Below, one piece after another: positions 1 through 64,000 of a DNA stretch of 64,000 nucleotides. How positions within the stretch are numbered: position 1 is the stretch's first letter; the number at the start of each line of letters is the position of its first letter. This stretch comes from Escherichia coli. GTDB lineage: Bacteria > Pseudomonadota > Gammaproteobacteria > Enterobacterales > Enterobacteriaceae. Under the pieces are notes generated by a model. The model worked only from the letters and a program-made list of their open reading frames with translations. It ran no database searches and had not been told where the DNA came from. The stretch lies in the NCBI RefSeq assembly GCF_003790525.1, contig NZ_CP033635.1; one strand, written 5' to 3'. A program made the translations under genes and the position numbers.

Positions 1-1177
1 CCGGTATCGAACGCTTCAGTAACGTCAACTGGATACGTAAGTAAGAAAGTACCTGAGCCAGCGAGTCGTGCAATTCGCGGGCGATGGTCGCACGTTCTTC
101 CATCAACAATAACTGCTGAAAATGCTTCTGCGCCTGATTAAAGTACAAACCGCGTCCCAGCATCGACGAAACGCTGTTAAGCAGCGGTTCTGATGATGAA
201 ACGTGACTATTTTGCCAGTGCAGTTCGCCGTAAACCGTCTCTTGCATTGTCACCGGTAAAATCTGCATCGGCAATTCCGGGTTTGGCTGCCCTTCGCTAA
301 TCCGCCAGTTGTCACCGACATTTAACTCCAGATATTCAGCCGCTTCATTGTCGCGAACAATCTGCAAAATATGGCGGAAACAATGCACATCAATCTGGCT
401 GGTGTTTAGCGCCTGCGAACACTGATACAACACCTCCAGACGACGCTTGGCCTCGTGGAGATCGCGGGTCTTTTCTTCTACTGACGCCTCCAGCGAACGG
501 TACAATTTATGCAGCTCGCTCGACATCTGGTTAAAGGTTTTTGCAAGCAGGCCAAGCTCATTCGGCAGGCTGGTATCCAGCGGCGGCGAGTCGAACTGCC
601 CGTGTTCAATACGCTGACTGGCGGTAACCAGCTGATTCAGCGGGGCAACCACCTGATGGCGTATGCGGCGCAAAGTAAAAAAGACCAGCGTGAAAATACC
701 GATGCCGCCAGCCAGGGAAATCGCCACCACCAGCAGCATTTTGCGTTCAGCGTAGTGCTGTAAAGCCAGCACGAACAGGTCTATCTGATTAACATAATTA
801 TTAATATTGGCCTGATACCACGGCAAGTCGCCCTTGCTGAGCCGATTATTCATCTCCAGCCAGTTGGCATTCAGATGCGCATAGCGGGTTTTTACTGCCT
901 CTGGCACATACCAGACGTTGAGATTGGTTAATACCGGTGAATGCAGTGCCTGCTGAAATAACTGGCGATGTGCATTGAGTTGTGGACTGCCACTTTGCAA
1001 ATCGTAGCCCAGGCGGTAACTCTGCATACGCAGCGATCCGGCAATATTGATAGCCTCAGCGTCGCGCAAACTGCTCGCCAGAGTTAGCAGAGCGATACCC
1101 GTGGAAAGAATCGACAGCAGCACAATGTAAAAAAAGGCCCGGGCCAGACTGGCCGAGACGGGTCGTTTAACAATCAC
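1..1177 (-). CDS. narQ: Nitrate/nitrite sensor histidine kinase NarQ, 5' portion only (3' end lies beyond window start)
   Basis: Minus-strand frame open from window edge to GTG at 1175-1177; translation begins MIVKRPVSASLARAFFYIVLL; divergent from aegA. Confidence 0.85.
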   Translation of the reverse strand, partial: MIVKRPVSASLARAFFYIVLLSILSTGIALLTLASSLRDAEAINIAGSLRMQSYRLGYDLQSGSPQLNAHRQLFQQALHSPVLTNLNVWYVPEAVKTRYAHLNANWLEMNNRLSKGDLPWYQANINNYVNQIDLFVLALQHYAERKMLLVVAISLAGGIGIFTLVFFTLRRIRHQVVAPLNQLVTASQRIEHGQFDSPPLDTSLPNELGLLAKTFNQMSSELHKLYRSLEASVEEKTRDLHEAKRRLEVLYQCSQALNTSQIDVHCFRHILQIVRDNEAAEYLELNVGDNWRISEGQPNPELPMQILPVTMQETVYGELHWQNSHVSSSEPLLNSVSSMLGRGLYFNQAQKHFQQLLLMEERATIARELHDSLAQVLSYLRIQLTLLKRSIP

Positions 1178-1382
1178 ACGCGTCTTCTCCACAAAAAATC
1201 ATTAATGTTCCAGTTCGCTGAAACGCAATTTAGTCAGTGATGGGATTATTTGATCTGCCACAGTTTATAGCGAAATAGTTACTTATTCTGGGCACATGAA
1301 CATTGCCGATTCCCCTGTAAGTCGGGTAATAACAACACTCATATAAAGAATAAGGTTTTTACAACCAAAAAAGAAGGTCGTT

Positions 1383-3362
1383 ATGAATCGTTTTATTATG
1401 GCCAACAGTCAGCAATGTCTGGGTTGTCATGCTTGTGAAATCGCCTGTGTCATGGCTCACAATGACGAGCAACATGTCCTGAGCCAACGCCATTTTCATC
1501 CCCGAATTACGGTTATCAAACATCAGCAGCAACGTAGTGCAGTGACCTGTCACCATTGTGAAGATGCGCCCTGCGCCCGTAGCTGCCCTAATGGCGCAAT
1601 CAGCCACGTTGATGACAGCATTCAGGTCAATCAGCAAAAGTGTATTGGCTGTAAATCCTGCGTGGTGGCCTGTCCATTTGGTACGATGCAAATCGTCCTG
1701 ACACCCGTTGCGGCTGGCAAAGTTAAAGCCACGGCGCATAAATGCGACCTTTGTGCAGGGCGCGAAAACGGTCCTGCCTGTGTCGAAAATTGCCCGGCGG
1801 ACGCGCTGCAACTGGTCACTGACGCCGCACTCTCCGGCATGGCGAAATCCCGCCGCTTACGCACCGCACGTCAGGAACATCAACCGTGGCATGCCAGTAC
1901 CGCGGCACAAGAAATGCCGGTAATGAGTAAAGTCGAGCAAATGCAGGCAACGCCCGCGCGTGGCGAGCCGGACAAACTGGCGATTGAAGCGCGCAAAACC
2001 GGTTTTGATGAAATTTATCTGCCATTCCGTGCCGATCAGGCACAACGGGAAGCCTCGCGTTGCCTTAAGTGTGGCGAGCACAGCGTTTGTGAATGGACCT
2101 GCCCGCTGCATAACCATATACCGCAGTGGATTGAACTGGTGAAAGCAGGAAACATCGACGCCGCCGTCGAGCTTTCTCACCAGACCAACACCCTGCCGGA
2201 AATTACCGGACGCGTTTGCCCGCAAGACCGTTTGTGTGAAGGTGCCTGTACTATTCGCGATGAGCACGGCGCAGTAACTATCGGCAACATTGAACGCTAC
2301 ATTTCAGATCAGGCGTTGGCGAAAGGTTGGCGTCCTGACTTAAGTCATGTCACCAAAGTGGACAAGCGAGTGGCGATTATCGGTGCGGGTCCGGCAGGGC
2401 TGGCCTGTGCGGATGTTCTGACCCGCAATGGCGTAGAGGTGACGGTGTACGATCGCCATCCAGAAATCGGTGGCTTGCTCACTTTCGGCATTCCTTCTTT
2501 CAAACTGGATAAATCCCTGCTGGCACGCCGTCGGGAAATCTTCAGCGCGATGGGGATTCACTTCGAACTCAATTGTGAAGTGGGTAAAGATGTCTCTTTG
2601 GATTCGCTTTTGGAACAATACGACGCGGTCTTCGTTGGCGTAGGCACTTACCGTTCCATGAAAGCGGGTTTACCCAATGAAGATGCGCCGGGCGTTTATG
2701 ACGCCCTGCCGTTCCTCATCGCCAACACTAAACAGGTGATGGGACTCGAAGAGCTACCGGAAGAGCCGTTTATCAATACCGCCGGACTCAACGTCGTGGT
2801 ACTGGGCGGCGGCGACACCGCGATGGACTGTGTGCGTACCGCGCTGCGCCACGGCGCGAGTAACGTCACCTGCGCTTATCGTCGTGATGAAGCTAACATG
2901 CCAGGCTCGAAGAAAGAGGTGAAGAACGCCCGCGAAGAGGGGGCCAACTTTGAATTTAACGTCCAGCCGGTGGCGCTTGAGCTGAATGAGCAAGGTCACG
3001 TTTGCGGAATTCGTTTCCTGCGCACGCGTCTTGGCGAGCCGGATGCCCAGGGGCGTCGGCGTCCAGTGCCGGTGGAAGGCAGTGAATTTGTCATGCCAGC
3101 CGACGCGGTGATTATGGCGTTTGGCTTCAATCCGCACGGGATGCCGTGGCTGGAGTCGCACGGTGTAACGGTAGACAAATGGGGTCGCATCATCGCGGAT
3201 GTGGAAAGCCAGTACCGTTACCAGACCACCAATCCGAAAATCTTCGCTGGTGGTGACGCCGTGCGTGGTGCGGATCTGGTGGTTACCGCAATGGCAGAAG
3301 GACGTCATGCGGCACAGGGGATTATTGACTGGCTGGGGGTAAAATCAGTCAAATCTCACTGA
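1383..3362 (+). CDS. aegA: AegA, Fe-S cluster plus GltD-like FAD/NAD(P) oxidoreductase
   Basis: 659-aa ORF; N-terminal Cys-rich 4Fe-4S motifs (CxxCxxCxxxCP) followed by GAGPAG dinucleotide-binding motif. Confidence 0.9.
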   Translation: MNRFIMANSQQCLGCHACEIACVMAHNDEQHVLSQRHFHPRITVIKHQQQRSAVTCHHCEDAPCARSCPNGAISHVDDSIQVNQQKCIGCKSCVVACPFGTMQIVLTPVAAGKVKATAHKCDLCAGRENGPACVENCPADALQLVTDAALSGMAKSRRLRTARQEHQPWHASTAAQEMPVMSKVEQMQATPARGEPDKLAIEARKTGFDEIYLPFRADQAQREASRCLKCGEHSVCEWTCPLHNHIPQWIELVKAGNIDAAVELSHQTNTLPEITGRVCPQDRLCEGACTIRDEHGAVTIGNIERYISDQALAKGWRPDLSHVTKVDKRVAIIGAGPAGLACADVLTRNGVEVTVYDRHPEIGGLLTFGIPSFKLDKSLLARRREIFSAMGIHFELNCEVGKDVSLDSLLEQYDAVFVGVGTYRSMKAGLPNEDAPGVYDALPFLIANTKQVMGLEELPEEPFINTAGLNVVVLGGGDTAMDCVRTALRHGASNVTCAYRRDEANMPGSKKEVKNAREEGANFEFNVQPVALELNEQGHVCGIRFLRTRLGEPDAQGRRRPVPVEGSEFVMPADAVIMAFGFNPHGMPWLESHGVTVDKWGRIIADVESQYRYQTTNPKIFAGGDAVRGADLVVTAMAEGRHAAQGIIDWLGVKSVKSH

Positions 3363-3429
3363 TAGCCTGCGCAGACAAACCCGACTTCACAGCGTAAGAT
3401 AATTGTTCATTTCGCGCTGTGGAGTCGGT

Positions 3430-4005
3430 ATGACGCAACAAATCACCCTCATTAAAGACAAAATTCTCTCCGATAACTATTTCACCCTGCACAACATTAC
3501 TTACGATCTCACGCGCAAAGATGGCGAAGTTATCCGTCATAAACGTGAAGTTTACGATCGCGGTAATGGTGCGACGATCCTCCTGTACAACGCGAAGAAA
3601 AAGACCGTGGTTCTGATTCGTCAGTTCCGTGTCGCTACCTGGGTTAATGGCAATGAAAGCGGGCAGCTGATTGAAACCTGCGCCGGGCTGCTGGATAACG
3701 ACGAACCGGAAGTGTGCATTCGCAAAGAAGCAATTGAAGAGACGGGCTATGAAGTGGGCGAAGTGCGCAAATTATTTGAACTGTATATGTCGCCTGGCGG
3801 TGTGACTGAGCTAATCCACTTTTTTATCGCCGAATACAGTGACAGCCAGCGCGCTAACGCCGGTGGTGGTGTCGAAGATGAAGATATTGAAGTGCTTGAG
3901 CTGCCGTTCAGCCAGGCGCTGGAGATGATTAAAACCGGCGAGATACGTGACGGTAAGACGGTGTTATTGCTTAACTATTTGCAAACGTCACATTTAATGG
4001 ACTGA
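3430..4005 (+). CDS. nudK: GDP-mannose pyrophosphatase (Nudix hydrolase)
   Basis: ORF-track entry trimmed to ATG 3430 ([11 protein letters not shown]) preceded by GGAG; Nudix-type sequence. Confidence 0.88.
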
Positions 4006-4130
4006 AAAATAACAATAATATTTCGTTGTTTATTATTGGCTCAATCCGACAAATCCGATTGAGCCGCGCTACCTGCGCAACGAAGATACGACTTGTGCTG
4101 TTTGTTTGAACTTCTGGGGTCGTACCGTCC

Positions 4131-5174
4131 ATGCGCTATCGCATTTTCCTTCTCTTTTTTTTCGCTTTGTTGCCGACGTCTTTGGTGTGGGCGGCACCAG
4201 CGCAACGGGCGTTTTCCGACTGGCAGGTCACCTGTAATAACCAAAACTTCTGCGTGGCGCGTAATACGGGCGATCATAACGGACTGGTGATGACCCTGAG
4301 CCGCAGCGCCGGGGCGCATACCGATGCCGTTTTACGTATTGAGCGCGGCGGGTTGAAGTCGCCGGATGCGTCTGAAGGGGAGATAGCGCCACGGCTGCTG
4401 TTAGATGGTGAGCCGTTGGCGTTAAGTGGTGACAAGTGGCGGATTTCACCATGGTTACTAGTAACCGATGATACGGCAACCATCACCGCGTTTTTGCAGC
4501 TGATTCAGGAAGGGAAGGCAATCACCTTACGCGATGGCAATCAGACCATTTCTCTGAATGGCTTAAAAGCGGCGTTGTTGTTTATTGATGCTCAGCAAAA
4601 GCGCGTTGGCAGTGAAACCGCGTGGATAAAGAAAGGGGACGAACCGCCGCTCAGCGTACCGCCCGCGCCTGCGCTGAAAGAGGTCGCGGTGGTTAACCCA
4701 ACGCCGACGCCACTCTCACTCGAAGAACGCAACGATTTGCTGGATTATGGAAACTGGCGGATGAATGGTCTGCGCTGCTCGCTTGATCCGTTACGTCGTG
4801 AGGTGAATGTCACTGCGCTGACCGATGATAAAGCACTGATGATGATTAGCTGTGAGGCAGGGGCCTATAACACCATTGATTTGGCATGGATTGTGTCGCG
4901 TAAAAAGCCGCTAGCCTCGCGCCCGGTTCGGTTGCGTTTGCCGTTCAACAACGGTCAGGAGACGAATGAACTGGAACTGATGAACGCAACATTTGATGAG
5001 AAATCGCGTGAACTGGTGACCTTAGCGAAAGGGCGCGGATTAAGCGATTGTGGCATTCAGGCGCGCTGGCGCTTTGACGGTCAGCGTTTTCGCCTGGTGC
5101 GTTACGCCGCAGAACCCACCTGCGATAACTGGCATGGGCCAGACGCCTGGCCCACGTTGTGGATCACCCGTTAA
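4131..5174 (+). CDS. ypfG: Secreted protein of unknown function (DUF1176-like)
   Basis: 347-aa ORF with N-terminal signal peptide (MRYRIFLLFFFALLPTSLVWA). Confidence 0.85.
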   Translation: MRYRIFLLFFFALLPTSLVWAAPAQRAFSDWQVTCNNQNFCVARNTGDHNGLVMTLSRSAGAHTDAVLRIERGGLKSPDASEGEIAPRLLLDGEPLALSGDKWRISPWLLVTDDTATITAFLQLIQEGKAITLRDGNQTISLNGLKAALLFIDAQQKRVGSETAWIKKGDEPPLSVPPAPALKEVAVVNPTPTPLSLEERNDLLDYGNWRMNGLRCSLDPLRREVNVTALTDDKALMMISCEAGAYNTIDLAWIVSRKKPLASRPVRLRLPFNNGQETNELELMNATFDEKSRELVTLAKGRGLSDCGIQARWRFDGQRFRLVRYAAEPTCDNWHGPDAWPTLWITR

Positions 5175-5213
5175 ACAAAATCCCAGATGCGCCCCTAAAA
5201 AGCGCACAGACTG

Positions 5214-5268
5214 TCTCCTCGCCCCTCTGGGGAGAGGGTTAGGGTTAGGGGAACATACAGCATCCGGC
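5214..5268. repeat. GC-rich intergenic repeat (boxC-like), copy 1
   Basis: Sequence cctcgcccctctggggagagggttagggttaggggaaca is near-identical to 18608-18650; sits between convergent ypfG and tktB. Confidence 0.5.
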
Positions 5269-5276
5269 GATCACCA

Positions 5277-7280
5277 TCAGGCACCTTTCACTCCCAGCAC
5301 CTTATGCGCTTTTGCCACAATATTCTCGGCGGTAAAGCCAAAGAACGGGAACAGCTTATCCGCCGGAGCAGATTCCCCGTAACCCGTCATCCCGACAATT
5401 GCCCCTTTCAGACCAACATACTTGTACCAGTAATCGGCGATGCCTGCTTCCACCGCTACGCGAGCCGCAACGTTAGAAGGCAACACCGACTCCCGATATT
5501 CCTCATCCTGGGCGTCGAAAATATCGGTCGAGGGCAGGGAAACTACGCGTACATTGCGACCTTCTCCCGCTAATTTCTCTGCCGCTTGCAGGGTGATTTC
5601 CATCTCTGAACCGGTGGCAATCAAAATAATATCTGGCTTACCGCCGCTGTCTTTCAACACATAACCACCACGAGCAATCTCTTTAACCTGATCCGGCGTA
5701 CGTTCCACCTGGGCCAGATTCTGCCTGGAGAGGATCAGTGCCGTCGGTCCGTTGTGGCGCTCAACCGCCAGCTTCCAGCCCACCGCTGCTTCCACCTGAT
5801 CGCACGGTCGCCAGGTGCTGAAATTTGGCGTTAAGCGCAGACTGGCCAGTTGCTCAACAGCCTGGTGCGTAGGACCATCTTCGCCCAGGCCAATTGAGTC
5901 GTGGGTATAAACCATAATCTGCCGCGCTTTCATCAGTGCCGCCATCCGCGCGGCGTTACGGGCGTATTCAACAAACATCAGGAACGTCGCGGTATACGGC
6001 ACAAAGCCGCCGTGGTGCGCAATGCCGTTGGCGATAGCGGTCATGCCAAATTCACGCACCCCGTAGTGAATGTAGTTGCCCGCCGGATCTTCCTTCAGCG
6101 AAACAGAACCTTTCCAGATGGTCAGGTTGCTGGGAGCCAGATCCGCCGAACCGCCGAGCAGCTCCGGTAGCATAGGCCCGTAAGCGTTAAGCGTATTTTG
6201 CGAAGCCTTACGGGTAGCGATTTTCGCCGGATTCGCCTGCAACTCATTGATATATTTCTGAGTCGTTTTCTCCCAGTCCTTCGGTAAACCACCGCTCATC
6301 CGACGGGTAAACTCTTCTGCCAGTTGCGGATGAGCCTTTTTATAGGCGGCAAACTTCTCATTCCAGCTCTGCTGCGCTTTTTCGCCTTTTTCGCGGGCAT
6401 CCCAGGCGTGATAAATCTCTTTAGGGATCTCAAATGGCGGATGGTGCCAGCCCAGTTTTTGCCGTGCCAGCGCCACTTCTTCTTCCCCCAGTGGTGCGCC
6501 GTGCGCCTCTTCCTTACCTGCTTTATTCGGCGAACCAAAGCCAATCACCGTACGGCAGATAATCAGCGACGGCTTATCTTTCACGCTTTGCGCTTCAAGG
6601 ATCGCTTCCTTCACCGCCTGCGGATCGTGGCCGTCGATCTCGTGGATCACATGCCAGTGATAGGCTTCAAAACGTTTTGCTGTATCGTCGGTAAACCAGC
6701 CTTCGGTTTCACCGTCGATGGAAATACCGTTGTGATCGTAAAAACCAATCAGCTTGCCCAGTCCCAGCGTGCCCGCCAGCGAACAGACTTCGTGGGAAAT
6801 ACCTTCCATCAGGCAGCCGTCGCCCATAAACACATAGGTGAAGTGATCGACAATTTCATGATCTGGCTGGTTAAACTGCGCCGCCAGCGTACGCTCTGCT
6901 ATCGCCAGCCCGACGGCGTTCGCCAAACCTTGTCCAAGTGGACCGGTGGTGGTTTCAACACCAGGCGTATAGCCGATTTCCGGGTGACCAGGGGTTTTCG
7001 AATGCAACTGACGAAAGTTCTTCAGTTCTTCCAGCGGCAGGTCGTAACCGGTCAGATGCAGCAAACTGTAGAGCAGCATCGACGCGTGACCGTTGGAAAG
7101 AATAAAGCGGTCGCGATCATACCAGGTTGGGTCGGTAGGATTATGTTTAAGAAAATCGTTCCACAGCACTTCGGCAATATCAGCCATGCCCATCGGCGCG
7201 CCGGGATGACCAGAATTGGCTTTTTGTACCGCATCCATACTGAGTGCGCGAATCGCATTGGCAAGGTCTTTTCGGGACAT
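5277..7280 (-). CDS. tktB: Transketolase 2
   Basis: ORF trimmed to ATG at 7278-7280 ([27 protein letters not shown]); immediately downstream of talA. Confidence 0.92.
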
Positions 7281-7299
7281 ATAACACTCCGTGGCTGGT

Positions 7300-8250
7300 T
7301 TATAGTTTGGCGGCAAGAAGATCTTCCAGTTTGCGTTGATCAACGGCGAACAGACGAATGCCTTCAGACAGTTTTTCTACCGCCATCGCATCCTGATTGT
7401 GCTCCCAACGGAACTCCGCTTCGCTCATGGGAGCTGGGCGTGGGAACGTCTGAGAAGGTGGGATTAATTTACGTACCACTGGCGAAACTTTTTCCTGCAG
7501 CTCCTTTAGCAAATTCGGTGCGATAGTCAGTCGATCGCAGCCGGTTAAGGCGAGGATTTGTTCGGTGCGACGGAAACTCGCGCCCATCACAATGGTTTCA
7601 TAGTGGTGTTGCTTATAGTAGTCGTAGATATTGCGTACTGATTTAACGCCTGGATCTTCTTCCACCACATACGGGTCCATCGGCTTGCGTGCCTGATACC
7701 AGTCATAAATACGCCCGACAAACGGCGAAATCAGAAATACGCCTGCTTCTGCACAGGCCCGCGCCTGTGCAAAAGAAAACAGCAGCGTCAGGTTGCAGTT
7801 AATACCTTCTTTTTCCAGCTCTTCTGCCGCGCGAATTCCTTCCCAGGTTGAAGCCAGCTTGATCAAAATGCGTGATTTCTCAACGCCTTGTTGCTGATAC
7901 AAGTCCACCAGATGGCGGGCCTTTTCAATACTCTTTTCTTTATCAAAAGAGAGGCGTGCATCAACTTCTGTTGACACGCGACCGGGTACGATTTTGAGAA
8001 TTTCAGCACCGAAATTGACCGCCAGTTTGTCACACGCTGCGACCACCTGTTGTTCCTGGGTTTTGCCATTTTTTTTACCCCAGGCGATAGCATCGTCTAT
8101 TAAATGCTCATATTGTGATAATCCGGCAGCCTTGAGTAACAGCGAAGGATTGGTGGTGGCATCCTGGGGATGATAATGGCGAATGGACTCAATATCGCCG
8201 CTGTCTGCCACGACAGTGGTGAACTGTTTGATGCCGTCTAACTCGTTCAT
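7300..8250 (-). CDS. talA: Transaldolase A
   Basis: 316-aa ORF; transaldolase sequence; forms talA-tktB pair. Confidence 0.92.
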
Positions 8251-8538
8251 AGGAAATACTCCTTGAAAAGTAAAGTGTTAGATGAGTGCGTTAATTCACA
8301 CTTCTGAGAAATTTCGCTAAACGCATCAAAAAAGCATAGCAGACAGGCATGGTATTGCTGGATTAAGCAGGTAACATCAGTGTTATAGGATTATTACCAA
8401 AACATTATATTAATGGTGAGAGTTTGGACTTGCTCAAAGTCTGTAGACTCCGGCAAGGTAATAATGTGCGCCACGTTGTGGGCAGGGGCTGTTGCCCACA
8501 CACTTTATTTGTGAACGTTACGTGAAAGGAACAACCAA

Positions 8539-10818
8539 ATGGATGACCAGTTAAAACAAAGTGCACTTGATTTCCATGAATTTCCAGTTCCAGGGAAAAT
8601 CCAGGTTTCTCCAACCAAGCCTCTGGCAACGCAGCGCGATCTGGCGCTGGCCTACTCACCAGGCGTTGCCGCACCTTGTCTTGAAATCGAAAAAGACCCG
8701 TTAAAAGCCTACAAATATACCGCGCGTGGTAACCTGGTGGCGGTGATCTCTAACGGTACGGCGGTGCTGGGGTTAGGCAACATTGGCGCGCTGGCAGGCA
8801 AACCGGTGATGGAAGGCAAGGGCGTTCTGTTTAAGAAATTCGCCGGGATTGATGTATTTGACATTGAAGTTGATGAACTCGACCCGGACAAATTTATTGA
8901 AGTCGTCGCCGCGCTTGAACCGACCTTCGGCGGCATCAACCTCGAAGACATTAAAGCGCCAGAATGTTTCTATATTGAACAGAAACTGCGCGAGCGGATG
9001 AATATTCCAGTATTCCACGACGATCAGCACGGCACGGCAATTATCAGCACTGCCGCCATCCTCAACGGATTGCGCGTGGTGGAGAAAAACATCTCCGACG
9101 TGCGGATGGTGGTTTCCGGCGCGGGTGCAGCAGCAATTGCCTGTATGAACCTGCTGGTGGCGCTGGGGCTGCAAAAACATAACATCGTGGTTTGTGATTC
9201 AAAAGGCGTTATCTATCAGGGCCGTGAGCCAAATATGGCGGAAACCAAAGCCGCATATGCGGTGGTGGATGACGGCAAACGTACCCTCGATGATGTGATT
9301 GAAGGTGCGGATATTTTCCTCGGCTGTTCCGGCCCGAAAGTGCTGACCCAGGAAATGGTGAAGAAAATGGCTCGGGCACCAATGATCCTGGCGCTGGCGA
9401 ATCCGGAACCGGAAATTCTGCCGCCGCTGGCGAAAGAAGTGCGTCCGGATGCCATCATCTGTACCGGCCGTTCCGACTACCCGAACCAGGTGAACAACGT
9501 CCTTTGCTTCCCGTTTATCTTCCGTGGCGCGCTGGACGTTGGCGCAACCGCCATCAACGAAGAGATGAAACTGGCGGCAGTACGCGCGATTGCAGAACTG
9601 GCCCATGCGGAACAGAGTGAAGTGGTGGCTTCAGCGTATGGCGATCAGGATCTGAGCTTTGGTCCGGAATACATCATTCCAAAACCGTTTGATCCGCGCT
9701 TGATCGTTAAGATCGCTCCTGCGGTGGCGAAAGCGGCGATGGAGTCGGGCGTGGCGACGCGTCCGATTGCTGATTTCGACGTCTACATCGACAAGCTGAC
9801 GGAGTTCGTTTACAAAACCAACCTGTTTATGAAGCCGATTTTCTCCCAGGCTCGCAAAGCGCCGAAGCGCGTAGTTCTGCCGGAAGGGGAAGAGGCGCGC
9901 GTTCTGCATGCCACTCAGGAATTGGTAACGCTGGGACTGGCGAAACCGATTCTTATTGGTCGTCCGAACGTGATCGAAATGCGCATTCAGAAACTGGGCT
10001 TGCAGATCAAGGCGGGCGTTGATTTTGAGATCGTCAATAACGAATCCGATCCGCGCTTTAAAGAGTACTGGACCGAATACTTCCAGATCATGAAGCGTCG
10101 CGGTGTCACTCAGGAGCAGGCGCAGCGTGCGCTGATCAGTAACCCGACAGTGATCGGCGCGATCATGGTTCAGCGTGGCGAAGCCGATGCAATGATTTGC
10201 GGTACGGTGGGCGATTATCATGAACACTTTAGCGTGGTGAAAAATGTCTTTGGTTATCGCGATGGCGTTCACACCGCAGGTGCCATGAACGCGCTGCTGT
10301 TGCCGAGTGGTAACACCTTTATTGCCGATACCTACGTCAATGATGAGCCTGATGCAGAAGAGCTGGCGGAGATCACCTTGATGGCGGCAGAAACTGTTCG
10401 TCGTTTTGGTATTGAACCGCGTGTGGCTCTGTTGTCGCACTCCAACTTTGGTTCTTCTGACTGCCCGTCGTCGAGCAAAATGCGTCAGGCGCTGGAACTG
10501 GTCAGGGAACGTGCGCCAGAACTGATGATTGATGGTGAAATGCACGGCGATGCAGCGCTGGTGGAAGCGATTCGCAACGACCGTATGCCGGACAGCCCTT
10601 TGAAAGGTTCCGCTAATATTCTGGTGATGCCGAACATGGAAGCTGCCCGCATTAGTTACAACTTACTGCGCGTTTCCAGCTCGGAAGGTGTGACTGTCGG
10701 TCCGGTGCTGATGGGCGTGGCGAAGCCGGTTCACGTGTTAACGCCGATCGCATCGGTACGTCGTATCGTCAACATGGTGGCGCTGGCCGTGGTTGAAGCG
10801 CAAACCCAACCGCTGTAA
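8539..10818 (+). CDS. maeB: NADP-dependent malic enzyme (malic enzyme domain plus PTA-like C-terminal domain)
   Basis: 759-aa ORF; N-terminal malic enzyme, C-terminal phosphotransacetylase-like domain. Confidence 0.92.
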
Positions 10819-10835
10819 TTCTTTTTTAACTCTCA

Positions 10836-10863
10836 CGCTTACCCTGAATATTCAGGGTAAGCG
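10836..10863. terminator. Perfect 28-nt palindrome downstream of maeB (putative terminator/insulator before eut promoter)
   Basis: cgcttaccctgaatattcagggtaagcg is a perfect inverted repeat; only a short T-run follows. Confidence 0.45.
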
Positions 10864-10879
10864 GTTTAGCTGCAATATA

Positions 10880-11110
10880 TTAGTAAAGTTTATTACTGAG
10901 TTTGCGAATAATAAAAAAAACAGTATATAAAATATCTCGATATTATTTTATTTATATTCATGCGTTGCATATGAAAGTTTATGCACCACAGCAAATATCT
11001 CTCCATTCTTAGTGATCTACCTCACCTTTTAAACGCGCTTGCCGAATTTTGTTATTTACTCTGACGAAATATTGTCACGATACACGAAAGTTTTTCACAG
11101 GCGGCGACTC
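10880..11110 (+). promoter_or_regulatory. AT-rich control region upstream of eutS (eut operon promoter region)
   Basis: Strongly AT-rich 230 bp immediately upstream of first eut gene; exact promoter elements not resolved. Confidence 0.35.
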
Positions 11111-11446
11111 ATGGATAAAGAACGCATCATTCAGGAATTTGTGCCCGGTAAACAGGTCACACTGGCGCATCTCATCGCGCATCCCGGCGAGGAACTGGCG
11201 AAGAAAATCGGCGTTCCGGATGCGGGCGCAATTGGCATTATGACGCTAACTCCCGGAGAAACGGCGATGATCGCCGGTGATTTAGCGCTGAAAGCTGCCG
11301 ATGTGCATATCGGTTTTCTCGACCGTTTTAGCGGCGCGCTGGTGATTTATGGCTCGGTGGGTGCAGTAGAAGAAGCGTTATCACAAACCGTCAGTGGTTT
11401 AGGTCGCTTATTAAATTATACGCTTTGTGAAATGACCAAAAGTTAA
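11111..11446 (+). CDS. eutS: Ethanolamine utilisation microcompartment shell protein EutS
   Basis: ORF trimmed to ATG 11111 ([21 protein letters not shown]); BMC-domain protein; first gene of eut cluster. Confidence 0.9.
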
Positions 11447-11458
11447 TACGAGGCATTC

Positions 11459-11938
11459 ATGAAACGAATTGCGTTTGTGGGTACCGTCGGGGCAGGAAAA
11501 ACAACGTTATTTAATGCGTTGCAGGGGAATTATACCCTCGCCAGAAAAACACAGGCCGTGGAATTTAATGATAAGGGCGATATTGATACGCCGGGTGAAT
11601 ATTTTAGCCATCCCCGCTGGTATCACGCCTTAATTACCACGCTACAGGATGTGGACATGCTGATCTATGTCCACGGCGCGAATGACCCGGAAAGTCGGTT
11701 GCCTGCCGGGTTGCTGGATATTGGCGTCAGCAAACGGCAAATCGCCGTCATCAGTAAAACGGACATGCCAGATGCTGACGTCGCCGCAACGCGAAAGTTA
11801 TTGCTTGAGACGGGCTTCGAAGAGCCGATTTTCGAGCTAAACAGCCACGACCCGCAAAGCGTGCAGCAACTGGTGGATTATCTGGCATCTCTCACCAAAC
11901 AGGAGGAAGCAGGTGAAAAAACTCATCACAGCGAATGA
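11459..11938 (+). CDS. eutP: EutP, P-loop GTPase/acetate kinase-like protein
   Basis: 159-aa ORF with Walker A GTVGAGKTT. Confidence 0.9.
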   Translation: MKRIAFVGTVGAGKTTLFNALQGNYTLARKTQAVEFNDKGDIDTPGEYFSHPRWYHALITTLQDVDMLIYVHGANDPESRLPAGLLDIGVSKRQIAVISKTDMPDADVAATRKLLLETGFEEPIFELNSHDPQSVQQLVDYLASLTKQEEAGEKTHHSE

Positions 11939-12614
11939 TATTCGTGAAGCACACGCGCGCGGCGAACTGGCAATGTCCGTGGTTCTGCGCGCCAGCATTA
12001 TTACCCCGGAAGCTCGTGAAGTGGCTGATCTGTTGGGTTTTACCATCACCGAATGTGATGAATCGACTGCGGTAACGACGTCCGTTCCCGCCAGCGTGCC
12101 AGCCGATAAAACCGAAAGCCAGCGCATCCGCGAAACCATCATCGCCCAGCTACCGGAAGGCCAGTTTACCGAAAGCCTGGTCGCGCAGCTGATGGAAAAA
12201 GTGATGAAGGAAAAACAGTCACTGGAGCAGGGTGCAATGCAGCCGAGTTTCAAATCGGTGACCGGCAAAGGCGGCATCAAAGTGATTGATGGCAGCAGCG
12301 TCAAGTTTGGTCGTTTCGATGGCGCGGAACCGCACTGCGTAGGCTTGACTGATCTCGTGACCGGAGACGACGGCAGCAGTATGGCCGCTGGTTTCATGCA
12401 GTGGGAGAACGCCTTCTTTCCGTGGACCCTGAACTACGACGAAATCGACATGGTGCTGGAAGGGGAACTGCATGTTCGCCACGAAGGCGAAACTATGATC
12501 GCCAAAGCGGGCGATGTGATGTTTATCCCGAAAGGCTCCAGTATCGAATTTGGTACGACATCCAGCGTGAAATTCCTGTATGTCGCCTGGCCGGCTAACT
12601 GGCAATCCCTATGA
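11913..12614 (+). CDS. eutQ: EutQ, cupin-domain protein
   Basis: 233-aa ORF, overlaps eutP 3' end by 26 nt; eut synteny. Confidence 0.88.
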   Translation: MKKLITANDIREAHARGELAMSVVLRASIITPEAREVADLLGFTITECDESTAVTTSVPASVPADKTESQRIRETIIAQLPEGQFTESLVAQLMEKVMKEKQSLEQGAMQPSFKSVTGKGGIKVIDGSSVKFGRFDGAEPHCVGLTDLVTGDDGSSMAAGFMQWENAFFPWTLNYDEIDMVLEGELHVRHEGETMIAKAGDVMFIPKGSSIEFGTTSSVKFLYVAWPANWQSL

Positions 12615-13414
12615 AAGATTTCATCACCGAAGCATGGCTAAGAGCGAACCATACGCTCAGCGAAGGCGCAGAGATCCATCTCCCTGCGGACAGTCGCCTG
12701 ACGCCCTCTGCCCGGGAGTTACTGGAAAGCCGCCATCTGCGCATCAAGTTTATTGACGAGCAGGGCCGCCTGTTTGTTGACGATGAACAGCAGCAGCCGC
12801 AGCCCGTTCATGGGCTGACCAGTAGCGATGAACATCCGCAGGCGTGCTGCGAACTGTGCCGCCAGCCGGTGGCAAAAAAGCCGGATACGCTGACTCACCT
12901 GTCGGCGGAAAAAATGGTTGCCAAAAGCGATCCGCGCCTGGCTTTTCGCGCTGTTCTCGACAGCACCATTGCGCTGGCAGTGTGGCTGCAAATTGAACTG
13001 GCGGAACCGTGGCAGCCGTGGCTGGCGGATATCCGTTCGCGTCTTGGCAACATTATGCGTGCCGATGCGCTGGGGGAACCGCTGGCCTGCCAGGCGATTG
13101 TCGGGCTTTCTGACGAAGATCTGCATCGGCTTTCTCACCAGCCGCTGCGTTATCTCGACCACGATCATCTGGTGCCGGAAGCCAGCCACGGGCGCGATGC
13201 GGCGTTGCTAAATCTGCTACGCACCAAAGTGCGGGAAACCGAAACCGTAGCGGCGCAGGTCTTTATCACCCGCAGCTTTGAAGTATTACGCCCGGACATC
13301 TTGCAGGCGCTGAACCGCCTTTCCAGCACGGTCTACGTGATGATGATCCTGAGCGTAACGAAGCAGCCGCTAACGGTGAAGCAGATCCAACAACGACTGG
13401 GGGAAACGCAATGA
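12611..13414 (+). CDS. eutT: EutT, corrinoid adenosyltransferase
   Basis: 267-aa ORF; start overlaps eutQ stop; eut synteny. Confidence 0.88.
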
Positions 13415-14427
13415 TTATTGAACGTTGTCGTGAACTGGCGTTGCGAGCGCCCGCCAGAGTGGTTTTTCCGGATGCGTTAGATCAGCGTGTGCTGAAAGCT
13501 GCGCAATATTTACATCAACAAGGTCTGGCAACGCCCATTCTGGTCGCTAATCCGTTTGAACTTCGTCAGTTTGCGCTCAGTCATGGCGTAGCGATGGACG
13601 GGCTACAGGTGATTGATCCGCATGGCAACCTCGCAATGCGGGAAGAATTTGCTCATCGCTGGCTGGCCCGCGCGGGCGAAAAAACGCCGCCGGATGCGCT
13701 GGAAAAACTCACCGAACCGCTGATGTTCGCCGCCGCAATGGTCAGCGCCGGTAAAGCGGATGTCTGTATCGCGGGCAATCTCTCTTCCACGGCGAATGTG
13801 CTGCGTGCCGGATTACGCATTATTGGCTTGCAGCCAGGCTGTAAAACGCTCTCATCCATTTTCCTGATGCTGCCACAGTACAGCGGTCCGGCGTTGGGTT
13901 TTGCCGATTGCAGCGTGGTGCCACAGCCGACGGCGGCGCAGTTGGCGGATATCGCGCTTGCCAGCGCCGAAACCTGGCGCGCCATCACCGGAGAAGAACC
14001 GCGCGTGGCGATGCTGTCGTTTTCCAGCAACGGTAGTGCCCGTCACCCCTGCGTTGCCAACGTGCAGCAGGCGACAGAAATCGTCCGTGAGCGCGCACCA
14101 AAGCTGGTTGTCGATGGCGAGTTGCAGTTTGACGCCGCCTTCGTGCCGGAAGTGGCGGCGCAAAAAGCGCCTGCCAGCCCGCTACAAGGCAAGGCCAATG
14201 TGATGGTTTTTCCGTCGCTGGAAGCCGGAAATATTGGCTACAAAATCGCACAACGACTTGGCGGATATCGTGCCGTCGGGCCATTGATACAAGGACTTGC
14301 CGCGCCGATGCACGATCTCTCTCGTGGTTGTAGCGTGCAGGAAATTATCGAACTGGCGCTGGTGGCAGCTGTGCCGCGTCAGACAGAAGTGAACCGCGAA
14401 AGCAGTTTACAAACACTGGTTGAATGA
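13411..14427 (+). CDS. eutD: EutD, phosphotransacetylase
   Basis: 338-aa ORF, PTA family; start overlaps eutT stop. Confidence 0.9.
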
Positions 14428-14465
14428 ACGGTCCCGTTCTGGACCCTGATAAAGAGGAAAGCACA

Positions 14466-14759
14466 ATGGAAGCATTAGGAATGATCGAAACCCGGGGCCT
14501 GGTTGCACTGATTGAGGCTTCTGACGCGATGGTTAAAGCTGCGCGCGTCAAGCTGGTTGGTGTTAAGCAGATTGGCGGCGGCCTGTGTACTGCCATGGTT
14601 CGTGGTGATGTTGCAGCCTGTAAAGCCGCGACCGATGCAGGTGCCGCAGCGGCACAGCGTATCGGCGAGCTGGTATCTGTACACGTTATCCCGCGTCCGC
14701 ACGGCGACCTGGAAGAAGTGTTCCCGATCGGCCTGAAAGGCGATAGCAGCAACCTGTAA
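14466..14759 (+). CDS. eutM: EutM, major BMC shell protein
   Basis: ORF trimmed to ATG 14466 ([26 protein letters not shown]) with AAAGAGGAAA RBS; BMC domain. Confidence 0.92.
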
Positions 14760-14865
14760 TCACCCTGTGTGACGTCGATTCGGGCGTCACGCTCTCTCCT
14801 TTTTCATTTTACCTTCTGCGGAGGGTAGGGGGAGCTTTTACCTGAAATACGCCACGGAGGCGGGT

Positions 14866-15153
14866 ATGAAACTGGCAGTCGTCACTGGACAAATTGTTTG
14901 TACCGTACGCCATCACGGACTGGCGCATGACAAATTGCTGATGGTGGAAATGATTGATCCACAAGGTAATCCTGACGGGCAATGCGCTGTCGCCATCGAC
15001 AATATTGGCGCGGGAACCGGGGAGTGGGTGTTGCTGGTGAGTGGCAGTTCCGCCCGCCAGGCGCATAAAAGCGAAACGTCACCGGTCGATCTGTGCGTGA
15101 TTGGCATCGTCGATGAGGTGGTGTCTGGCGGTCAGGTCATTTTCCACAAATAA
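14866..15153 (+). CDS. eutN: EutN, BMC vertex (pentamer-type) shell protein
   Basis: 95-aa ORF, EutN/CcmL-like. Confidence 0.9.
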   Translation: MKLAVVTGQIVCTVRHHGLAHDKLLMVEMIDPQGNPDGQCAVAIDNIGAGTGEWVLLVSGSSARQAHKSETSPVDLCVIGIVDEVVSGGQVIFHK

Positions 15154-15164
15154 GGCAGAACATC

Positions 15165-16568
15165 ATGAATCAACAGGATATTGAACAGGTGGTGAAAGCG
15201 GTACTGCTGAAAATGCAAAGCAGTGACACGCCGCCCGCCGCCGTTCATGAGATGGGCGTTTTCGCGTCCCTGGATGACGCCGTTGCGGCAGCCAAAGTCG
15301 CCCAGCAAGGGTTAAAAAGCGTGGCAATGCGCCAGTTAGCCATTGCTGCCATTCGTGAGGCAGGCGAAAAACACGCCAGAGATTTAGCGGAACTTGCCGT
15401 CAGTGAAACCGGCATGGGGCGCGTTGAAGATAAATTTGCCAAAAACGTCGCTCAGGCGCGCGGCACACCAGGCGTTGAGTGCCTCTCACCACAGGTGCTG
15501 ACCGGTGACAACGGCCTGACCCTGATTGAAAACGCGCCCTGGGGCGTGGTGGCTTCGGTGACGCCTTCCACTAACCCGGCGGCAACCGTAATTAACAACG
15601 CCATCAGCCTGATTGCCGCGGGCAACAGCGTCATTTTTGCCCCGCATCCGGCGGCGAAAAAAGTCTCCCAGCGGGCGATTACGCTGCTCAACCAGGCGAT
15701 TGTTGCCGCAGGCGGGCCGGAAAACTTACTGGTTACTGTGGCCAATCCGGATATCGAAACCGCGCAACGTTTGTTCAAGTTCCCGGGTATCGGCCTGCTG
15801 GTGGTGACCGGCGGCGAAGCGGTAGTGGAAGCGGCGCGTAAACACACCAATAAACGTCTGATTGCCGCAGGCGCTGGCAACCCGCCGGTAGTGGTGGATG
15901 AAACCGCCGACCTCGCCCGTGCTGCTCAGTCCATCGTCAAAGGCGCGTCTTTCGATAACAACATCATTTGTGCCGACGAAAAGGTACTGATTGTTGTTGA
16001 TAGCGTAGCCGATGAACTGATGCGTCTGATGGAAGGCCAGCATGCGGTGAAACTGACCGCAGAGCAGGCGCAGCAACTGCAATCGGTGTTGCTGAAAAAT
16101 ATCGACGAGTGCGGAAAAGGCACCGTCAGCCGTGACTGGGTTGGTCGCGATGCGGCGAAAATCGCGGCGGCAATCGGCCTTAAAGTTCCGGAACAAACGC
16201 GACTGCTGTTTGTAGAAACCACCGCAGAACATCCGTTTGCCGTGACCGAACTGATGATGCCGGTGCTGCCCGTCGTGCGCGTCGCCAACGTGGCGGATGC
16301 CATTGCGCTGGCGGTGAAACTGGAAGGCGGTTGCCACCACACGGCGGCAATGCACTCGCGCAATATCGAGAACATGAACCAGATGGCGAATGCCATTGAT
16401 ACCAGCATTTTCGTTAAGAACGGACCGTGCATTGCCGGGCTGGGGCTGGGCGGGGAAGGCTGGACCACCATGACCATCACCACGCCAACCGGTGAAGGGG
16501 TAACCAGCGCGCGGACGTTTGTCCGTCTGCGTCGCTGTGTATTAGTCGATGCGTTTCGCATTGTTTAA
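15165..16568 (+). CDS. eutE: EutE, CoA-acylating acetaldehyde dehydrogenase
   Basis: 467-aa ORF; aldehyde dehydrogenase family; eut synteny. Confidence 0.92.
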   Translation: MNQQDIEQVVKAVLLKMQSSDTPPAAVHEMGVFASLDDAVAAAKVAQQGLKSVAMRQLAIAAIREAGEKHARDLAELAVSETGMGRVEDKFAKNVAQARGTPGVECLSPQVLTGDNGLTLIENAPWGVVASVTPSTNPAATVINNAISLIAAGNSVIFAPHPAAKKVSQRAITLLNQAIVAAGGPENLLVTVANPDIETAQRLFKFPGIGLLVVTGGEAVVEAARKHTNKRLIAAGAGNPPVVVDETADLARAAQSIVKGASFDNNIICADEKVLIVVDSVADELMRLMEGQHAVKLTAEQAQQLQSVLLKNIDECGKGTVSRDWVGRDAAKIAAAIGLKVPEQTRLLFVETTAEHPFAVTELMMPVLPVVRVANVADAIALAVKLEGGCHHTAAMHSRNIENMNQMANAIDTSIFVKNGPCIAGLGLGGEGWTTMTITTPTGEGVTSARTFVRLRRCVLVDAFRIV

Positions 16569-16578
16569 GGAGTAACCG

Positions 16579-17415
16579 ATGGCGCACGATGAACAATGGC
16601 TCACCCCACGTCTGCAAACGGCGGCAACGCTGTGTAACCAGACGCCCGCCGCGACGGAATCTCCGCTGTGGCTGGGGGTGGATCTGGGCACCTGCGATGT
16701 GGTGTCGATGGTTGTCGACCGCGACGGTCTGCCGGTGGCGGTATGCCTCGACTGGGCCGATGTGGTCCGCGACGGCATCGTCTGGGATTTCTTCGGTGCG
16801 GTCACCATTGTTCGTCGCCATCTCGACACCCTCGAGCAGCAATTCGGTCGCCGTTTTAGCCATGCGGCGACCTCTTTTCCTCCAGGTACGGACCCGCGTA
16901 TTTCCATCAACGTGCTGGAGTCTGCCGGACTGGAAGTGAGCCATGTACTGGATGAGCCAACCGCAGTCGCGGATCTGCTGCAACTGGACAACGCCGGTGT
17001 AGTGGATATCGGCGGTGGCACTACTGGTATTGCCATCGTGAAAAAGGGCAAGGTGACGTACTCGGCGGATGAAGCGACCGGCGGACATCACATCTCTCTG
17101 ACTCTCGCCGGAAATCGTCGTATTTCGCTGGAAGAGGCAGAGCAGTACAAGCGCGGTCACGGTGAAGAGATTTGGCCCGCGGTGAAACCGGTGTACGAAA
17201 AAATGGCGGACATTGTCGCCCGGCATATTGAAGGGCAGGGCATTACGGATTTATGGCTGGCGGGCGGCTCTTGTATGCAACCGGGCGTGGCGGAACTGTT
17301 TCGCAAACAATTTCCGGCGTTACAGGTGCATTTACCGCAGCACAGTTTGTTTATGACCCCGCTGGCGATCGCCAGTAGCGGGCGAGAGAAAGCGGAGGGG
17401 CTATATGCAAAATGA
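16579..17415 (+). CDS. eutJ: EutJ, actin/Hsp70-fold chaperone-like protein
   Basis: 278-aa ORF; eut synteny. Confidence 0.9.
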   Translation: MAHDEQWLTPRLQTAATLCNQTPAATESPLWLGVDLGTCDVVSMVVDRDGLPVAVCLDWADVVRDGIVWDFFGAVTIVRRHLDTLEQQFGRRFSHAATSFPPGTDPRISINVLESAGLEVSHVLDEPTAVADLLQLDNAGVVDIGGGTTGIAIVKKGKVTYSADEATGGHHISLTLAGNRRISLEEAEQYKRGHGEEIWPAVKPVYEKMADIVARHIEGQGITDLWLAGGSCMQPGVAELFRKQFPALQVHLPQHSLFMTPLAIASSGREKAEGLYAK

Positions 17416-18592
17416 ATTGCAGACCGCGCTCTTTCAGGCGTTCGATACCCTGAATCTGCAACGGGTAAAAACATTTAGCGTTCCACCGGTGACGCTTTGC
17501 GGTCCGGGCGCGGTGAGCAGTTGTGGGCAGCAAGCGCAAACGCGTGGGCTGAAACATCTGTTCGTGATGGCAGACAGCTTTTTGCATCAGGCAGGGATGA
17601 CCGCCGGGCTGACACGTAGCCTGGCCGTTAAAGGTATCGCCATGACGCTCTGGCCATGTCCGGTGGGCGAACCATGCATCACCGACGTGTGTGCAGCCGT
17701 GGCGCAGTTGCGTGAATCAGGCTGTGACGGGGTGATTGCGTTTGGCGGCGGCTCGGTGCTGGATGCAGCAAAAGCCGTGGCGTTGCTGGTGACGAACCCG
17801 GATAGCACGCTGGCAGAGATGTCAGAAACCAGCGTTCTGCAACCGCGCCTGCCGTTGATTGCCATTCCGACTACCGCCGGAACCGGCTCTGAAACCACCA
17901 ACGTAACGGTGATTATCGATGCGGTGAGCGGGCGTAAGCAGGTGTTAGCCCATGCCTCGCTGATGCCGGATGTGGCGATTCTCGACGCCGCATTGACCGA
18001 AGGTGTGCCGTCGCATGTCACGGCGATGACTGGCATTGATGCGTTAACCCATGCCATTGAAGCGTACAGCGCGCTGAACGCCACACCATTTACCGACAGC
18101 CTGGCGATTGGCGCCATTGCGATGATTGGTCAATCGCTGCCGAAAGCGGTGGGCTACGGTCACGACCTTGCCGCGCGCGAGAGCATGTTGCTGGCTTCAT
18201 GTATGGCGGGAATGGCGTTTTCCAGTGCGGGGCTTGGGTTGTGCCACGCGATGGCGCATCAGCCAGGGGCGGCGCTGCATATTCCGCACGGTCTGGCGAA
18301 CGCTATGTTGCTGCCAACGGTAATGGAATTTAACCGGATGGTTTGTCGTGATCGGTTTAGTCAGATTGGCCGGGCGCTGAGAACTAAAAAATCCGACGAT
18401 CGTGACGCTATTAACGCGGTAAGTGAGCTGATTGCGGAAGTCGGGATTGGTAAACGACTGGGCGATATTGGTGCGACATCTGCGCATTACGGCGCATGGG
18501 CGCAGGCCGCGCTGGAAGATATTTGTCTGCGCAGCAACCCGCGTACCGCCAGCCTGGAGCAGATTATTGGTCTGTATGCTGCGGCGCAATAA
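17405..18592 (+). CDS. eutG: EutG, iron-containing alcohol dehydrogenase
   Basis: 395-aa ORF; overlaps eutJ by 11 nt. Confidence 0.9.
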   Translation: MQNELQTALFQAFDTLNLQRVKTFSVPPVTLCGPGAVSSCGQQAQTRGLKHLFVMADSFLHQAGMTAGLTRSLAVKGIAMTLWPCPVGEPCITDVCAAVAQLRESGCDGVIAFGGGSVLDAAKAVALLVTNPDSTLAEMSETSVLQPRLPLIAIPTTAGTGSETTNVTVIIDAVSGRKQVLAHASLMPDVAILDAALTEGVPSHVTAMTGIDALTHAIEAYSALNATPFTDSLAIGAIAMIGQSLPKAVGYGHDLAARESMLLASCMAGMAFSSAGLGLCHAMAHQPGAALHIPHGLANAMLLPTVMEFNRMVCRDRFSQIGRALRTKKSDDRDAINAVSELIAEVGIGKRLGDIGATSAHYGAWAQAALEDICLRSNPRTASLEQIIGLYAAAQ

Positions 18593-18607
18593 AAGTGTAC
18601 GGACAGT

Positions 18608-18707
18608 CCCCTCGCCCCTTTGGGGAGAGGGTTAGGGTGAGGGGAACAGAGTCGCTCCGGTGCAAACAATTACCCTCACCCCGGTCCCTCGGCTTCCAGA
18701 GTGAGGG
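18608..18707. repeat. GC-rich intergenic repeat (boxC-like), copy 2, with additional inverted partial copy
   Basis: cccctcgcccctttggggagagggttagggtgaggggaaca matches copy at 5214-5268; downstream ccctcacccc is the inverse of gggtgagggg, so a long hairpin is possible; lies between eutG and eutH. Confidence 0.5.
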
Positions 18708-18761
18708 AAAAACCCACTTTCAGCATTGGCAATAAATAACAACTAACAGGGAGTAAAGGCG

Positions 18762-19988
18762 ATGGGAATTAACGAAATCATCATGTACATCATGATGTTC
18801 TTTATGCTGATAGCTGCCGTAGACAGGATCCTGTCGCAGTTCGGCGGTTCTGCTCGTTTCCTCGGTAAGTTCGGTAAAAGTATCGAAGGATCCGGCAGTC
18901 AGTTCGAAGAAGGCTTTATGGCAATGGGCGCTTTGGGCCTGGCGATGGTTGGTATGACCGCGCTGGCACCTGTTCTGGCCCACGTACTCGGACCGGTGAT
19001 TATCCCGGTTTACGAAATGCTCGGCGCAAACCCGTCAATGTTCGCCGGAACACTGCTGGCGTGCGATATGGGCGGCTTCTTCCTCGCCAAAGAGTTGGCG
19101 GGCGGCGACGTAGCAGCGTGGCTATACTCTGGATTAATTCTCGGGTCGATGATGGGGCCAACGATTGTGTTTTCCATTCCGGTGGCGCTCGGCATTATCG
19201 AACCTTCTGACCGTCGTTATCTGGCGCTCGGCGTGCTGGCGGGCATTGTGACCATTCCGATTGGCTGTATTGCCGGTGGTCTGGTGGCTATGTACTCCGG
19301 TGTGCAGATCAACGGTCAGCCAGTGGAATTCACCTTTGCGCTGATCCTGATGAACATGATCCCGGTACTTATCGTTGCGGTGCTGGTGGCGCTGGGGCTG
19401 AAATTCATCCCGGAAAAAATGATCAACGGCTTCCAGATCTTCGCCAAATTCCTCGTTGCATTGATCACCCTCGGTCTTGCCGCTGCGGTAGTGAAATTCC
19501 TCCTTGGCTGGGAACTGATCCCGGGCCTTGATCCTATCTTTATGGCCCCTGGCGATAAACCCGGTGAAGTGATGCGCGCCATTGAAGTTATCGGCTCGAT
19601 CTCCTGCGTTCTGTTAGGGGCGTATCCGATGGTGCTGCTGCTGACTCGCTGGTTTGAAAAACCGCTGATGAGTGTCGGTAAGGTGCTGAATATGAACAAT
19701 ATAGCGGCAGCCGGCATGGTGGCAACGCTTGCCAACAACATCCCGATGTTTGGCATGATGAAGCAGATGGATACCCGCGGCAAAGTCATCAACTGTGCCT
19801 TCGCCGTTTCCGCTGCTTTCGCCCTGGGCGACCATTTAGGCTTCGCGGCTGCCAACATGAACGCCATGATCTTCCCGATGATTGTCGGCAAGCTGATCGG
19901 CGGCGTCACGGCGATTGGCGTGGCGATGATGCTGGTACCTAAAGAAGACGCGAGCGCGGCTAAAACCGAAGCGGAGGCGCAATCGTGA
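18762..19988 (+). CDS. eutH: EutH, ethanolamine permease/facilitator
   Basis: 408-aa polytopic membrane protein (MGINEIIMYIMMFFMLIAAV). Confidence 0.9.
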   Translation: MGINEIIMYIMMFFMLIAAVDRILSQFGGSARFLGKFGKSIEGSGSQFEEGFMAMGALGLAMVGMTALAPVLAHVLGPVIIPVYEMLGANPSMFAGTLLACDMGGFFLAKELAGGDVAAWLYSGLILGSMMGPTIVFSIPVALGIIEPSDRRYLALGVLAGIVTIPIGCIAGGLVAMYSGVQINGQPVEFTFALILMNMIPVLIVAVLVALGLKFIPEKMINGFQIFAKFLVALITLGLAAAVVKFLLGWELIPGLDPIFMAPGDKPGEVMRAIEVIGSISCVLLGAYPMVLLLTRWFEKPLMSVGKVLNMNNIAAAGMVATLANNIPMFGMMKQMDTRGKVINCAFAVSAAFALGDHLGFAAANMNAMIFPMIVGKLIGGVTAIGVAMMLVPKEDASAAKTEAEAQS

Positions 19989-21388
19989 ACACTCGCCAGC
20001 TACTGAGCGTCGGTATCGATATCGGCACCACCACCACCCAGGTGATTTTCTCCCACCTGGAGCTGGTTAACCGTGCGGCGGTGTCGCAGGTGCCGCGCTA
20101 CGAATTCATCAAACGCGAAATTAGCTGGCAAAGCCCGGTGTTCTTTACCCCTGTCGATAAACAGGGTGGTTTAAAAGAAGCGGAACTGAAAACCTTAATC
20201 CTGGATCAATATCAGGCTGCGGGCATTGCGCCGGAAAGTGTTGATTCTGGTGCCATCATCATCACCGGTGAAAGCGCGAAAACCCGCAACGCTCGCCCGG
20301 CGGTGATGACGCTCTCCCAGTCGCTGGGCGATTTTGTCGTCGCCAGCGCCGGGCCGCATCTCGAATCCGTGATCGCCGGTCACGGTGCCGGGGCGCAAAC
20401 TCTTTCTGAACAACGGCTGTGTCGGGTACTGAATATCGATATCGGCGGTGGCACTGCGAACTACGCCCTGTTCGATGCCGGAAAAATCAGCGGCACCGCC
20501 TGCCTCAACGTCGGCGGTCGCCTGCTGGAAACCGACAGCCAGGGGCGCGTGGTTTACGCTCATAAACCGGGGCAGATGATTGTGGATGAGTGCTTCGGCG
20601 CAGGCACTGACGCCCGTTCGCTGACCGGCGCGCAGCTGGTGCAGGTTACCCGCCGGATGGCAGAGCTGATTGTCGAAGTGATTGACGGAACGCTTTCGCC
20701 GCTCGCGCAGGCATTGATGCAAACCGGTTTGCTGCCCGTAGGTGTTACGCCCGAAATCATTACGCTTTCTGGCGGCGTTGGCGAATGTTATCGCCACCAG
20801 CCCGCCGACCCGTTCTGTTTTGCCGATATTGGCCCGCTTCTGGCAACGGCGCTGCATGACCATCCGCGCCTGCGTGAGATGAACGTGCAGTTTCCGGCGC
20901 AAACCGTGCGCGCCACGGTGATTGGCGCGGGTGCACATACCCTTTCGCTCTCTGGCAGCACAATCTGGCTGGAGGGCGTACAACTGCCGCTGCGCAACTT
21001 GCCGGTGGCGATCCCAATTGATGAAAAGGATCTGGTGAGTGCCTGGCAACAGGCGCTGATTCAGCTGGATCTTGATCCTAAAACTGACGCGTACGTGCTG
21101 GCGCTTCCCGCCTCGCTGCCTGTGCGTTACGCCGCGGTACTGACGGTCATCAACGCGTTGGTCGATTTCGTCGCGCGTTTTCCGAATCCGCATCCCCTGC
21201 TGGTGGTGGCCGGGCAGGACTTTGGTAAAGCTCTGGGCATGTTGTTGCGCCCACAGCTACAACAACTCCCGTTGGCAGTCATTGACGAAGTGATTGTCCG
21301 CGCGGGGGACTATATCGACATTGGTACGCCTCTTTTTGGCGGATCGGTTGTGCCGGTGACGGTGAAATCACTCGCATTTCCTTCCTGA
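19985..21388 (+). CDS. eutA: EutA, ethanolamine ammonia-lyase reactivase
   Basis: 467-aa ORF; start overlaps eutH stop. Confidence 0.9.
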   Translation: MNTRQLLSVGIDIGTTTTQVIFSHLELVNRAAVSQVPRYEFIKREISWQSPVFFTPVDKQGGLKEAELKTLILDQYQAAGIAPESVDSGAIIITGESAKTRNARPAVMTLSQSLGDFVVASAGPHLESVIAGHGAGAQTLSEQRLCRVLNIDIGGGTANYALFDAGKISGTACLNVGGRLLETDSQGRVVYAHKPGQMIVDECFGAGTDARSLTGAQLVQVTRRMAELIVEVIDGTLSPLAQALMQTGLLPVGVTPEIITLSGGVGECYRHQPADPFCFADIGPLLATALHDHPRLREMNVQFPAQTVRATVIGAGAHTLSLSGSTIWLEGVQLPLRNLPVAIPIDEKDLVSAWQQALIQLDLDPKTDAYVLALPASLPVRYAAVLTVINALVDFVARFPNPHPLLVVAGQDFGKALGMLLRPQLQQLPLAVIDEVIVRAGDYIDIGTPLFGGSVVPVTVKSLAFPS

Positions 21389-21399
21389 GGGAACGACTT

Positions 21400-22761
21400 A
21401 TGAAACTAAAGACCACATTGTTCGGCAATGTATATCAGTTTAAGGATGTAAAAGAGGTGCTGGCTAAAGCCAACGAACTGCGTTCGGGGGATGTGCTGGC
21501 GGGCGTTGCTGCGGCAAGCTCACAGGAGCGCGTGGCGGCAAAGCAGGTGTTGTCGGAAATGACCGTAGCGGACATCCGCAATAATCCGGTGATTGCCTAT
21601 GAAGATGACTGCGTGACGCGGCTGATTCAGGACGATGTTAACGAAACGGCCTACAACCAGATTAAAAACTGGAGCATCAGCGAACTGCGTGAGTATGTGC
21701 TGAGCGATGAAACCAGCGTGGACGACATTGCCTTTACCCGCAAAGGGCTGACCTCGGAAGTGGTAGCGGCGGTAGCGAAGATTTGCTCCAACGCGGACCT
21801 GATCTACGGCGCGAAGAAAATGCCGGTGATCAAAAAGGCCAATACCACCATCGGTATTCCGGGCACCTTTAGCGCCCGCTTGCAGCCAAACGATACCCGT
21901 GACGATGTGCAAAGTATCGCCGCGCAAATCTACGAAGGGCTTTCCTTCGGGGTGGGCGATGCGGTGATCGGCGTTAACCCGGTGACTGACGACGTGGAAA
22001 ACTTAAGCCGCGTGTTGGATACCATCTATGGCGTGATCGACAAATTCAACATCCCAACTCAGGGCTGCGTACTGGCGCACGTCACCACCCAGATCGAAGC
22101 GATTCGTCGCGGCGCACCGGGCGGGCTGATTTTCCAGAGTATTTGCGGCAGCGAAAAAGGGCTGAAAGAGTTTGGCGTGGAGCTGGCGATGCTCGACGAA
22201 GCGCGCGCAGTGGGTGCAGAGTTTAACCGTATCGCCGGGGAAAACTGCCTCTACTTCGAAACCGGACAAGGTTCGGCGCTGTCCGCTGGCGCTAACTTCG
22301 GCGCTGACCAGGTGACGATGGAAGCGCGTAACTATGGGCTGGCGCGTCATTACGATCCGTTTATCGTCAACACCGTGGTCGGTTTTATTGGGCCGGAGTA
22401 TCTCTACAACGACCGCCAGATTATCCGCGCGGGCTTAGAAGATCACTTTATGGGCAAGCTGAGCGGCATCTCTATGGGCTGTGACTGCTGCTACACCAAC
22501 CACGCTGACGCTGACCAGAACCTCAACGAAAACCTGATGATCCTGCTCGCCACCGCAGGCTGTAACTACATCATGGGGATGCCGCTGGGTGATGACATCA
22601 TGCTCAACTACCAGACTACGGCCTTCCACGACACCGCCACTGTGCGTCAGTTACTCAACCTGCGCCCGTCACCGGAGTTTGAACGCTGGCTGGAAAGCAT
22701 GGGCATTATGGCAAACGGTCGCCTGACCAAACGGGCGGGCGATCCGTCACTGTTCTTCTGA
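21400..22761 (+). CDS. eutB: EutB, ethanolamine ammonia-lyase large subunit
   Basis: 453-aa ORF; 11 bp after eutA. Confidence 0.92.
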   Translation: MKLKTTLFGNVYQFKDVKEVLAKANELRSGDVLAGVAAASSQERVAAKQVLSEMTVADIRNNPVIAYEDDCVTRLIQDDVNETAYNQIKNWSISELREYVLSDETSVDDIAFTRKGLTSEVVAAVAKICSNADLIYGAKKMPVIKKANTTIGIPGTFSARLQPNDTRDDVQSIAAQIYEGLSFGVGDAVIGVNPVTDDVENLSRVLDTIYGVIDKFNIPTQGCVLAHVTTQIEAIRRGAPGGLIFQSICGSEKGLKEFGVELAMLDEARAVGAEFNRIAGENCLYFETGQGSALSAGANFGADQVTMEARNYGLARHYDPFIVNTVVGFIGPEYLYNDRQIIRAGLEDHFMGKLSGISMGCDCCYTNHADADQNLNENLMILLATAGCNYIMGMPLGDDIMLNYQTTAFHDTATVRQLLNLRPSPEFERWLESMGIMANGRLTKRAGDPSLFF

Positions 22762-22781
22762 TGACGCGGAGATAACACATC

Positions 22782-23669
22782 ATGGATCAAAAACAGATTG
22801 AAGAAATTGTACGCAGCGTGATGGCGTCAATGGGACAAGCGGCCCCCGCGCCGTCAGAAGCAAAGTGCGCCACCACCACCTGTACGACACCAGTGACCTC
22901 GGAAAGCTGCGCGCTGGATTTAGGTTCTGCGGAAGCAAAAGCGTGGATTGGTGTGGAAAACCCGCATCGCGCAGACGTATTAACAGAACTGCGTCGCAGC
23001 ACCGTGGCCCGCGTTTGTACCGGTCGTGCCGGTCCGCGTCCGCGTACCCAGGCGTTGCTGCGTTTCCTGGCCGATCACTCTCGTTCGAAAGATACCGTAC
23101 TGAAAGAAGTGCCGGAAGAGTGGGTGAAAGCGCAGGGCTTGCTGGAAGTCCGCTCTGAAATTAGCGACAAAAATCTCTACCTGACTCGTCCGGATATGGG
23201 CCGCCGCCTGTGTGCAGAAGCTGTTGAAGCGCTGAAAGCGCAGTGTGTTGCCAATCCGGACGTGCAGGTCGTTATTTCTGATGGCCTGTCAACTGATGCG
23301 ATCACCGTGAACTACGAAGAGATCCTGCCACCGCTGATGGCGGGCCTGAAACAGGCCGGGCTGAAAGTCGGTACGCCATTCTTTGTTCGTTATGGTCGCG
23401 TGAAGATTGAAGATCAGATCGGTGAGATCCTCGGCGCGAAAGTGGTGATCCTGCTGGTGGGGGAACGCCCGGGATTAGGGCAGTCAGAAAGCCTCTCCTG
23501 CTACGCCGTTTACTCGCCGCGTATTGCAACCACCGTTGAGGCCGATCGTACCTGTATCTCTAACATTCACCAGGGCGGCACGCCGCCGGTTGAAGCCGCA
23601 GCCGTCATTGTGGATTTGGCGAAACGTATGCTGGAGCAGAAAGCATCCGGCATCAACATGACCCGATAA
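22782..23669 (+). CDS. eutC: EutC, ethanolamine ammonia-lyase small subunit
   Basis: 295-aa ORF following eutB. Confidence 0.92.
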
Positions 23670-23678
23670 GGAGGCATC

Positions 23679-24338
23679 ATGCCAGCTTTAGATTTGATTC
23701 GACCGTCGGTAACCGCCATGCGGGTGATTGCCTCCGTTAACGCCGAATTTGCACGTGAACTGAAATTGCCGCCGCATATTCGTAGCCTCGGGCTGATTTC
23801 TGCTGATTCAGATGACGTCACCTACATTGCGGCTGACGAAGCGACCAAGCAGGCGATGGTCGAAGTGGTATATGGTCGCTCGCTGTATGCGGGCGCTGCA
23901 CACGGCCCGTCACCGACTGCCGGTGAGGTGCTGATTATGCTGGGTGGGCCAAACCCGGCGGAAGTGCGTGCTGGTCTGGATGCGATGGTTGCGCATATTG
24001 AAAATGGCGCTGCTTTCCAGTGGGCTAATGACGCAGAAAATACAGCCTTCCTGGCACATGTCGTTTCGCGTACCGGTTCTTATCTCTCATCAACCGCCGG
24101 GATCACGCCTGGCGATCCGATGGCGTATCTGGTGGCACCGCCGCTGGAAGCGACCTACGGCATTGATGCAGCGTTGAAATCTGCCGACGTGCAGCTGGTG
24201 ACCTATGTCCCGCCACCGTCTGAAACCAACTACTCGGCAGCATTTTTAACCGGTAGCCAGGCCGCGTGTAAAGCAGCCTGTAACGCCTTTACCGATGCAG
24301 TGCTGGAAATCGCGCGTAATCCAATCCAGCGTGCGTAA
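23679..24338 (+). CDS. eutL: EutL, tandem-BMC-domain shell protein
   Basis: 219-aa ORF; eut synteny. Confidence 0.9.
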
Positions 24339-24350
24339 CGGAGGTTGCCG

Positions 24351-24851
24351 ATGATCAATGCACTGGGATTGCTGGAAGTGGACGGCATGGTCGCCGCGAT
24401 AGATGCAGCTGATGCCATACTCAAAGCAGCTAACGTTCGTCTGCTCAGTCATGAAGTGCTTGACCCTGGTCGCCTAACGCTGGTGGTGGAAGGCGATCTG
24501 GCGGCGTGTCGTGCGGCGCTGGACGCAGGTTGTGCTGCCGCGATGCGTACCGGGCGTGTCATCAGCCGTAAGGAGATCGGTCGGCCAGACGATGACACCC
24601 AGTGGCTGGTTACTGGCTTTAACCGCCAGCCGAAGCAACCCGTAAAGGAACCCGACGCGCCAGTTATCGTCGCGGAATCTGCTGACGAGTTGTTGGCGCT
24701 GTTAACATCAGTACGTCAGGGAATGACGGCAGGAGAAGTGGCTGCCCACTTTGGCTGGCCGCTGGAAAAAGCCAGAAATGCGCTCGAACAGCTCTTTTCT
24801 GCCGGGACGTTACGTAAACGCAGTAGTCGTTACCGTCTCAAGCCCCATTAA
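24351..24851 (+). CDS. eutK: EutK, BMC shell protein with C-terminal helix-turn-helix-like tail
   Basis: ORF-track start is a TTG at 24345; ATG at 24351 (MINALGLLEVDG) has AACGGAGG RBS 6 nt upstream. Confidence 0.88.
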   Translation: MINALGLLEVDGMVAAIDAADAILKAANVRLLSHEVLDPGRLTLVVEGDLAACRAALDAGCAAAMRTGRVISRKEIGRPDDDTQWLVTGFNRQPKQPVKEPDAPVIVAESADELLALLTSVRQGMTAGEVAAHFGWPLEKARNALEQLFSAGTLRKRSSRYRLKPH

Positions 24852-24896
24852 CCTGTCGGAGGTGCCGGGTGTCCTACAACACCCGGCATTAACATC

Positions 24897-25949
24897 ATGA
24901 AAAAGACCCGTACAGCCAATTTGCACCATCTTTATCATGAACCCTTACCCGAAAACCTGAAGCTCACGCCGAAGGTCGAAGTGGATAATGTTCATCAACG
25001 ACAGACAACGGATGTCTATGAACATGCTTTGACAATTACCGCCTGGCAGCAGATTTACGATCAGCTGCATCCGGGCAAGTTTCATGGTGAATTTACGGAA
25101 ATTCTACTCGATGATATTCAGGTTTTTCGTGAATACACTGGTCTGGCGCTGCGTCAGTCGTGCCTGGTCTGGCCGAACTCGTTCTGGTTTGGCATTCCGG
25201 CGACGCGCGGTGAGCAGGGATTTATCGGTTCGCAATGTCTGGGAAGCGCAGAAATTGCGACGCGCCCGGGTGGAACCGAGTTTGAATTAAGTACGCCGGA
25301 CGATTACACGATCCTGGGCGTAGTGCTTTCTGAAGATGTCATCACTCGTCAGGCTAACTTTTTGCATAATCCGGATCGGGTATTACATATGCTGCGTAGC
25401 CAGTCGGCGTTGGAAGTGAAAGAGCAGCATAAAGCCGCGCTGTGGGGCTTTGTCCAACAGGCGCTGGCGACATTTTGCGAGAACCCGGAAAATCTTCATC
25501 AGCCTGCTGTGCGTAAAGTGCTGGGGGATAATTTGCTCATGGCGATGGGGGCGATGCTGGAAGAAGCGCAGCCAATGGTGACGGCGGAAAGCATCAGTCA
25601 TCAGAGTTACCGTCGATTGCTTTCCCGCGCCCGTGAATATGTGCTGGAAAACATGTCTGAACCGGTAACGGTGTTGGAGTTGTGCAATCAATTGCATGTC
25701 AGCCGCCGCACGCTACAAAACGCGTTTCACGCTATTTTAGGCATTGGCCCAAACGCGTGGCTGAAACGCATTCGCCTGAACGCCGTACGCCGCGAACTGA
25801 TAAGCCCGTGGTCGCAAAGCACAACGGTAAAAGACGCCGCCATGCAGTGGGGATTCTGGCATCTGGGGCAATTTGCCACGGATTACCAGCAGCTGTTTGC
25901 CGAGAAGCCGTCACTGACGCTGCATCAGCGGATGCGGGAGTGGGGGTGA
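24897..25949 (+). CDS. eutR: EutR, AraC-family activator of the eut operon
   Basis: 350-aa ORF with C-terminal AraC-type HTH; last gene of cluster. Confidence 0.9.
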
Positions 25950-25954
25950 GGGAG

Positions 25955-26857
<903 letters not shown>

Positions 26858-27727
26858 TTACCGCTTTCTCGAGTGTGCTTTCTGGTTGTCAAACCAGTGG
26901 AAATAACTGATCACGCCTTCGGCAATCGCTGTGGCGATTTTCTGGCGAAACGCTGCAGTGCCTAACAGCCGCTCTTCTTCCGGGTTGGTGATAAACGAGG
27001 TTTCCACCAGCACCGACGGAACCGACGGCGATTTCAACACCACAAACGCGGCTTGTTCGGTGTTGCGGCTGTGCAGTTTATGCACCGGCTTAATCTTTTT
27101 CAGAATATGCGAGCCGAGCGTCAGGCTGTTTTTAATAGTATCGGTTTGCACCAGATCAAACAGCACTTGCTGCAATAGGTGATCCTTGTCAGTCGCCTTT
27201 TTACCGGCAACTTCATCGGCGCGGTTTTCGCGTTCAGACAGGTATTTCGCCATTGCGCTACTTGCGCCGCGGTTAGAGAGAGCAAATACCGAAGCACCGG
27301 CAGCTTTCGGGTTAGTAAAGCCGTCGGCATGAATTGACATAAACAGGTCTGCGCCGTGTTTATGGGCGATTTCAACGCGATCGTACAGCGGGATAAACGT
27401 ATCGCCAGAACGCGTTAAACGCGCATCAATGCCATGATTACGCAAAATGGAACGGACGTTTTTAGCAATCGCCAGCACCACATGTTTTTCTTTCGAACCG
27501 TTGCGTCCGATCGCTCCGGTATCAATCCCGCCGTGGCCTGGATCGAGAACAACGACACGTTTGCCGCCGTTTTTTTTTGCTTTCGGCTTGCTGTGTCCGT
27601 TGCTGGTTTTTAAAGGTTCTTCTTTGGCGATGGCTTGCGACATTCCTGACAACGTCAGGGCAGCCAATCCGGCTTTCAGCACCTGGCGGCGCGAAGTGAG
27701 TGTTTTTAGTGGTTTAAAAGTGCTCAT
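26858..27727 (-). CDS. amiA: N-acetylmuramoyl-L-alanine amidase AmiA
   Basis: 289-aa ORF with twin-arginine signal (SRRQVLKAGLAAL) and amidase_3 sequence; directly upstream of hemF. Confidence 0.9.
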   Translation of the reverse strand: MSTFKPLKTLTSRRQVLKAGLAALTLSGMSQAIAKEEPLKTSNGHSKPKAKKNGGKRVVVLDPGHGGIDTGAIGRNGSKEKHVVLAIAKNVRSILRNHGIDARLTRSGDTFIPLYDRVEIAHKHGADLFMSIHADGFTNPKAAGASVFALSNRGASSAMAKYLSERENRADEVAGKKATDKDHLLQQVLFDLVQTDTIKNSLTLGSHILKKIKPVHKLHSRNTEQAAFVVLKSPSVPSVLVETSFITNPEEERLLGTAAFRQKIATAIAEGVISYFHWFDNQKAHSRKR

Positions 27728-27940
27728 ACGGCCTGAGTTGTAATAATAAAGTTCCAGATGTTATATCGTATCGCGTAATCCGTTACGACGGTTTGCTGTT
27801 GAGAATTGTTTTACTTTTCATTTCAATAGTTGACAACTCCCCATTATGCCACTTTTTCAACCGATTTTCGTCAGATATTGGCTAATTCGACCGTTCACGC
27901 CATAATCAGCCTTTTAACCCGCAAAAAGGTAACGAATACC

Positions 27941-28366
27941 ATGGAGATACGCGTATTTCGCCAGGAAGATTTCGAAGAGGTCATCACCCTTTGGGAGCGT
28001 TGCGACTTGCTGCGTCCGTGGAACGATCCGGAAATGGACATCGAGCGTAAGATGAACCATGACGTCAGTTTGTTTCTGGTCGCTGAGGTAAACGGTGAAG
28101 TGGTCGGAACGGTGATGGGCGGTTATGACGGGCATCGCGGGTCTGCTTATTATCTTGGCGTGCATCCAGAGTTTCGTGGGCGTGGGATTGCTAATGCGTT
28201 GCTTAATCGGTTGGAGAAAAAGCTGATTGCTCGCGGCTGTCCGAAAATTCAGATCAACGTGCCGGAAGATAACGACATGGTGCTCGGAATGTATGAACGC
28301 CTGGGATATGAACACGCCGACGTGCTGAGTCTGGGTAAGCGTTTGATTGAAGATGAAGAGTACTGA
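27941..28366 (+). CDS. ypeA: GNAT-family N-acetyltransferase
   Basis: ORF trimmed to ATG 27941 ([14 protein letters not shown]); acetyl-CoA-binding motif [10 protein letters not shown]. Confidence 0.88.
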
Positions 28367-28802
28367 GTTTCATCCTGTCCATTATGATGCGCACGGTCGC
28401 CTGCGTTTACCCTTGCTCTTCTGGCTTGTGCTATTGCTTCAGGCGCGAACCTGGGTGCTGTTTGTCATTGCCGGTGCGTCGCGCGAGCAGGGTACTGCGC
28501 TGCTAAATCTGTTTTATCCCGATCACGATAATTTCTGGCTGGGGTTGATTCCCGGTATTCCGGCGGTGCTGGCATTTTTGCTGAGTGGTCGGCGGGCTTC
28601 ATTTCCCCGTATCTGGCATGTGCTCTATTTTCTGTTGCTGTTGGCGCAGGTGGTTTTACTTTGTTGGCAACCGTGGCTGTGGCTGAACGGTGAATCCGTT
28701 AGCGGTATCGGTCTGGCGCTGGTAGTGGCGGATATCGTGGCGTTAATCTGGCTGCTGACCAATCGACGTTTACGCGCTTGTTTTAATGAAGAAAAAGAAT
28801 AA
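28347..28802 (+). CDS. yfeZ: Inner-membrane protein of unknown function
   Basis: 151-aa hydrophobic ORF overlapping ypeA 3' end by 20 nt. Confidence 0.8.
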
Positions 28803-28862
28803 CGGCACTTTTTGGTGAATTTGCACTCCAAGCAACGTTATTGAATAACCAAAGGAAGTGAC

Positions 28863-29438
28863 ATGAAATCGCTGCGTTTAATGTTATGCGCTATGCCGTT
28901 GATGCTGACCGGCTGTTCCACGATGTCGTCAGTTAACTGGTCGGCCGCTAACCCGTGGAACTGGTTTGGATCATCCACCAAAGTGAGCGAGCAGGGCGTG
29001 GGTGAATTAACGGCGTCCACACCACTGCAAGAACAAGCCATTGCTGATGCGCTTGATGGCGATTATCGCCTGCGCAGCGGAATGAAAACCGCGAACGGCA
29101 ACGTGGTGCGCTTTTTTGAAGTGATGAAAGGCGACAACGTGGCGATGGTGATTAACGGTGATCAAGGCACGATCAGCCGCATTGATGTGCTGGATAGCGA
29201 TATTCCTGCTGACACCGGTGTTAAAATCGGTACACCGTTTAGTGACCTTTACAGCAAAGCATTTGGCAATTGCCAAAAGGCCGACAGTGATGATAATCGT
29301 GCCGTCGAATGTAAAGCCGAAGGCAGTCAACATATTAGCTACCAGTTCAGCGGGGAATGGAGTGGCCCTGAAGGGTTAATGCCTTCGGACGATACCCTGA
29401 AAAACTGGAAAGTCAGTAAAATTATCTGGCGGCGTTAA
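28863..29438 (+). CDS. yfeY: Lipoprotein of unknown function
   Basis: 191-aa ORF with lipobox (LMLTGCS) after signal peptide. Confidence 0.85.
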   Translation: MKSLRLMLCAMPLMLTGCSTMSSVNWSAANPWNWFGSSTKVSEQGVGELTASTPLQEQAIADALDGDYRLRSGMKTANGNVVRFFEVMKGDNVAMVINGDQGTISRIDVLDSDIPADTGVKIGTPFSDLYSKAFGNCQKADSDDNRAVECKAEGSQHISYQFSGEWSGPEGLMPSDDTLKNWKVSKIIWRR

Positions 29439-29449
29439 TTTGCGTCTGA

Positions 29450-30433
<984 letters not shown>

Positions 30434-30453
30434 GCGTTTCTGATTCATTGATT

Positions 30454-30489
30454 AAAGGCCAGCCAGTAACACAACTGACTGGCCTTTTT
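30454..30489. terminator. Bidirectional rho-independent terminator between convergent yfeX and yfeW
   Basis: Stem aaaggccag / ctggccttt with inner 4-bp extension, flanked by A-run and T-run. Confidence 0.7.
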
Positions 30490-30490
30490 A

Positions 30491-31792
30491 TTACTGCTTT
30501 AACGCCGCATACACCTGATCAACTACCCAACCATAAGTTGCAATCGGTAGCTGACCGCTTTCGAACATATTGGGATTTTTTTGTGGATCGGCAACTGGCG
30601 AATGTGGCTTGTTGCTTAACATCACAATCGCCATATGATTCACCGGATCGATAACGGTCACCGTCCCGGTCCAACCTGTGTGACCGTAGGTTTGCGGGCT
30701 TGCCAGCGTGCCAAACGTCGGCGTCATGGTGGCATTACCATTCACGCGCCAGCCAAGGCCAAAAGTGGCATCTTCCTTAGAGCTGGTGGTGAACATCTTC
30801 ACCGTTTCTGCATTGAACAGCTGCACATCACCATAGCCACCGCCGTTCAGCATCGTTTGCATTAACACCGCAATATCGCCGGTATTGGAAAACAAACCTG
30901 CGTGCCCGGAAACACCGCCCATCGAATAAAAGGCTTTTTCATCGTGCACCTGACCCCAGAGAGTGGAGGTGCGGATATTCGGGAAGTGAATCACGCCATC
31001 GCGGGTATTGCCGTTCAGTTCCGTGGCGGCAATTTGCTGTGGTTTAAAGCCTTTCAACAGCGGATTAAACACCGTATGCGTCAGGCCGAGCGGGCGATAA
31101 ATCGACTCTTCAACATAGTGGTCAAGCGGCTGACCGGTGACCGACTCGACGATAAATCCAAGCAGCATATAATCGACATCGCTGTAGATATGCTTGCTGC
31201 CGGGCTGATACTCCAGCGGCGTGCGCTTGATCATCTCCAGCGTCTGGCCTTTATCCTGGGAATATAACGCGCCCGCGACCGCTTTATTCGGGTATTGCGG
31301 ATCTGCCGGGAAACCGCCGCTGTGATGCAGCAGATCAGAAATCCGCAGCGTGTTTTTGCCTTTGATCGCATCGTTCGGGCTGTCGGCAAACCCTGGAATA
31401 TATTTCGCAATCCGATCGTCAGGATGCAGTTTGCCTTCGCTCATCAGCTTTTGCAGCGCGAAGTTAGTGGCGTACATCTTGGTGTTTGAGGCCAGATCAT
31501 ACAGCGTCCCGGTGGTGGCTTTTACAGGCTGCGCCATTAACGCGCTGCCATCGTACTTTTTCGCCGCGCCCCAGGCTTTGCGATAAACAATCTGATTATC
31601 TTTTATAATCAGCAGGTTTACGCCGGGATAACCGGCATCAACTTGCTGGCTTATCCAGCGATCCATCTGATTAAGCCGTTCGACGTTAAACCCTGCCTTC
31701 TCTGGCGAACTTTCTGTCAGAACAGGGTATTTTGCGGCGCTGACGCTACAGCTGACAGCCAGCAGAGAAAGATAGAGCATTGTCCGTTTCAT
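30491..31792 (-). CDS. yfeW: Penicillin-binding protein 4B (class C low-MW PBP / beta-lactamase fold)
   Basis: ORF trimmed to ATG 31790-31792 (MKRTMLYLSLLAVSCSVSA signal peptide); the longer ORF-track extension would overlap murP. Confidence 0.85.
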   Translation of the reverse strand: MKRTMLYLSLLAVSCSVSAAKYPVLTESSPEKAGFNVERLNQMDRWISQQVDAGYPGVNLLIIKDNQIVYRKAWGAAKKYDGSALMAQPVKATTGTLYDLASNTKMYATNFALQKLMSEGKLHPDDRIAKYIPGFADSPNDAIKGKNTLRISDLLHHSGGFPADPQYPNKAVAGALYSQDKGQTLEMIKRTPLEYQPGSKHIYSDVDYMLLGFIVESVTGQPLDHYVEESIYRPLGLTHTVFNPLLKGFKPQQIAATELNGNTRDGVIHFPNIRTSTLWGQVHDEKAFYSMGGVSGHAGLFSNTGDIAVLMQTMLNGGGYGDVQLFNAETVKMFTTSSKEDATFGLGWRVNGNATMTPTFGTLASPQTYGHTGWTGTVTVIDPVNHMAIVMLSNKPHSPVADPQKNPNMFESGQLPIATYGWVVDQVYAALKQ

Positions 31793-31796
31793 ATTA

Positions 31797-33221
<1,425 letters not shown>

Positions 33222-33224
33222 GGG

Positions 33225-34121
33225 TTATTCCTTTTCCAGAGCCTTGCGAATAAAACCGCCGTGTTGATCCAGGCATTTTTTAGCTTCATCGGCATCGAGA
33301 TTTTTCAGTACCATCACAATGGCCGTTTTACAGTTGCGCTTGCAAGCAATTAACGCTGTTTCCGCTTGTTCGGCGCTACATCCGGTGGCGTTTTTAACGA
33401 TATTGACCTGGCGCACATGCAATTTTTCGTTGGTGGCGACCACATCGACCATCAGGTTGCCGAACACTTTGCCGGATTTAATCATCAGCCCGGTAGAGAG
33501 CATATTGAGCACCAGTTTCTGCGCTGTGCCTGCTTTCATTCGCGAAGAACCGGTAACCACTTCGGCACCAACCACCGGCGTAATAGCAAACTCAGCGGTG
33601 GTGGAAACCGCGCTCCCTGGATTACAGGAAATTCCCACTGTGCGGCAGCCGAGCTGGTGTGCGTATTCCAGTCCGGCAATTACATACGGCGTGCGACCAC
33701 TGGCCGCAATGCCAACCACCACATCCTGCGCGGTTAAGCCGATGTTTTTCAGATCGTTAACACCACCTTCCCGGCTATCTTCAGCGCCTTCCACCGCGTG
33801 CTGAATGGCATATTCGCCTCCAGCAATCAAACCAACCACCAAACCCGGTTTCACGCCGTAGGTCGGCGGACATTCGCTGGCATCAAGAATCCCCAGACGA
33901 CCGGATGTTCCCGCACCGAGATAAATCAGACGACCGCCGCCGCTTACCTGGGCGTGGATAACATCGATTGCCGCGGCGATATCCGGCAGTACGCGCTCAA
34001 CGGCAAGCGGCACGGTTTTATCTTCATCGTTGATAATCCGGCACATTTCCAGCGTTGATACGCGGTCAATTTCAGCCGAGGCGGCATTCGAGCCTTCAGT
34101 AATCATCTTTTCAAGTTGCAT
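33225..34121 (-). CDS. murQ: N-acetylmuramic acid 6-phosphate etherase
   Basis: 298-aa SIS-domain ORF upstream of murP. Confidence 0.9.
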
Positions 34122-34284
34122 CGGTGGTGACCTTACTATTTACGATCAAATAATTGCAGATGTATGGAATCATATATCCCGAATTGACAGACTTAAAGGA
34201 ATCATTGAGTCTACACTCGCAGAGTGTGAAGAGCGTCATAAGAACTTAAGCGGAATTTTTGCTGCCAGCCCAGGAGAGTGGAAG

Positions 34285-35142
34285 ATGTTGTACCTGACGA
34301 AAATACGCAATGCGGAAAGTGAATTTACCGGGAACGAGCAAAAAATTGCTGACTTTCTGCGGGCCAACGTGAGTGAGCTGAAATCCGTCTCTTCGCGCAA
34401 GATGGCGAAACAGCTCGGCATCAGCCAGTCGAGTATTGTGAAGTTTGCCCAGAAGCTCGGCGCGCAAGGATTTACTGAATTGCGTATGGCGTTAATTGGC
34501 GAATACAGTGCCAGCCGGGAGAAAACGAATGCCACGGCGCTGCACCTGCACAGTTCGATTACCAGTGATGATTCGCTGGAAGTGATTGCCCGTAAACTGA
34601 ATCGCGAAAAAGAGCAGGCGCTGGAGCAAACCTGCGCGTTGTTTGACTACGCGCGGCTGCAAAAAATCATTGAGGTCATCAGTAAAGCACCGTTTATCCA
34701 GATAACGGGCCTGGGCGGGTCGGCGCTGGTGGGGCGCGATCTGTCGTTCAAACTGATGAAAATTGGTTATCGCGTGGCCTGTGAGGCCGACACCCACGTA
34801 CAAGCCACCGTTTCTCAGGCGCTAAAAAAAGGCGATGTACAAATCGCTATCTCTTACAGTGGCAGTAAAAAAGAGATTGTCTTGTGCGCCGAGGCAGCGC
34901 GAAAGCAGGGGGCGACGGTGATTGCCATTACCTCATTAACCGATTCCCCGCTGCGGCGGCTGGCGCATTACACCCTCGATACCGTTTCTGGCGAAACCGA
35001 ATGGCGCAGCTCGTCGATGTCCACCCGCACGGCGCAAAATTCTGTTACCGATTTACTGTTTGTTGGCCTTGTGCAACTCAATGATGTGGAGTCATTGAAA
35101 ATGATTGAGCGCAGCAGTGAGCTAACGCAACGCCTGAAATGA
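34285..35142 (+). CDS. murR: RpiR/SIS-family repressor MurR
   Basis: ORF trimmed to ATG 34285 ([25 protein letters not shown]); divergent from murQP. Confidence 0.88.
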
Positions 35143-35270
35143 TGCATAAAGCAGCGACTGGATTGAGATTTTCCTGAATTAGTGAGCTGATCCGCAGCAA
35201 TATTTTGTTTATCCTGTATTTTCAGAGGGAATGGAGTGTAACGCTCTGTATTAACAAGGAGAGCATTAAA

Positions 35271-36062
35271 ATGGGTAAACTCACGGGCAAGACAGCACTG
35301 ATTACGGGCGCATTGCAGGGAATTGGCGAAGGAATTGCCAGAACTTTTGCGCGTCATGGCGCAAACCTAATCTTGCTGGATATCTCCCCTGAGATCGAAA
35401 AGCTGGCGGACGAACTGTGTGGTCGTGGTCATCGCTGTACGGCGGTTGTCGCCGATGTGCGTGACCCGGCGTCGGTCGCCGCAGCTATCAAGCGTGCGAA
35501 GGAAAAAGAAGGGCGCATTGATATCCTGGTGAATAACGCAGGCGTTTGTCGTCTGGGAAGTTTCCTCGATATGAGCGATGAAGATCGCGATTTCCATATT
35601 GATATCAATATAAAAGGCGTATGGAACGTCACGAAGGCGGTGTTGCCGGAGATGATTGCCCGCAAAGATGGTCGCATTGTGATGATGTCTTCAGTCACTG
35701 GCGATATGGTGGCCGATCCGGGTGAAACGGCGTATGCCTTAACGAAAGCGGCGATTGTTGGCCTGACTAAATCGCTGGCGGTGGAGTACGCGCAGTCTGG
35801 TATTCGCGTTAACGCCATCTGCCCCGGATACGTTCGCACGCCAATGGCGGAAAGCATTGCCCGCCAGTCGAACCCGGAAGATCCAGAATCGGTGCTGACT
35901 GAAATGGCGAAAGCAATCCCGATGCGTCGCCTCGCCGATCCGCTGGAAGTCGGCGAACTGGCGGCCTTCCTCGCATCGGATGAATCCAGCTATTTAACCG
36001 GTACACAGAATGTGATTGATGGCGGCAGCACACTGCCGGAGACGGTTAGCGTCGGCATCTGA
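35271..36062 (+). CDS. ucpA: Short-chain dehydrogenase/reductase UcpA
   Basis: ORF trimmed to ATG 35271 (MGKLTGKTALITGALQGIG) with AGGAGA RBS; SDR motifs. Confidence 0.9.
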   Translation: MGKLTGKTALITGALQGIGEGIARTFARHGANLILLDISPEIEKLADELCGRGHRCTAVVADVRDPASVAAAIKRAKEKEGRIDILVNNAGVCRLGSFLDMSDEDRDFHIDINIKGVWNVTKAVLPEMIARKDGRIVMMSSVTGDMVADPGETAYALTKAAIVGLTKSLAVEYAQSGIRVNAICPGYVRTPMAESIARQSNPEDPESVLTEMAKAIPMRRLADPLEVGELAAFLASDESSYLTGTQNVIDGGSTLPETVSVGI

Positions 36063-36075
36063 TTCACCTCTGTTT

Positions 36076-36105
36076 CCTCCCTGCATTTGTGGGGAGGATT
36101 TCGTC
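36076..36105 (+). terminator. Putative rho-independent terminator after ucpA
   Basis: Stem tcctccc / gggagga followed by T-rich tract. Confidence 0.4.
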
Positions 36106-36219
36106 TTATTCCCTTTTCAACTTCCAAATCACCAAACGGTATATAAAACCGTTACTCCTTTCACGTCCGTTATAAATATGATGGCTATTAGAAAGTCATT
36201 TAATTAATAAGGGTGCGCA

Positions 36220-37236
36220 ATGGCCGTTAACTTACTGAAAAAGAACTCACTCGCGCTGGTCGCTTCTCTGCTGCTGGCGGGCCATGTACAGGCAACGGAA
36301 CTGCTGAACAGTTCTTATGACGTCTCCCGCGAGCTGTTTGCCGCCCTGAATCCGCCGTTTGAGCAACAATGGGCAAAAGATAACGGCGGCGACAAACTGA
36401 CGATAAAACAATCTCATGCCGGATCATCAAAACAGGCGCTGGCGATTTTACAGGGCTTAAAAGCCGACGTTGTCACTTATAACCAGGTGACCGACGTACA
36501 AATCCTGCACGATAAAGGCAAGCTGATCCCGGCCGACTGGCAGTCGCGCCTGCCGAATAATAGCTCGCCGTTCTACTCCACCATGGGTTTCCTGGTACGT
36601 AAGGGCAACCCGAAGAATATCCACGACTGGAACGATCTGGTGCGCTCCGACGTGAAGCTGATTTTCCCGAACCCAAAAACCTCCGGTAACGCGCGTTATA
36701 CCTATCTGGCGGCATGGGGCGCAGCGGATAAAGCTGACGGTGGCGACAAAGCCAAAACCGAACAGTTTATGACCCAGTTCCTGAAAAACGTTGAAGTGTT
36801 CGATACTGGCGGTCGTGGCGCGACCACCACTTTTGCCGAGCGCGGCCTGGGCGATGTGCTGATCAGCTTCGAGTCGGAAGTGAACAACATCCGCAAACAG
36901 TATGAAGCGCAGGGCTTTGAAGTGGTGATTCCGAAAACCAATATTCTGGCGGAATTCCCGGTGGCGTGGGTCGATAAAAACGTGCAGGCCAACGGTACGG
37001 AAAAAGCAGCAAAAGCTTACCTGAACTGGCTCTACAGCCCGCAGGCGCAAACCATCATCACCGACTATTACTACCGCGTAAATAACCCGGAGGTGATGGA
37101 CAAACTGAAAGACAAATTCCCGCAGACCGAACTGTTCCGCGTGGAAGACAAATTTGGCTCCTGGCCGGAAGTGATGAAAACCCACTTCACCAGCGGCGGC
37201 GAGTTAGACAAGCTGTTAGCGGCGGGGCGTAACTGA
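36220..37236 (+). CDS. cysP: Thiosulfate-binding periplasmic protein
   Basis: 338-aa ORF with signal peptide; first of the cysPUWAM cluster. Confidence 0.9.
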
Positions 37237-38069
37237 TGTTTGCAGTTTCATCAAGACGCGTGCTGCCGGGCTTTACCTTAAGCCTCGGCACCAGTCTGCT
37301 GTTTGTTTGCCTGATTTTGCTGCTGCCGCTCTCCGCGCTGGTGATGCAGCTCTCTGAGATGAGCTGGGCGCAGTACTGGGAGGTGATCACCAACCCGCAG
37401 GTGGTCGCAGCCTATAAAGTGACGCTGCTGTCGGCGTTTGTCGCGTCGATTTTTAACGGCGTTTTCGGTCTGCTGATGGCGTGGATCTTAACCCGCTATC
37501 GCTTTCCGGGCCGCACGCTGCTTGATGCGCTGATGGATTTACCCTTTGCGCTGCCAACGGCAGTCGCCGGTTTAACGCTGGCCTCGCTCTTTTCCGTGAA
37601 CGGTTTTTACGGTGAATGGCTGGCGAAGTTTGATATCAAAGTCACCTATACCTGGCTGGGGATCGCGGTGGCGATGGCCTTTACCAGCATTCCGTTTGTG
37701 GTGCGTACCGTGCAGCCGGTGCTGGAAGAGTTAGGCCCGGAATATGAAGAAGCGGCGGAAACGCTTGGCGCAACGCGCTGGCAGAGTTTCTGCAAAGTGG
37801 TGCTGCCGGAACTTTCTCCGGCGCTGGTGGCGGGCGTGGCGCTGTCGTTTACCCGTAGTCTTGGTGAATTTGGCGCGGTGATTTTCATCGCCGGGAACAT
37901 TGCCTGGAAGACGGAAGTGACGTCGCTGATGATTTTTGTTCGCTTACAGGAGTTTGATTACCCGGCGGCGAGCGCGATTGCTTCGGTGATCCTCGCGGCA
38001 TCCCTGTTGCTGCTGTTCTCAATTAACACTCTGCAAAGTCGCTTTGGTCGGCGTGTGGTAGGTCATTAA
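37236..38069 (+). CDS. cysU: Sulfate/thiosulfate ABC permease CysU (CysT)
   Basis: 277-aa membrane ORF; start overlaps cysP stop. Confidence 0.9.
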   Translation: MFAVSSRRVLPGFTLSLGTSLLFVCLILLLPLSALVMQLSEMSWAQYWEVITNPQVVAAYKVTLLSAFVASIFNGVFGLLMAWILTRYRFPGRTLLDALMDLPFALPTAVAGLTLASLFSVNGFYGEWLAKFDIKVTYTWLGIAVAMAFTSIPFVVRTVQPVLEELGPEYEEAAETLGATRWQSFCKVVLPELSPALVAGVALSFTRSLGEFGAVIFIAGNIAWKTEVTSLMIFVRLQEFDYPAASAIASVILAASLLLLFSINTLQSRFGRRVVGH

Positions 38070-38944
38070 TGGCGGAAGTGACACAATTGAAGCGTTATGA
38101 CGCGCGCCCGATTAACTGGGGCAAATGGTTTCTGATTGGCATCGGGATGCTGGTTTCGGCGTTCATCCTGCTGGTGCCGATGATTTACATCTTCGTGCAG
38201 GCGTTCAGCAAAGGGCTGATGCCGGTTTTACAGAATCTGGCCGATCCGGACATGCTGCACGCCATCTGGCTGACGGTGATGATTGCGCTGATTGCCGTGC
38301 CGGTGAACCTGGTGTTCGGCATTCTGCTGGCCTGGCTGGTGACGCGCTTTAACTTCCCCGGACGCCAGTTGCTGCTGACGCTGCTGGACATTCCGTTTGC
38401 CGTGTCGCCGGTGGTTGCCGGTCTGGTGTATCTGCTGTTTTACGGCTCTAACGGCCCGCTCGGTGGCTGGCTGGATGAACATAATCTGCAAATTATGTTC
38501 TCCTGGCCGGGAATGGTGCTGGTCACCATCTTCGTGACCTGTCCGTTTGTGGTGCGCGAGCTGGTGCCGGTAATGTTAAGCCAGGGCAGCCAGGAAGACG
38601 AAACAGCGATTTTGCTGGGCGCATCTGGCTGGCAGATGTTCCGTCGCGTCACGCTGCCGAACATCCGCTGGGCGCTGCTTTATGGCGTGGTGCTGACCAA
38701 CGCCCGCGCGATTGGCGAGTTTGGTGCGGTGTCGGTAGTTTCCGGCTCGATTCGCGGCGAAACACTTTCGCTGCCGTTACAGATTGAATTGCTGGAGCAG
38801 GACTACAACACCGTCGGCTCCTTTACCGCTGCCGCGTTGTTGACGCTGATGGCGATTATCACCCTGTTTTTAAAGAGTATGTTGCAGTGGCGTCTGGAGA
38901 ATCAGGAAAAACGCGCGCAGCAGGAGGAACATCATGAGCATTGA
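38069..38944 (+). CDS. cysW: Sulfate/thiosulfate ABC permease CysW
   Basis: 291-aa membrane ORF; start overlaps cysU stop. Confidence 0.9.
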
Positions 38945-40031
38945 GATTGCCAATATTAAGAAGTCTTTTGGTCGCACCCAGGTGCTGAACGATATCTCAC
39001 TGGATATTCCTTCTGGTCAGATGGTCGCGTTGCTGGGGCCGTCCGGTTCCGGGAAAACCACGCTGCTGCGGATTATCGCCGGGCTGGAGCATCAAACCAG
39101 CGGGCATATTCGCTTCCACGGCACCGACGTTAGCCGCCTGCATGCGCGCGACCGTAAAGTCGGTTTCGTGTTCCAGCATTACGCGTTGTTCCGCCATATG
39201 ACGGTATTCGACAATATCGCTTTTGGCCTGACGGTGCTACCGCGTCGCGAGCGCCCGAATGCGGCGGCGATCAAAGCGAAAGTGACAAAATTGCTGGAGA
39301 TGGTGCAGCTTGCCCATCTGGCAGACCGCTATCCTGCGCAGCTTTCCGGCGGCCAGAAACAGCGTGTGGCGCTGGCGCGCGCGCTGGCTGTAGAACCGCA
39401 AATTCTGCTGCTTGATGAACCGTTTGGCGCGCTGGATGCGCAGGTGCGTAAAGAGTTGCGTCGCTGGCTGCGTCAGTTACATGAAGAGCTGAAATTCACC
39501 AGCGTGTTTGTGACCCATGACCAGGAAGAAGCGACCGAAGTAGCCGATCGTGTAGTGGTGATGAGCCAGGGCAATATCGAGCAGGCTGATGCACCGGACC
39601 AGGTCTGGCGCGAACCAGCGACCCGTTTTGTACTCGAATTTATGGGCGAAGTTAACCGCCTGCAGGGAACCATTCGCGGCGGGCAGTTCCATGTTGGCGC
39701 ACATCGCTGGCCGCTGGGCTATACACCTGCGTATCAGGGGCCAGTGGATCTCTTCCTGCGTCCGTGGGAAGTGGATATCAGCCGCCGTACCAGCCTCGAT
39801 TCGCCGCTGCCGGTACAGGTACTGGAAGCCAGCCCGAAAGGCCACTACACCCAATTAGTCGTGCAGCCGCTGGGGTGGTACAACGAAGCGCTGACGGTCG
39901 TGATGCACGGCGACGACGCCCCGCAACGTGGCGAGCGTTTATTCGTTGGTCTGCAACATGCGCGGCTGTATAACGGCGACGAGCGTATTGAAACCCGCGA
40001 TGAGGAACTTGCTCTCGCACAAAGCGCCTGA
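38934..40031 (+). CDS. cysA: Sulfate/thiosulfate ABC transporter ATPase
   Basis: 365-aa ORF with Walker [10 protein letters not shown] and ABC signature [14 protein letters not shown]. Confidence 0.92.
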
Positions 40032-40052
40032 TAGGTTGAGTGAATGTTAAAC

Positions 40053-40085
40053 GCCCGGAGGCGCTTCCCGCGATCCGGGCTTTTT
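40053..40085 (+). terminator. Putative terminator/attenuator after cysA
   Basis: Stem gcccgga / tccgggc followed by tttt. Confidence 0.4.
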
Positions 40086-40104
40086 AATGGCAAGGTTTGT
40101 AACC

Positions 40105-40140
40105 TGTAGGTCTGATAAGACGCGCAAGCGTCGCATCAGG
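40105..40140. repeat. REP (repetitive extragenic palindromic) element
   Basis: gtaggtctgataagacgcgcaagcgtcgcatcaggc matches the REP pattern (gataag...cgcatc...ggc). Confidence 0.6.
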
Positions 40141-40164
40141 CAACACCACGTATGGACAGAGATC

Positions 40165-41076
40165 GTGAGTACATTAGAACAAACAATTGGCAATACGCCT
40201 CTGGTGAAGTTGCAGCGAATGGGGCCGAATAACGGCAGTGAAGTCTGGTTGAAACTGGAAGGCAATAACCCGGCAGGTTCGGTAAAAGATCGTGCGGCAC
40301 TTTCGATGATCGTCGAGGCGGAAAAGCGCGGCGAGATTAAACCGGGTGATGTGTTGATCGAAGCCACCAGTGGTAACACCGGCATTGCGCTGGCAATGAT
40401 TGCCGCGCTTAAAGGCTATCGCATGAAATTGCTGATGCCCGACAACATGAGCCAGGAACGCCGTGCGGCAATGCGTGCCTACGGTGCGGAACTGATTCTG
40501 GTCACCAAAGAGCAGGGCATGGAAGGTGCGCGCGATCTGGCGCTGGAGATGGCCAATCGTGGTGAAGGAAAGCTGCTCGATCAGTTCAATAATCCTGATA
40601 ATCCCTTCGCCCATTACACCACCACCGGGCCGGAAATCTGGCAGCAGACTGGCGGGCGCATTACCCATTTTGTCTCCAGCATGGGAACAACCGGCACTAT
40701 CACCGGCGTTTCACGCTTTATGCGCGAACAATCCAAACCGGTGACCATTGTTGGCCTGCAGCCGGAAGAAGGCAGCAGTATTCCGGGCATTCGCCGCTGG
40801 CCTGCGGAATATCTGCCGGGGATTTTCAACGCTTCGCTGGTGGATGAGGTGCTGGATATTCATCAGCGCGATGCGGAAAACACCATGCGCGAACTGGCAG
40901 TGCGGGAAGGAATATTCTGTGGCGTCAGCTCCGGCGGCGCGGTTGCCGGAGCACTGCGGGTGGCAAAAGCTAACCCCGGCGCGGTGGTTGTGGCGATCAT
41001 CTGCGATCGCGGCGATCGTTACCTTTCTACCGGGGTGTTTGGGGAAGAGCATTTTAGCCAGGGGGCGGGGATTTAA
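40165..41076 (+). CDS. cysM: Cysteine synthase B (O-acetylserine sulfhydrylase B)
   Basis: ORF trimmed to GTG 40165 (STLEQTIGNTPLVKLQRMGP); PLP-enzyme sequence. Confidence 0.88.
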   Translation: MSTLEQTIGNTPLVKLQRMGPNNGSEVWLKLEGNNPAGSVKDRAALSMIVEAEKRGEIKPGDVLIEATSGNTGIALAMIAALKGYRMKLLMPDNMSQERRAAMRAYGAELILVTKEQGMEGARDLALEMANRGEGKLLDQFNNPDNPFAHYTTTGPEIWQQTGGRITHFVSSMGTTGTITGVSRFMREQSKPVTIVGLQPEEGSSIPGIRRWPAEYLPGIFNASLVDEVLDIHQRDAENTMRELAVREGIFCGVSSGGAVAGALRVAKANPGAVVVAIICDRGDRYLSTGVFGEEHFSQGAGI

Positions 41077-41078
41077 GA

Positions 41079-41538
<460 letters not shown>

Positions 41539-41551
41539 GAGAAAAAATTAA

Positions 41552-42403
41552 ATGAGTAGTTTGTTGTTGTTTAACGATAAGAGCAGGGCACTGCAGGCGG
41601 ATATCGTTGCCGTGCAGTCGCAGGTAGTGTACGGCAGCGTAGGCAACAGCATTGCGGTGCCTGCTATCAAACAGAACGGCCTGAATGTCTTTGCCGTGCC
41701 GACGGTATTGCTGAGCAATACGCCGCATTATGACACTTTCTACGGTGGTGCGATTCCGGATGAATGGTTTAGCGGTTATTTGCGTGCGCTTCAGGAGCGT
41801 GATGCGCTGCGCCAACTTCGTGCTGTAACCACGGGCTATATGGGAACGGCATCGCAAATCAAAATCCTTGCCGAGTGGCTGACTGCGCTACGCAAAGACC
41901 ATTCTGACTTATTGATTATGGTCGATCCGGTGATCGGCGATATTGATAGCGGAATTTATGTCAAACCTGACCTTCCCGAAGCGTATCGACAATATTTACT
42001 GCCGCTGGCGCAGGGAATTACCCCCAATATCTTTGAGCTGGAAATCCTGACCGGTAAAAATTGCCGCGATCTCGACAGTGCCATTGCTGCCGCAAAAAGT
42101 CTGCTTTCAGACACATTAAAATGGGTGGTGATTACCAGCGCCTCCGGTAATGAAGAAAATCAGGAGATGCAGGTGGTGGTGGTCAGTGCCGACAGCGTGA
42201 ATGTCATTTCCCATTCACGGGTTAAAACTGACCTGAAAGGGACTGGCGACCTGTTTTGTGCTCAGCTTATCAGTGGTTTGCTGAAAGGGGAGGCGTTAAC
42301 CGATGCGGTGCACCGCGCGGGGTTGCGCGTACTGGAAGTGATGCGCTATACCCAGCAGCATGAGAGCGATGAATTGATTTTGCCGCCGCTGGCGGAAGCA
42401 TAA
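41552..42403 (+). CDS. pdxK: Pyridoxal/pyridoxine/pyridoxamine kinase
   Basis: 283-aa ORF, ribokinase-like PdxK sequence. Confidence 0.9.
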
Positions 42404-42411
42404 AAAAATGG

Positions 42412-42423
42412 CGCCGATGGGCG
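42412..42423. repeat. IS4 target-site duplication, left copy (cgccgatgggcg)
   Basis: Identical 12-mer directly flanks the other IS4 end at 43850-43861. Confidence 0.85.
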
Positions 42424-43849
42424 TAATGCCAGTCAGTTAAGCAACTGACTGGCTCTTTTTCGGGGCTGTGGGGTATTTCCAGGGCCTCTCCTTTACCACT
42501 CTCGGGAAGGCCCTTTCCCTTCTTGTCGGTAATTTCACAAGTTGTCCCATACTTGCAAGATCGCGCATCAGCTCCGGTATACGTCCCGGTGAAGCGCCCT
42601 GCAATGTCATCAGCATTCTCATCACCATTCCACATGATTCTGAGAAACTCAGTTGATTCGGCCAGTAACCTTTCAGATGTTCCGCCATTTTAATCATCTG
42701 ATATCTCACCAGATTATAAGCCAGTAAGACACCCCACAGCTCTTGCTCCACAAGCTCCGGTTTTTTACTTCTCAGCGTCAGCCTGCTCAGTTGCATCGTC
42801 TGTTTTATCTCCCTGTATCCCAGTTCGATTTCCCAGCGATGACTGTACAGATCCGCCATTTCTCCTCCGGGGAAGCGCATGGCGTCCGTCATCGACGTCA
42901 GCAGATGGCAGACTTTTCCTTTGCGCGTCACGGTCAGCAGGCGGGCTGTCACTTCATTTCCCAGTCCCGGCCACTTTTTTCGTGCCTGCGGGCTGGTTTT
43001 CAGCTTCACCAGATGATCGCCTTTACCCAGTTTTCTGATCTCTTCATATTGCGCTCCCTTTCTGAGAGGTATCATCCAGTGGCGGTGTTCTCCCGCCAGG
43101 CTCCAGGCATTTAACAGTCCCAGTGAGTAATAACCTTTATCCATTAACGTCAGAGTGTTATCGCCGGTTTGTTCTATAAGTTGCTCAGCAAGCTCATTTT
43201 CGCTGTTCTTCATCGTGCCGAAGGCTGCAGCCGTCAGCAGATGGCTGGTCAGTTCCATCTGGCAGACCATTTTGACCTGCGGGTAGAGCGCCGGGTTCCC
43301 GGCATGTGTCTGGCGGGGGAAGGCTGCATCGTTCTCTGGTGTATCCGGTGTGCGCCAGAACACACCATCGATGGCCAGCAGGGTCAGGCCGCACCAGTGC
43401 GGATGCGGCGTGGCGTTATGCCAGAGCTGCGCTGTTTTCGTGAACACGCGGCGGACAGCCTCACTTCCCAGGCGCTGGCGGGCCTGAATAACGGCACTGG
43501 GGGCAACGAAGGGGCGATTGCCCGGCAGCATGATGTCCAGGCGATTCACAATCTGGTGAAGAGGTTCTTTACGCTCAAGCGCCATGCCAACAATACACCA
43601 GACCATCATTTCGAGGGGAAGACGGCGCTTGCGTAGCGTTACAGTACCTGATTCGGCAAGGCAACGAGAGATGAGTTCGGGGTCGAGGTAATCCCCCAGA
43701 GAAGTCAGTGGGTTACGCAGAGAATCGTAACGGGATACCAGATCAAGAGCCTGTCCAATGTGCATAAAAAAATCCGGAAACAAGTGAGCGTTTCCGGATT
43801 CTTACACAGCCACTGGATCGGTCAACTGATCCTTAACTGATCGGCATTA
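42424..43849 (-). mobile_element. Insertion sequence IS4 (1426 bp), intact
   Basis: Terminal 18-bp inverted repeats taatgccagtcagttaag / cttaactgatcggcatta (16 of 18 match), single transposase ORF, 12-bp direct repeats. Confidence 0.92.
42437..43765 (-). CDS. insG: IS4 transposase (DDE family)
   Basis: 442-aa ORF from ATG 43763-43765 ([16 protein letters not shown]) inside the IS4 inverted repeats. Confidence 0.9.
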
Positions 43850-43861
43850 CGCCGATGGGCG
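43850..43861. repeat. IS4 target-site duplication, right copy (cgccgatgggcg)
   Basis: Identical to 42412-42423. Confidence 0.85.
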
Positions 43862-43883
43862 CCATTTTTCACTGCGGCAAGAA

Positions 43884-44393
43884 TTACTTCTTGATGCGGA
43901 TAACCGGGGTTTCACCCACAGTCACGCTACCGGACAGTTTGATCAGTTCTTTGATTTCGTCCATGTTGGAGATAACAACCGGAGTCAGGGTAGACTTGGC
44001 TTTCTCTTCCAGCAGCGGCAGATCGAATTCAATCACGGTATCGCCAACTTTCACGCGCTGACCTTCTTCAGCAATACGCTTGAAGCCTTCGCCTTTCAGT
44101 TCAACGGTGTCGATACCGAAGTGGACGAACAGTTCAACGCCGCTATCAGATTCGATAGAGAACGCGTGGTTGGTTTCAAAGATTTTACCAATGGTGCCGT
44201 CTACAGGCGCGACCATTTTGTTACCCGTTGGTTTGATAGCAATGCCATCACCAACGATTTTTTCCGCAAAAACGACATCCGGCACGTCTTCGATATTGAC
44301 GATCTCGCCAGAGAGCGGAGCAATGATCTCAATAGTTCCGGTATCCTTCTTGTCGTCGGAAACCAGAGATTTCAGTTTATCGAACAAACCCAT
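43884..44393 (-). CDS. crr: PTS glucose-specific EIIA component
   Basis: 169-aa ORF ([39 protein letters not shown]). Confidence 0.95.
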
Positions 44394-44433
44394 GATCTTC
44401 TCCTAAGCAGTAAATTGGGCCGCATCTCGTGGA

Positions 44434-46161
44434 TTAGCAGATTGTTTTTTCTTCAATGAACTTGTTAACCAGCGTCATTAACTCGTCCGTTGTCGGTTGA
44501 GCAAGAGCCTGCTCTGCTAACACCTTCGCATCTTCGAAGTTCGTGTTACGGATAATCTTCTTAATGCGCGGGATAGAAATGGCGCTCATAGAGAATTCGT
44601 CCAGACCCATCCCCAGCAACAGAAGTGTAGCACGTTCATCGCCAGCAAGCTCACCACACATGCCAGTCCATTTGCCTTCAGCATGAGAAGCATCAATAAC
44701 TTGCTTGATCAAGTTCAGCACGGACGGTGACATTGGCTGGTAAAGGTGTGAAATCATATCATTACCACGGTCAACTGCCAGAGTGTACTGCGTTAAATCA
44801 TTGGTGCCGATACTAAAGAAATCAACTTCTTTGGCTAAATGACGTGCAATTGTTGCGGCAGCCGGTGTTTCCACCATTACGCCGATTTCAATTGACTCGT
44901 CAAACGCTTTACCTTCGTCGCGCAGTTCCTGTTTGTAGATTTCGATCTCTTTGCGCAGTGCACGCACTTCTTCAACAGAGATGATCATCGGGAACATAAT
45001 GCGCAATTTACCGAAAGCCGAGGCACGCAGGATAGCGCGGAGCTGATCGCGCAGGATCTCTTTACGATCCATCGCGATACGGATAGCGCGCCAGCCGAGG
45101 AACGGGTTCTCTTCTTTCGGGAAGTTCATGTATGGCAGCTCTTTGTCGCCGCCGATGTCCATGGTACGAACGATAACCGCCTGCGAGCCACACGCTTCAG
45201 CCACTGCTTTGTAAGCAGCAAACTGTTCTTCTTCAGTGGGCAGCGCGTCGCGGTCCATGAACAGGAACTCAGTACGATACAGACCAACGCCTTCAGCGCC
45301 GTTACGCTCTGCACCTTCAACGTCACGAACCGTACCAATGTTAGCGCACACTTCTACCTGGTGACCGTCCAGCGTAATAGCTGGCAGATCTTTCAGTTTA
45401 GCAAGCTCTGCTTTTTCAGAAGCCACTTGCTCCTGAACAGCGCGCATTTTATCAATAACTTCGTTGGTTGGATTGACGTAAACCTGATTATTTACGGCAT
45501 CCAGAATCAGATAGTCGTCATTTTTCACCTGAGAGGTGACGCTACCGGTACCCACGATAGCAGGCAGTTCCAGAGAACGCGCCATGATAGAGGTGTGGGA
45601 AGTACGGCCACCCGCGTCGGTGATGAAACCCAGCACCTTCTTCAGGTTCAGCTGTGCGGTTTCGGACGGCGTCAGGTCAGCGGCAACCAGAATGACTTCA
45701 TCCTGAATGGCGCTCAGGTCGATAATCTTCAGGCCCAGGATGTTGCGCAGCAGGCGCTTACCGATATCACGTACGTCAGCCGCACGTTCTTTCAGGTATT
45801 CATCATCCAGCTCTTCCAGGGCAGAAGCCTGACCTTCGATAACTTCATGAGCAGCTGCGTCAGCTGTCATGTGCTTATCTTTAATCAGGGCTATGATTTC
45901 CTGCTCCAGCTCCTCATCTTCGAGCAGCATAATATGCCCTTCAAAGATGGCTTCTTTTTCTTCACCGAACGTTTCACCAGCTTTCGTTTTGATCGTTTCC
46001 AGCTGGGCTGATGCCTTGGCACGACCGCTCAGAAAACGTTCAACTTCCTGATCAACCTGGTCGGCAGAAATTTTTTTCCGGTCAATGACAATTTCGTCTT
46101 CTTTCAGAAGCAGAGCTTTACCGAAAGCGATACCCGGGGATGCTAAAATGCCTGAAATCAT
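44434..46161 (-). CDS. ptsI: PTS enzyme I
   Basis: 575-aa ORF ([19 protein letters not shown]). Confidence 0.95.
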
Positions 46162-46205
46162 AACCCTACCTTACTTGTGACTGATTTTTAAAAGAACCCG
46201 GGAAA

Positions 46206-46463
46206 TTACTCGAGTTCCGCCATCAGTTTAACCAGATGTTCAACCGCTTTCTGCTCGTCTTCGCCTTCTGCGGAGATAGTCACAACGGTACCTTGAGTCA
46301 GGCCCAGAGTCTGCAGTTTAAACAGGCTTTTCGCGCTGGCGCTTTTGCCGTTGGAAGTCACAGTAATTTCAGAAGTGAAGCCCTTAGCTTCTTTTACAAA
46401 CTGGGCAGCAGGGCGGGTGTGCAGACCGTTCGGAGCGGTAATGGTAACTTCTTGCTGGAACAT
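46206..46463 (-). CDS. ptsH: Phosphocarrier protein HPr
   Basis: 85-aa ORF ([29 protein letters not shown]). Confidence 0.95.
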
Positions 46464-46796
46464 TGTATTTCCCCAACTTATAGGTTTAGTGTTGTGGAAC
46501 TAAAGTCTAGCCTGGCGGTTCGACTTTAGCCTGTATTGTTAGCGCCAGTTTTTAACAGACGCGACGCACGAAGAGCGCAATACAGTCCATTGCTGGCGGG
46601 TGTTGACCGCTGACGTTTCGTACGTCATTAAACATTATGCCGCTAAAGGAAGAATTGAACCAAATCATAAAATCGATTCAGCTTTGGCTTTTCCTGTAAC
46701 GATTAATTTCGCGCATCAAAATAATTAGTCTGGTTAAATACCAGTTCCGACAGGCTGAATCAATGCCAGGAGGGGCGAAAGTTTGAAGCAGGCCAC

Positions 46797-46824
46797 AAAA
46801 AAGCACCTGAAAAGGTGCTTTTTT
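46797..46824 (-). terminator. Rho-independent terminator downstream of cysK
   Basis: Hairpin agcacc / ggtgct flanked by A-run and T-run (works on either strand). Confidence 0.6.
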
Positions 46825-46846
46825 ACGCATTTTTAACAAGCTGGCA

Positions 46847-47818
46847 TTACTGTTGCAGTTCTTTCTCAGTGAAGAGATCGGCAAACAATGCGGTGCTTAA
46901 ATAACGCTCACCCGATGATGGTAGAATAACCACAATATTCTTGTTGGTAAAGCTTTCATCTTCTTGTAGTTTCAACGCCGCGGCAACAGCTGCTCCAGAA
47001 GAGATACCAGCAAGAATACCTTCTTCTTCCATCAGACGACGTGCGGTAGAAATGGCTTCTTCATTGGTGATGCCAATGACTTTGTCGACCAGCTTGAGAT
47101 CGAGGTTAGCCGGGATAAAACCAGCGCCAATACCCTGAATTTTATGCGGGCCAGGTTTAATCTCTTCACCTGCCAGCGCCTGGGCGATAACTGGAGAATC
47201 GGTTGGCTCAACGGCGACAGAGATAAGATCGGTCTTGCCTTTGGTGCCTTTAATGTAGCGGCTGACGCCAGTCAGCGTACCGCCAGTCCCAACGCCAGCA
47301 ATAAATACATCAACCTGACCGTCGGTATCTTCCCAGATCTCCGGACCGGTGGTTTTTTCGTGAATTTCAGGGTTTGCCGGATTGCTGAATTGTTGCAGCA
47401 GCAGGTATTTCTCTGGATTGCTGGCGACAATTTCTTCTGCTTTTTGGATTGCGCCTTTCATGCCTTTAGCACCTTCGGTCAGCACCAGGTTTGCACCTAA
47501 CGCTTTCAGCAGCTTGCGGCGTTCAATACTCATGGTTTCTGGCATGGTCAGGGTAAGTTTGTAACCGCGAGCGGCAGCGACATAGGCCAGTGCAATCCCG
47601 GTATTACCGCTGGTTGGTTCAACCAGTTCAACGCCTGGTTTCAGCACGCCGCGCTTTTCGGCATCCCAAATCATGTTGGCACCGATACGGCACTTAACGC
47701 TGAAGCTGGGGTTACGAGATTCCACCTTCGCCAGAATGCGTCCGTTACCGATGCGATTCAGGCGAACCAGCGGTGTGTGACCGATAGTCAGCGAGTTATC
47801 TTCAAAAATCTTACTCAT
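46847..47818 (-). CDS. cysK: Cysteine synthase A (O-acetylserine sulfhydrylase A)
   Basis: 323-aa ORF ([42 protein letters not shown]). Confidence 0.95.
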
Positions 47819-48002
47819 GGCCTGTCCTTAACTGTATGAAATTGGGATACAACAGGTAGCATACCCGCTCAGAGAATATGCGGAAGTAAGGATTTAGCAT
47901 ATCTATATGCAGAAGGGAAATAATGACATGCAAGATGGAATAAGGGGCGGCATAAGCCACCCCTGTTTCATACAAACGGTTTACAAAATAACCGGTAGAT
48001 TG

Positions 48003-48764
48003 TTACCGCCACATGGCGTGTTTATCGCGATAGCAATCGACCCACATCGCCGTCGCGCCACAAACGGCAACGGGCATAATGAACAGATTAAGCAGCGGGA
48101 TCATCGTAAACAGGCTGGTTAAAGCACCAAACTGCATATTGGTGATTTTGCGTGTGCGCAGGGCGGTGCGCATCTCTTTAAACGGCACTTTGTGGTTATC
48201 GAAGGGGTAATCGCAATACTGGATGGCTAACATCCAGGCGCTAAACAGGAACCATAGTACCGGCGCGACGGTTTGCCCAATACCAGGGATGAAGTAAAGA
48301 ATTAGCAATACAATTGCGCGCGGCAGATACCAGGCAAATTTTTGCCATTCGCGTTTCATGATTCGCGGCACATCTTTCATGATACCGAAAATCCCGGTAT
48401 CTGGCGGTGTAGCGCCAGTCAATCTTGCTTCCAGTTGTTCAGCCAATAAACCGTTGAACGGAGCGGCAATCCAGTTAGCAATCGTTGAGAAGAAATAGCC
48501 AAACACTAACAGCACGGAGATGACTGCCAGAGGCCACAACAGATAGCTCAGCCATTGTAACCAGTCCGGAACATAACTCATGAGCGTCGGGATCCAGACA
48601 TCGAGCTGCGTAAATAGCCACCAGAATGCGCCCCCCATCAACAAAATATTGACCAGCAGCGGTAAAATAACGAAACGCCGAATCCCAGGTTGCGAGACGA
48701 GCTTCCAGCCTTGCGCAAAATAGTAAAAACCGCTGCGTGGGGCAGATGTGAATGATGAAACCAT
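48003..48764 (-). CDS. cysZ: Sulfate transporter CysZ
   Basis: 253-aa membrane ORF upstream of cysK. Confidence 0.9.
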
Positions 48765-48993
48765 AATCAGGATGAGCTCCTTTTGACCAATCCCAGGAAA
48801 ATTCTGCGTATTTTACCGGGTAATTGCGCAATGGACAGTTAGGATATGTTCGAAAAAACAGCAAAAAGCACGATTTCATCTATCTTTGTGCTGTGAAAGT
48901 TAATAGTGCACTTGCACTTGAGGTAATCGGCAAATACTCTTAGTGAGTAAATGTTTGCCGTGGTGGCAAGGTGTTAGAACAACAGAGAATATA

Positions 48994-49992
48994 ATGATGC
49001 AGGATTTGCGTCTGATATTAATCATTGTTGGCGCGATCGCCATAATCGCTTTACTGGTACATGGTTTCTGGACCAGCCGTAAAGAACGATCTTCTATGTT
49101 CCGCGATCGGCCATTAAAACGAATGAAGTCAAAACGTGACGACGATTCTTATGACGAGGATGTCGAAGATGATGAGGGCGTTGGTGAGGTTCGAGTTCAC
49201 CGCGTGAATCATGCCCCGGCTAACGCCCAGGAGCATGAGGCTGCTCGTCCGTCGCCGCAACACCAGTACCAACCGCCTTATGCGTCTGCGCAGCCGCGTC
49301 AACCGGTCCAGCAGCCGCCTGAAGCTCAGGTACCGCCGCAACATGCTCCGCGTCCAGCGCAGCCGGTGCAGCAACCCGTGCAGCAGCCTGCCTATCAGCC
49401 GCAGCCTGAACAGCCGTTGCAGCAGCCAGTTTCGCCACAGGTCGCATCAGCGCCGCAGCCAGTGCATTCAGCACCGCAACCGGCACAACAGGCTTTCCAG
49501 CCTGCAGAGCCTGTAGCGGCACCACAGCCTGAGCCTGTAGCGGAACCGGCTCCAGTTATGGATAAACCGAAGCGCAAAGAAGCGGTGATTATCATGAACG
49601 TCGCGGCGCATCACGGTAGCGAGTTAAACGGTGAACTGCTTCTTAACAGCATTCAACAAGCGGGCTTCATTTTTGGCGATATGAATATTTACCATCGTCA
49701 TCTTAGCCCGGATGGCAGCGGCCCGGCGTTATTTAGCCTGGCGAATATGGTGAAACCGGGAACCTTTGATCCTGAAATGAAGGATTTCACTACTCCGGGT
49801 GTCACTATCTTTATGCAGGTACCGTCTTACGGTGACGAGCTGCAGAACTTCAAGCTGATGCTGCAATCTGCGCAGCATATTGCCGATGAAGTGGGCGGTG
49901 TAGTGCTTGACGATCAGCGCCGTATGATGACTCCGCAGAAATTGCGCGAGTACCAGGACATCATCCGCGAAGTCAAAGACGCCAACGCCTGA
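48994..49992 (+). CDS. zipA: Cell division protein ZipA
   Basis: ORF trimmed to ATG 48994 ([28 protein letters not shown] anchor); P/Q-rich linker; C-terminal FtsZ-binding domain. Confidence 0.88.
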
Positions 49993-50021
49993 TACACTTA
50001 AGGCAAATTAACTCCTTTTCG

Positions 50022-50046
50022 AACCCCCGCTTGTCGGGGGTTTTTA
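50022..50046 (+). terminator. Rho-independent terminator/attenuator between zipA and ligA
   Basis: Stem aacccccg / cgggggtt followed by ttttt, 17 nt before ligA ATG. Confidence 0.6.
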
Positions 50047-50053
50047 GCATTGA

Positions 50054-52078
<2,025 letters not shown>

Positions 52079-52079
52079 G

Positions 52080-52298
52080 ATGGAAAAAGAGCAGCTGATT
52101 GAAATAGCCAATACGATAATGCCGTTTGGCAAGTACAAAGGGCGTCGCTTAATCGACCTGCCGGAGGAGTATCTGCTGTGGTTTGCCCGCAAAGATGAGT
52201 TCCCGGCAGGGAAGCTCGGTGAGCTAATGCAAATCACGCTGCTGATTAAAACCGAGGGGCTGACGCAACTGGTCCAGCCCCTGAAACGCACACTTTAA
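52080..52298 (+). CDS. ypeB: Small protein of unknown function (DUF3820-like)
   Basis: 72-aa ORF from ATG 52080 (MEKEQLIEIANTIMPFGKYKGRRL), 1 nt after ligA stop; 3' end overlaps yfeH. Confidence 0.8.
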   Translation: MEKEQLIEIANTIMPFGKYKGRRLIDLPEEYLLWFARKDEFPAGKLGELMQITLLIKTEGLTQLVQPLKRTL

Positions 52299-53293
52299 GC
52301 TTTATCGGCGCTGCTTTCCTGCTGCGCCTGTAACTGTTCGGTCTGGCGTTTGTATCGACGCGCCAGCACCGCACAGACCATCAATTGGATCTGATGGAAA
52401 ATCATCAGAGGCAGCACCATCATACCGATCACCGATGTGGGGAACAGAATGTTTGCCATCGGGATGCCATTTGCCAGACTCTTTTTCGAACCACAAAAGA
52501 CGATAGTAATTTCATCTGCCTTATTGAAGCCCAGTCGGCGTGCCATAAAGACGTTAACTACAATCACGATAGCCAGAAGAACGCAACTGACCACCACGAT
52601 AAACAGCAATGATCCCCAGCCAACTTTGTGCCAGATACCGTTAACGACGGCTTCGCTGAATGCCGTATAAACCACCAACAGAATGGACGTCTGGTCAGTT
52701 TTCGCAATCCATTTTTTATTGCGCGACACCCAGTCACCAATCCACGGCCGGGAAAGATGCCCCAACACAAACGGCAGCAGCAGTTGCAGCATAATTTTAC
52801 CGACCTGCTCAAGGCTGCCCCCTGCACCGTGAACATTCATCACCAGACCAACCAGCAATGGTGAAAGGAAAATCCCCAGCAGGCTGGATGCTGACGCAGA
52901 ACAAACCGCCGCCGCGACGTTACCGCCCGCCATTGACGTGAAGGCGATTGCAGACTGCACGGTAGCAGGAAGAATGCACAAGTAGAGAAAACCGGAATAG
53001 AGCATCGGGGCGACATTTACCGGTTTCCACCAGGCAAACAGCACGCCCAAAATTGGGAACAGCACGAAGGTGCTACACATCACCCATAAATGCAGTCGCC
53101 AATGACCACCGCCTGCAATAATGGCTTCTCGCGATAACTTCGCGCCGTGCATAAAGAACAGCAGAGCAATGGCTGCGGTAGTCAGATTTTCAAAGAAGGG
53201 AACGGAATCGCCTCTGGCCGGAAAGAAAGAGGCCAGCAGCACCACCGTGATCAGGGTTAAGGTGAAAGGATCGAGGATACGAAAAAGTTTCAT
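52295..53293 (-). CDS. yfeH: Bile acid:sodium symporter (BASS)-family transporter
   Basis: 332-aa polytopic membrane ORF. Confidence 0.85.
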   Translation of the reverse strand: MKLFRILDPFTLTLITVVLLASFFPARGDSVPFFENLTTAAIALLFFMHGAKLSREAIIAGGGHWRLHLWVMCSTFVLFPILGVLFAWWKPVNVAPMLYSGFLYLCILPATVQSAIAFTSMAGGNVAAAVCSASASSLLGIFLSPLLVGLVMNVHGAGGSLEQVGKIMLQLLLPFVLGHLSRPWIGDWVSRNKKWIAKTDQTSILLVVYTAFSEAVVNGIWHKVGWGSLLFIVVVSCVLLAIVIVVNVFMARRLGFNKADEITIVFCGSKKSLANGIPMANILFPTSVIGMMVLPLMIFHQIQLMVCAVLARRYKRQTEQLQAQQESSADKA

Positions 53294-53382
53294 AAAGACT
53301 CCAGATGATCGATGGTTCTATTGTGCTTCTTCCAGTTTGAGAAATAAAATTGATTTATTGCATCCATTCATGAAGAAAACAG

Positions 53383-54309
53383 ATGAATTATTCTTTAAAA
53401 CAATTAAAGGTTTTCGTCACAGTAGCGCAGGAGAAAAGTTTTAGTCGTGCAGGAGAGCGTATCGGCCTGAGCCAGTCGGCAGTGAGTCACAGTGTGAAGG
53501 AGCTGGAAAATCATACTGGTGTTCGCCTGCTGGACAGAACCACGCGTGAAGTGGTGCTTACAGATGCAGGGCAGCAGTTGGCTTTGCGTCTTGAGCGACT
53601 GCTGGATGAACTTAACAGCACGTTGCGCGATACCGGGCGTATGGGGCAACAACTGAGCGGAAAAGTTCGGGTCGCTGCCAGCCAGACCATTTCCGCGCAT
53701 CTTATTCCGCAATGCATTGCTGAAAGCCATCGCCGCTATCCAGATATTCAGTTTGTCCTGCACGATCGTCCGCAGCAGTGGGTGATGGAAAGTATTCGCC
53801 AGGGAGATGTCGATTTTGGCATCGTCATCGATCCAGGCCCAGTGAGCGATCTGCAATGTGAAGCGATTCTTTCCGAGCCTTTCTTCTTGCTTTGCCATCG
53901 CGATAGCGCTTTGGCCGCGGAAGATTATGTCCCCTGGCAGGCATTACAGGGAGCGAAATTGGTGTTGCAGGATTACGCGTCAGGCAGCCGACCGCTGATT
54001 GACGCAGCTCTGGCGCGCAATGGTATTCAGGCGAATATTGTGCAGGAGATTGGACATCCGGCGACGCTGTTCCCGATGGTAGCCGCAGGCATCGGCATCA
54101 GTATTCTTCCCGCACTGGCGCTACCATTGCCTGAAGGTAGCCCGCTGGTGGTAAAGCGCATTACGCCGGTGGTGGAACGCCAGTTGATGCTGGTGCGCAG
54201 GAAGAACCGTTCACTTTCCACCGCCGCACAAGCGTTATGGGACGTGGTACGAGGCCAGGGCCGTGCGCTAATGGCTGGGCGGGAAGGGGATCCGCTGTAT
54301 CAGATATAG
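53383..54309 (+). CDS. yfeR: LysR-family transcriptional regulator
   Basis: 308-aa ORF with N-terminal LysR HTH ([34 protein letters not shown]); divergent from yfeH. Confidence 0.85.
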
Positions 54310-54320
54310 AGCTATTCATA

Positions 54321-54339
54321 CTGCCGGGAGCCCCGGCAG
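54321..54339. terminator. Hairpin between convergent yfeR and yfeN
   Basis: ctgccggg agcc ccggcag inverted repeat. Confidence 0.45.
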
Positions 54340-54346
54340 TAATCAA

Positions 54347-55111
54347 TCAGAAATTAAATTTGATGGAGTAGATTATTGCATCCTGGTAAAAATCTTCGCC
54401 CAGTTTGTCATCCGCATAACGATACTGAATCCCTGTGGTGATGTGTGAAGTTGCATTCCACCAAAGTGCGACGGCACCGTTCAGACCTTCTTTGCCGCCA
54501 TTACTTGCCGCGTAGGTGGCATCACGATCAAACTCGTACTCGTTCCAGTTGGTGAGGGTGAATTTCTCACTGCCCAGCATAAAGCTGTAACCTGCAACCC
54601 AACCGGCGACATAACCGTTAACGCCGGTATAATAGGTTTGGTCTGTATAGCGTTTTGCAAAGAACGGTTTGAACCACCAACCGCTGCCGGTGAAATTGTA
54701 GCCGATCCCGTAAAGGAACATATCGTCATGGAAATTCACACGATTCGCAGAACCGTAGGTGCCATACGCATGCAAGTAGAGATTAAATCCGGTGTCACCC
54801 AGGTAAATACGGTTGGTATTTTTAAATGTGTAACGCTGCTCGCTACCCGGTTTATCATGACGATTATTATAAAAGTTTTCCCAGTCGAAGAACCCGTACA
54901 TTTCTCCCCAACTAAAGTTAGCGCCGCCTTCCAGTTCCAGATATCCAAAATCATCTTTGTGTGATTTGGTCGACGATTTCTCAGTGGTTCTGCTAGTCCA
55001 GTCAAGATAATGAATACCTATATCAGCAAAACCGCCTTTAAATTCTGCATGGGATACTGCTGGTATCGCCAATACAGAAGAGAGTGTCAGAGTAAAAAGA
55101 TGTTTTTTCAT
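54347..55111 (-). CDS. yfeN: Outer-membrane beta-barrel protein, Tsx-like nucleoside channel family
   Basis: 254-aa ORF with signal peptide, aromatic-rich sequence ending ...YSIKFNF (C-terminal Phe typical of OM barrels). Confidence 0.8.
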   Translation of the reverse strand: MKKHLFTLTLSSVLAIPAVSHAEFKGGFADIGIHYLDWTSRTTEKSSTKSHKDDFGYLELEGGANFSWGEMYGFFDWENFYNNRHDKPGSEQRYTFKNTNRIYLGDTGFNLYLHAYGTYGSANRVNFHDDMFLYGIGYNFTGSGWWFKPFFAKRYTDQTYYTGVNGYVAGWVAGYSFMLGSEKFTLTNWNEYEFDRDATYAASNGGKEGLNGAVALWWNATSHITTGIQYRYADDKLGEDFYQDAIIYSIKFNF

Positions 55112-55359
55112 AGCATAATTCCCTATGCTGATCGTTATTAGTTGATTGCTTAATAAAAAGGTTGATTAAAAGCGGCATATTGTTAATGCAAGGGAAAGGA
55201 GAGTACCAATACAGTTTTTTCAGTCTATTAATAGTGAAAAAATATAAATATATCGATATCGAATAACTATCGGATACATGAAAAAAGTGTATTGGTATGA
55301 GTTAGGGCAATCTCGTTATAAAAAGGCGTTAGATTCCACCCTACAAAAAAAGGATATAT

Positions 55360-56193
55360 ATGTATCAGGCTCAGTTTTCTCATAACCCACTGTATTGCGT
55401 AGATATTATCAAGACTTATAAACCTGATTTCACGCCACGAGTGGCCTTTATTTTAGGTTCCGGGCTGGGCGCGCTGGCCGATCAGATTGAGAACGCGGTC
55501 GCAATTTCCTACGAAAAGCTGCCTGGGTTCCCGGTAAGTACCGTACACGGTCATGCGGGTGAGCTGGTGCTGGGTTATCTCCAGGGGGTGCCAGTGGCGT
55601 GCATGAAAGGTCGCGGACATTTCTACGAAGGTCGTGGGATGACCATCATGACGGATGCAATCCGTACCTTTAAGTTGCTGGGCTGCGAGTTGCTGTTCTG
55701 CACCAATGCGGCTGGCTCACTGCGTCCTGAAGTGGGGGCCGGCAGTCTGGTCGCATTGAAAGATCACATCAACACCATGCCGGGAACGCCGATGGTGGGT
55801 CTTAATGATGAACGTTTTGGTGAGCGCTTCTTCTCGCTGGCAAATACCTACGATGCGGAATACCGCGCACTGTTACAAAAAGTGGCGAAAGAAGAGGGGT
55901 TCCCTCTGACGGAGGGCGTGTTCGTCTCGTATCCGGGTCCGAATTTCGAGACTGCGGCGGAAATTCGCATGATGCAAATTATTGGTGGGGATGTTGTTGG
56001 TATGTCTGTGGTGCCTGAGGTTATTTCTGCTCGCCATTGCGAACTTAAAGTCGTTGCGGTCTCTGCGATTACCAACATGGCGGAAGGTCTGAGTGACGTG
56101 AAGCTTTCTCATGCCCAAACGCTGGCAGCAGCGGAACTCTCAAAGCAAAACTTTATTAATCTTATTTGCGGCTTTCTGCGCAAAATTGCCTGA
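55360..56193 (+). CDS. xapA: Xanthosine phosphorylase (PNP-II)
   Basis: 277-aa ORF, purine nucleoside phosphorylase family. Confidence 0.9.
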   Translation: MYQAQFSHNPLYCVDIIKTYKPDFTPRVAFILGSGLGALADQIENAVAISYEKLPGFPVSTVHGHAGELVLGYLQGVPVACMKGRGHFYEGRGMTIMTDAIRTFKLLGCELLFCTNAAGSLRPEVGAGSLVALKDHINTMPGTPMVGLNDERFGERFFSLANTYDAEYRALLQKVAKEEGFPLTEGVFVSYPGPNFETAAEIRMMQIIGGDVVGMSVVPEVISARHCELKVVAVSAITNMAEGLSDVKLSHAQTLAAAELSKQNFINLICGFLRKIA

Positions 56194-56253
56194 GTAAAAC
56201 AACAATAAACGGCCTCACTGAGTGAGGCCATATGATGCGACAAGGAAACGATT

Positions 56254-57510
56254 ATGAGCATCGCTTTGCGCTTAAAGGTAATGTCCTTTTTGCAATATTT
56301 TATCTGGGGGAGCTGGCTGGTTACCCTCGGTTCTTACATGATTAATACCCTTCATTTCACCGGCGCTAATGTTGGCATGGTTTACAGTTCCAAAGGGATC
56401 GCCGCGATTATTATGCCTGGTATAATGGGGATCATCGCAGACAAATGGCTGCGTGCAGAACGTGCATACATGCTGTGTCACCTGGTGTGTGCAGGCGTAC
56501 TTTTTTATGCGGCATCCGTAACTGATCCGGATATGATGTTTTGGGTGATGTTAGTCAATGCGATGGCGTTTATGCCGACTATTGCGTTATCGAACAGCGT
56601 CTCTTATTCCTGTCTTGCCCAGGCAGGGCTTGACCCGGTGACCGCTTTCCCGCCCATTCGCGTTTTTGGTACTGTGGGGTTCATTGTCGCCATGTGGGCA
56701 GTAAGCCTGCTGCATCTGGAATTGAGTAGTCTGCAACTGTATATCGCGTCCGGTGCGTCATTGCTGCTGTCGGCTTATGCGCTGACTTTGCCGAAGATTC
56801 CGGTTGCGGAGAAAAAAGCGACTACATCGCTTGCCAGCAAGCTGGGCCTGGATGCCTTCGTGCTGTTTAAAAATCCACGCATGGCTATCTTTTTCCTCTT
56901 CGCCATGATGCTGGGTGCGGTGCTGCAAATTACCAACGTTTTTGGCAACCCGTTCCTGCATGATTTCGCCCGTAATCCTGAGTTTGCTGATAGCTTCGTG
57001 GTGAAATACCCGTCCATTTTACTGTCAGTTTCACAGATGGCTGAAGTCGGTTTCATTCTGACGATACCGTTCTTTTTGAAGCGTTTCGGTATTAAAACCG
57101 TCATGCTGATGAGTATGGTGGCGTGGACGCTGCGCTTTGGCTTCTTTGCCTATGGCGACCCATCACCAACCGGGTTTATTTTGCTGTTGCTGTCGATGAT
57201 TGTTTACGGTTGTGCATTCGATTTCTTCAATATTTCTGGTTCGGTCTTTGTCGAACAGGAAGTTGATTCCAGCATTCGTGCCAGCGCCCAGGGCCTTTTT
57301 ATGACGATGGTAAATGGCGTCGGCGCATGGGTTGGCTCGATTCTGAGCGGTATGGCAGTGGATTACTTCTCGGTGGATGGCGTAAAAGATTGGCATACCA
57401 TTTGGCTGATGTTTGCAGGGTATGCTCTTTTCCTCGCAGTGATATTTTTCTTTGGGTTTAAATATAACCATGACCCTGAAAAGATAACGCATCGTTCAGT
57501 TACACATTAA
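56254..57510 (+). CDS. xapB: Xanthosine permease (MFS nucleoside:H+ symporter)
   Basis: 418-aa polytopic ORF following xapA. Confidence 0.9.
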   Translation: MSIALRLKVMSFLQYFIWGSWLVTLGSYMINTLHFTGANVGMVYSSKGIAAIIMPGIMGIIADKWLRAERAYMLCHLVCAGVLFYAASVTDPDMMFWVMLVNAMAFMPTIALSNSVSYSCLAQAGLDPVTAFPPIRVFGTVGFIVAMWAVSLLHLELSSLQLYIASGASLLLSAYALTLPKIPVAEKKATTSLASKLGLDAFVLFKNPRMAIFFLFAMMLGAVLQITNVFGNPFLHDFARNPEFADSFVVKYPSILLSVSQMAEVGFILTIPFFLKRFGIKTVMLMSMVAWTLRFGFFAYGDPSPTGFILLLLSMIVYGCAFDFFNISGSVFVEQEVDSSIRASAQGLFMTMVNGVGAWVGSILSGMAVDYFSVDGVKDWHTIWLMFAGYALFLAVIFFFGFKYNHDPEKITHRSVTH

Positions 57511-57562
57511 AAGGATTCGCAGCTCTGTTCCTTGGGGCTGCTTTTATGATAAAGGTTAATTA

Positions 57563-57721
57563 GTGAAAGATATTTTATTTTCTTCTGGCGTTGGTTTTGG
57601 CATTGGTGCTTTGTTTACAATCGTGCGATTACCTATTCCTGTTCCAAATGTATTGCCGGGTATATTATCCATCGTGTTTATGTATGTCGGATATCTGGTG
57701 GTGAAATACTTTATGCCATGA
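57563..57721 (+). CDS. Candidate small hydrophobic protein (52 aa), unverified
   Basis: GTG-initiated ORF with AAGG 7 nt upstream; encodes (M)KDILFSSGVGFGIGALFTIVRLPIPVPNVLPGILSIVFMYVGYLVVKYFMP; below the ORF-track length cutoff. Confidence 0.3.
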   Translation: MKDILFSSGVGFGIGALFTIVRLPIPVPNVLPGILSIVFMYVGYLVVKYFMP

Positions 57722-57762
57722 TAATTTAATACGATATATTTTTTTATATGGAGCACTTAATT

Positions 57763-58647
57763 ATGGAACGCGTATATAGAACAGATCTTAAGTTGCTCCG
57801 TTATTTTCTTGCCGTAGCGGAAGAGTTGCATTTTGGTCGCGCAGCAGCGCGTTTAAATATGTCTCAGCCTCCGCTCAGTATTCATATTAAAGAGCTGGAA
57901 AATCAACTCGGCACGCAGCTTTTTATTCGCCATTCGCGCAGCGTCGTACTGACACACGCGGGCAAAATCTTGATGGAAGAATCGCGTCGATTGCTGGTGA
58001 ATGCAAATAATGTATTGGCTCGGGTTGAACAAATAGGTCGGGGAGAAGCAGGGCGGATTGAACTCGGGGTTGTGGGAACGGCAATGTGGGGACGGATGCG
58101 CCCGGTTATGCGGCGATTCCTTAGAGAAAATCCTAACGTTGAAGTTCTGTTTCGCGAAAAGATGCCCGCGATGCAAATGGCCTTGCTGGAACGCCGCGAA
58201 CTTGATGCCGGGATCTGGCGAATGGCGACAGAACCACCGACTGGTTTTACCAGCTTACGGTTGCATGAATCGGCGTTTCTGGTGGCGATGCCTGAAGAGC
58301 ATCATCTCTCATCATTTTCCACCGTCCCGCTGGAAGCGCTACGTGACGAGTATTTCGTTACAATGCCGCCCGTGTACACTGACTGGGATTTTTTGCAGCG
58401 AGTTTGCCAGCAGGTGGGATTTTCACCGGTTGTTATTCGCGAAGTTAATGAACCGCAAACGGTACTCGCCATGGTCAGTATGGGTATTGGTATCACATTG
58501 ATAGCGGACAGCTACGCGCAGATGAACTGGCCCGGTGTCATATTCCGTCCGCTCAAAGAACGCATCCCGGCAGACTTATATATTGTTTATGAAACGCAGC
58601 AGGTGACGCCCGCGCTGGTTAAACTGCTGGCGGCGTTGGCGCAGTAG
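57763..58647 (+). CDS. xapR: LysR-family activator of xapAB
   Basis: ORF trimmed to ATG 57763 (MERVYRTDLKLLRYFLAVAEELHFGRAAARLNMSQPPLS). Confidence 0.9.
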   Translation: MERVYRTDLKLLRYFLAVAEELHFGRAAARLNMSQPPLSIHIKELENQLGTQLFIRHSRSVVLTHAGKILMEESRRLLVNANNVLARVEQIGRGEAGRIELGVVGTAMWGRMRPVMRRFLRENPNVEVLFREKMPAMQMALLERRELDAGIWRMATEPPTGFTSLRLHESAFLVAMPEEHHLSSFSTVPLEALRDEYFVTMPPVYTDWDFLQRVCQQVGFSPVVIREVNEPQTVLAMVSMGIGITLIADSYAQMNWPGVIFRPLKERIPADLYIVYETQQVTPALVKLLAALAQ

Positions 58648-58673
58648 ATGAGAGGCACGGGAACTGCCGGACA

Positions 58674-58706
58674 TAGTTGGTCTGATAAGCGAAGCGCATC
58701 AGGCAA
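58674..58706. repeat. REP element
   Basis: ggtctgataagcgaagcgcatcaggc matches REP pattern. Confidence 0.55.
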
Positions 58707-58725
58707 TTTCGCAAATTGCAGATAG

Positions 58726-58753
58726 CAAAAAAGCGCCTTTAGGGCGCTTTTTT
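58726..58753. terminator. Bidirectional rho-independent terminator (tRNA operon / xapR)
   Basis: aaaaaagcgcc tttag ggcgcttttt: 6-bp GC stem flanked by A-run and T-run. Confidence 0.7.
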
Positions 58754-58757
58754 ACAT

Positions 58758-58833
58758 TGGTGGGTCGTGCAGGATTCGAACCTGCGACCAATTGATTAAA
58801 AGTCAACTGCTCTACCAACTGAGCTAACGACCC
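58758..58833 (-). tRNA. lysV: tRNA-Lys (anticodon UUU)
   Basis: Reverse complement is a 76-nt cloverleaf ending CCA with anticodon loop CUUUUAA. Confidence 0.95.
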
Positions 58834-58837
58834 GAAG

Positions 58838-58913
58838 TGGTGGGTGATGACGGGATCGAACCGCCGACCCCCTCCTTGTAAGGGAGGTGCTCTCCCAGCT
58901 GAGCTAATCACCC
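58838..58913 (-). tRNA. valY: tRNA-Val (anticodon UAC)
   Basis: 76-nt tRNA, reverse complement GGGTGATTAGCTCAGCTGGGAGAGCACCTCCCTTACAAGGAGG...CACCCACCA. Confidence 0.95.
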
Positions 58914-58959
58914 ACTTCGGTACTTCACATTTTTACAAGAAATTTAGCTGGCGAGAAAG

Positions 58960-59035
58960 TGGTGGGTGATGACGGGATCGAACCGCCGACCCCCTCCTTG
59001 TAAGGGAGGTGCTCTCCCAGCTGAGCTAATCACCC
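58960..59035 (-). tRNA. valX: tRNA-Val (anticodon UAC)
   Basis: Identical copy of the tRNA-Val sequence. Confidence 0.95.
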
Positions 59036-59079
59036 ACTTCTCAATTTCTTGCTACACGGCGGAGACTACATAAAGTAGT

Positions 59080-59155
59080 TGGTGGGTGATGACGGGATCG
59101 AACCGCCGACCCCCTCCTTGTAAGGGAGGTGCTCTCCCAGCTGAGCTAATCACCC
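59080..59155 (-). tRNA. valU: tRNA-Val (anticodon UAC)
   Basis: Identical copy of the tRNA-Val sequence; first gene of the operon. Confidence 0.95.
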
Positions 59156-59172
59156 CCGCTGTGTGGAGTCGC

Positions 59173-59200
59173 ATTATAGGGAGAGTTCAAAATGAGTCAA
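59173..59200 (-). promoter_or_regulatory. Sigma70 promoter of the valU-valX-valY-lysV tRNA operon
   Basis: On minus strand: TTGACT (59195-59200), 16-nt spacer, TATAAT (59173-59178), GC-rich discriminator, AT-rich UP-like sequence upstream. Confidence 0.7.
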
Positions 59201-59413
59201 CGCATTTTCTAAAGAAATTGTTCGTTCGTCGTAAATTTAAGCAAGATGATCGCAAAACAGGCCGTGCTGCGCAATTTCTCAACGAAAACAATAATGCATC
59301 ATGTAGCAACCCGAACTACATTGAGGAATCAGGCGGGAGTGATAGAATATCGCCCACTCAATTTTTCCAGGATTTGCCGGTTGTCGGCATCTTTCTAAAC
59401 GTAAGGCCATTTC

Positions 59414-60829
59414 ATGAAAATCAAAACTCGCTTCGCGCCAAGCCCAACAGGCTATCTGCACGTTGGCGGCGCGCGTACTGCTCTTTACTCTTGGCTTTTT
59501 GCACGTAACCACGGCGGTGAGTTCGTGCTGCGTATTGAAGACACCGATCTTGAGCGTTCCACGCCGGAAGCTATCGAAGCCATTATGGATGGCATGAACT
59601 GGCTGAGCCTGGAGTGGGATGAAGGTCCGTACTACCAGACCAAACGTTTTGATCGCTACAATGCGGTGATCGATCAGATGCTGGAAGAGGGCACTGCTTA
59701 TAAATGCTATTGCTCTAAAGAGCGCCTGGAAGCGCTGCGCGAAGAGCAAATGGCGAAAGGTGAGAAGCCGCGTTATGACGGTCGCTGCCGCCACAGCCAT
59801 GAGCATCACGCTGATGATGAACCGTGTGTCGTGCGTTTTGCTAACCCGCAGGAAGGTTCTGTTGTTTTTGACGATCAGATCCGTGGTCCGATCGAATTCA
59901 GCAACCAGGAGCTGGATGATCTGATTATCCGTCGTACCGATGGTTCTCCAACCTATAACTTCTGTGTAGTGGTTGACGACTGGGATATGGAAATCACGCA
60001 CGTCATCCGTGGTGAAGACCATATCAACAACACGCCGCGCCAGATCAACATCCTGAAAGCGCTGAACGCGCCCGTACCGGTTTACGCGCACGTTTCTATG
60101 ATCAACGGTGATGACGGTAAAAAACTGTCCAAACGTCACGGGGCGGTCAGCGTAATGCAGTATCGTGATGACGGTTATTTGCCAGAAGCACTGCTGAACT
60201 ATCTGGTGCGTCTGGGCTGGTCCCACGGCGATCAGGAAATCTTCACTCGTGAAGAGATGATCAAATACTTCACTCTGAATGCCGTCAGCAAATCTGCCAG
60301 TGCGTTCAACACCGACAAGCTGCTGTGGCTAAACCATCACTACATTAACGCACTGCCGCCGGAGTATGTGGCTACCCACTTACAGTGGCACATCGAGCAG
60401 GAAAATATCGATACCCGTAACGGCCCGCAACTGGCTGATCTGGTAAAACTGCTGGGTGAACGCTGCAAAACGCTGAAAGAGATGGCACAGACTTGCCGTT
60501 ATTTCTACGAAGATTTTGCTGAGTTCGATGCCGACGCCGCGAAAAAACATCTGCGTCCGGTAGCGCGTCAGCCGCTGGAAGTGGTTCGTGACAAACTGGC
60601 CGCGATTACTGACTGGACCGCTGAAAACGTTCATCACGCTATTCAGGCGACGGCGGATGAGCTGGAAGTGGGTATGGGTAAAGTTGGTATGCCGCTGCGT
60701 GTCGCCGTTACCGGTGCGGGGCAGTCTCCGGCACTGGACGTTACCGTTCACGCGATCGGTAAGACCCGCAGTATCGAGCGTATCAACAAAGCGCTGGCTT
60801 TTATTGCGGAACGCGAAAACCAGCAGTAA
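59414..60829 (+). CDS. gltX: Glutamyl-tRNA synthetase
   Basis: 471-aa ORF ([31 protein letters not shown]) with HIGH-type and KMSKS (KLSKR) motifs. Confidence 0.95.
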
Positions 60830-60848
60830 TTAGCGCATAAAAGATAAA

Positions 60849-60880
60849 CGGCAGGAGAAATACCCCTGCCGTTTTTTATT
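60849..60880 (+). terminator. gltX rho-independent terminator
   Basis: Stem cggcagg / cctgccg followed by ttttttattt. Confidence 0.75.
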
Positions 60881-60949
60881 TATCCGGTGCGCCGTAAAAC
60901 CCCGTCCTTCAGGGCGGGGATATAAGGCGCGGTTTTCCACCTGACCAGG

Positions 60950-61363
60950 TGTTTGCTGTTGTTCAATGTATTGGCGGATGACGGATATTGGCGCACCTCC
61001 GCAGCTACTGGCAAAATAGCCAGGACTCCACAAAACGCCTTTGTAGTAATACCTGACTGCAATATCTGGTCGATCTCGTCGCAGTCACCTACCCGATACG
61101 CCTTTGAGGCTGTTTACCAGACTGGATATCGCCAGTTTGGGAGGATAGTTAATTAACAAATGGACGTGATCTGGTTCGCCATCCATTTCAACCAGTTCAG
61201 CTTCAAAATCAGCACATACATTTGAAAAGTAAGTGCGTAGTTTTTCTGTCGCGTCATGGTCAAAAATCTGGCGTCGGTATTTGGGACAAAGACCAGGTGA
61301 ACATGCATCAGGAAAACACAATGCCTTCCACGCCGGATATCGGTTTCTTTTTTCACAGACCAA
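60950..61363 (-). pseudogene. tnpA: IS200/IS605 tnpA (HuH Y1 transposase), frameshifted
   Basis: N-terminal part in frame of 61085-61363 (…CPKYRRQIF…HVHLLINYPP…LKGVSGR*); C-terminal part (LWSPGYFASSCGGAPISVIRQYIEQQ) in a different frame at about 60950-61033. Confidence 0.65.
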
Positions 61364-61378
61364 AATATAATTTGACCT

Positions 61379-62589
61379 GTGAAACGACTACAGGCATTTA
61401 AATTCCAGTTAAGACCCGGTGGTCAACAGGAGCATGAAATGAGGCGCTTCGCAGGCGCATGTCGTTTCGTTTTCAATCGTGCTCTGGCGCTTCAGAATGA
61501 GAATCATGAGGCCGGTAATAAATACATCCCTTACGGGAAAATGGCTTCCTGGCTGGTTGAGTGGAAAAACGCCACTGGAACGCAATGGCTTAAAGATTCT
61601 CCCTCACAGCCATTGCAACAGTCACTGAAAGACCTTGAGCGGGCTTACAAAAACTTCTTCCAGAAGCGGGCTGCTTTTCCCCGATTCAAAAAGCGGGGAC
61701 AGAATGATGCATTCCGCTACCCGCAGGGCGTTAAGCTCGATCAGGAAAACAGCCGTATTTTTCTGCCGAAACTGGGCTGGATGCGCTACCGGAACAGCCG
61801 TCAGGTCACGGGTGTTGTGAAAAATGTCACGGTCAGCCAGTCCTGCGGTAAGTGGTACATCAGTATTCAGACAGAAAGTGAAGTATCAACTCCGGTTCAC
61901 CCTTCAGCATCAATGGTCGGGCTGGATGCCGGCATGGCTGAACTTGCCACGCTGTCAGATGGGGCACAGTCTTTGAGCCTGTAAACAGTTTTCAGAAAAA
62001 CCAGAAGACGCTGGCGAGACTTCAGCGACAGTTAAGCCGCAAGGTCAAATTCAGCAATAACTGGAAGAAGCAGAAACGCAAAATACAGCGACTGCATTCC
62101 CGTATCGCAAATATCCGCAGGGACTACCTTCACAAAGTCACAACGACCGTCAGCAAAAACCACGCAATGATAGTCATTGAGGATTTGAAGGTCAGCAACA
62201 TGTCAAAGTCAGCAGCGGGTACGGTCAGCCAGCCGGGGCGCAATGTCCGGGCAAAATCAGGTTTAAACCGTTCGATACTGAATCAGGGCTGGTATGAAAT
62301 GCGCCGCCAGCTTGAGTACAAGCAGCTCTGGCGTGGCGGTCAGGTGCTTGCTGTTCCGCCAGCGTACACAAGCCAGCGTTGCGCGTGCTGTGGTCATACA
62401 GCGAAAGAAAATCGCCTGTCACAAAGTAAATTCAGATTCCAGGTATGTGGATATACAGCGAACGCCGATGTAAACGGCGCTCGTAACATTTTAGCGGCGG
62501 GGCACGCCGTTCTTGCCTGTGGAGAGATGGTGCAGTCAGGCCGCCCGTTGAAGCAGGAACCCACCGAAATGATTCAGGCGACAGCCTGA
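61379..62589 (+). pseudogene. tnpB: IS605-family tnpB (RuvC-like RNA-guided nuclease homologue), single frameshift
   Basis: Frame 1: 61379-61984 (…VGLDAGMAELATLSDGAQSLSL*); continues in -1 frame from 61981 to 62589 (VNSFQKNQKTLARLQRQL…IEDLKV…CACCGHT…[10 protein letters not shown]); shift at agc-ctg-taa, consistent with a 1-bp deletion. Confidence 0.7.
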
Positions 62590-62628
62590 ACGTAGCAGGG
62601 ATCCTCGTCCTTCAGGGCGTGGAGGATG

Positions 62629-63021
62629 TCAAGCTGATTCATCTATGTCGAGACGAGCAAGGAAATTACGAATTCCTTCGCGTGACAAAAATTGCGCAAC
62701 TTTTTCCCGCTCACTGTGAGTCATGTTGTCTATTGCGCTGATGATTTGCCGATAAGCAGGAGTGCGAATCCCCGGTGCGTATTCGGCAAGGGGTTCTTCG
62801 GCTTCCAGAAGCATCGGCGTGTTATGGAAGGCTGGCGTGTTCTGAATAAACTCGCAAACTTGCGTATCGACCAGAATAAGTCTGGCACGACCGCCTTTCA
62901 CGCCGGGAAATTTTTCCGTTTTCCAGCCTTTTTCTCTGATCCAACGGTTAACAGTTTGTTTAGCCACACCGAGGCATTCAGCCAGTTCTTCGGTGGTCAT
63001 TTTATTGCGTAATCTTTTCAT
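62629..63021 (-). CDS. yfeD: Small putative DNA-binding protein (DUF1323-like)
   Basis: 130-aa ORF (MKRLRNKMTTEELAECLGVAKQTVNRWIREKGW); paralogous to adjacent yfeC. Confidence 0.8.
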   Translation of the reverse strand: MKRLRNKMTTEELAECLGVAKQTVNRWIREKGWKTEKFPGVKGGRARLILVDTQVCEFIQNTPAFHNTPMLLEAEEPLAEYAPGIRTPAYRQIISAIDNMTHSEREKVAQFLSREGIRNFLARLDIDESA

Positions 63022-63022
63022 A

Positions 63023-63382
63023 TTATTTGCTATCGCGAATCCCTAAGCGTTGTAATAATCCGATAATCCCTTCCCGCAGAAGCAAGGATGTAAACTGTTT
63101 TTGTTCAACTGGCGTCATCTCTTTCGCCAGTGTCACCAGCAACACTTCAAGCGGCGCATCACCAGACAGGGCAGGCGTTTCTCCCTGACTTTCCGGACGT
63201 TCAGCATTGCGAATATATTCACGAACCTGTTCATTGACGTGAACCAGTCGGGCTTTGCCACCCTGGACGCCTGGTTTTGGTGACGTTGTCCAGCCTTCCT
63301 TGCGTACCCATTTATTAATGGTCTGGCGGCTATAGCCGGTCAGTCTGGCAAGTTCATCTGGCGTCATCCTCTCCTTGAACAT
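63023..63382 (-). CDS. yfeC: Small putative DNA-binding protein (DUF1323-like)
   Basis: 119-aa ORF (MFKERMTPDELARLTGYSRQTINKWVRKEGW). Confidence 0.8.
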   Translation of the reverse strand: MFKERMTPDELARLTGYSRQTINKWVRKEGWTTSPKPGVQGGKARLVHVNEQVREYIRNAERPESQGETPALSGDAPLEVLLVTLAKEMTPVEQKQFTSLLLREGIIGLLQRLGIRDSK

Positions 63383-63541
63383 AACAATTCCCTGAATGTA
63401 TGTGGGTCTATTAGTAGTTCATTTTATAACACCACTTTACAGGAAACCGTGACATGAATAACTACTGAATGCGAGCGGTTTTCCAAAATTGTTCATTTGC
63501 CTGATTTTTCAGCGATTGAAACTACACGTTGCAATTTGCCG

Positions 63542-63570
63542 TTGACACATTCGGGCGGAATTCATATGAT
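63542..63570 (+). promoter_or_regulatory. Sigma70 promoter of the tRNA-Ala operon
   Basis: TTGACA (63542-63547), 17-nt spacer, TATGAT (63565-63570), GC-rich discriminator; about 30 nt upstream of the tRNA. Confidence 0.65.
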
Positions 63571-63602
63571 GCCGCCCGTCAACTCGACAAGCTTTACGTG
63601 AC

Positions 63603-63678
<76 letters not shown>

Positions 63679-63717
63679 AATTTTGCACCCAGCAAAATTT
63701 GTACGTAAACGCATCGT

Positions 63718-63793
<76 letters not shown>

Positions 63794-63802
63794 AATTTCA
63801 AA

Positions 63803-63828
63803 CCCTCGCTGTAAAGCGGGGGTTTTTT
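63803..63828 (+). terminator. Rho-independent terminator of the tRNA-Ala operon
   Basis: Stem ccctcgc / gcggggg (one G-U pair) followed by tttttt. Confidence 0.7.
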
Positions 63829-64000
63829 GTCTCTGCTTTTTGCCGCTTTTGTAATACAGTCTACGTCCGGGTTAGCGGCGCCTGGTGAAAGCATCATTGG
63901 ATGAAAAATCGGCAACAGGCTGACCCCTGTTTGCTTCGCGATGCGAATAAACTTATTATTTGTGTGCCTGAAAACCCCGATCAGTGAGAGTAGTGTACTC

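Follow-up and report, generated by a model that had tools for sequence, protein, structure and literature searches.

What lies in the short GC-rich gap between the convergent genes ypfG and tktB of Escherichia coli: the shared terminator that might be expected at such a place, or a sequence with a different history? We addressed this question in a stretch of 64,000 nucleotides (called the window below), tested parts of which are 100% identical to E. coli strains SMS-3-5 and SC516. The two genes end at 5174 on the plus strand and at 5277 on the minus strand, which leaves 102 nt between their stop codons, and RefSeq records of identical sequence have nothing annotated beneath these 102 nt. In our reading, to which we assign a probability of roughly 80% as a whole, the gap would hold an inert copy of a known repeat, Box C, that decayed after it had replaced a REP sequence and that has no role as a terminator.

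4131-5174, plus strand: ypfG (DUF1176), the upstream convergent gene
5277-7343, minus strand: tktB (transketolase 2), in longest-ORF coordinates; the K-12 coding sequence has 2004 nt
5189-5205, plus strand: hairpin gcgcccctaaaaagcgc, with a 4-bp GCGC stem and a 9-nt loop

A dispersed repeat in the ypfG-tktB gap

A search of the window with the 39-nt core CCTCGCCCCTCTGGGGAGAGGGTTAGGGTTAGGGGAACA (5217-5255, plus strand) finds a second occurrence at 18610-18648, also on the plus strand, with 2 mismatches. Such a match turned up in none of 100 dinucleotide-preserving shuffles, so that the chance expectation is 0. Around the core, 5198-5255 and 18591-18648 form an ungapped direct repeat of 58 nt with 88% identity, and a looser hairpin pattern matches these two sites, both identified below as Box C, and no others in the 64-kb window. 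Chance similarity is thus excluded, both by the shuffles and by the restriction of the pattern to the two sites. The position between the stops of ypfG and tktB, without any annotated feature beneath, likewise excludes that the repeat is part of a coding sequence.

The second copy in the same orientation, with a core that differs by 2 mismatches, had already been recognized in an earlier note made from the sequence alone, and it is borne out by the shuffles and by the longer alignment. The limits given there (5214-5268) need a slight correction: the homology begins at 5198 and stops at 5255. The note had also described a short hairpin upstream of the repeat. The hairpin gcgcccctaaaaagcgc exists at 5189-5205, but an alignment of nine copies shows that neither the eut copy nor any of seven K-12 copies has it, and it was therefore rejected as a feature of the family. 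Its 3' arm is part of the 5' extension (gYGCAC...) of the repeat unit.

The further proposal that the two copies belong to a dispersed intergenic repeat family agrees with the genome data. With the 102-nt intergenic sequence as query, 5408 of 5426 complete E. coli genomes gave matches, at a median of 14 places per genome and at most 24, so the core is far from confined to two loci. Across the 5426 genomes, 65,685 matching places are chromosomal and 25 are plasmid-borne.

Identity with Box C

The sequence at 5198-5255 is one copy of Box C, which is also the PIT element, TMECO type A and the HPG1 motif. The family is already known, and our finding is the re-identification of a repeat that has been known for about thirty years. 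Box C is a non-coding repeat of about 56-60 bp, with a core of three blocks in the order CCCTCGCCCC, loop, GGGGAGAGGG, TTA, GGGTGAGGGG. TMECO were stated to have been "earlier described as BoxC" and re-discovered as the PIT element (Holder 2015, PMC4666352); the latter name goes back to Hoyne/Maher 2000, and BoxC was recovered as a known E. coli family by Petrillo et al. 2008. In MG1655 there are 23 TMECO copies, always intergenic, of which 15 are type A and 8 type B, with five inverted A+B pairs among them (Holder 2015, PMC4666352). HPG1 is dGGGAGAGGGTTAGGGTGAGGG, with 16 copies in K-12, and in HPG2 (7 copies) CCG replaces TTA (Kaplan 2016, PMC5100583).

We anchored the identity in two ways, by a published K-12 coordinate upstream of fabI and by the catalogue entry for the eut copy. 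The core GGGAGAGGGTTAGGGTGAGGGG lies between ycjD and fabI, upstream of fabI, at K-12 1351204-1351225, and this site is HPGQ no. 22, with its midpoint at 1351215 (Kaplan 2016, PMC5100583). The eut copy is TMECO #157 of SMS-3-5, at NC_010498 2652608-2652573 (Holder 2015 supplementary table, PMC4666352), a coordinate that agrees with the position computed from the eut copy of the window.

The properties of the ypfG-tktB copy itself fit this assignment. Its blocks follow the scheme CCCTC(G/T)CCCC - loop - GGGGAGAGGG - TTA or CCG - GGGTGAGGGG in the right order at 5217-5251, it is intergenic, and its relatives are multicopy and dispersed on E. coli chromosomes. It also qualifies as HPG1, a class that calls for a G-quadruplex motif (four runs of at least three G, loops of 1-7) with at most one mismatch to GGGAGAGGGTTAGGGTGAGGG: the sequence GGGAGAGGGTTAGGGTTAGGG is one mismatch away from GGGAGAGGGTTAGGGTGAGGG, and the G-quadruplex regular expression matches 5229-5251. 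The copy falls outside the ITxF catalogue rule, which tolerates no more than one mismatched triplet in the three blocks and is a search threshold rather than a definition of descent. It thus shares with Box C/PIT/TMECO/HPG1 the three-block core, the TTA loop of type A, the intergenic position, the multicopy nature and the hypervariable site, and differs from the catalogued copies by extra substitutions (block 3 reads GGGTTAGGGG, and the start of block 1 is altered). The ypfG-tktB locus is in neither of the published K-12 lists (Kaplan, Holder), because K-12 has a REP there. Rfam contains no matching family: a scan of the whole window at gathering thresholds and a scan of 5000-5450 at E<=10 returned tRNAs and noise.

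Anatomy, folding and decay of the copy

The boundaries of the unit were taken from the alignment of nine E. coli type A copies. Their consensus reads gYGCAC-n4-6-GGTCCCCTCGCCCC-TYT-GGGGAGAGGGTTAGGGTGAGGGG, followed by aaca or gcgcaca, and amounts to about 56-60 nt, in agreement with the published Box C length of 56 bp. The parts of the ypfG-tktB copy are these:

5198-5255, plus strand: Box C unit, type A, decayed; delimited by its 88% identity to 18591-18648 and by the K-12 alignment
5217-5225, plus strand: block 1, C-rich, CCTCGCCCC (canonical CCCCTCGCCCC)
5226-5228, plus strand: loop 1, TCT
5229-5238, plus strand: block 2, G-rich, GGGGAGAGGG, which complements block 1 except for one G.A mismatch
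5239-5241, plus strand: loop 2, TTA, the defining mark of type A / HPG1
5242-5251, plus strand: block 3, GGGTTAGGGG (canonical GGGTGAGGGG)
5229-5251, plus strand: canonical G-quadruplex motif GGGG-AGA-GGG-TTA-GGG-TTA-GGGG, among three in the 64-kb window

Block 1 is shortened, with one or two leading or upstream C residues replaced by T (CC to TC), and a G-to-T change in block 3 abolishes the pairing between blocks 1 and 3 and adds one more triplet mismatch. At the same locus, other strains (L145-L147) have a canonical, rule-compliant Box C, GTCCCCTCGCCCCTCTGGGGAGAGGGTTAGGGTGAGGGGAACA, from which the lineage of the window is 4-5 substitutions away. Judged by these sequences, the ypfG-tktB copy is a decayed member of Box C by descent. 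Its absence from Holder's SMS-3-5 list is explained by the 4-5 substitutions, which exceed the one-mismatch rule.

In a Box C single strand, the C-rich block should be able to pair with either of the two G-rich blocks. In vitro, the blocks fold into an intrastrand triplex of the purine motif; a G-quadruplex is a further structure that has been put forward. The folding that we computed refers to Watson-Crick pairing, and the evidence for triplex and G-quadruplex comes from published circular dichroism (CD) and NMR work on canonical oligonucleotides. As single-stranded DNA, canonical copies reach -12.4 (z -2.8) and -10.1 kcal/mol (z -2.1) through pairing of block 1 and block 3, and the conserved "mismatch" G of CCCTCGCCCC then forms a G.T wobble opposite GGGTGAGGG. 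The window copy, as DNA, gives a weak stem between blocks 1 and 2 (-7.6 kcal/mol, z -1.2) that is no better than shuffles. The 109-nt intergenic region folds somewhat better than shuffles as plus-strand RNA (-36.3 kcal/mol, z -2.6), and not better than shuffles as minus-strand RNA (z -0.8).

Box C and REP as alleles of the same sites

The history of the copy can be read from other strains. The genes that flank the gap are present in 5418 of 5426 genomes, and 830 of the 5426 have the Box C allele between them, this allele being called when at least 80% of the intergenic region was present. Between identical flanks, the gap of K-12 and of seven more strains that were sampled is filled by REP variants (76-109 nt); these alleles consist of one REP (GTAGGCCGGATAAGACGC...GCGTCGCATCCGGCAATCA) and small duplications. 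All alleles share ACAAAAT as the left flank and (CA)GCATCCGGCGATCACCA as the right one. A comparable situation exists at the second copy, between eutG and eutH.

5182-5257, either strand: allele-specific segment of 76 nt, from the intergenic alignment of the window with L001 and L003-L009; a REP-containing segment in K-12 and the majority of E. coli
5258-5276, either strand: flank common to the REP alleles, CAGCATCCGGCGATCACCA, which resembles the REP 3' arm GCATCCGGCAATCA
18591-18648, plus strand: second copy of Box C, canonical type A apart from a single stem mismatch, eutG-eutH; TMECO #157
18673-18708, plus strand: degenerate inverted Box C arm, type B-like (CCCTCACCCCGG-TCCCTC...GAGGGA), which forms an inverted pair with 18591-18648
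18594-18729, either strand: allele-specific eutG-eutH segment; tandem 100-nt BIME units (1-5) in other E. coli

The flank 5258-5276 lies outside the Box C repeat, and we infer that it is a REP remnant. The repeat itself is not a REP palindrome of the GCCGGATG...CATCCGGC type, and its likeness to a REP arm is confined to 5258-5276. As the right flank resembles a REP arm (a remnant of 17 nt), the direction of change would have been from REP to Box C: the REP probably came first at ypfG-tktB, and Box C probably displaced most of it. Box C would then have reached the site by replacing or interrupting the REP, and the 4-5 point substitutions of the window copy, with the loss of pairing between blocks 1 and 3, would have come later.

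In the window, the eutG-eutH gap (18593-18761, 169 nt) contains the forward type A copy and the degenerate inverted arm. Elsewhere (L010-L015) it measures 99, 116, 216, 316 or 515 nt, corresponding to 1, 2, 3 or 5 BIME units. The Box C allele at eutG-eutH was found in 381 of 5426 genomes. The eut genes around the Box C pair of the window are about 95% identical to the K-12 type, and the gap is a hotspot. Neither locus showed an empty allele; REP or BIME alleles were found instead, and the 76-nt segment at ypfG-tktB has no flanking direct repeat. Bachellier et al. reportedly described boxC insertions at BIME loci in 1997. That both copies of the window are allelic with REP/BIME, the elements present at these sites in most E. 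coli, shows that the two families compete for the same intergenic sites. TMECO loci are also far more variable than control intergenic regions (Holder 2015, PMC4666352).

The ypfG-tktB Box C allele occurs in 15% of genomes, with flank identities ranging from 96.8 to 100%, and its persistence at this level is compatible with neutrality as well as with weak selection. As natural allele pairs, Box C and REP could reveal effects on the expression of flanking genes. Box C resembles REP/BIME in being a short, structured intergenic repeat, rich in GC, that often lies between convergent genes, here at the same two sites. The sequences are unrelated, however, and the simple imperfect palindrome of REP contrasts with the three blocks of Box C, of which the third is a mirror repeat. 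With MITEs (ERIC/IRU, RU-1, NEMIS/Correia), Box C shares that it is non-coding, dispersed and polymorphic in its presence, and its inverted pairs of about 100 nt, which recur as units, are a MITE-like trait. Unlike MITEs, Box C has no evident target-site duplication or IS-type transposase, and solo copies measure only about 60 nt.

Function of the ypfG-tktB copy

The earlier note had seen the repeat as standing where a convergent terminator would be expected. Our data do not support the repeat as a stand-in for such a terminator: a GC-rich stem-loop followed by a T/U run, the mark of an intrinsic terminator, is found on neither strand. In the interval 4900-5600 our scan gave 0 terminator-like sites on both strands, with no stem followed by a T-run, and the same terminator/promoter scan found no promoter-like site. 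Earlier experiments detected neither promoter nor terminator activity for PIT/Box C (Holder 2015, PMC4666352), and the literature describes no in vivo effect of these elements. With intrinsic (Rho-independent) terminators the repeat has in common a GC-rich stem just past stop codons, but it lacks the U-tract, and the published assays were negative.

A bidirectional terminator, or a stem-loop that stabilizes the mRNA 3' ends of ypfG and tktB as a functional substitute for the REP, would nevertheless fit the exact placement between convergent stops that are 102 nt apart, the presence of a GC-rich stem and the convergent-gene location of 6 of the 16 K-12 HPG1 copies (Kaplan 2016, PMC5100583). Other strains have a REP at the ypfG-tktB site. 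REPs can shield upstream mRNA from 3'-5' decay. What speaks against such a role is the missing T-run after the stem on either strand together with the 0 terminator-like sites, the published PIT/Box C tests without terminator activity, the weak DNA stem of the window copy, the z of -0.8 for minus-strand RNA, and the lack of a fixed orientation or distance of the family relative to the flanking genes, the orientation being inconsistent among the K-12 copies (Kaplan 2016, PMC5100583). We regard this role as unlikely. Kaplan (2016, PMC5100583) proposed a regulatory switch between G-quadruplex, hairpin and duplex that acts on the transcription of neighboring genes, with support from circular dichroism for hairpin and G-quadruplex forms; the canonical motif at 5229-5251, one of 3 in 64 kb and one mismatch from the HPG1 consensus, would suit such a switch. 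The 18 imino signals in published NMR spectra, however, correspond to a triplex and not to a G-quadruplex. The triplex is very stable in vitro but gives way to duplex signals once the complementary strand is present, and in vivo DMS footprinting showed no protection. The published TMECO survey found no link to gene class, distance or operon position, and 85% of E. coli have a REP in its place, which makes the site dispensable. A switch at this locus is therefore quite improbable. The strong conservation of the core among copies could, finally, reflect a small RNA gene or a protein-binding operator that is conserved for a locus-specific function; yet there is no Rfam match even at E<=10, a promoter-like site is absent, neither a transcription-factor motif nor an association with a gene class has been reported (Holder PMC4666352; Kaplan PMC5100583), and presence varies between strains, so that we consider this explanation very improbable indeed.

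We therefore return to the decayed repeat. Box C is non-coding and behaves like a selfish or neutral repeat, one that marks hypervariable intergenic sites, and at most the ypfG-tktB copy might provide the ypfG mRNA with a modest 3' stem rich in GC. The copy is most likely an inert, decaying relic, whose lack of function we infer. For annotation, this means that 5198-5255 and 18591-18648 should be labeled as Box C, and neither as terminators nor as small RNAs.

Box C-type motifs in distant bacteria

The motif occurs in more than 260 genomes (Holder 2015, PMC4666352). Our exact scan for GGGAGAGGGNNNGGGTGAGGG in species-representative genomes, which shows the breadth of the distribution, gave at least 120 loci, and the matches listed were all from metagenome-assembled genomes (MAGs). 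Among them are MAGs of Afipia, Hyphomicrobiales, Contendobacter, Deltaproteobacteria and the AT-rich Candidatus Gracilibacteria. A CCTC-N-CC block lies within 20 nt upstream in 127 of the 141 GGGAGAGGGNNNGGGTGAGGG matches listed. The flanks outside the motif are lineage-specific, and the motif is multicopy in distant MAGs. In MAG GL140_5, about 28 contigs are among the matches listed, with two longer consensus elements.

A tblastn search with YcjD against the listed motif-selected loci (1.05 Mb) found 2 genes for proteins with a DUF559 domain. With only 2 such genes in 1.05 Mb, most Box C-type motifs are not adjacent to a DUF559 gene.

DUF559 endonuclease genes bracketed by Box C-type motifs

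All 12 DUF559 genes that we examined at the DNA level have a three-block motif of the Box C type at one end or at both, and the motif often overlaps the start or stop codon. The 12 genes come from E. coli, Enterobacter, Klebsiella, another enterobacterium, an Afipia MAG, a Gracilibacteria MAG and six metagenome contigs. Protein homology was the sole criterion for nine of them, six of which were taken specifically because they lacked motif-like protein tails; each of the nine has a lineage-specific version of the motif at one end or at both. The two genes that came from motif-selected loci (Afipia and Gracilibacteria) are flanked by three-block motifs on either side. Where both ends carry motifs, the arrangement is [C1-loop-G2-(spacer)-G3]-ORF-[C3-(spacer)-C1-loop-G2].

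L002 4164-4829 (K-12 ycjD region), L053, L103, L136-L142 and L154-L157: DUF559/motif loci examined

K-12 YcjD belongs to Pfam DUF559 (PF04480), and its nearest solved structure is 3HRL, an "endonuclease-like protein". K-12 ycjD ends with ...tcaCCCTCTCCCtga, and a full Box C follows 181 nt downstream. Most of the 120 closest YcjD homologues have the C-terminus ...PSPRPSP. These residues are encoded by CCCTCACCC-CGG-CCCTCTCCC, which is Box C type B read in reverse complement. Among 146 diverse representatives, motif-derived peptides were found on the C side in 42 (vs. 3 of 822 control ORFs) and on the N side in 20 (vs. 12 of 822). Pyrimidine/purine hairpins reach 3.2 per kb within 130 nt of DUF559 gene ends, as compared with 0.16 per kb elsewhere in the same loci (about 20-fold lower) and 0.08 per kb in the window. 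The genomic neighborhoods of DUF559 genes differ between genera.

In two loci (L155, L103), block 2 is not mirror-symmetric (GGAGAAGG), and block 3, GGATGAGG, is its mirror image apart from a single A-to-T change, and not a direct copy of it. This covariation would favor a triplex geometry with an antiparallel third strand. In two Klebsiella loci (L138, L139) we also noticed, at 1364-1590, past the DUF559 gene, two tandem 66-nt repeats, each with a CCCTCTCC...GAGAGGGAG hairpin, between a type B motif in reverse orientation, located at the stop codon, and a type A Box C in forward orientation.

The association between DUF559 and Box C looks solid. In the open-access literature we found no report that links DUF559 or ycjD to Box C. 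Tentatively, and with somewhat less than even odds in our estimate, the comparison suggests that Box C-type motifs, orphans included, may serve a widespread selfish element that carries a DUF559 endonuclease, either as its terminal inverted repeats or as its recognition hairpins, and that solo copies and pairs may be gene-less derivatives. The nuclease may mobilize the motif; alternatively, the gene may use the motif as a homing site, or may simply be regulated by it. Neither copy of the window lies within about 130 nt of a PF04480 gene end or overlaps one; they are orphans, solo or paired, with no DUF559 gene near either.

The arrangement resembles the REP/RAYT (TnpA-REP) system in that inverted Box C-type motifs flank DUF559 genes as REPs flank RAYT genes. 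It differs in that the candidate partner would be a PD-(D/E)XK, Vsr-like nuclease (YcjD-like) and not an HUH Y1 transposase. Where Box C comes from and what it does has been a puzzle since the 1990s, and the bracketing of DUF559 genes offers a concrete candidate partner, YcjD in the case of E. coli. If true, the partnership would explain the presence of one odd sequence in very different genomes.

Distribution of ycjD in E. coli

The ycjD gene is present in 3378 of 5426 E. coli genomes and missing in 38%. It is restricted to phylogroups A, B1 and C, together with ST69 and ST182. In the sapF-fabI interval, ycjD and its Box C (about 666 nt) are allelic with the eefRABCD efflux islet (L002 vs. 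L143 and L144). We found no clean empty ycjD site: strains without ycjD have eefRABCD, so that the boundaries of the element cannot be read. Published TMECO counts are 13-26 in ycjD-bearing lineages and 1-7 in B2 and F, a comparison that phylogeny confounds.

Other features of the window

Several other repeats and hairpins were seen in the window. The segments 42404-42441 and 43832-43869 form a 38-nt inverted repeat with 89% complementarity and 1390 nt between the arms, and its inner part, AATGCCAGTCAGTTAAGCAACTGACTGGC, resembles a terminator-like palindrome at 30455-30489. A further canonical G-quadruplex motif, GGGCTGGGGCTGGGCGGGG, at 16437-16455, is unrelated to Box C and lies in the upstream overlap region of a long plus-strand ORF (16579-17415) of the eut cluster. 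Most other repeats and hairpins of the window are tRNA stems; they belong to a cluster of four tRNAs, three of them near-identical, at 58761-59155 (minus strand) and to two near-identical tRNAs at 63603-63790 (plus strand).

Follow-up and report, generated by a model that had tools for sequence, protein, structure and literature searches.

Rho-dependent transcripts of E. coli have their 3′ ends marked and protected by stable stem-loops that lack U-tracts (Dar & Sorek 2018, PMC6061677). In Salmonella and EHEC, the eut P1 promoter works with EutR, a regulator of the AraC/XylS family, and a EutR footprint has been reported on a conserved element just upstream of the P1 –35 (PMC5821096; see also PMC4643982). 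Furthermore, the Salmonella eutS leader (–47 to +48), which is homologous to the E. coli leader described below, binds CsrA (PMC10433801). Analysis of the spacer between maeB and eutS in a 64-kb window (that is, the whole stretch of E. coli DNA that was analysed) indicated that the palindrome found there is probably an unannotated but ordinary gene-end hairpin, derived from a terminator, beside an already characterised promoter.

Compared to these and other described systems, the locus has several features of its own. First, the E. coli palindrome resembles enterobacterial intrinsic terminators in forming a stable stem-loop, in occupying the same place behind maeB, and in being homologous to an E. 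whittamii hairpin that is followed by T5. Compared to the maeB terminator of Citrobacter and Klebsiella, however, the E. coli stem is unrelated in sequence, longer, and 50% GC, with a tail of 1–4 T's and a negative terminator score. Second, it is similar to the Rho-dependent protective stem-loops (PMC6061677) in that it is stable, has no U-rich stretch, and stands at a gene end before a long untranslated region; the fit is imperfect, as the rut-like region in which C exceeds G does not follow immediately downstream and the role of Rho is a predicted one. Third, REP/BIME elements are also intergenic palindromes 3′ of genes that could block exonucleases, but the element studied here is single-copy. 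To our knowledge, the palindrome bears no sequence resemblance to REP. Finally, the locus shares with the eut P1 promoter of Salmonella and EHEC a nearly invariant 106 bp and an element upstream of the –35, and differs from it in that the palindrome and an AT-rich tract of 141 bp lie outside the conserved promoter and are missing in other genera.

The segment 10700–11250 is 100% identical to E. coli strain SC516 and has a match in 5423 of the 5426 complete E. coli genomes. In RefSeq, the matched records carry the 3′ part of maeB followed by the 5′ part of eutS at this segment, and both gene names used here were confirmed from the RefSeq annotation of E. coli records that are identical or nearly so. 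The same maeB–eutS arrangement is found in K-12 and O157:H7, and in K-12 eutS is followed by eutP, eutQ, and eutT. The intergenic spacer runs from 10819 to 11110, with the bounds given in the original prediction. Coordinates of the features are collected in Table 1.

Table 1. Features of the maeB–eutS spacer and its borders, with the number of variable positions among 13 E. coli sequences
Feature	Coordinates	Strand	Variable positions	Details and basis
maeB ORF	8539–10818	+		ORF list
maeB stop codon TAA	10816–10818	+		ORF list; RefSeq annotation of the 100% identical record
T-rich 17-nt stretch from maeB stop to hairpin, TTCTTTTTTAACTCTCA	10819–10835	+	4/17	
28-nt perfect palindrome, predicted maeB 3′-end RNA hairpin	10836–10863	+	1/28 (terminal G10863A of K-12-type strains)	stem 10836–10847 with 10852–10863; loop 10848–10851
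Eroded U-tract, GTTTAGCT	10864–10871	+		tail variants among E. coli strains
Escherichia-specific very AT-rich spacer	10864–11004	.	25/141	141 bp, single-copy
Promoter and leader	11005–11110		2/106	
Conserved eut P1 promoter core	11005–11063	+		cross-genus alignment and Salmonella sequence
Dyad aGTGATCTACCTCACc	11011–11026	+		abuts a weak putative –35-like TTTAAA/TAAACG, about 11028–11035
Invariant block TTGCCGAATTTTGTTATTTAC	11039–11059	+		includes putative extended –10 TGtTATTTA, 11050–11058
Predicted eutS 5′ leader	11064–11110	+		predicted start near A11064, from alignment and PMC10433801
eutS	11111–11446	+		ATG at 11111; RefSeq annotation

The palindrome begins 18 nt past the maeB stop codon. 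Its arms, CGCTTACCCTGAAT (10836–10849) and ATTCAGGGTAAGCG (10850–10863), are 100% complementary with zero spacer, and the perfect inverted repeat that had been proposed is thus borne out. It is the sole zero-spacer palindrome with arms longer than 8 nt in the 64-kb window; in 200 dinucleotide-preserving shuffles of the window the longest arm was 6–12 nt, and an arm of 14 was never attained. As RNA, the palindrome forms a hairpin with 12 bp in the stem and 4 nt in the loop; its energy is about –20 to –22 kcal/mol (centroid –22; z = –4.2), and none of 200 shuffles folds equally well. The proposal that no strong U-run follows also holds: the tail GGTTTAGCTG contains three T's only, and a terminator scan makes no call. 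The E. coli hairpin falls short of the U-rich tract expected of an intrinsic terminator (at least about 5 U among the 8 positions directly 3′ of the stem). A literature search with the palindrome sequence gave no matches, and an Rfam scan of 10300–11700 by E-value returned chance-level matches only, all far under the gathering scores. A member of REP/BIME or another repeat family could be ruled out, with one locus per genome and no second copy in the window. A mobile-element remnant was likewise rejected, the element being single-copy in E. coli and unmatched both in other genera and in the rest of the window. At 29262–29277 and 35596–35611, the window also contains two perfect palindromes of 16 nt, TTTGGCAATTGCCAAA and ATATTGATATCAATAT; with 8-nt arms at shuffle level, they are probably due to chance.

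The 3′ end of maeB in other genera was compared using an EutS scan, which yielded 63 loci; of the 66 loci collected, 30 have maeB as the immediate upstream neighbour of eutS. The spacers of Citrobacter, Klebsiella, Pseudocitrobacter, and Yokenella typically measure about 153–160 bp and carry, about 20 nt past the maeB stop, a textbook terminator composed of GGCGCGGG, a loop, and CCCGCGCC, followed by T5–T7. Directly after this terminator, the block TTAGTGATC...TTGCCGAATTTTGTTATTTAC... extends up to the eutS ATG in all four genera. The position of the hairpin is the same throughout: the stop-to-hairpin spacers are of like length (17–20 nt) in all genera examined, and the hairpin begins 18–21 nt past the maeB stop in 35 of 35 scored sequences from five genera. 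On a d'Aubenton-Carafa-type terminator score with modern energy parameters, which serves as a relative measure only, the GC-rich hairpins from outside Escherichia that carry no inserted DNA received d-scores of +39 to +58, compared with –3 to –36 for Escherichia. The tail score T was 0.6–2.0 in E. coli versus 4.6–5.7 in other genera. The same scanner that skips the E. coli hairpin does call the Citrobacter terminator.

Some spacers in these genera are longer. Extra DNA stands exactly in or after the terminator T-run in Citrobacter sp. MGH106 (L027), C. amalonaticus S646 (L017), and K. pneumoniae ATCC 13883 (L030), where the spacers measure 284, 370, and 218 bp, respectively, as against the usual length of about 160 bp. 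In the K. pneumoniae strain, a T tail is lacking behind the first hairpin; another hairpin, with T5, comes after it. The point where the maeB terminator meets the eut promoter appears to be a recurrent target of insertion.

In other Escherichia, homologues of the E. coli hairpin are found. E. whittamii and Escherichia sp. E1V33 carry the homologue CGCTTACCCTGAGTAATTCGGGGTAAGCG, followed by ATTTTTAT (ATTTTTATATT), with a T5 tail and a terminator-like call. Escherichia sp. MOD1-EC7003 has the hairpin CGCTTACTCTGGATTATTCGGGGTAAGCG, followed by GTTTTATT. The sister Escherichia (L004, L005, and L006) show asymmetric substitutions, and the centre of the element differs in sequence and is 1 nt longer. 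Among the five distinct Escherichia hairpins, three stem pairs are altered on one side only, all three to G·U, and 98% of pair cells are still paired although the DNA dyad is broken. No two-sided compensatory changes were seen among these five hairpins, a number at which the shuffle control has no power. The G·U wobbles and the altered loop length are more in keeping with an RNA hairpin than with a DNA dyad bound by a protein, an indication that is supportive but not decisive.

Within E. coli, a BLAST search with a 40-nt query found the hairpin locus in 5409 of 5426 complete genomes, exactly once in each; the query gives two placements per genome, as the palindrome matches itself on both strands. 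For K-12, the matched site is 2580074–2580113 on the minus strand of NZ_CP025268.1. The 40-nt segment is conserved with 100% identity in 4046 of 5410 records (75%), and just 371 of 5313 records reach at least 99% identity over the AT-rich tract. The variable positions listed in Table 1 come from 13 E. coli sequences that were picked for divergence in the queried segments, so that the variability of the flanks is somewhat inflated. The tail differs between strains, with GTTTAG, GTTTGG, GTTTTCC, GTCCAG, and, in K-12, AGTTTAG (1–4 T's). L007 is a divergent lineage that carries the E. coli label; its hairpin is identical at 28 of 28 positions, while the stop-to-hairpin spacer is 82% identical and the AT-rich tract is 70% identical with 57 bp missing. 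If E. coli and L007 diverged by 25% here, 28 positions without a single difference would be expected with a probability of roughly 3 in 10,000. Because the hairpin is near-invariant in E. coli and L007 while its flanks diverge, it is under purifying selection, and the U-tract is not. This strong conservation suggests that the hairpin still matters.

Collectively, these results point to a terminator-derived RNA hairpin that ends the maeB message, acting as a weak terminator and/or an exonuclease block, and we consider this the probable explanation of the palindrome. The hairpin would descend from, and occupy the place of, an ordinary Rho-independent maeB terminator. Escherichia appears to have swapped the canonical maeB terminator for a different hairpin and an AT-rich spacer, after which E. 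coli seems to have lost the U-tract, keeping the 12-bp hairpin while the tract decayed to UUU or less. The hairpin may have two roles. First, it could act as a weak or partial intrinsic terminator of maeB. Second, it could block 3′-to-5′ exonucleases and so define and stabilise the end of the maeB mRNA. Residual read-through from maeB would be stopped further downstream, possibly by Rho. Either role would separate the constitutive transcription of maeB from the inducible eut operon. Since the U-tract falls short and drifts, classical intrinsic termination at the E. coli hairpin is probably weak, and it is doubtful in strains with GTCCAG. The sequences themselves establish the anatomy of the hairpin, its orthologous position, its homology to an element with a complete terminator tail, and the constraint on it. 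From this comparison, we infer both that an RNA end forms at the hairpin and the route by which transcription would terminate; maeB and eutS are absent from the supplementary data of PMC7815308, PMC12207403, and PMC6131387, which were searched for 3′-end and start-site data. The original prediction had held that the palindrome could be a protein-binding or insulating element as much as a terminator. The two are not equally likely: an RNA hairpin is favoured over a protein site because of its terminator position, the anatomy of the E. whittamii element, and the retained RNA pairing, and such a terminator-derived hairpin would itself insulate eut from maeB. One point against an RNA hairpin is that the invariance of the loop and the perfect dyad, both seen in E. 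coli and L007, are not needed for one. That the symmetry runs perfectly through the loop is probably incidental rather than required; template switching that corrected a quasi-palindrome, for example, could have produced it.

The 247 bp of DNA 3′ of the palindrome are 32% GC and consist of two unlike parts. The first, 10864–11004, is 26.2% GC and is the most AT-rich 141-nt stretch of the window (window mean 52.8%), compared with 40.6% GC for 11005–11110. These AT-rich 141 bp are missing from Citrobacter, Klebsiella, Pseudocitrobacter, Yokenella, and Salmonella and have no counterpart elsewhere in the window. Compared to other Escherichia species, the tract is 68–71% identical, and it is the fastest-evolving and least conserved part of the spacer. 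Open reading frames in the spacer measure only 27–45 aa, lie in fast-evolving DNA, and include none that is convincing. A structured RNA in the AT-rich tract was considered and set aside, as the fold z-score is only –1.0. A literature search for H-NS at the E. coli eutS upstream region yielded nothing specific. The AT-rich tract thus looks like a lineage-specific, weakly constrained spacer, whose role, if it has any, could be spacing, nucleoid-protein binding, or buffering of read-through. A conserved island, TTCATGCGYTGCATATGAAAGTTTAT, is present in the tract at 10956–10990; it contains the imperfect dyad TGCATA-N8-TATGCA, is common to E. coli, MOD1-EC7003, E1V33, and E. whittamii, and is deleted in L007.

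The composition of this tract also bears on a different account of how maeB transcription ends. In this account, an ancestral intrinsic terminator would have been replaced in Escherichia by a protective stem-loop and an AT-rich spacer in which Rho, possibly with the assistance of nucleoid proteins on the AT-rich DNA, ends transcription. The hairpin would only stop exonucleolytic trimming, and the proposal overlaps with the explanation favoured above. In its favour, the hairpin is stable and has no U-tract, as in the class of PMC6061677, and it is conserved whereas the tail is not. The 247 nt after the hairpin are untranslated and include a rut-like region, 10924–11083, in which C exceeds G. 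The C/G ratio is 1.6–2.6 in 80-nt windows starting at 10924–11004. However, this region overlaps the eut promoter and is not immediately downstream of the hairpin: in the first 60–80 nt G equals or exceeds C, with C/G ratios of 0.6–0.9 in 80-nt windows starting at 10864–10904. Furthermore, the AT-rich spacer is poorly conserved, as seen in the 57-bp loss in L007. Termination by Rho with a purely protective hairpin is therefore a possible but tentative alternative.

Far less support can be given to a DNA operator, in which a dimeric regulator bound to the 28-bp dyad would control eut or act as a roadblock to read-through. The dyad is perfect through its centre, which an RNA hairpin does not need, and neither loop nor stem varies in E. 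coli and L007, in contrast to the changeable U-tract. Several observations argue in the opposite direction. First, the element is single-copy, with no second site found in 5,426 genomes at the sensitivity of BLAST. Second, the centre of the dyad is about 214 bp upstream of the predicted eutS start. Third, in sister Escherichia the symmetry is broken and the spacing of the arms is increased by 1 nt, and the RNA pairing is kept. Fourth, genera that share this eut promoter and EutR lack the element, and its place 3′ of maeB is the exact place of the terminator in other genera. The half-site spacings presumably do not fit the consensuses of E. coli operators (Cra, ArgR, LexA, and others) either, which further counts against an operator. 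Taken together, an operator is very unlikely. A broader alternative, namely that the palindrome has been kept for some DNA-level reason, as an operator or a cruciform-prone insulator, or else that maeB switched to Rho-dependent termination by means of a protective hairpin and spacer, is also judged improbable; a DNA-level reason would explain the invariant centre alongside the drifting U-tract.

Template switching is a mutational process known in E. coli to perfect quasi-palindromes, and together with the eroded and variable U-tract it would suit a functionless relic, that is, a decayed terminator made into a perfect palindrome by a template-switch mutation and persisting by chance; this reading is scarcely probable, as the palindrome shows 0 of 28 differences between E. 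coli and L007 despite 18–30% divergence of the flanks, and within E. coli it is far less variable than either flank.

Insertions have also occurred in the E. coli spacer. IS1 has inserted independently in three E. coli genomes, in the region that matches 10813–10920 of the window: L072 (NZ_CM136153.1, 1501–2580), L002 (NZ_CM132277.1, 4095–4900), and L078 (NZ_CP172152.1, 1501–2300). One of the three copies interrupts the right palindrome arm and is accompanied by a duplication of 9 bp, CAGGGTAAG. Another is fused to the last codons of maeB, and eutS and the 5′ part of eutP are deleted. The remaining copy is at about 10920, and the DNA on its eut side differs. An intact maeB–eutS spacer is missing in about 2% of E. 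coli genomes (128 of 5423).

The AT-rich DNA before eutS had been proposed as the site of eut promoter control. This holds for its last 106 bp, 11005–11110, which are conserved across genera and match the reported position of EutR; it does not hold for 10864–11004, which is absent from other genera and is the least conserved part. The comparison with other eut promoters that had been suggested showed conservation of 11005–11110 from Escherichia to Salmonella, and in the cross-genus alignment this segment is almost invariant across Escherichia, Citrobacter, Klebsiella, Yokenella, and Salmonella. The eut control region would thus be the proximal 106 bp, separate from the hairpin and from the very AT-rich tract. 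The roles given in Table 1 to the individual elements of P1 (the –35-like element and the extended –10) are putative assignments. A sigma-70 promoter scan of 10300–11600 found nothing, and no sigma-70 call is expected because the promoter is activator-dependent. The dyad at 11011–11026 resembles the half-sites of CRP, and its cross-genus invariance is the only evidence for that site. A CRP site was examined there and rejected on the match itself: it has 2 mismatches, and the window contains 24 such matches versus 24.5 expected from shuffles, so that the match alone is no evidence.

In Salmonella enterica subsp. arizonae and diarizonae (L008 and L009, positions 1–1500), no maeB is found within 1.5 kb upstream of eutS, and a divergently oriented ORF begins about 310 bp upstream of eutS. 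By its N-terminal sequence, this ORF looks radical-SAM-like. Homology of these two loci with E. coli starts abruptly at TTCTTAGTGATC, which is the left edge of the eut promoter block in Citrobacter and Klebsiella.

Transcription of eutS is predicted to start near A11064, because the Salmonella CsrA probe starts at –47, a position that matches A11064. The predicted leader contains a direct repeat, with copies ACGAAATATTGTCAC at 11064–11078 and ACGAAAGTTTTTCAC at 11084–11098, offset by 20 nt. The sequence AAATTGyCACGAT, which is invariant across genera, overlaps the first of these copies.

For E. coli, these results mark where the maeB transcription unit ends and where the eut control region begins, with little reach beyond annotation. 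For studies of the eut promoter, they direct the focus to 11005–11110 and not to the AT-rich tract. The insulation of eut from maeB matters in principle: read-through from maeB could raise the basal level of EutR, because eutR ends the eut operon and activates its own operon. The locus also provides a clean, small case in which a terminator has been replaced and its U-tract is eroding in one genus, with the hairpin still under selection, and this case could lend itself to testing the function of 3′ ends that have only a hairpin.

Follow-up and report, generated by a model that had tools for sequence, protein, structure and literature searches.

Bacterial microcompartments need hundreds of shell hexamers per few vertex pentamers, although the genes for both proteins lie next to each other in a single operon. 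How can neighbouring genes supply such unequal amounts, and what could the DNA between them contribute? In Escherichia coli, the ethanolamine-utilisation operon poses this question at the boundary between eutM, which encodes the major hexameric shell protein, and eutN, which encodes the pentameric vertex protein. The initial annotation of this DNA, made from the sequence alone, had suggested that the spacer between the two genes holds a built-in stoichiometry control, acting by partial termination or by reduced translation initiation. Here, we analyse this spacer in a window of 64,000 nucleotides (the whole stretch of DNA that was considered; NCBI RefSeq assembly GCF_003790525.1, contig NZ_CP033635.1), combining RNA folding with a comparison of related eut loci and with public expression tables.

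Results

The eutM-eutN spacer is a long, single-copy gap

The ethanolamine-utilisation operon lies in the window in the gene order eutSPQTDMNEJGHABCLKR (GC 56%). Both the ORF list and the RefSeq annotation place eutM at 14466-14759 on the plus strand, with its TAA stop codon at 14757-14759, and eutN at 14866-15153 on the same strand, with its ATG at 14866-14868. The intercistronic spacer of 106 nt at 14760-14865 (+) had therefore been delimited exactly. Its equivalent in K-12 (NC_000913.3, 2572051-2572156) is without any annotated feature, and none of the 12 matches listed of 5,408 E. coli records carries an annotation of the spacer. The gap had also been described as unusually long for this operon, which is true against most gaps, the others being at most 45 nt, but not against the gap between eutG and eutH, which is longer (169 nt) and leaves the spacer in second place.

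The spacer was found in 5,407 of 5,426 complete E. coli genomes, with at least 99% identity in 4,397, and its sequence occurs at a median of one place per genome across the 5,407; the corresponding median for the eutG-eutH element is 15. Being single copy, the E. coli spacer does not have a repeat or mobile-element origin; the lack of a REP motif, together with the single copy, likewise led us to reject identity with a REP. The sole match in the window to the REP consensus (GCCKGATG...CTTATCMGGCCTAC) is located at 40106-40119. An internal promoter was dropped as a candidate because a sigma-70 scan of both strands of the spacer returned no promoter. A small ORF (GTG at 14769, 18 codons), which is the sole frame opening in the spacer, was rejected because it has no Shine-Dalgarno (SD) sequence and is destroyed in species whose spacers carry REPs. 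A scan of 14300-15300 with Rfam covariance models, at E values up to 10, gave only one spurious snoRNA match, outside the spacer, and identity with a curated Rfam family was thus rejected.

Two tandem hairpins are predicted on the sense strand

Hairpin 1 is located at 14767-14792 (+), 7 nt past the eutM stop codon, and consists of the arms GUGUGACGUC and GGCGUCACGC around the loop GAUUCG, that is, a stem of 10 bp, including one G.U pair, and a loop of 6 nt. Its free energy is -16.2 kcal/mol on the sense strand and -8.0 kcal/mol on the antisense strand. A hairpin closed by the inverted repeat GTGACG/CGTCAC had been noted here previously; the repeat is real (14769-14774 and 14785-14790) and its exact pattern was found a single time in the window, where 0.17 occurrences would be expected by chance, but the structure extends beyond it at both ends. 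By raw stability, hairpin 1 alone is unremarkable, at the 5.7th percentile among 45-nt windows of this GC-rich operon, and for this reason we do not use thermodynamics as our main argument.

Hairpin 2 (14794-14834, +) is composed of an outer stem (14794-14800/14828-14834), an internal loop (14801-14809) and an inner stem (14810-14816/14821-14827) that is closed by the loop UGCG (14817-14820). Several of its pairs are G.U, and its free energy is -17.2 kcal/mol sense and -6.0 kcal/mol antisense. The 5' arm pairs with the purine run GGAGGGUAGGGGGAG. Together with the internal loop, this arm makes up the pyrimidine-rich tract that the initial annotation had listed as a feature of its own; the tract exists (26 of the 30 bases at 14790-14819), but it is part of a hairpin that had been overlooked.

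Two pairs of direct repeats are present in this part of the spacer on the plus strand, TTTTACCT at 14807-14814 and 14836-14843 and, overlapping the TTTTACCT pair, CGGAGG at 14819-14824 and 14855-14860, 36 nt apart. In sequence, the 3' arm of hairpin 2 resembles a second copy of the eutN ribosome-binding region, and it may have originated by duplication. Between hairpin 2 and the eutN SD lies an A/U-rich block that is predicted to be unpaired (UUUUACCUGAAAUA, 14836-14849, +). This block is invariant or nearly so in 16 Escherichia, Citrobacter and Klebsiella sequences, and UACCUGAA is kept in Entomohabitans and in most Buttiauxella (UAUCUGAA in strain A111). RNase E has a preference for RN|WUU, which the start of the block presumably fits, and the block is a candidate RNase E entry site or standby site.

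The whole spacer folds with -43.5 kcal/mol, corresponding to a z-score of -3.0 against dinucleotide shuffles, of which 1 in 200 was as good; the minus strand of the spacer reaches a z-score of -1.9. Hairpins 1 and 2 were both present in all folding contexts tried, and as a pair they are at the 0.27th percentile by raw stability among 70-nt windows of the operon. Taken together, the two hairpins have a free energy of -34.7 kcal/mol on the sense strand versus -18.4 kcal/mol on the antisense strand, where the fold is weaker because several of the sense pairs are G.U and turn into A.C mismatches. Such sense-strand-specific folding suggests that the element acts within the eut transcript, and speaks against a role at the level of the DNA or of an antisense RNA.

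The gap is retained across eut loci while its content differs

We fetched 48 related loci with EutN as the query and measured gaps in the 42 in which both eutM and eutN could be placed. The eutM-eutN gap has a median of 110 nt (range 52-211), compared with medians of -4, 38, 11 and 12 nt for the neighbouring gaps. Compared within each of the 42 loci, it exceeds the other four gaps in every case except locus L041, also in Pseudomonas and Rhodocyclaceae, and the long gap is never lost among these loci.

The content of the gap differs between lineages. Both hairpins occur in Escherichia, the C. freundii group, two other Citrobacter and K. spallanzanii, and hairpin 1 is combined with a different second part in Buttiauxella, Entomohabitans and Yokenella. 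A REP/BIME class is made up of Salmonella, most Klebsiella, C. koseri, C. amalonaticus, C. sedlakii, Pseudocitrobacter and Pluralibacter, while unrelated GC-rich stems are found in the spacers of Intestinirhabdus, Pseudomonas nitroreducens and two Rhodocyclaceae. Within the fetched loci, the REP motif CTTATCMGGCC, present in 14 loci of this REP/BIME class, is confined to the eutM-eutN spacer, and it is absent from the spacers of E. coli, the C. freundii group and Buttiauxella. Judging from these sequences, the unique hairpin and the REP elements appear to be interchangeable at the eutM-eutN site. In the other lineages, the first stem begins roughly 4-13 nt past the eutM stop codon, as read by eye from the printed folds. 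Folding better than their own shuffles is a property of 39 of the 40 distinct spacers; from this per-species scan we used the z-scores and the REP-motif counts and set aside the picks of a "first local hairpin", which long-range pairings affect.

Escherichia, Citrobacter, K. spallanzanii, Buttiauxella and Entomohabitans all retain the core stem of hairpin 1 (GUGACGYC/GRCGUCAC), around loops of 5-22 nt, and in Yokenella a loop of 4 nt is accompanied by a compensatory change from G-C to A-U. As the stem barely varies, it has little covariation to offer. In an alignment of 16 sequences, 98.8% of the pair cells are paired, against 50-67% when the partners are slid. Compensatory changes are seen in three pairs of hairpin 2, from A-U to G-C (three sequences), from C-G to U-A (two sequences) and from C-G to G-C at the base; the covariation is thin, and most stem positions never vary. 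Four Escherichia species show three differences, which are located in the two loops and one G-run.

Between E. coli and Citrobacter or K. spallanzanii, the interior of the spacer is 78-82% identical, compared with 55-59% at four-fold degenerate sites taken from eutD, eutM, eutN and eutE (Fisher p = 4e-7 to 2e-4). The spacer is thus significantly more conserved than the four-fold sites of the flanking genes, which suggests that it is under purifying selection.

RNA levels appear to differ modestly on the two sides of the spacer

The ratio of eutM to eutN in RNA-seq had been suggested as a check of the stoichiometry idea, and in two public tables, with low counts, the RNA density appears modestly unequal, with eutM at 1.4-2.9 times eutN. 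In EHEC EDL933 in bovine digestive contents, the DESeq2 baseMean per nt is 1.09 for eutQ, 0.99 for eutT, 1.17 for eutD, 3.70 for eutM, 2.58 for eutN, 0.65 for eutE, 0.41 for eutJ, 0.28 for eutG and 0.22 for eutH (PMC6199705). In this dataset the eutM:eutN ratio is 1.4, and eutM is the most abundant segment, 3.2-fold above the upstream eutD per nt. In AIEC LF82, the values for eutT, eutD, eutM, eutN and eutE are 83, 357, 177, 62 and 149 in a first condition and 13, 108, 55, 5 and 14 in a second (PMC6379400). The units are ambiguous, as the header gives RPKM but the magnitudes resemble normalised counts. Converted to counts per kb, the values of the first condition become 528 for eutM, 216 for eutN and 106 for eutE. 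The eutM:eutN ratio in LF82 is 2.4-2.9, and only if the values are counts is eutM also here the most abundant segment and above eutD. A second step in RNA, similar to or larger than the one between eutM and eutN, follows after eutN. K-12 Term-seq tables, in which eut is not induced, list no sense-strand 3' end at the spacer. Shell genes were expressed above cargo genes in a Salmonella study (PMC12487888).

Discussion

The best-supported reading of our results is that the spacer is an RNA-level device that lowers eutN relative to eutM, to which the conserved structure, the retained gap, the REPs in other lineages and the apparently unequal RNA all point. The stoichiometry control proposed initially is partly supported in this form; the part of the proposal that relied on a weak ribosome-binding site is wrong, and the RNA step (1.4-2.9 fold) is far too small on its own to account for the ratio of major shell protein to vertex protein.

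How could such a device work? We give an even chance to intercistronic protective hairpins after eutM that, possibly with minor termination, raise eutM RNA over that of the downstream genes. In the mechanism that we infer, which combines a block to exonucleases with cleavage by RNase E, partial termination and an uncoupling of translation, the two tandem stem-loops directly past the eutM stop codon would act on the RNA of the eut transcript. RNase E would cut downstream, and the hairpins would then block the 3'-to-5' exonucleases PNPase and RNase II, while hairpin 1 may additionally terminate a minority of transcripts. RNA that ends just past eutM would in this way accumulate relative to RNA over eutN and the genes behind it. 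In addition, the translation of eutN would be freed by the structured gap from the heavy ribosome traffic on eutM, and eutN would rely on fresh initiation at its own strong SD. A structured gap of 106 nt, with its structure beginning 7 nt past the stop codon, should exceed the coupling distance and prevent coupling or ribosome scanning from eutM to eutN.

The occurrence of REP hairpins at the same position in other genera provides the strongest comparative argument for protection of eutM RNA. However, REPs may land in any permissive gap, and their presence is no proof of a shared function. The proximity of the hairpins to the stop codon is ambiguous support: Liang, Rudd and Deutscher reportedly found in 2015 that a REP within ~15 nt of a stop codon stalls terminating ribosomes and lowers the output of the upstream gene, and such stalling, if applicable here, would act against eutM. 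In addition, the excess of eutM RNA over the upstream eutD is unexplained by a 3' barrier alone, and should the LF82 table indeed give RPKM, the values would show a dip confined to eutN with a recovery at eutE, a pattern that fits neither a barrier nor a terminator.

Could the step in RNA instead arise entirely from transcription? A leaky intrinsic terminator, or attenuator, at which a fraction of transcripts stops after hairpin 1, or after hairpin 2 and a following UUUU, would give a fixed step-down with no role for decay. Hairpin 1 has the stem expected of a terminator (GC-rich, 5-14 bp, short loop) and passes a lax terminator-like scan with 10 pairs, 6 of them G-C, and a loop of 6. Only in Buttiauxella does a good U-tract come directly after its stem, which continues there into CUUCUUUUA or UUUCUUUAA (6 of the first 8 nt are U), and in Citrobacter UUUU directly follows hairpin 2; the apparently lower RNA downstream of the spacer is also as expected. 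In E. coli, however, there is no U-run directly after the stem of hairpin 1, where the tail UCUCUCCUUUUU has just 4 U in its first 8 nt and a U5 run begins only 7 nt past the stem, and the run after hairpin 2 has only 4 U. The element was for this reason rejected as a canonical terminator, and efficient intrinsic termination at hairpin 1 is unlikely because it lacks a canonical U-tract directly after its stem. The U-tract is also missing in Yokenella and in all spacers of the REP class, and in EHEC eutN RNA is still at 70% of eutM, the bigger fall, 4 fold, coming after eutN. We therefore consider an attenuator as the whole explanation unlikely.

A different possibility is that the spacer works on translation, as an insulator or regulator of eutN, with the structured gap blocking re-initiation or 70S scanning and the two CGGAGG copies perhaps forming a regulated site, for example for CsrA. 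The spacing in the operon is in line with this, as the other, tightly packed eut genes are at most 20 nt apart or overlap, which makes coupling possible, and long gaps are found only here and between eutG and eutH. So is the position of the first stem close behind the eutM stop codon, both in E. coli and, by eye, elsewhere. In the eutN translation start region (14850-14868, +), a hairpin of 4 bp (14850-14853/14859-14862) has a loop that contains ACGGA and a stem that takes up the last two Gs of the SD (GGAGG, 14856-14860); it is 100% paired in the 16 sequences. When folded from -60 to +60, the eutN SD has a predicted accessibility of 0.07, the minimum in the operon, but this value ranges from 0.02 to 0.8 according to the flanking RNA that is folded. 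The initial unpaired probability of 0.07 was thus overturned by other folding windows; we set SD sequestration aside as a mechanism and draw no conclusion from it.

The SD itself also speaks against a translational role. Contrary to the weak ribosome-binding site assumed by the initial annotation, GGAGG sits 5 nt before the ATG and forms a duplex of -9.5 kcal/mol with the 3' end of 16S rRNA. This is stronger than eutM's own site (-6.0 kcal/mol) and is tied fifth among the 17 eut genes. CGGAGG is invariant across all sequences of the hairpin class, and in the REP class the SD is all that is retained. Hairpin 2 and the second CGGAGG must therefore be dispensable for any function that all lineages share. 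Taken together, we regard translational control of eutN as the main role of the spacer as improbable.

A more specific variant deserves mention. The copy of the ribosome-binding region that is sequestered in hairpin 2 (TTTTACCT...CGGAGG, present twice) could form a two-site element with the real SD, through which a trans-acting factor would set EutN independently of EutM. CsrA would be the obvious candidate, as it already binds and controls the eutS leader in Salmonella (PMC10433801). Sites regulated by CsrA combine two or more GGA motifs at distances of 10-63 nt, ideally in hairpin loops, with one of them over the SD. A check for such motifs returned the two CGGAGG at 14819 and 14855, one of which is at the SD with ACGGA in a hairpin loop, and any SD also yields such motifs. 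We consider this two-site variant quite doubtful; if true, it would tie the supply of vertex protein, and hence the size or closure of the microcompartment, to the Csr circuit that reports carbon status.

Does the spacer need a dedicated function at all? It could be a tolerated junk gap that collects hairpins, duplications and REPs and looks conserved only because the species compared are close. In favour of this, the sequence is wholly replaced between genera by unique hairpins, REPs or GC-rich stems, the length of the gap varies from 52 to 211 nt, many coding windows of the operon are equally stable in folding, and covariation is sparse. A mere filler, on the other hand, is hard to reconcile with conservation significantly above that of the four-fold sites in the flanking genes or with strand-specific folding. 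The stem of hairpin 1 has been preserved across Escherichia, Buttiauxella, Entomohabitans and Yokenella despite changes in its loops and flanks, and the gap persists in all 42 loci though all neighbouring gaps are short. The absence of any dedicated function is, in our view, distinctly unlikely.

Finally, an element on the opposite strand, such as the promoter, terminator or body of an antisense RNA crossing into eutM, is very improbable: a K-12 Term-seq 3' end antisense to eutM (2572217, +; approximately 14699 in the window) and a -10-like TAAAAT read from the sequence of the minus strand at 14811-14806 would be in its favour, but that 3' end is 61 nt outside the spacer, the -10-like sequence has no -35 element and no promoter match in our scan, and the minus strand, with its A.C mismatches, folds much more poorly.

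If the spacer indeed lowers eutN relative to eutM at the RNA level, it represents a defined RNA element, accessible to mutation, precisely where the major shell gene gives way to the vertex gene. A hairpin is kept at this boundary by different means, either unique or REP, in 42 loci from Enterobacteriaceae to Rhodocyclaceae. For the engineering of Eut shells in E. coli, it provides a specific sequence to keep, delete or swap in order to tune EutM:EutN. Operon tuning of this kind is familiar, and for the eutM-eutN site we found no earlier description in full-text literature searches that included the older gene names cchA/cchB.

Hairpins between eut genes are also encountered in other bacteria. 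In Enterococcus, Listeria and Clostridium, terminators controlled by EutV through ANTAR sites reportedly lie within the eut loci (Fox 2009; Ramesh 2012), so that hairpins between eut genes would set relative expression in an ethanolamine operon, as we propose for E. coli. ANTAR sites, however, consist of two hairpins with hexanucleotide loops, in which the first base is A and the fourth is G, and they overlap a terminator. The loops in the eutM-eutN spacer, GAUUCG and UGCG, are not hexanucleotides with the required A1 and G4, and loop length ranges from 4 to 22 nt across species, which rules out a two-hairpin ANTAR substrate. To our knowledge, enterobacteria use EutR and have no EutV.

With Rho-independent terminators and attenuators within operons, the E. 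coli element shares a GC-rich stem of 10 bp, a loop of 6 nt and a pyrimidine- and U-rich tail; it differs from them in that this tail is interspersed with C and the U-run is 7 nt away from the stem.

A closer likeness is found in operons whose segments decay at different rates. In these, the gene with the greater demand is followed by structured RNA, at which 3'-to-5' exonucleases halt once the transcript has been cut by an endonuclease downstream, and the upstream segment outlives the rest (PMC5927463). As in the pilus operons papBA and cfaAB (PMC5927463), one structural subunit is needed in large excess and the short stretch of mRNA that encodes it dominates the transcript; by reads per nt, eutM ranks first in both datasets only if the LF82 values are read counts. 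In papBA, an RNase E site with a 5' hairpin and a genuine terminator delimit the stabilised gene, whereas transcription of eut must run on for 11 kb beyond the spacer. Most of the structures described in PMC5927463 lie inside the downstream ORF, unlike the eut element, which is located in a true intergenic gap.

The REP hairpins of malE-malF are the textbook example of a protective 3' structure, and differential decay within operons has been generalised by Dar & Sorek in 2018, in a survey in which eut was not expressed (PMC5927463). Like malE-malF and other differentially decaying operons, eut has a stable stem-loop just past the gene whose product is in excess, conserved in relatives and with RNA that appears lower downstream. 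The spacer itself carries REPs, as malE-malF does, in Salmonella, most Klebsiella and several Citrobacter; the E. coli element differs from the malE-malF REP in being unique, single copy and free of the REP motif. We propose, by analogy, that the E. coli spacer element resembles the intercistronic stabilisers of malEFG, papBA and puf in its working. It would leave the general picture of operon tuning unchanged, and add to it a natural case in which a unique hairpin and a REP seem to be interchangeable.

Discussion

The RNA profile around eutM and eutN changes at more than one gene boundary. RNA per nucleotide from EHEC strain EDL933 in bovine digestive contents falls 4-fold from eutN to eutE (2.58 to 0.65; PMC6199705), a larger drop at this junction (15154-15300, including the start of eutE) than across the eutM-eutN spacer, even though just 11 nt separate eutN from eutE. 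The early part of eutE may contain a second barrier or a site of cleavage. Upstream, the eutD-eutM gap (14428-14465) is 36-41 nt long and conserved in most Enterobacteriaceae, with lengths of 243 nt in B. agrestis and 133 nt in C. koseri. RNA per nucleotide is higher for eutM than for eutD, by 3.2-fold in EHEC (PMC6199705) and by 1.5-fold in AIEC LF82 only if the table values are counts (PMC6379400), which suggests that an internal start lies ahead of eutM or that the RNA is processed on its 5' side.

Transcription in this region also runs on the opposite strand. Published K-12 Term-seq maps the 3' end (score 946) of a transcript antisense to eutM to NC_000913.3 2572217 on the + strand, equivalent to about 14699 on the minus strand of the window (PMC7815308, supplementary file 1), and therefore an antisense transcript enters eutM from the spacer or eutN side under non-inducing conditions. 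A -10-like TAAAAT, which lacks a -35 element, is located at 14811-14806 on the minus strand.

The longest gap of the eut operon is the eutG-eutH spacer (18593-18761), which measures 169 nt in the window vs 216 nt in K-12. It contains a GC-rich palindromic element (CCCCTCGCCCCTTTGGGGAGAGGGTTAGGGTGAGGGG...), one of a family of dispersed repeats with a median of 15 sites per E. coli genome. In LF82 the RNA value is higher for eutH than for eutG (514 and 168; PMC6379400), so the eutG-eutH spacer, too, may alter expression along the operon.

As a positive control for the REP motif, the tail consensus CTTATCMGGCCTAC has its sole match within the window in the cysA-cysM spacer (40106-40119, minus strand, one mismatch), a typical REP location. 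At the eutA-eutB junction (21388-21400) the genes are only 11 nt apart, and the eut operon is therefore intact in this strain; in K-12 the CPZ-55 prophage interrupts the operon at this junction. Between maeB and eutS lie two glycosyltransferase-type genes (8759-10745, minus strand), annotated as a 'glucosamine inositolphosphorylceramide transferase family protein' and a glycosyltransferase. Annotations of this kind are unusual in E. coli, and the two genes are not known at this position in K-12.

What is seen of these loci beyond E. coli? Three related loci retrieved with EutN as query (L020, L034 and L045) are contigs of 269-466 bp assigned to Gemelliphila, Prolixibacteraceae and Caballeronia assemblies; their EutN is 87-100% identical to that of E. 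coli, and they most likely represent enterobacterial contamination of those assemblies. In the eut locus of C. difficile 630, gaps of about 10 nt separate several of the neighbouring genes, whereas 126 nt lie between eutM (CD1918, end 2219854) and eutT (start 2219981) (PMC3483176, Table 1), a possible sign that a long spacer behind the main shell gene is not confined to Proteobacteria.

Follow-up and report, generated by a model that had tools for sequence, protein, structure and literature searches.

The eutG–eutH Spacer and Its Setting

In the stretch of Escherichia coli DNA analyzed here (64,000 nucleotides, the window), eutG (17405–18592, plus strand, stop codon TAA at 18590–18592) and eutH (18762–19988, plus strand, start codon ATG at 18762) are separated by a spacer of 169 bp, located at 18593–18761; the ends of the two open reading frames thus bear out the distance given in the original prediction. 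Gene names were taken from the RefSeq annotation of strain SMS-3-5, where the region is 100% identical to the window. In this annotation the remaining eut junctions are either overlaps or gaps of 9–45 nt, the exception being eutM–eutN with 106 nt; therefore, the description of the operon as mostly composed of tightly packed or overlapping genes holds, save at that one junction.

The terminal part of the spacer, AATAAATAACAACTAACAGGGAGTAAAGGCG (18731–18761, plus strand), is common to all Escherichia alleles and has its homologue in the “empty” spacer (27 nt) of Citrobacter; it includes the eutH Shine-Dalgarno sequence GGGAG (18749–18753, plus strand).

Other features of the window are recorded here as separate observations. 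The eutM–eutN gap (14760–14865), the second-largest of the operon, contains a hairpin, GTGACGTC...GGCGTCAC, followed 9 nt later by a T-rich run and then by CCTTCTGCGGAGGG. The eutA and eutB genes adjoin, 11 nt apart (21389–21400); the CPZ-55 prophage, which is located between these genes in K-12, is absent from the window. Two 38-nt inverted repeats (42404–42441 and 43832–43869), 89% complementary and 1390 nt apart, flank a minus-strand open reading frame of 448 aminoacids (42437–43783).

Identity of the Repeat

BoxC was reportedly described by Bergler in 1992 and by Bachellier, and the PIT elements are said to have been reported by Hoyne and Maher in 2000 and 2002. According to Holder et al. 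(NAR 2015, PMC4666352), BoxC, a repeat known from the 1990s, was rediscovered by Hoyne and Maher as “potential intrastrand triplex” (PIT) and was then renamed TMECO; the type of each element is set by its second loop, which is TTA in type A and CCG in type B. The repeat in the eutG–eutH spacer had been labeled BoxC-like from its sequence, and the label proved to be right: a regular-expression search with the TMECO consensus, CCCTCNCCC N3-6 GGGNGAGGG N3 GGGNGAGGG, found a match at 18609–18643 on the plus strand, and the 36-mer 18609–18644 is letter-for-letter identical to the K-12 TMECO entries 7, 11, and 15 (Table 1 of PMC4666352, “A mm”). Its second loop, at 18632–18634, is TTA, hence the core is of type A. 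The REP consensus, a GCCGGATGCGGCG-type head plus an inverted tail, gave no match inside 18593–18761 with up to 2 mismatches.

This very copy is also present in the published catalogue. Row 157 of Supplementary Table S8 of PMC4666352 lists the same sequence at 2652608–2652573 of NC_010498 (SMS-3-5); as the spacer maps to 2652624–2652456 of the SMS-3-5 genome, on the minus strand, the entry falls inside it and corresponds exactly to the eutG–eutH copy. Both the BoxC family and this member of it are, thus, already known and catalogued.

The recurrence of the repeat on the same strand after ypfG was likewise found: the 41-mer 18608–18648 occurs again at 5215–5255 with 3 mismatches, while none of 100 dinucleotide-preserving shuffles gave any match, and the similarity can be extended to 58 nt with 88% identity (5198–5255 versus 18591–18648). 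Both BoxC copies of the window are intergenic, and the spacer, when used as a query against complete E. coli genomes, is matched at a median of 7 places per genome.

Architecture of the Inverted Pair

The spacer holds an inverted BoxC pair, consisting of an intact type A unit followed by an inverted unit that is best read as a decayed type B copy. The left arm of the type A unit, AAAAGTGTACGGACAGTC (AAAAG.GCACAGACAGTC; 18591–18608, plus strand), shares its first two bases with the end of the eutG stop codon and is kept in the ypfG copy and in the K-12 BoxC pairs. The type A core (18609–18644, plus strand), which has one mismatched triplet, comprises a C arm (18609–18618), a TTT loop (18619–18621), a G arm (18622–18631), the TTA loop (18632–18634), and a second G arm (18635–18644). 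A linker of sequence AACAGAGTCGCTCCGGTGCAAACAATTA (18645–18672, plus strand), homologous to the linker of the K-12 A+B pairs, leads to the type B copy (18673–18707, minus strand), which reads CCCTCACTCTGGAAGCCGAGGGACCGGGGTGAGGG on that strand and has CCG as second loop. This copy contains one extra base and its inner hairpin is disrupted; the loop is also in flipped orientation, being TTCCA here versus TGGAA in the K-12 pairs in the same reading orientation. Since the sequence fails the TMECO consensus even when 4 substitutions are allowed, it is to be regarded as a decayed copy.

The right-hand remainder of the insert, AAAAACCCACTTTCAGCATTGGC (18708–18730, plus strand), forms a short A-rich end and is found in E. 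coli only at the eutG–eutH locus; its terminal part, CAGCATTGGC, weakly resembles a REP tail (CAGCATCCGGC). No donor paralogue was found in E. coli genomes for the right half of the spacer, as the segment 18645–18735 is single-copy and confined to this locus. The left arm, the cores, and the linker can be aligned with three K-12 pairs, fepB–entC, ygfF–gcvP, and alx–sstT; inverted A+B pairs are described at five K-12 loci, and they always associate a type A with a type B element (PMC4666352).

The Junction in E. coli and in Other Enterobacteria

The window-type spacer is present in 303 of 5426 complete E. coli genomes (~6%), and all the others have the same flanks with a matched span of varying length. 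The content of the alternative spacers was read from the sequences of six strains: O157:H16 Santai has a spacer of 99 nt with a single decayed REP pair, while the other five, with spacers of 116, 216 (K-12), 316, 416, and 516 nt, contain head-to-tail REP/BIME units that increase in 100-bp steps. A further BIME-type spacer, of 578 nt, was found in E. coli SCPM-O-B-8794. The BIME-type alleles represent a copy-number polymorphism of a 100-bp unit, ranging from 1 to 6 units, and they share their borders with the BoxC allele: in both types the insert lies between ...GCGCAATAAA on the left and AATAAATAACAACTAACAGGGAGTAAAGGCG, directly followed by the ATG of eutH, on the right.

The EutH loci of 50 genomes were surveyed and their spacers extracted. 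Six Citrobacter genomes (C. braakii and others) have a junction of 27 nt, a homologue of the 3′ segment that is conserved in the E. coli spacer; the junction is 32 nt long in Yokenella and Pluralibacter, and 34–48 nt in Hafnia, Morganella, and Buttiauxella. In other Citrobacter genomes it is occupied by genus-typical REPs, in spacers of 60–163 nt with at least three different arrangements; genus-typical REPs also fill it in Klebsiella (170–216 nt), Pseudocitrobacter (123 nt), and Salmonella diarizonae (67 nt, one REP). BIMEs are located at the junction in E. whittamii (116 nt), Escherichia sp. E1V33 (315 nt), and MOD1-EC7003 (474 nt). No TMECO element was detected in any of the outgroup spacers extracted from these loci, which indicates that within Escherichia the BIME is the older state and the BoxC pair the derived one. 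Wherever repeats are present, they abut the eutG stop codon and spare the last ~30 nt with the Shine-Dalgarno sequence; the junction has thus been colonized repeatedly by palindromic repeats.

The original prediction had named the absence of the repeat from the eut operons of other strains, if not accompanied by differences in expression, as a finding that would speak against its role, and the absence as such was observed in ~94% of the complete E. coli genomes and in every other species examined. As REP/BIME sequences or an empty junction are found in place of BoxC in most genomes, the spacer has the features of a permissive landing site for palindromic repeats, and the element is dispensable for the eut operon.

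These data also bear on the possibility that the junction hosts a selected intercistronic RNA element, in which a strong hairpin 3′ of eutG would be maintained by selection and the BoxC pair would substitute for the BIME array; such an element would set the ratio between the products of eutS–eutG (shell proteins and enzymes) and EutH, EutA, and the EutBC lyase, through mRNA decay or translational uncoupling. The filling of the junction by unrelated palindromes in Escherichia, Citrobacter, Klebsiella, Salmonella, and Pseudocitrobacter, always with the Shine-Dalgarno end intact, is in line with this proposal; however, the short junctions of the six Citrobacter genomes and of Yokenella, Pluralibacter, Hafnia, Morganella, and Buttiauxella (27–48 nt) are devoid of any such element, and the variation of BIME copy number from 1 to 6 among strains is not what would be expected of a tuned element. 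Moreover, REPs follow stop codons throughout the genome, so that their location at this junction needs no special selection.

Diversity of the BoxC Allele and of Its Flanks

Six strains with the BoxC allele were compared, namely the window, LF82, strain 20, ETEC1738, Ec42, and EC476. Their spacers differ at 0–3 positions, and at two positions the window alone departs from the common haplotype, with T instead of G at 18656 and T instead of C at 18685. Averaged over all pairs of the six strains, the sequences differ by ~0.6% in the spacer; the corresponding values for the adjoining 300-nt segments are 6.1% at the end of eutG and 2.8% at the start of eutH. The comparison between Ec42 and EC476 is illustrative: their spacers are identical (0 differences in 169 nt), while the flanks differ at 42 of 600 positions, 32 of which are in the last 300 nt of eutG and 10 in the first 300 nt of eutH; at the rate of the flanks, the spacer would be expected to show about 12 differences.

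The flanks are mosaic, and their similarities do not follow the spacer type, LF82 (BoxC) being closest to MSB2_1A, which contains five BIME units. Over the last 300 nt of eutG, divergence between two E. coli strains reaches 10.7%, and the last 27 nt of the gene occur as two haplotypes, ATTATTGGTCTGTATGCTGCG and ATTGTCGGCCTGTACGCAGCG, distinguished by five changes within 21 nt (18566–18586), one of which replaces V with I. The first haplotype was found in four of the six BoxC-allele strains and in none of the BIME strains examined, the other two BoxC strains having the alternative one.

The simplest reading of these sequence comparisons is that the BoxC allele is young, that it had a single origin and that it was moved between lineages by short recombination tracts. 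Alternatively, the low diversity of the spacer could reflect constraint, and the near-invariance of the allele amid mosaic flanks would then count in favor of the selected RNA element considered above.

The ypfG–tktB Copy and the K-12 Pair Loci

The other BoxC copy of the window is a solo type A unit (5198–5255, plus strand), which aligns over 58 nt with 18591–18648 and is located between ypfG (4131–5174, plus strand) and tktB, the convergent transketolase gene on the minus strand. As its third arm is GGGTTAGGGG, the copy fails the strict TMECO consensus. The spacer between the two genes (5175–5276) is dimorphic: 857 of 5426 genomes contain the BoxC solo unit, and the others have a REP between the same borders. 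The REP alleles include one to three tandem 19-nt partial duplications (GTAGGCCGGATAAGACGCT), with spacers of 76, 94, and 113 nt, and the right border, CAGCATCCGGCGATCACCA, which resembles a REP tail, is retained in both alleles.

Both sites of the window suggest that BoxC units may integrate into, or replace, REPs, which, if true, would provide a first clue to how BoxC moves; the alternation of REP and BoxC at the two sites can in this respect be considered an inexpensive lead on BoxC mobility. The replacement of REPs by BoxC was also considered as a general rule and was discarded, as a simple REP swap was found at none of the three K-12 pair loci examined. At fepB–entC, K-12 has a clean insertion of 186 nt, which includes the pair, relative to the empty site of O145 RM8995, with TAA on both sides. 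At alx–sstT, strain AVS0710 retains only a plain hairpin, the third arm of A having been deleted together with the linker and the B copy, and NDM6 has an unrelated insert of ~430 nt in place of the pair; the alternative allele of ygfF–gcvP is a block indel that comprises ygfF itself. Since the alternatives at these loci are not REPs, the alternation is retained as an observation and not as a rule; in addition, REPs are common after stop codons, thus its occurrence at two of the two window sites is not significant.

About 25 nt outside the core, the K-12 pairs have TGATGACAA in common in their extended left arms, and for this reason the mobile unit may exceed the 56 bp of BoxC.

Predicted RNA Structure and Transcription

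In the predicted RNA fold of the spacer a hairpin of 10 bp is formed at 18609–18631, a long-range helix of 9 bp joins 18635–18643 with 18673–18681, and a weaker third helix pairs CUUCC with the eutH Shine-Dalgarno sequence. The pairing that had been proposed for the inverted partial copy was recovered, since CCCTCACCCC (18673–18682) pairs with GGGTGAGGG (18635–18643) in the minimum-energy fold. The predicted energies are −23.7 kcal/mol for a segment of 46 nt and −51.0 kcal/mol for 121 nt. The long hairpin potential attributed to the spacer is therefore large in absolute terms, but it is only modestly above that of dinucleotide shuffles, with z values of −2.35 (46 nt) and −1.91 (121 nt), since tracts of C and G fold readily whatever their order; a single BIME unit of another strain gives z = −5.65.

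Two further structures were evaluated and set aside. Occlusion of the eutH Shine-Dalgarno sequence by CUUCC is at best weakly hinted at by the folding model, in which this sequence is unpaired at a predicted level of 0.28 in the BoxC allele versus 0.52–0.61 in the BIME alleles, a small gap in accessibility (0.28 versus ~0.55), with z = −1.8 for the whole spacer. A canonical G-quadruplex motif is located at 18622–18644; the 64-kb window contains three motifs of this kind, and the BoxC copies account for two of them. However, as the main RNA structure the quadruplex is disfavored by its predicted energy, −12.6 versus −23.7 kcal/mol for the hairpin. The third motif of the window, GGGCTGGGGCTGGGCGGGG (16437–16455), lies in the eutE coding region.

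The original prediction had also raised the possibility of a partial terminator, which was considered here as Rho-independent or partial termination between eutS–eutG and eutH–eutR. The GC-rich stems that such a function would require are present; however, neither of them is followed by a T/U run (GGGGAACAGAG and CCCCGGTCCC, respectively), and a promoter and terminator scan did not identify any terminator-like or promoter-like site within the spacer. Rfam covariance models gave nothing at gathering score in the spacer, the only two matches being at chance level (E 0.3–0.5). The functional study by Hoyne and Maher, as summarized by Holder et al. (PMC4666352), detected neither promoter nor terminator activity, nor any influence on RNA polymerase in vivo. 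Together, these negative results disfavor a terminator role, and we consider it very improbable. In the absence of a U-tract, transcription should read through into eutH; given that no promoter-like site was found in the spacer, eutH and the downstream lyase genes depend on this read-through.

An effect on the stability of the transcript is conceivable on general grounds: any stable hairpin can block 3′-exonucleases, and it is possible that the spacer acts as a generic intercistronic hairpin. A literature search retrieved nothing relevant on REPs or processing data for eutG–eutH. As regards REPs in general, it is summarized in one study that they stabilize mRNA and that they reduce translation of the upstream gene when located less than 16 nt from its stop codon (PMC12306157). 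At the eutG–eutH junction, BIMEs start 2 nt after the eutG stop codon and the BoxC hairpin 14–16 nt after it, at the edge of this distance rule.

These points can be added to the evidence on the selected intercistronic element, as strong hairpins are predicted in both allele types and the BIME and BoxC distances lie, respectively, within and at the edge of that reported for the REP effect on translation. On the other hand, the z values of the BoxC folds are unremarkable, and the PIT elements were devoid of terminator effect in the tests that Holder et al. summarize (PMC4666352). Weighed together with the element-free junctions of other genera and with the variable BIME copy number, this evidence makes the selected element an unlikely explanation, although one to be kept in mind.

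DNA Structure and Variability of the Locus

At the DNA level, type A elements with one mismatch form an intrastrand purine-motif triplex in vitro, as determined by CD and NMR, with a Tm of 74 °C; NMR ruled out a G-quadruplex for the DNA oligonucleotide, which adopted the triplex instead, and polymerases stop at the motif (PMC4666352). According to the same authors, purine-motif triplexes do not form in RNA. In the window, the core is located on the plus strand, which serves as lagging-strand template in replication and is non-template in transcription; the GC skew of this strand is +0.04. The core of the eutG–eutH copy could fold, as DNA, into the triplex on the non-template, lagging-strand template strand, and this position would fit the marked structural variability of the locus.

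On this basis the triplex core might act as a replication or recombination hot spot, and both the BoxC allele and its mosaic surroundings might result from structure-induced instability, which, as Holder et al. speculate, may even be adaptive (PMC4666352). Besides the in vitro triplex, the polymerase stop, and the location of the core on the lagging-strand template, this role would be consistent with the published finding that TMECO loci are more rearranged than control intergenic regions (PMC4666352), and with the mosaic flanks, the diversity of the eutG 3′ end and its five substitutions within 21 nt beside the element. However, the junction is equally variable in the BIME strains, which have the 100-bp VNTR and no BoxC; the variability is, therefore, independent of the triplex motif and not specific to BoxC. 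Furthermore, in vivo DMS footprinting did not detect the triplex in cells (PMC4666352), and mobile or recombining repeats would account for variability in their vicinity equally well. A DNA-level role is, for these reasons, quite unlikely to explain the locus.

Proposed Origin and Significance

The carriage of the BoxC pair by ~6% of the genomes, and the presence of ordinary REP repeats at the same spot in the rest, indicate that the element is most likely a passenger and not a control element of the operon. We consider it probable that the pair is a passenger at a junction tolerant of insertions, and that its influence on the eut mRNA does not go beyond the generic effects of a hairpin. BoxC is a non-coding interspersed repeat family of E. 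coli, a pair of which lies directly 3′ of the eutG stop codon; the resulting allele is a derived minority allele of the species and would not be a built-in control element of eut. The hairpins, lacking a U-tract, would allow read-through into eutH, and the expected consequences of the insertion would be some protection of the upstream eutS–eutG segment from 3′-exonucleases and a loss of translational coupling between eutG and eutH.

Among the points that run counter to the passenger interpretation are the lower predicted accessibility of the eutH Shine-Dalgarno sequence in the BoxC allele and the fact that stable palindromes have settled repeatedly at the junction in several genera, where a hairpin could be under selection. 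In the most far-reaching form of the latter idea, unrelated repeats (BoxC in one class of E. coli alleles, and several types of REP in four genera or more) would have been recruited independently and convergently to the same position, where they would tune the ratio between upstream and downstream products; if so, the near-invariance of the BoxC allele would reflect selection. We regard this convergent scenario as speculative and distinctly improbable.

Under the passenger interpretation, the finding in itself matters little, as it concerns one more listed copy of a family known since 1992, the function of which has resisted direct tests. The junction may be of greater use than the element: its three states across enterobacteria, namely empty, REP/BIME with the 100-bp copy-number polymorphism, and BoxC pair, constitute a natural allelic series, which could be exploited to test the effects of intercistronic palindromes on segmental mRNA stability and translation in the eut operon, a system relevant to gut colonization and virulence.

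Comparison with Known Systems

An intercistronic stabilizer hairpin is reportedly formed by the malE–malF REP (Newbury et al. 1987). The eut spacer shares with it a stable stem-loop between cistrons of one operon, which may act as a barrier to 3′-exonucleases; the two cases differ in that an effect of the eut spacer is suggested by analogy only. With MITEs, BoxC has in common the small size, the non-coding nature, and the presence/absence polymorphism, but it has neither established terminal inverted repeats matching a known transposase nor a consistent target duplication.

The closest similarity is with the BoxC/PIT/TMECO family itself. The 36-nt core is identical to the type A one-mismatch class and is intergenic, and it is part of an inverted A+B pair with a 28-nt linker, resembling the K-12 pairs at fepB–entC (26-nt gap), ygfF–gcvP, and alx–sstT. 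Unlike these, the eut type B partner is decayed and no longer matches the consensus, and the eut copy lies inside a polycistronic operon, 16 nt past a stop codon. The family description (PMC4666352) does not mention alleles in which a BIME array takes the place of the pair between the same borders, as found at the eutG–eutH junction.

As for REP/BIME sequences, BoxC has no sequence similarity to them, and it is built of three arms (C-G-G) and is capable of triplex formation. REPs have a cognate transposase family (RAYT), whereas, to our knowledge, no cognate transposase is known for BoxC. Nevertheless, both are short GC-rich palindromes found right after stop codons and able to form stable RNA hairpins, and REP/BIME sequences occupy exactly the eutG–eutH junction in ~94% of the E. 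coli genomes and also in other genera.

Follow-up and report, generated by a model that had tools for sequence, protein, structure and literature searches.

Gene content and layout of the eut operon

The window, by which we mean the whole stretch of 64,000 nucleotides of Escherichia coli DNA that was analysed, carries a complete eut operon on its + strand. Seventeen co-oriented open frames, none of which contains an internal stop, span positions 11111–25949. The operon, the frames at its two ends and the two genes that flank the junction discussed below are located as follows.

11111–25949, + strand: complete eut operon, eutS-P-Q-T-D-M-N-E-J-G-H-A-B-C-L-K-R (from frames, lengths and NCBIfam matches)
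11111–11446, + strand: eutS (open frame)
19985–21388, + strand: eutA, ethanolamine ammonia-lyase reactivase, 467 aa, GTG start, TGA stop (NCBIfam model NF007991)
21400–22761, + strand: eutB, ethanolamine ammonia-lyase large subunit, 453 aa (NCBIfam model NF011649)
24897–25949, + strand: eutR (open frame)

Sixteen of the 17 products gave end-to-end matches to NCBIfam models (Eut or phosphotransacetylase models) above the curated cut-offs. The eutA product was matched by NF007991 with 1070 bits over residues 1–467 of 467, and the eutB product by NF011649 with 664.7 bits. The remaining gene, eutK, was identified by position, length and identity; it measures 501 nt, as do the annotated eutK genes of K-12 and of E. 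coli SMS-3-5. Over the operon, the window matches the annotated SMS-3-5 locus with 100% identity, and the EutB protein of that annotation is WP_000769961.1. The signature proteins of an EUT1 locus are all full length (EutBC, the reactivase EutA, the shell proteins EutS, EutM, EutN, EutL and EutK, and the regulator EutR, with EutK judged by length), and the gene set and order of the enterobacterial 17-gene eut operon (EUT1 microcompartment locus) were found on one strand. This was in agreement with the original prediction, made from the letters of the window, that all 17 eut genes are present, co-oriented and full length. The same prediction held that start and stop codons often overlap, and five such overlaps of 4–26 nt were counted (eutP/eutQ, 26 nt; eutQ/eutT, 4 nt; eutT/eutD, 4 nt; eutJ/eutG, 11 nt; and eutH/eutA, 4 nt).

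The 17-gene eut operon of Salmonella and E. coli is attributed to Kofoid et al. 1999, as cited in PMC7617246. In Salmonella enterica and E. coli, this operon has the order eutSPQTDMNEJGHABCLKR and an 11-nt eutA-eutB spacer, both of which are present in the window. Comparison with Salmonella enterica eut revealed no structural difference, and the nucleotide identity from eutH to eutB is 86.9%.

The eutA-eutB junction and its attachment-site core

The junction between eutA and eutB reads ...tttccttccTGAgggaacgacttATGaaa... in the window. Positions 21380–21402 correspond to cct tcc TGA gggaacgactt ATG, in which the TGA at 21386–21388 is the stop codon of eutA and the ATG at 21400–21402 is the start codon of eutB. 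Three short elements can be distinguished at this junction.

21381–21388, + strand: CTTCCTGA, 8-bp attachment-site core in a single copy (unoccupied attB), from comparison with occupied strains
21387–21392, + strand: GAGGGA, Shine-Dalgarno-like sequence for eutB that overlaps the eutA stop, read from the sequence
21389–21399, + strand: eutA-eutB spacer GGGAACGACTT, 11 bp, by direct reading and equal to the string quoted in the original prediction

The core CTTCCTGA covers the last eutA codons together with the stop codon and is followed directly by GGGAACGACTT and the eutB ATG. The GAGGGA motif at 21387–21392 would work as the ribosome-binding site of eutB. The claim that eutA and eutB are 11 bp apart with no prophage between them was thus borne out by the spacer at 21389–21399. 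No integrase or island genes lie in the 11-bp gap between eutA and eutB, and a tblastn search with IntZ found no homologue anywhere in the 64-kb window. No terminator-like or promoter-like site was found on the + strand at the spacer (sigma-70 promoter scan of 10700–26200). Terminator-like sites are not enriched across the same interval, with 21 found and 16.8 ± 3.9 expected. A sigma-54 –24/–12 motif considered in 21320–21345 by eye was rejected on account of its unfit spacing.

In K-12 strain MG1655 (NC_000913.3), the 'cryptic prophage CPZ-55' is annotated at 2558691–2565480 (6,790 bp). It sits between eutB (b2441) and eutA (b2451), exactly where the original prediction had placed it, with intZ and yffL–yffS oriented antisense to eut. 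Alignment to MG1655 showed that its junction is not contiguous, as the prediction requires. In K-12, CPZ-55 is bounded by direct repeats of CTTCCTGA, of which the window has one copy, at 21381–21388. Aligned to the window, and with a slash at the break, the left junction of K-12 reads ...ATTTCCTTCCTGA/ATGCGG... and the right junction reads ...CATCGATTCTTCCTGA/GGGAACGACTTATG, so that the junction in the window equals the left and right flanks of K-12 joined across one copy of the core. An 8-bp duplication, 5'-TCAGGAAG-3', located just past the eutA stop has been reported for CPZ-55 (PMC6379469), and the duplication as published agrees with the CTTCCTGA repeat found here. The eut loci of K-12 strains MG1655 and BW25113 therefore share the flanking genes, the 8-bp core and the spacer sequence with the window but differ from it by 6,790 bp (intZ, yffL–yffS) between the eutA stop and the spacer, where the window has 0.

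CPZ-55 brings along an imperfect version of the target end, CATCGATTCTTCCTGA, so that neither the stop codon of eutA nor the ribosome-binding site of eutB is lost when the element is in place. This arrangement is similar to that of e14 at icd (PMC6379469), in which the crossover also falls at the 3' end of a conserved coding sequence and the frame is preserved. Unlike the e14 target, however, the target of CPZ-55 sits within an operon, and insertion is therefore polar on seven downstream genes with no reading frame broken. When the nine CPZ-55 proteins were compared with PHROGs, only IntZ (integrase) and YffO (small terminase-like) were recognised, and a degraded satellite-like element would fit this content. 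A literature search on integration by IntZ, or on CPZ-55 as a satellite, returned nothing relevant.

Elements other than CPZ-55 were also found at this position. Strain BMH-17-0027 carries a different island of 13 kb with an intZ homologue, and CTTCCTGA is duplicated at both of its ends. The identical junctions of two different islands suggest that CTTCCTGA is the sequence recombined by the IntZ-type integrase. Strain TB354 contains an 11.4-kb island with intZ, gadC, murI and IS elements, and its pta (eutD) and eutR are annotated as pseudogenes; MDK9L1 contains an island remnant without intZ, and most of its eutB is deleted; in strain 102651, which has an island with intZ, IS903B-associated rearrangements truncate eutA and eutB. 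Judged from these sequences, the eutA-eutB site is a recurrent integration target. Two side observations were made in the occupied strains. They show secondary decay of eut genes (in TB354, pta has an internal stop and eutR is frameshifted), and gadC, murI and a decarboxylase remnant recur as cargo in two of the islands of TB354, MDK9L1 and 102651.

Taken with the data on frequency and ancestry given below, we regard the 11-bp spacer as the native, unoccupied state of the attachment site for IntZ-type tyrosine-integrase islands, a family of which CPZ-55 is the most familiar member, with a probability of about 0.95.

Sequence conservation across the junction

Loci from other species were collected in two ways. 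A degenerate pattern for the first 17 eutB codons was used as an outgroup search and retrieved 32 species representatives (Citrobacter spp., Salmonella enterica subsp. arizonae, Klebsiella spp., Pluralibacter, Pseudocitrobacter and several Escherichia species), and five extra loci, including those of Salmonella enterica and Intestinirhabdus, were retrieved independently via EutA relatives with 77–90% amino-acid identity. An alignment of 18 eutA-eutB sequences, with pairwise identities to the window of 84–98%, contained a nearly nucleotide-invariant block that surrounds the attachment site, and a small hairpin is predicted within it.

21308–21422, + strand: nearly nucleotide-invariant block comprising the last 27 eutA codons, the spacer and the first 7–8 eutB codons (18-sequence alignment)
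21377–21393, + strand: predicted 7-bp hairpin, UUUCCUU (21377–21383) paired with GAGGGAA (21387–21393), loop CCU (minimum-free-energy folds)

The longest invariant runs in the 18-sequence alignment are 41 nt (21344–21384) and 37 nt (21386–21422), with a further run of 24 nt (21308–21331). Over the whole of eutA, 17.6% of third-codon positions are invariant, compared with 23 of the last 26 (binomial P = 6.6e-15). Among the non-Escherichia loci, the most conserved 60-nt window of 14631–25949 is 21351–21410, with a value of 0.994 against a mean of 0.835 (sd 0.056), and most of the next-best 60-nt windows in the surveyed interval also lie at gene starts or ends. In a Salmonella enterica contig, eutA has 83.9% nucleotide identity, yet the last 81 nt and the spacer are 100% identical. 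Loci with 74–80% identity in eutA show 85–98% over the last 81 nt and the spacer, and every one of them retains TTTCCTTCCTGAGGGAACGA without change. Among E. coli records, 5,079 reach 99% identity or more over the 120-bp junction, versus 106 over the surrounding 1 kb.

One explanation for this block, which we hold to be possible but put at clearly below even odds, is that ~21308–21422 acts in cis, as an RNA or translation element, to determine EutB(C) output, with a hairpin that would sequester the Shine-Dalgarno sequence until ribosomes that finish eutA open it. The near-invariance extends across genera (Escherichia, Salmonella, Citrobacter, Klebsiella and relatives) and includes synonymous sites; in the predicted hairpin at 21377–21393, the final codons of eutA pair with the Shine-Dalgarno sequence of eutB, which makes it a candidate translational-coupling structure; and the location of the other top conserved windows mostly at gene starts and ends fits a constraint on translation initiation. 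On the other side, the hairpin columns are invariant and thus give no covariation support, folding of 21300–21430 gave no greater stability than shuffled sequences for either strand (z values of –0.46 and +0.53), and Rfam returned no family at 21150–21550 with E≤10 and, at gathering scores, only six tRNAs in the whole window. In addition, 21400–21449 was partly fixed by the search pattern in 27 of 32 non-Escherichia loci. Moreover, the conserved ~90 nt upstream are longer than a ribosome-binding region usually needs, and another cause is possible. Constraint on the translation-initiation or coupling region is the most likely cause of the conservation, but it is put forward tentatively.

Slightly more doubtful, and in our estimate unlikely, is the broader proposal that the ~115-nt block is a functional cis element setting ethanolamine ammonia-lyase output, invariant like tRNA genes, that IntZ-type islands adopted. 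Under this proposal, the islands may use eutA-eutB as attB because the block is invariant across their host genera. The conservation of the block is the only element of this analysis that possibly adds something new: it suggests a translational control point for EutBC and also a rationale for the target choice of the integrase. An antisense 49-codon frame with a TTG start at 21279–21428 was considered and rejected, as its preservation follows automatically from the invariance of the block and nothing else supports it.

Frequency of the empty site and its ancestry

Of 5,426 complete E. coli genomes, 4,964 have a contiguous junction by a 1,001-bp query and 4,962 by a 120-bp query (~91%). The complete CPZ-55 element occurs in 213 genomes; all of those listed are 100% identical, and most bear names of K-12 or laboratory strains. 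Approximately 200 further genomes match CPZ-55 in part, in most of the listed matches through the intZ end alone, with 80–90% identity. For uropathogenic E. coli, Dadswell et al. 2019 (PMC6652756) described the site as a 'prophage insertion hot spot' and found 1 of 47 strains occupied at eutA-eutB by a different prophage. The hot spot of that study (PMC6652756) is the same site, its 1 in 47 matches the ~8–9% occupancy found here, and the window is an unoccupied example.

In all 32 species representatives, the EutA-like C-terminus ends 11 nt before the eutB ATG. The 11-nt spacer was also found in the five loci anchored on EutA (5/5), which gives 37 of 37 loci from other species. As the spacer is empty in all sampled outgroups, the uninterrupted state is ancestral and the insertions are derived. 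The description of the junction as the unoccupied and ancestral arrangement therefore stands, with a contiguous junction in ~91% of E. coli genomes and in 37/37 outgroup loci. For this locus, the empty eutA-eutB site is the normal condition; it is the majority state, it is ancestral, and it has been published before.

It could be argued that the site in this lineage was once occupied and that the island was then excised precisely, so that the junction is a restored attB. Varied IntZ-type islands occur here in scattered E. coli lineages, K-12 sublines have cleanly lost CPZ-55, and excision mediated by the integrase is scarless; the sequence itself cannot discriminate between a history without occupation and one with excision. 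Parsimony speaks against such a detour, given that ~91% of E. coli and all sampled outgroups are unoccupied, and the best 25 operon matches listed are all uninterrupted at ~100% identity. We consider a restored attB quite improbable and a site that was native and unoccupied throughout the far better explanation.

Strain background

All 64 kb of the window align at 100% identity and without a gap to positions 2607217–2671216 of SMS-3-5 (NC_010498.1, reverse complement), an O19:H34 strain of phylogroup F and ST354 that was isolated from water (PMC11537424). A 15.2-kb operon query was 100% identical to SMS-3-5 and to a small group of other genomes, and only 26 of the 5,435 matching records reached at least 99%. 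Identity of the eut region is 96.1–96.9% to MG1655 and 96.5% to NEB5-alpha. The near-identity of the backbone to MG1655 that would mark the K-12 lineage was not seen (96.1–96.9%, versus 100% to SMS-3-5). From these identities, the window is evidently the chromosome of E. coli SMS-3-5 or an identical strain, and not that of K-12. Strain AR_0077, which is 100% identical over a 1-kb junction query, was rejected as the source because its identity over 33 kb is only 98.56%.

The original prediction had taken the empty site as a sign of a non-K-12 background or of the ancestral arrangement. The background is indeed not K-12, as judged by the 96.1–96.9% identity to MG1655. Absence of the prophage is by itself undiagnostic because NEB5-alpha, XL1-Blue and one laboratory's W3110 also are without CPZ-55. 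In NEB5-alpha, a K-12 derivative that does not carry CPZ-55, the junction is 100% identical to that of the window over 120 bp. XL1-Blue has been reported to be without CPZ-55 (PMC11148124), and the W3110 stock of one laboratory is without CPZ-55 and eut+ (PMC11334477). The K-12 lineage is thus polymorphic for CPZ-55, and an assembly labelled 'K-12' (NZ_CM170063.1) is also uninterrupted. That the window itself comes from a K-12-lineage strain in which CPZ-55 was lost by precise excision (as in DH5-alpha/NEB5-alpha, XL1-Blue and some W3110 stocks) can be set aside as extremely improbable: although this very junction is found in K-12 derivatives (NEB5-alpha, XL1-Blue, W3110), the eut region is just 96.1–96.9% identical to MG1655 and 96.5% to NEB5-alpha, and the 64 kb equal SMS-3-5 at 100%, including an IS4 copy and an IS200/IS605 remnant.

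Probable consequences for expression of the operon

With nothing inserted at the junction, eutB–eutR stay directly downstream of eutS–eutA on the same strand, and the putative eutB ribosome-binding site overlaps the eutA stop codon. Since eutB–eutR follow eutS–eutA without interruption, the operon can be expressed as one polycistronic unit from an inducible upstream promoter. Transcription of this particular copy as a single unit is probable on the strength of published experiments in other strains, and not from this sequence. In the model for Salmonella and Nissle, an inducible promoter PI lies upstream of eutS and a weak constitutive promoter PII serves eutR (PMC7617246). In BW25113, which has CPZ-55, ethanolamine induces eutS and eutR but not eutB, and no microcompartments are formed (PMC7617246); in Nissle 1917, in which the operon is uninterrupted, the genes are induced, compartments are formed and the strain grows on ethanolamine (PMC7617246). 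Ethanolamine does not serve BW25113 as a nitrogen source (PMC11334477), and scarless removal of CPZ-55 restores its growth to the level of the eut+ W3110 (PMC11334477). By analogy with these strains, the intact eut operon is presumably functional in SMS-3-5 or an identical strain. Published work already covers where CPZ-55 sits, the duplicated 8 bp, the status of the site as a hot spot and what the insertion does to the phenotype. The K-12 reference is the exception in this respect and has already misled metabolic models (PMC7617246).

Two intergenic regions within the operon are of note. Of the terminator-like hairpins that the operon has on the + strand, the strongest is found between eutM and eutN (14767–14792), with a 10-bp stem that includes 6 GC pairs and a T-rich tail. 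Situated just past the major shell gene eutM, this hairpin could dampen read-through or lend stability to the mRNA upstream of it. The region between eutG and eutH (18593–18761) is a 169-bp gap with GC-rich imperfect palindromes (ccctcgcccctttggggagagggttagggtgagggg...), which we take to resemble boxC-type intergenic repeats. The corresponding gap in K-12 is 216 bp rather than 169 bp, and the K-12 alignment breaks there. These repeats may explain why the 15-kb operon query matched a median of 7 places per genome. With the hairpin at 14767–14792 and the repeat-containing eutG-eutH gap, transcript levels therefore need not be uniform along the operon. A search of the literature for an internal promoter near eutA/eutB found nothing relevant.

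Other features of the window

Outside the operon, the window contains two insertions relative to AR_0077. The first, of 1,426 bp at 42424–43849 between crr and pdxK, is an IS4 family transposase according to the SMS-3-5 annotation. The second, of ~1.75 kb at 60884–62632 between yfeD and gltX, is a decayed IS200/IS605 element, in which the SMS-3-5 annotation records a frameshifted tnpB (InsQ/TnpB) and tnpA as pseudogenes. Two ordinary tRNA clusters are also present, with identities taken from the SMS-3-5 annotation: four tRNAs (Lys and three Val) on the – strand at 58761–59155, and two tRNAs (Ala) on the + strand at 63603–63790.

Follow-up and report, generated by a model that had tools for sequence, protein, structure and literature searches.

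The closest described locus is that of Escherichia coli K-12, where cysM, yfeS, yfeK and pdxK (b2421–b2418) follow one another. According to the MG1655 annotation, cysM is separated by a 188-bp spacer from yfeS (735 bp, 244 aa, annotated as 'WGR domain-containing protein'), which is followed after 32 bp by yfeK (124 aa). In K-12, yfeK and yfeS are reported to form one operon under a sigma-E promoter, and deletion of yfeS to make the strain sensitive to boric acid (PMC11502571). Both genes were also grouped with the sigma-E regulon in another study, in which over-expression of yfeS was without effect (PMC2685091). Besides, the K-12 segment that carries yfeS is comparable with the 'genomic islets' found between convergent genes. 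It resembles them in its low GC content, single cargo gene, 8-bp direct repeats and patchy distribution, but differs in having no mobility gene, terminal inverted repeats or tRNA, and in that the occupied site, reduced to one repeat, does not exactly give the empty one.

We analyzed a stretch of 64,000 nucleotides of E. coli DNA (hereafter, the window) that contains the corresponding locus. The flanking genes, their order and orientation, and the sigma-E-like region upstream of yfeK match those of K-12, whereas the BIME and yfeS segment of about 960 bp is missing and the flanks are only about 95% identical to K-12. With a probability of about 85%, we conclude that the window carries the ancestral, yfeS-free allele, and that the K-12-type allele is an old foreign insertion that has since been shuffled by homologous recombination.

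The cysM/yfeK junction in the window

An earlier note on this DNA had placed the stop codons of cysM and yfeK 2 bp apart, which the sequence, the open reading frames and the RefSeq annotation of E. coli SMS-3-5 all confirm. Read from the window, positions 41070–41081 are gatTAAgaTTA. The two genes are convergent and directly adjacent, with pdxK next after yfeK, and the features of the region are the following:

40165–41076, + strand: cysM (cysteine synthase B), 303 aa, stop TAA at 41074–41076; from the RefSeq annotation of the identical record and the ORF
41077–41078: spacer GA between the convergent stops, 2 bp; from the K-12 alignment and the junction panel
41079–41447, − strand: yfeK, 122 aa, tail ...KTVPAQ-stop; stop at 41079–41081 (TTA on the + strand, TAA on the − strand)
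41081–41114: inverted repeat ATTGCGCAGGC ... GUCUGCGCAAU, 11-pair stem and 12-nt loop, in the last yfeK codons and just after the cysM stop
41481–41508, − strand: GAAACTT-N16-TCAAA upstream of yfeK, sigma-E-promoter-like, read from the sequence
41552–42403, + strand: pdxK, flanking yfeK on its other side; order as in K-12

A 1-kb query across the junction found E. coli SMS-3-5 (NC_010498.1) to be 100% identical to the window, and the RefSeq annotation of this record agrees in the gene ends and has the order cysW-cysA-cysM / yfeK / pdxK / IS4 / crr. The earlier note had also stated that in K-12 a yfeS gene of 244 aa lies between yfeK and the convergent cysM, while allowing that K-12 might have the same immediate yfeK/cysM junction. 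The gene order given there is right, by the MG1655 annotation and by the alignment, in which K-12 has yfeS in between. The pairwise alignment contains a single clean gap of 959 bp in the window relative to K-12. The 2-bp spacer is the empty site, at which K-12-type strains have the BIME and yfeS segment of about 960 bp.

Regarding expression, the motif upstream of yfeK resembles the sigma-E promoter that has been assigned to yfeK(-yfeS) in K-12. The consensus scan of 40700–41700 gave no terminators or promoters, and the Rfam scan of 40000–42500 gave nothing at the junction. The yfeK codons for IAQ and PAQ make up the hairpin at 41081–41114, which is disrupted in the K-12 allele. Judging from its sequence, it may provide a 3′ end for one or both of the convergent transcripts; the folds of the junction on both strands were not significant against shuffled sequences (z = −1.4 and −1.05).

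Two other elements lie nearby. The cysA-cysM spacer contains a REP-type palindromic element at 40100–40145, with a sub-threshold Rfam match to naRNA4 (REP-derived) at 40110–40142 on the − strand (32 bits against a gathering score of 59.5). Between pdxK and crr, the window has a complete IS4 of 1426 bp (42424–43849) that is absent from K-12, with its transposase ORF at 42437–43783 on the − strand. A 12-bp target duplication, CGCCGATGGGCG, borders the element at 42412–42423 and 43850–43861. The insertion is inside a GC-rich hairpin (AAAAAAATGGCGCC GATG GGCGCCATTTTT), which in K-12 is found between the convergent genes pdxK and crr.

The yfeS segment and its frequency in E. coli

The K-12 segment consists of a REP/BIME element and yfeS, the latter with its own Shine-Dalgarno sequence. 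Its GC content is lower than that of its neighbors, with 0.39 in yfeS as compared with 0.57 in cysM and 0.52 in pdxK. The earlier note had proposed looking for direct repeats at the junction, and the segment indeed has an exact 8-bp repeat, GGATTAAT, at either end. One copy comes directly after the cysM stop and the other overlaps the yfeK stop, 952 bp apart (3476–3483 and 4428–4435 of locus L001), as expected of an IS-type insertion. The repeat is present at both segment ends in the four yfeS-positive alleles examined (K-12, BL21, STN0717-11 and a Pseudocitrobacter MAG). YfeK ends in ...KTVPAEGN-stop (124 aa) in yfeS-positive strains and in ...KTVPAQ-stop (122 aa) in the window.

The K-12 segment lacks terminal inverted repeats as well as any mobility gene or transposase, yfeS being its sole ORF, and neither in K-12 nor in the window do the annotation and ORFs place an integrase gene, a tRNA or an att site at the border. 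Nor is the full-length segment repeated within genomes, since 1381 genomes account for the 1382 records that have it, essentially a single copy each. On plasmids and phages we found no intact close copy of yfeS, and the phage matches were weak, partial ones from Listeria. A YfeS-like stretch at 70% identity lies on the 50-kb E. coli plasmid NZ_CP098226.1 (L033 5001–5702). It does not form one intact ORF, carries no annotation in PLSDB and may represent a pseudogene or a copy ridden with sequencing errors.

At the protein level, YfeS has a WGR domain (PF05406) at residues 9–71 (E = 6.1e-18, 65 bits against a cut-off of 22). The AlphaFold (AF2) model has a pLDDT of 95.7 and matches PDB structures only in this domain (the WGR of PARP2 and 2ra8 from B. 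fragilis), so that the fold search of the model against the PDB gave no solved relative of the C-terminal helical domain. YfeK belongs to DUF5329 (PF17263, E = 1.8e-31) and to NCBIfam PRK10318 (PRK10318.1-3, 279 bits against a cut-off of 171), and its N-terminus is signal-peptide-like. Neither YfeS nor YfeK matched a PADLOC model.

The segment (spacer and yfeS) was found at a query coverage of at least 80% in 1381 of 5426 complete E. coli genomes, about 25%, the genomes below this coverage matching only its REP part, a genome-wide repeat. This supports the suggestion of the earlier note that presence and absence vary between strains. Conversely, about three quarters of the 5426 genomes have the yfeS-free junction, which is therefore the majority allele. 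The junction query was held in one place in 5371 complete E. coli genomes, 11 out of 40 records evenly sampled from its matches contained yfeS, and a few dozen genomes have extra IS1 or IS150 insertions at the locus. Three yfeS-free RefSeq genomes, Nissle 1917, O157:H7 and O111:H8, have the gene order of the window and the 2-bp gap between cysM and yfeK, with only point differences in the flanks (96–98% identity over 1 kb). Over the 50 bp that span the yfeS-free junction, SMS-3-5, Nissle, O111:H8 and strain 98192 do not differ at all; O157:H7 and AREA_499 have single-base variants of it, the change in O157:H7 lying in the cysM anchor. Hence, strain-to-strain variation at cysM/yfeK is ordinary and already visible in RefSeq annotation. 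The absence of yfeS described in the earlier note holds for the window as such, but not in the sense of a loss, the yfeS-free state being the majority and most likely the ancestral allele.

Ancestral state of the junction

The polarity rests on parsimony over a small outgroup sample, comprising 22 loci from a YfeK scan with one genome per species, in which E. fergusonii, E. marmotae and Salmonella were not recovered. Within this sample, Escherichia sp. E1V33, a divergent 'E. coli' genome and the Enterobacteriaceae MAG UBA5654 have no yfeS, and their cysM and yfeK abut or overlap. Pseudocitrobacter faecalis, also without yfeS, has the same 2-bp junction with one base changed over 50 bp, while Citrobacter amalonaticus and Superficieibacter 1612_C1 are yfeS-free with about 30 bp between cysM and yfeK.

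The relatives of YfeS were searched among 5.8 billion proteins. Identities were about 90–98% in the E. coli cluster and dropped without intermediates to 65% and then to 55–58% for proteins of Paenibacillus, Dysgonomonas, Lysinibacillus and Clostridium, so that the closest relatives beyond the enterobacteria are at 55–65%. The relative at 58% has an unrelated gene context, and one at 89% is at the same ptsI-crr-pdxK-yfeK site; among enterobacterial contigs, yfeS was found only at the cysM/yfeK site. Taken together, the junctions, the outgroups, the low GC content and the distant relatives lead us to consider absence as ancestral and yfeS as horizontally acquired. Most likely, then, SMS-3-5 and the window keep the ancestral yfeS-free allele, and K-12-type strains are the ones with the insertion.

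One could argue that yfeS was instead lost by deletion in SMS-3-5 and the other yfeS-free lineages, for example between the 8-bp GGATTAAT repeats, since the segment is flanked by direct repeats able to mediate such an event. The yfeS alleles within E. coli differ by 2–5%, so the gene is no recent arrival but old in the species, and an ancient loss that then spread is possible; IS insertions and truncated copies also show that the locus decays in some strains. However, deletion between the repeats would leave one GGATTAAT and a PAEGN-stop tail, whereas the window has GATTATTG and PAQ-stop. Removing the segment and one repeat copy from K-12 gives TTTAAGGATTAATTTCCTTCCGCAGG, and the window has TTTAAGATTATTGCGCAGG, 7 bp shorter, and is therefore not a simple product of repeat-mediated deletion. 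Among 15 taxa, we found no yfeS-free genome with the PAEGN-stop tail, that is, a 'clean' empty site. Loss is also hard to reconcile with a yfeS-free junction that four unrelated E. coli backgrounds share without any change and P. faecalis almost so, with the lack of yfeS in most outgroups, and with the foreign character of the gene, given its low GC content and its distant relatives in Firmicutes and Bacteroidota. We consequently regard deletion as unlikely. Even smaller, to the point of being negligible, is the probability that the tight junction is an artefact of assembly or annotation, with the segment collapsed or missing: thousands of E. coli genomes that were finished independently have the same contiguous junction in one aligned piece, which refutes this reading, and the junction is contiguous in other genera too.

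Probable recombination and other insertions at cysM/yfeK

The presence of yfeS does not track the genealogies of the flanks, as judged by pairwise flank identities. STN0717-11 (yfeS-positive) and 98192 (yfeS-negative) have cysM 3′ ends that are 100% identical and yfeK genes that are 97.4% identical. The yfeK of K-12, with yfeS, is 98.5% identical to that of O111, without it, and the cysM of BL21 (yfeS-positive) is 98.9% identical to that of O157 (yfeS-negative). Pseudocitrobacter shows the same presence/absence polymorphism with the same junctions (4168–5300 of the MAG locus L014 against the P. faecalis locus L013). The backbone of L014 is 89–93% identical to that of L013, and the 5′ half of its yfeK is only 59–77% identical to E. 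coli, whereas identity to E. coli yfeS-positive alleles is 94–98% in the cassette and in about 200 bp at the 3′ end of yfeK. From this pattern of flank and cassette identities, it follows that the alleles have been exchanged by homologous recombination in the flanks, both within E. coli and across genera, with a Pseudocitrobacter as one recipient.

The region from 40600 to 41600 of the window is also variable: E. coli lineages share only 92–97% identity in pairwise comparison, and just 26 genomes reach at least 99% identity to the window across this 1 kb. Such diversity at the cysM 3′ end and in yfeK seems unusual within E. coli. The low identity around the junction is consistent with repeated recombinational imports.

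Three other taxa have different DNA at the junction:

E. albertii (L018), 4330–6150: about 1.8 kb with two orphan AT-rich ORFs (280 and 175 aa), co-oriented with cysM
C. sedlakii (L019), 4363–8186: about 3.8 kb with two ORFs (628 and 654 aa), co-oriented with yfeK
Superficieibacter electus (L021), 4375–4895: insert of about 0.5 kb

The YfeK tail after ...TDKT differs in all three, and the cargo ORFs of E. albertii and C. sedlakii gave no NCBIfam match. It is worth asking whether cysM/yfeK is a recurrent insertion hotspot of Enterobacteriaceae that receives unrelated cargo within a few bases, including yfeS in E. coli and Pseudocitrobacter, and has the dispensable YfeK tail rewritten each time, in its strong version through specific targeting, perhaps of the hairpin; we consider this improbable. 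We judge it very unlikely that the junction is a specifically targeted integration site, of a recombinase or a hairpin-targeting system, rather than a permissive gap. Such targeting would fit the different cargo at exactly this junction in different taxa, the replacement of the YfeK tail after ...TDKT in each taxon with a readable right boundary or a checked tail, and the inverted repeat at the site. Nevertheless, no integrase, transposase, terminal inverted repeats or tRNA are found there, the insert boundaries vary between taxa and the hairpin is not significant against shuffles. Moreover, insertions generally do least harm at convergent 3′ ends, so that survivorship explains the pattern. 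The loci compared across taxa gave no sign of a targeted insertion mechanism, and cysM/yfeK looks like a permissive convergent 3′-3′ gap that tolerates insertions.

Returning to the reading that we prefer, an old foreign insertion into a yfeS-free locus, a low-GC segment of about 0.95 kb would have entered once, just after the coding core of yfeK. The route would have been an illegitimate insertion of the microhomology or target-duplication type in some enterobacterial background, which would have placed yfeS downstream of yfeK and replaced the last yfeK codons. Because of the 7-bp difference in length, this insertion was either not a clean one-step event into the present E. coli empty allele or took place in another background. 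Homologous recombination, acting in the flanks, which are conserved, would then have exchanged both alleles among lineages and genera. Where yfeS is lacking, yfeK would be monocistronic, and the cysM and yfeK transcripts would have to end inside each other's coding region, perhaps with the aid of the hairpin at 41081–41114.

According to these results, the K-12 gene order is not the species default at cysM/yfeK, and yfeS belongs to the accessory genes, about a quarter of complete E. coli genomes having it. Therefore, phenotypes attributed to yfeS in K-12, such as the sensitivity to boric acid, cannot apply to most E. coli strains. If the junction were a hotspot, cargo co-oriented with yfeK, as yfeS is, would be readable from the sigma-E promoter. 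Of little consequence overall, the locus is a small example of a foreign gene captured between convergent genes, and it also exemplifies an insertion allele moved among lineages and genera through flanking homology.

Follow-up and report, generated by a model that had tools for sequence, protein, structure and literature searches.

The sequence of the IS4 copy of Escherichia coli K-12 was reportedly described by Klaer et al. in 1981. Another copy of this element lies between the genes pdxK and crr in the stretch of E. coli DNA analysed here, a window of 64,000 nucleotides from contig NZ_CP033635.1. The K-12 element (insG, b4278; 1426 bp) has the same length, the same ends, the same domains in its 442-aa transposase and a duplication of the same size (12 bp) as the copy in the window. 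The two differ at 5 of 1426 nucleotides when compared in MG1655 (99.65% identity), and at 2 of 442 amino acids (A304G and L326R). They also differ in location, since the K-12 copy is placed between yjgZ and nanX, where its duplication is ATCTTGGTTCTG.

In 1984, Mayaux et al. are said to have found IS4 in the pheST attenuator and to have derived the target consensus AAA-N20-TTT. Both the empty pdxK/crr site (A7, 18 nt, T5) and the resident site in K-12 fit this rule. The present data add two features to it: a GC-rich hairpin between the two tracts, in which complementarity exceeds base conservation, and a position just 3' of gene ends. Neither the string AAAN20TTT nor any work linking IS4 with pdxK and crr was found in the literature searched.

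A related example is IS231A, a member of the IS4 family that reportedly targets GGG-N5-CCC flanked by A/T-rich bent DNA (Hallet et al. 1994). Like IS4, it has a symmetric, GC-cored target between A/T tracts, an IS4-family transposase and a duplication of about one helical turn. It is, however, a different element in a different host and with a different core, whereas the duplication of IS4 is 11-13 bp long and its targets resemble intrinsic terminators.

Bidirectional terminators, where the overlap of two convergent genes contains a hairpin element, come from the work of Ju et al. 2019 (as described in bioRxiv 10.1101/2022.10.23.513370). The empty pdxK/crr site shows the same layout. Beyond this layout, its hairpin also has the classical form of an intrinsic terminator, with U runs on both strands.

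Insertion into palindromes has been observed for IS1397 and ISKpn1 in BIMEs, and for IS621, ISPpu9 and ISRm22 (IS4 family) in REPs (PMC1525189). As with IS4 here, these elements take a fixed position in an intergenic palindrome and spare coding sequence. They use repeated families of REPs and BIMEs, whereas the IS4 targets described below are single-copy terminator hairpins with A/T tracts.

Taken as a whole, it is highly probable that the window holds a standard IS4 in its preferred kind of hairpin, that this hairpin is a recurrent target, that the copy was inherited within a clone, and that the element brings terminator-like hairpins of its own at its ends.

Structure of the IS4 copy

The features of the element and its borders are as follows.

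42412-42423, no strand: left copy of the target-site duplication, CGCCGATGGGCG (sequence and repeat search)
42424-43849, minus strand: IS4, 1426 bp (from its ends and the RefSeq annotation 'IS4-like element IS4 family transposase' in SMS-3-5)
42424-42441, no strand: inverted repeat at the end distal to the transposase start, TAATGCCAGTCAGTTAAG (16/18 against the other end)
42437-43765, minus strand: coding sequence of the IS4 transposase (InsG), 442 amino acids plus stop (list of open reading frames, NCBIfam, Pfam)
43832-43849, no strand: inverted repeat at the end proximal to the transposase start, reverse complement TAATGCCGATCAGTTAAG (comparison of the ends)
43850-43861, no strand: right copy of the target-site duplication, CGCCGATGGGCG (sequence and repeat search)

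The duplication is perfect over 12 nt and was recovered on both flanks of IS4 by the repeat search. Its size is also that of the K-12 site and falls within the range known for IS4; duplications in the IS4 family as a whole measure about 10 bp (PMC2266710). The ends of the element, TAATGCCAGTCAGTTAAG and the reverse complement of CTTAACTGATCGGCATTA, form 18-bp inverted repeats that pair at 16 of 18 positions.

The transposase gene, on the minus strand, reads without interruption from an ATG at 43765 to a stop codon at 42437-42439. The protein matches NCBIfam NF033592, 'IS4 family transposase', with 304.5 bits against a cut-off of 115, and contains the Pfam domains Nterm_IS4 (7.6e-33) and DDE_Tnp_1 (1.1e-31). 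The Y(2)R(3)E(6)K motif can be read in its translation. Length, imperfect 18-bp ends, a single open reading frame, the size of the duplication and near-identity to the reference all identify the element as IS4. It is an ordinary, previously annotated copy in its preferred type of target. A preliminary description, made from the sequence alone, had proposed an intact IS4, a 12-bp duplication and a palindrome that could be reconstructed around it, and all of this is borne out by the sequence, the repeat search, the protein profiles and the comparison with MG1655.

An artefact of assembly is ruled out, as dozens of complete assemblies, made independently, share these junctions.

The empty site between pdxK and crr

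Four features describe the surroundings of the insertion.

41552-42403, plus strand: pdxK, pyridoxal/pyridoxine/pyridoxamine kinase (open reading frame; NF006034, 526.8 bits; RefSeq in SMS-3-5)
42402-42411, no strand: left outer half of the former palindrome, A7 (42402-42408) followed by TGG (part of a 38-nt extended inverted repeat)
43862-43869, no strand: right outer half of the former palindrome, CCA followed by T5 (part of the same 38-nt repeat)
43884-44393, minus strand: crr, PTS enzyme IIA-Glc (open reading frame; NF006962, 310.7 bits; RefSeq in SMS-3-5)

The two genes are convergent, and crr is the final gene of ptsHI-crr. In MG1655 their stop codons are 42 nt apart, with the hairpin between them. 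The TAA stop of pdxK, at 42401-42403, merges into the A run. Deleting IS4 and one copy of the repeat from the window yields ataaaaaaatggcgccgatgggcgccatttttcactgcgg, which is identical to the real empty site of MG1655, so that the reconstruction first made from the window is confirmed by comparison.

The empty site has a stem of 12-13 bp, a loop of 4 nt, and runs of U5 on the plus strand and U7 on the minus strand. Its predicted fold reaches -23.4 kcal/mol (z -3.2) on the plus strand and -24.8 kcal/mol (z -4.7) on the minus strand. The earlier reading of a hairpin with A and T runs shared by pdxK and crr agrees with the strong fold on both strands and with the U runs. In structure and location, the empty site has the form of a bidirectional intrinsic terminator, and transcription in both directions is predicted to end there. 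Rfam recognized no known RNA in the spacer and, across the window, returned tRNAs only. That the palindrome is a REP or BIME is ruled out; it occurs once in the window and is shaped like a terminator.

The duplicated sequence consists of the 4-nt loop together with the inner 4 bp of each stem arm. IS4 therefore lies within the hairpin, as first proposed, but not strictly in the loop, since the staggered cuts are 12 bp apart and reach 4 bp into each arm. Likewise, the distance of 22 nt given for the gap to crr is correct if measured from the end of the duplication, while 34 nt separate IS4 itself from the stop codon of crr.

Transcription across the occupied site

Three further features bear on how the genes and the element are transcribed.

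42428-42453, plus strand: 11-bp hairpin followed by TCTTTTT, terminator-like for transcription from the pdxK side (terminator scan and folding)
43766-43803, minus strand: hairpin of 14-15 pairs (43803-43768) with U7 (43772-43766), terminator-like for transcription from the crr side (inverted repeat and folding)
43798-43825, minus strand: promoter-like site TTGACC, 16 nt, TG-AAGAAT (promoter scan, match to consensus only)

Splitting a stem of 12-13 bp leaves only a 4-bp mini-hairpin, CGCC-GATG-GGCG, on each side of the element. This would favour the idea that the insertion abolishes the shared terminator, so that transcripts of the strongly expressed ptsHI-crr operon would run on into the transposase gene and those of pdxK into IS4. 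However, both ends of IS4 contain terminator-like hairpins, which makes a loss of termination for either gene unlikely. The hairpin on the pdxK side lies 5-30 nt inside IS4, where it overlaps the inverted repeat and includes the stop codon of the transposase gene. It folds with -18.7 kcal/mol (z -4.8), and its U run reads UCUUUUU on the RNA. The hairpin on the crr side is 46-83 nt inside IS4, directly upstream of the transposase ATG, and folds with -18.8 kcal/mol (z -4.4). In relatives about 80% identical to IS4 it is conserved with two compensatory pairs, which suggests that it is functional.

If both hairpins work as their folds predict, pdxK transcription would stop at about 42453-42460 and crr transcription at about 43766-43772. 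The 3' ends of both genes are thus more likely to have moved, by about 50-120 nt, than to have been lost, and the insertion would be nearly neutral in this respect. The same hairpins would also guard the transposase gene against read-through. On the minus strand, no U run follows directly after the hairpin at the distal end of IS4.

The promoter-like site has a predicted start at about 43791, past the 5' arm of the hairpin on the crr side. A native transposase transcript may therefore start within the hairpin and thereby escape termination. Promoter-like matches in the region are no more numerous than in shuffled sequences.

Target preference

The target consensus was derived from 60 unique flanks of IS4-group elements in other species (about 30 species of Enterobacterales), most of them flanking relatives 75-91% identical to IS4; only about 16 belong to true IS4, at 99% identity, from Kosakonia oryziphila. 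The consensus has A at -20 to -17 (70-87% of sites), is C-rich from -12 to -9, and has G at -4 and -1. At least five A between -22 and -16 occur in 65% of the 60 sites, compared with 2.2% in controls. A stem of 4 bp abuts the boundary of the element in 53%, compared with 3.3-3.6% in controls. Complementarity at the pairs (-12,-1), (-11,-2) and (-10,-3) is higher than in column shuffles, at most 2 of 2000 of which reach the observed value.

These sites also have a common position relative to genes. The nearest open reading frame is directed toward the element in 41 of 52 sites (p = 3.6e-5), and the median distance from stop codon to element is 35 nt. The site in the window has the same pattern, with an A tract from -22 to -16 and a T tract from +16 to +20. 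The preference for an A run, about 20 nt and a T run, named in the preliminary description, is thus supported by 60 independent insertion sites of the IS4 group.

A matrix built from the foreign sites can be used to score the window. Out of 187,545 candidates, the real site with the real 12-bp stagger ranks first (z = 5.6), tied with one other. The tied site, at about 58734-58745, is a terminator adjoining tRNA-Lys and xapR. Queries with chimeric junctions found IS4 at this second site, in either orientation, in 0 of 5426 E. coli genomes, so the matrix alone does not predict hotspots. Either the consensus misses part of what makes the pdxK/crr hairpin a hotspot, or selection purges insertions at the other site.

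Taken together, the arrangement is consistent with IS4 having transposed into an intrinsic-terminator-like palindrome common to convergent pdxK and crr. The transposase would have made symmetric cuts staggered by 12 bp, each 3 nt inward of its A or T run, and this stagger would have led to duplication of the loop with 4 bp of either arm. Cut-and-paste movement is presumed from the analogy with IS10 and IS50. The target appears near-ideal, consisting of an A tract, about 18-20 nt with a GC-rich hairpin, and a T tract, just past a stop codon. Because of this geometry, the same phosphodiester bonds would be hit independently, in both orientations, in several lineages of E. coli.

Occurrence among E. 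coli genomes

IS4 is found at the same nucleotide in 54 of 5426 complete E. coli genomes (about 1%), so the insertion is not a one-off event. Both junctions show the orientation of the window in 38 of these genomes, and the opposite orientation in 16; the carriers represent several genetic backgrounds. At all 15 loci sampled, the boundaries are identical and the 12-bp duplication lies at the same position. The IS4 variants at these loci differ from one another by 0-12 nt.

The sequence around the element also differs between carriers. They have pdxK flank haplotypes that differ by 12-60 substitutions per 870 nt, and the A run next to IS4 is 6 or 7 long, depending on the carrier. In one pair of genomes, FDAARGOS_1249 and SCPM-O-B-12142, identical flanks surround IS4 variants 11 nt apart. 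On this sequence comparison, the pdxK/crr hairpin is a recurrent hotspot for IS4, hit several times independently in different lineages; the number of separate events depends on those 15 loci, and recombination or gene conversion among copies of the IS could obscure it.

Recurrence could also be driven in part by positive selection on the expression of crr or pdxK, through a longer 3' UTR or antisense transcription into pdxK. The insertion is kept in all 25 members of a widespread clone, the equal-scoring matrix site is never occupied, and the distal end, which has no U run on the minus strand, could let transposase transcripts run antisense into pdxK. Yet both orientations are found, although their regulatory effects would differ, carriers make up only about 1% of genomes, and the tied top score from a matrix of other species suffices to explain the recurrence. 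A contribution of such selection is rated as quite improbable.

A single insertion spread to 54 genomes by descent and homologous recombination is very improbable: recombination is frequent in E. coli and a single clone, identical in flanks and IS, accounts for 25 of the 38 genomes in the window's orientation, but the 16 opposite-orientation genomes have an unchanged duplication where inversion in place via the outer arms would give the loop CATC, the variable A6/A7 and pdxK sequence next to the element would require recombination breakpoints within a few nucleotides of it, and distinct IS4 variants sit on identical flanks.

One carrier, RMDEC465, does have a flipped loop, with CGCCCATCGGCG on both sides of IS4. 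The closest genomes with an empty site (97.0-97.8% identical) have the normal GATG loop. It is equally possible that IS4 inserted into an allele whose loop had been flipped beforehand, or that it inserted in the opposite orientation and was then inverted by recombination between the outer stem arms. The history of events in RMDEC465 differs from that in the window, because its flanks are very different.

Age and activity

The site is empty in about 99% of E. coli genomes, and the occupied state is therefore derived rather than ancestral, as had been expected. The window is identical to E. coli SMS-3-5 (NC_010498.1) over 40,300 nt, and RefSeq annotates the same copy in that genome. All 25 complete genomes whose 2-kb flanks are 100% identical to the window are occupied, and none is empty; the nearest genomes with an empty site have flanks 99.5-99.6% identical to it. 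Members of this clone include SMS-3-5, a reference strain of 2008, and isolates from chickens, humans, dogs, river water and a pangolin. By these sequence comparisons, the lineage of the window (SMS-3-5 and 24 other complete genomes) inherited its copy from the ancestor of the clone. The insertion had also been called recent, which is not supported: it is fixed in the clone, and an intact duplication and open frame give no date.

Within the clone, the number of IS4 copies ranges from 1 to 8. In mutation-accumulation lines, the single IS4 of K-12 gave rise to eight new insertions (PMC5009759). Continuing activity is plausible for this family of elements; for the copy in the window, its intact reading frame and ends are indirect evidence.

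Implications

For the window itself the consequences are small, as it carries a known element, annotated by RefSeq in the reference strain, in a target of the expected type. Use as a marker is a different matter. A recurrent hotspot with single-nucleotide precision and both orientations makes IS4 at pdxK/crr unfit for tracing common descent.

From the comparison across species, it seems that elements of the IS4 group systematically select hairpins resembling intrinsic terminators at the 3' ends of genes and bring terminators of their own. A stronger reading, for which no statement was found in the open-access literature, is that IS4 and its relatives in Enterobacterales are dedicated specialists for insertion into terminators; they would recognise the arrangement of A tract, GC hairpin and T tract in bidirectional intrinsic terminators with single-nucleotide precision, and would carry replacement terminators at both ends. 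This is put forward tentatively, as a real possibility that is still somewhat more doubtful than probable.

If it is true, an insertion would be nearly neutral for the flanking genes and the transposase gene would be insulated from read-through, a 'safe-haven' for the element. The pdxK/crr hairpin would then be a natural recurrent hotspot, and the AAA-N20-TTT rule a shadow of this specialization. The 'safe-haven' model is open to testing and of modest wider value, and the pdxK/crr site provides a short natural substrate, of about 30 bp, for studies of how IS4-family transposases select their targets.

Anatomy of the insertion

An intact copy of IS4 lies within a hairpin between two convergent genes.

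41552-42403, plus strand: pdxK, convergent with crr
42412-42423 and 43850-43861: target-site duplication, a perfect 12-bp direct repeat, CGCCGATGGGCG
42424-43849: IS4 element, 1426 bp, with ends TAATGCCAGTCAGTTAAG and its imperfect inverse (16/18)
43765 (ATG) to 42437-42439 (stop), minus strand: IS4 transposase ORF, open, 442 codons
43884-44393, minus strand: crr, convergent with pdxK

The transposase matches NCBIfam NF033592, "IS4 family transposase" (304.5 bits, cut-off 115), contains the Pfam domains Nterm_IS4 and DDE_Tnp_1, and has a readable YREK signature in its translation. Between the element and the annotated IS4 of K-12 MG1655 there are 5 nt and 2 amino-acid differences. On every testable point the element is IS4; its identity, open frame, inverted ends and perfect 12-bp duplication, as given in the preliminary description, are borne out by the sequence, both databases and the MG1655 comparison.

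Two details of position need correction. The insertion had been placed in the loop of the hairpin; the staggered cuts sit in the stem, 4 bp to each side of the loop. The 22-nt distance to the crr stop holds for the duplication, while the IS itself ends 34 nt from it. The structural reading as a whole was right.

As the target is a palindrome in its own right, 38-nt inverted repeats (42404-42441 and 43832-43869, 89% complementary) now bracket the element and reach 20 nt past its own 18-bp ends.

The empty site

Removing IS4 and one repeat copy yields ...ataaaaaaatggcgccgatgggcgccatttttcactgcgg..., the palindrome that had been reconstructed earlier and the exact sequence of the MG1655 pdxK/crr spacer. 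Transcribed from either strand, it can fold into a stem of 12-13 bp closed by a 4-nt loop; U5 comes after the hairpin in the direction of pdxK transcription, and U7 in that of crr. The fold energies are -23.4 and -24.8 kcal/mol, respectively (z -3.2 and -4.7 against shuffles). The palindrome occurs once in the window, and an Rfam search gave no match at the spacer. In E. coli, bidirectional terminators in the overlap of convergent gene pairs have been described as a class (bioRxiv 10.1101/2022.10.23.513370). By its sequence the empty site has the form of such a bidirectional intrinsic terminator, and this function is predicted for it.

Target preference of IS4-group elements

The target preference of IS4 was already known in broad terms in the 1980s. 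Scanning one genome per bacterial species with the 30 terminal nt of IS4 found 67 loci, spread over about 30 species of Enterobacterales. True IS4 (99% identity) is present in Kosakonia oryziphila REICA_142 at about 16 sites or copies; the remaining loci hold relatives, 75-91% identical, that have the terminus in common with IS4. In these, the terminal 30 nt, including an 11-bp hairpin, are identical to those of IS4.

An identical IS4-group flank on contigs attributed to Citrobacter sp. 18056 and to Chryseobacterium sp. 18061 (L039 and L079) probably reflects cross-contamination within one study, and a 1403-bp contig consisting of an IS4-like element alone (L082), in an Oscillospiraceae metagenome-assembled genome, is probably misbinned.

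A consensus was built from 60 unique outside flanks. A occupies positions -20 to -17 in 70-87% of them, positions -12 to -9 are C-rich, and G is favored at -4 and -1. In 65% of sites the stretch from -22 to -16 holds five A or more, compared with 2.2% of random positions in the same loci. A perfect stem, 4 bp or longer, ends at the IS boundary in 53%, compared with 3.3%. The pairs (-12,-1), (-11,-2) and (-10,-3) are complementary far beyond column shuffles (observed value reached in at most 2/2000), so the sites are real hairpins whose sequences vary, not merely a conserved word. The nearest ORF points toward the IS in 41 of the 52 sites with a nearby ORF (p = 3.6e-5), its stop codon a median of 35 nt away. 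Together, A tract, stem and ORF orientation indicate that IS4-group elements insert into terminator-like hairpins shortly 3' of genes.

A log-odds matrix from these flanks, all from species other than E. coli, was used in symmetric form, allowing staggers of 11-13 bp, to score the reconstructed empty window. The real position with its real 12-bp stagger takes first place among 187,545 candidates, a rank it shares with one other site (z = 5.6). Consensus and ranking thus confirm the preference for an A run, about 20 nt and a T run, which the pdxK/crr site fits by sequence; the resident IS4 copy of K-12 also fits AAA-N20-TTT.

A second hairpin reaches the same score as the real site.

~58734-58745: hairpin aaaaaag[CGCCTTTAGGGC]gctttttt, adjoining tRNA-Lys (58758-58833, minus strand)

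IS4 was found there, in either orientation, in 0/5426 complete E. coli genomes, so here the matrix prediction failed. Either the consensus looks necessary but is insufficient, or insertions at this site are selected against.

Age and recurrence

The window shares 40,300 identical nt with E. coli SMS-3-5 (NC_010498.1), whose RefSeq record already lists this copy as an IS4 transposase. When the empty site was reconstructed over 2 kb and searched against complete E. coli genomes, 25 had flanks 100% identical to it. In all 25 the IS splits the match into two pieces separated by about 1.44 kb; their sources are chickens, humans, dogs, river and surface water, and a pangolin. The closest uninterrupted genomes have only 99.5-99.6% flank identity. 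The recency first proposed is therefore unsupported; the insertion is ancestral to a widespread clone, not new in this strain. IS4 copy number within the clone ranges from 1 to 8, which is consistent with ongoing activity in the lineage and uninformative about the window copy.

In the clone member SC516, where the pdxK/crr copy is the sole IS4, ISApl1 (IS30 family) splits yfeK about 1 kb from the site (L010, 1734-3174). The window/SMS-3-5 haplotype has no yfeS (WGR-domain protein) between cysM and yfeK (~40100-41500); K-12-like haplotypes have it (L003, L004, L012), a presence/absence polymorphism 1-2 kb from the IS4 site. Downstream of gltX (~60947-62573; L001, 38674-40300), RefSeq lists the degraded fragment of an IS200/IS605 tnpA, together with a TnpB (InsQ) pseudogene that carries a frameshift.

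Junction queries, with a chimeric query for the opposite orientation, found both junctions in the window orientation in 38/5426 complete genomes and the opposite orientation in 16 more; the site is occupied in 54 (1.0%). In all 15 occupied loci that were fetched, the IS is 1426 bp long, sits at the same two phosphodiester positions and is flanked by a duplication of 12 bp. These loci vary in pdxK flank (0, 12, 20-25 or 54-60 substitutions per 870 nt), presence of yfeS upstream, A-run length (6 or 7), IS4 variant (0-12 differences) and orientation. Opposite-orientation copies retain the GATG loop; since a flipped loop is what inversion through the outer stem arms would leave, they are not in-place inversions of the window type. 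Orientation and the sequence immediately beside the IS alone indicate at least five independent insertions. Including flank haplotype and IS variant gives about 11 combinations across the 15 loci, a figure that recombination and gene conversion may blur.

In E. coli RMDEC465 (L002, 4105-4150 and 5577-5620) the duplication on both sides of IS4 is CGCCCATCGGCG, with the loop flipped, and the nearest empty-site genomes have the normal GATG loop. Either IS4 entered an unsampled allele here, or an opposite-orientation insertion was inverted through the outer stem arms.

Expected effects on transcription

IS4 splits the old hairpin and leaves each side with only a 4-bp mini-hairpin. The element has signals of its own.

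42428-42453, plus strand: 11-bp hairpin, then TCTTTTT, from the terminator scan (-18.7 kcal/mol, z -4.8), starting 25 nt past the pdxK stop
43803-43768, minus strand: hairpin of 14-15 pairs with U7 at its end, immediately ahead of the transposase ATG (-18.8 kcal/mol, z -4.4)
43825-43798, minus strand: promoter-like site, by consensus match only

The scan missed the second hairpin because its stem takes up part of the U run. Relatives about 80% identical keep this hairpin, and two of its base pairs have changed in compensatory fashion (five sequences only). With these predicted terminator-like hairpins just inside both ends, lost termination is unsupported: pdxK and crr transcripts would be expected to end a few tens of nt inside IS4 without read-through, and the transposase gene would be shielded from strong ptsHI-crr transcription. 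An mRNA of the element made from the promoter-like site would begin past the 5' arm of the 43803-43768 hairpin. IS10 and IS50 are known for read-through protection, and this layout resembles theirs, judging from consensus match and inference only. At the distal end no U run directly follows the hairpin, so transposase transcripts might run antisense into pdxK.

Significance

The finding is real but ordinary, since a reference genome already carries an annotation for this copy and the kind of target that IS4 prefers is long known in outline. Its recurrence across lineages with single-nucleotide precision is mildly interesting. So is the broader picture that the sequences suggest, for which no statement was found in the open-access literature searched: IS4-group elements may be terminator-seeking elements that bring their own terminators.
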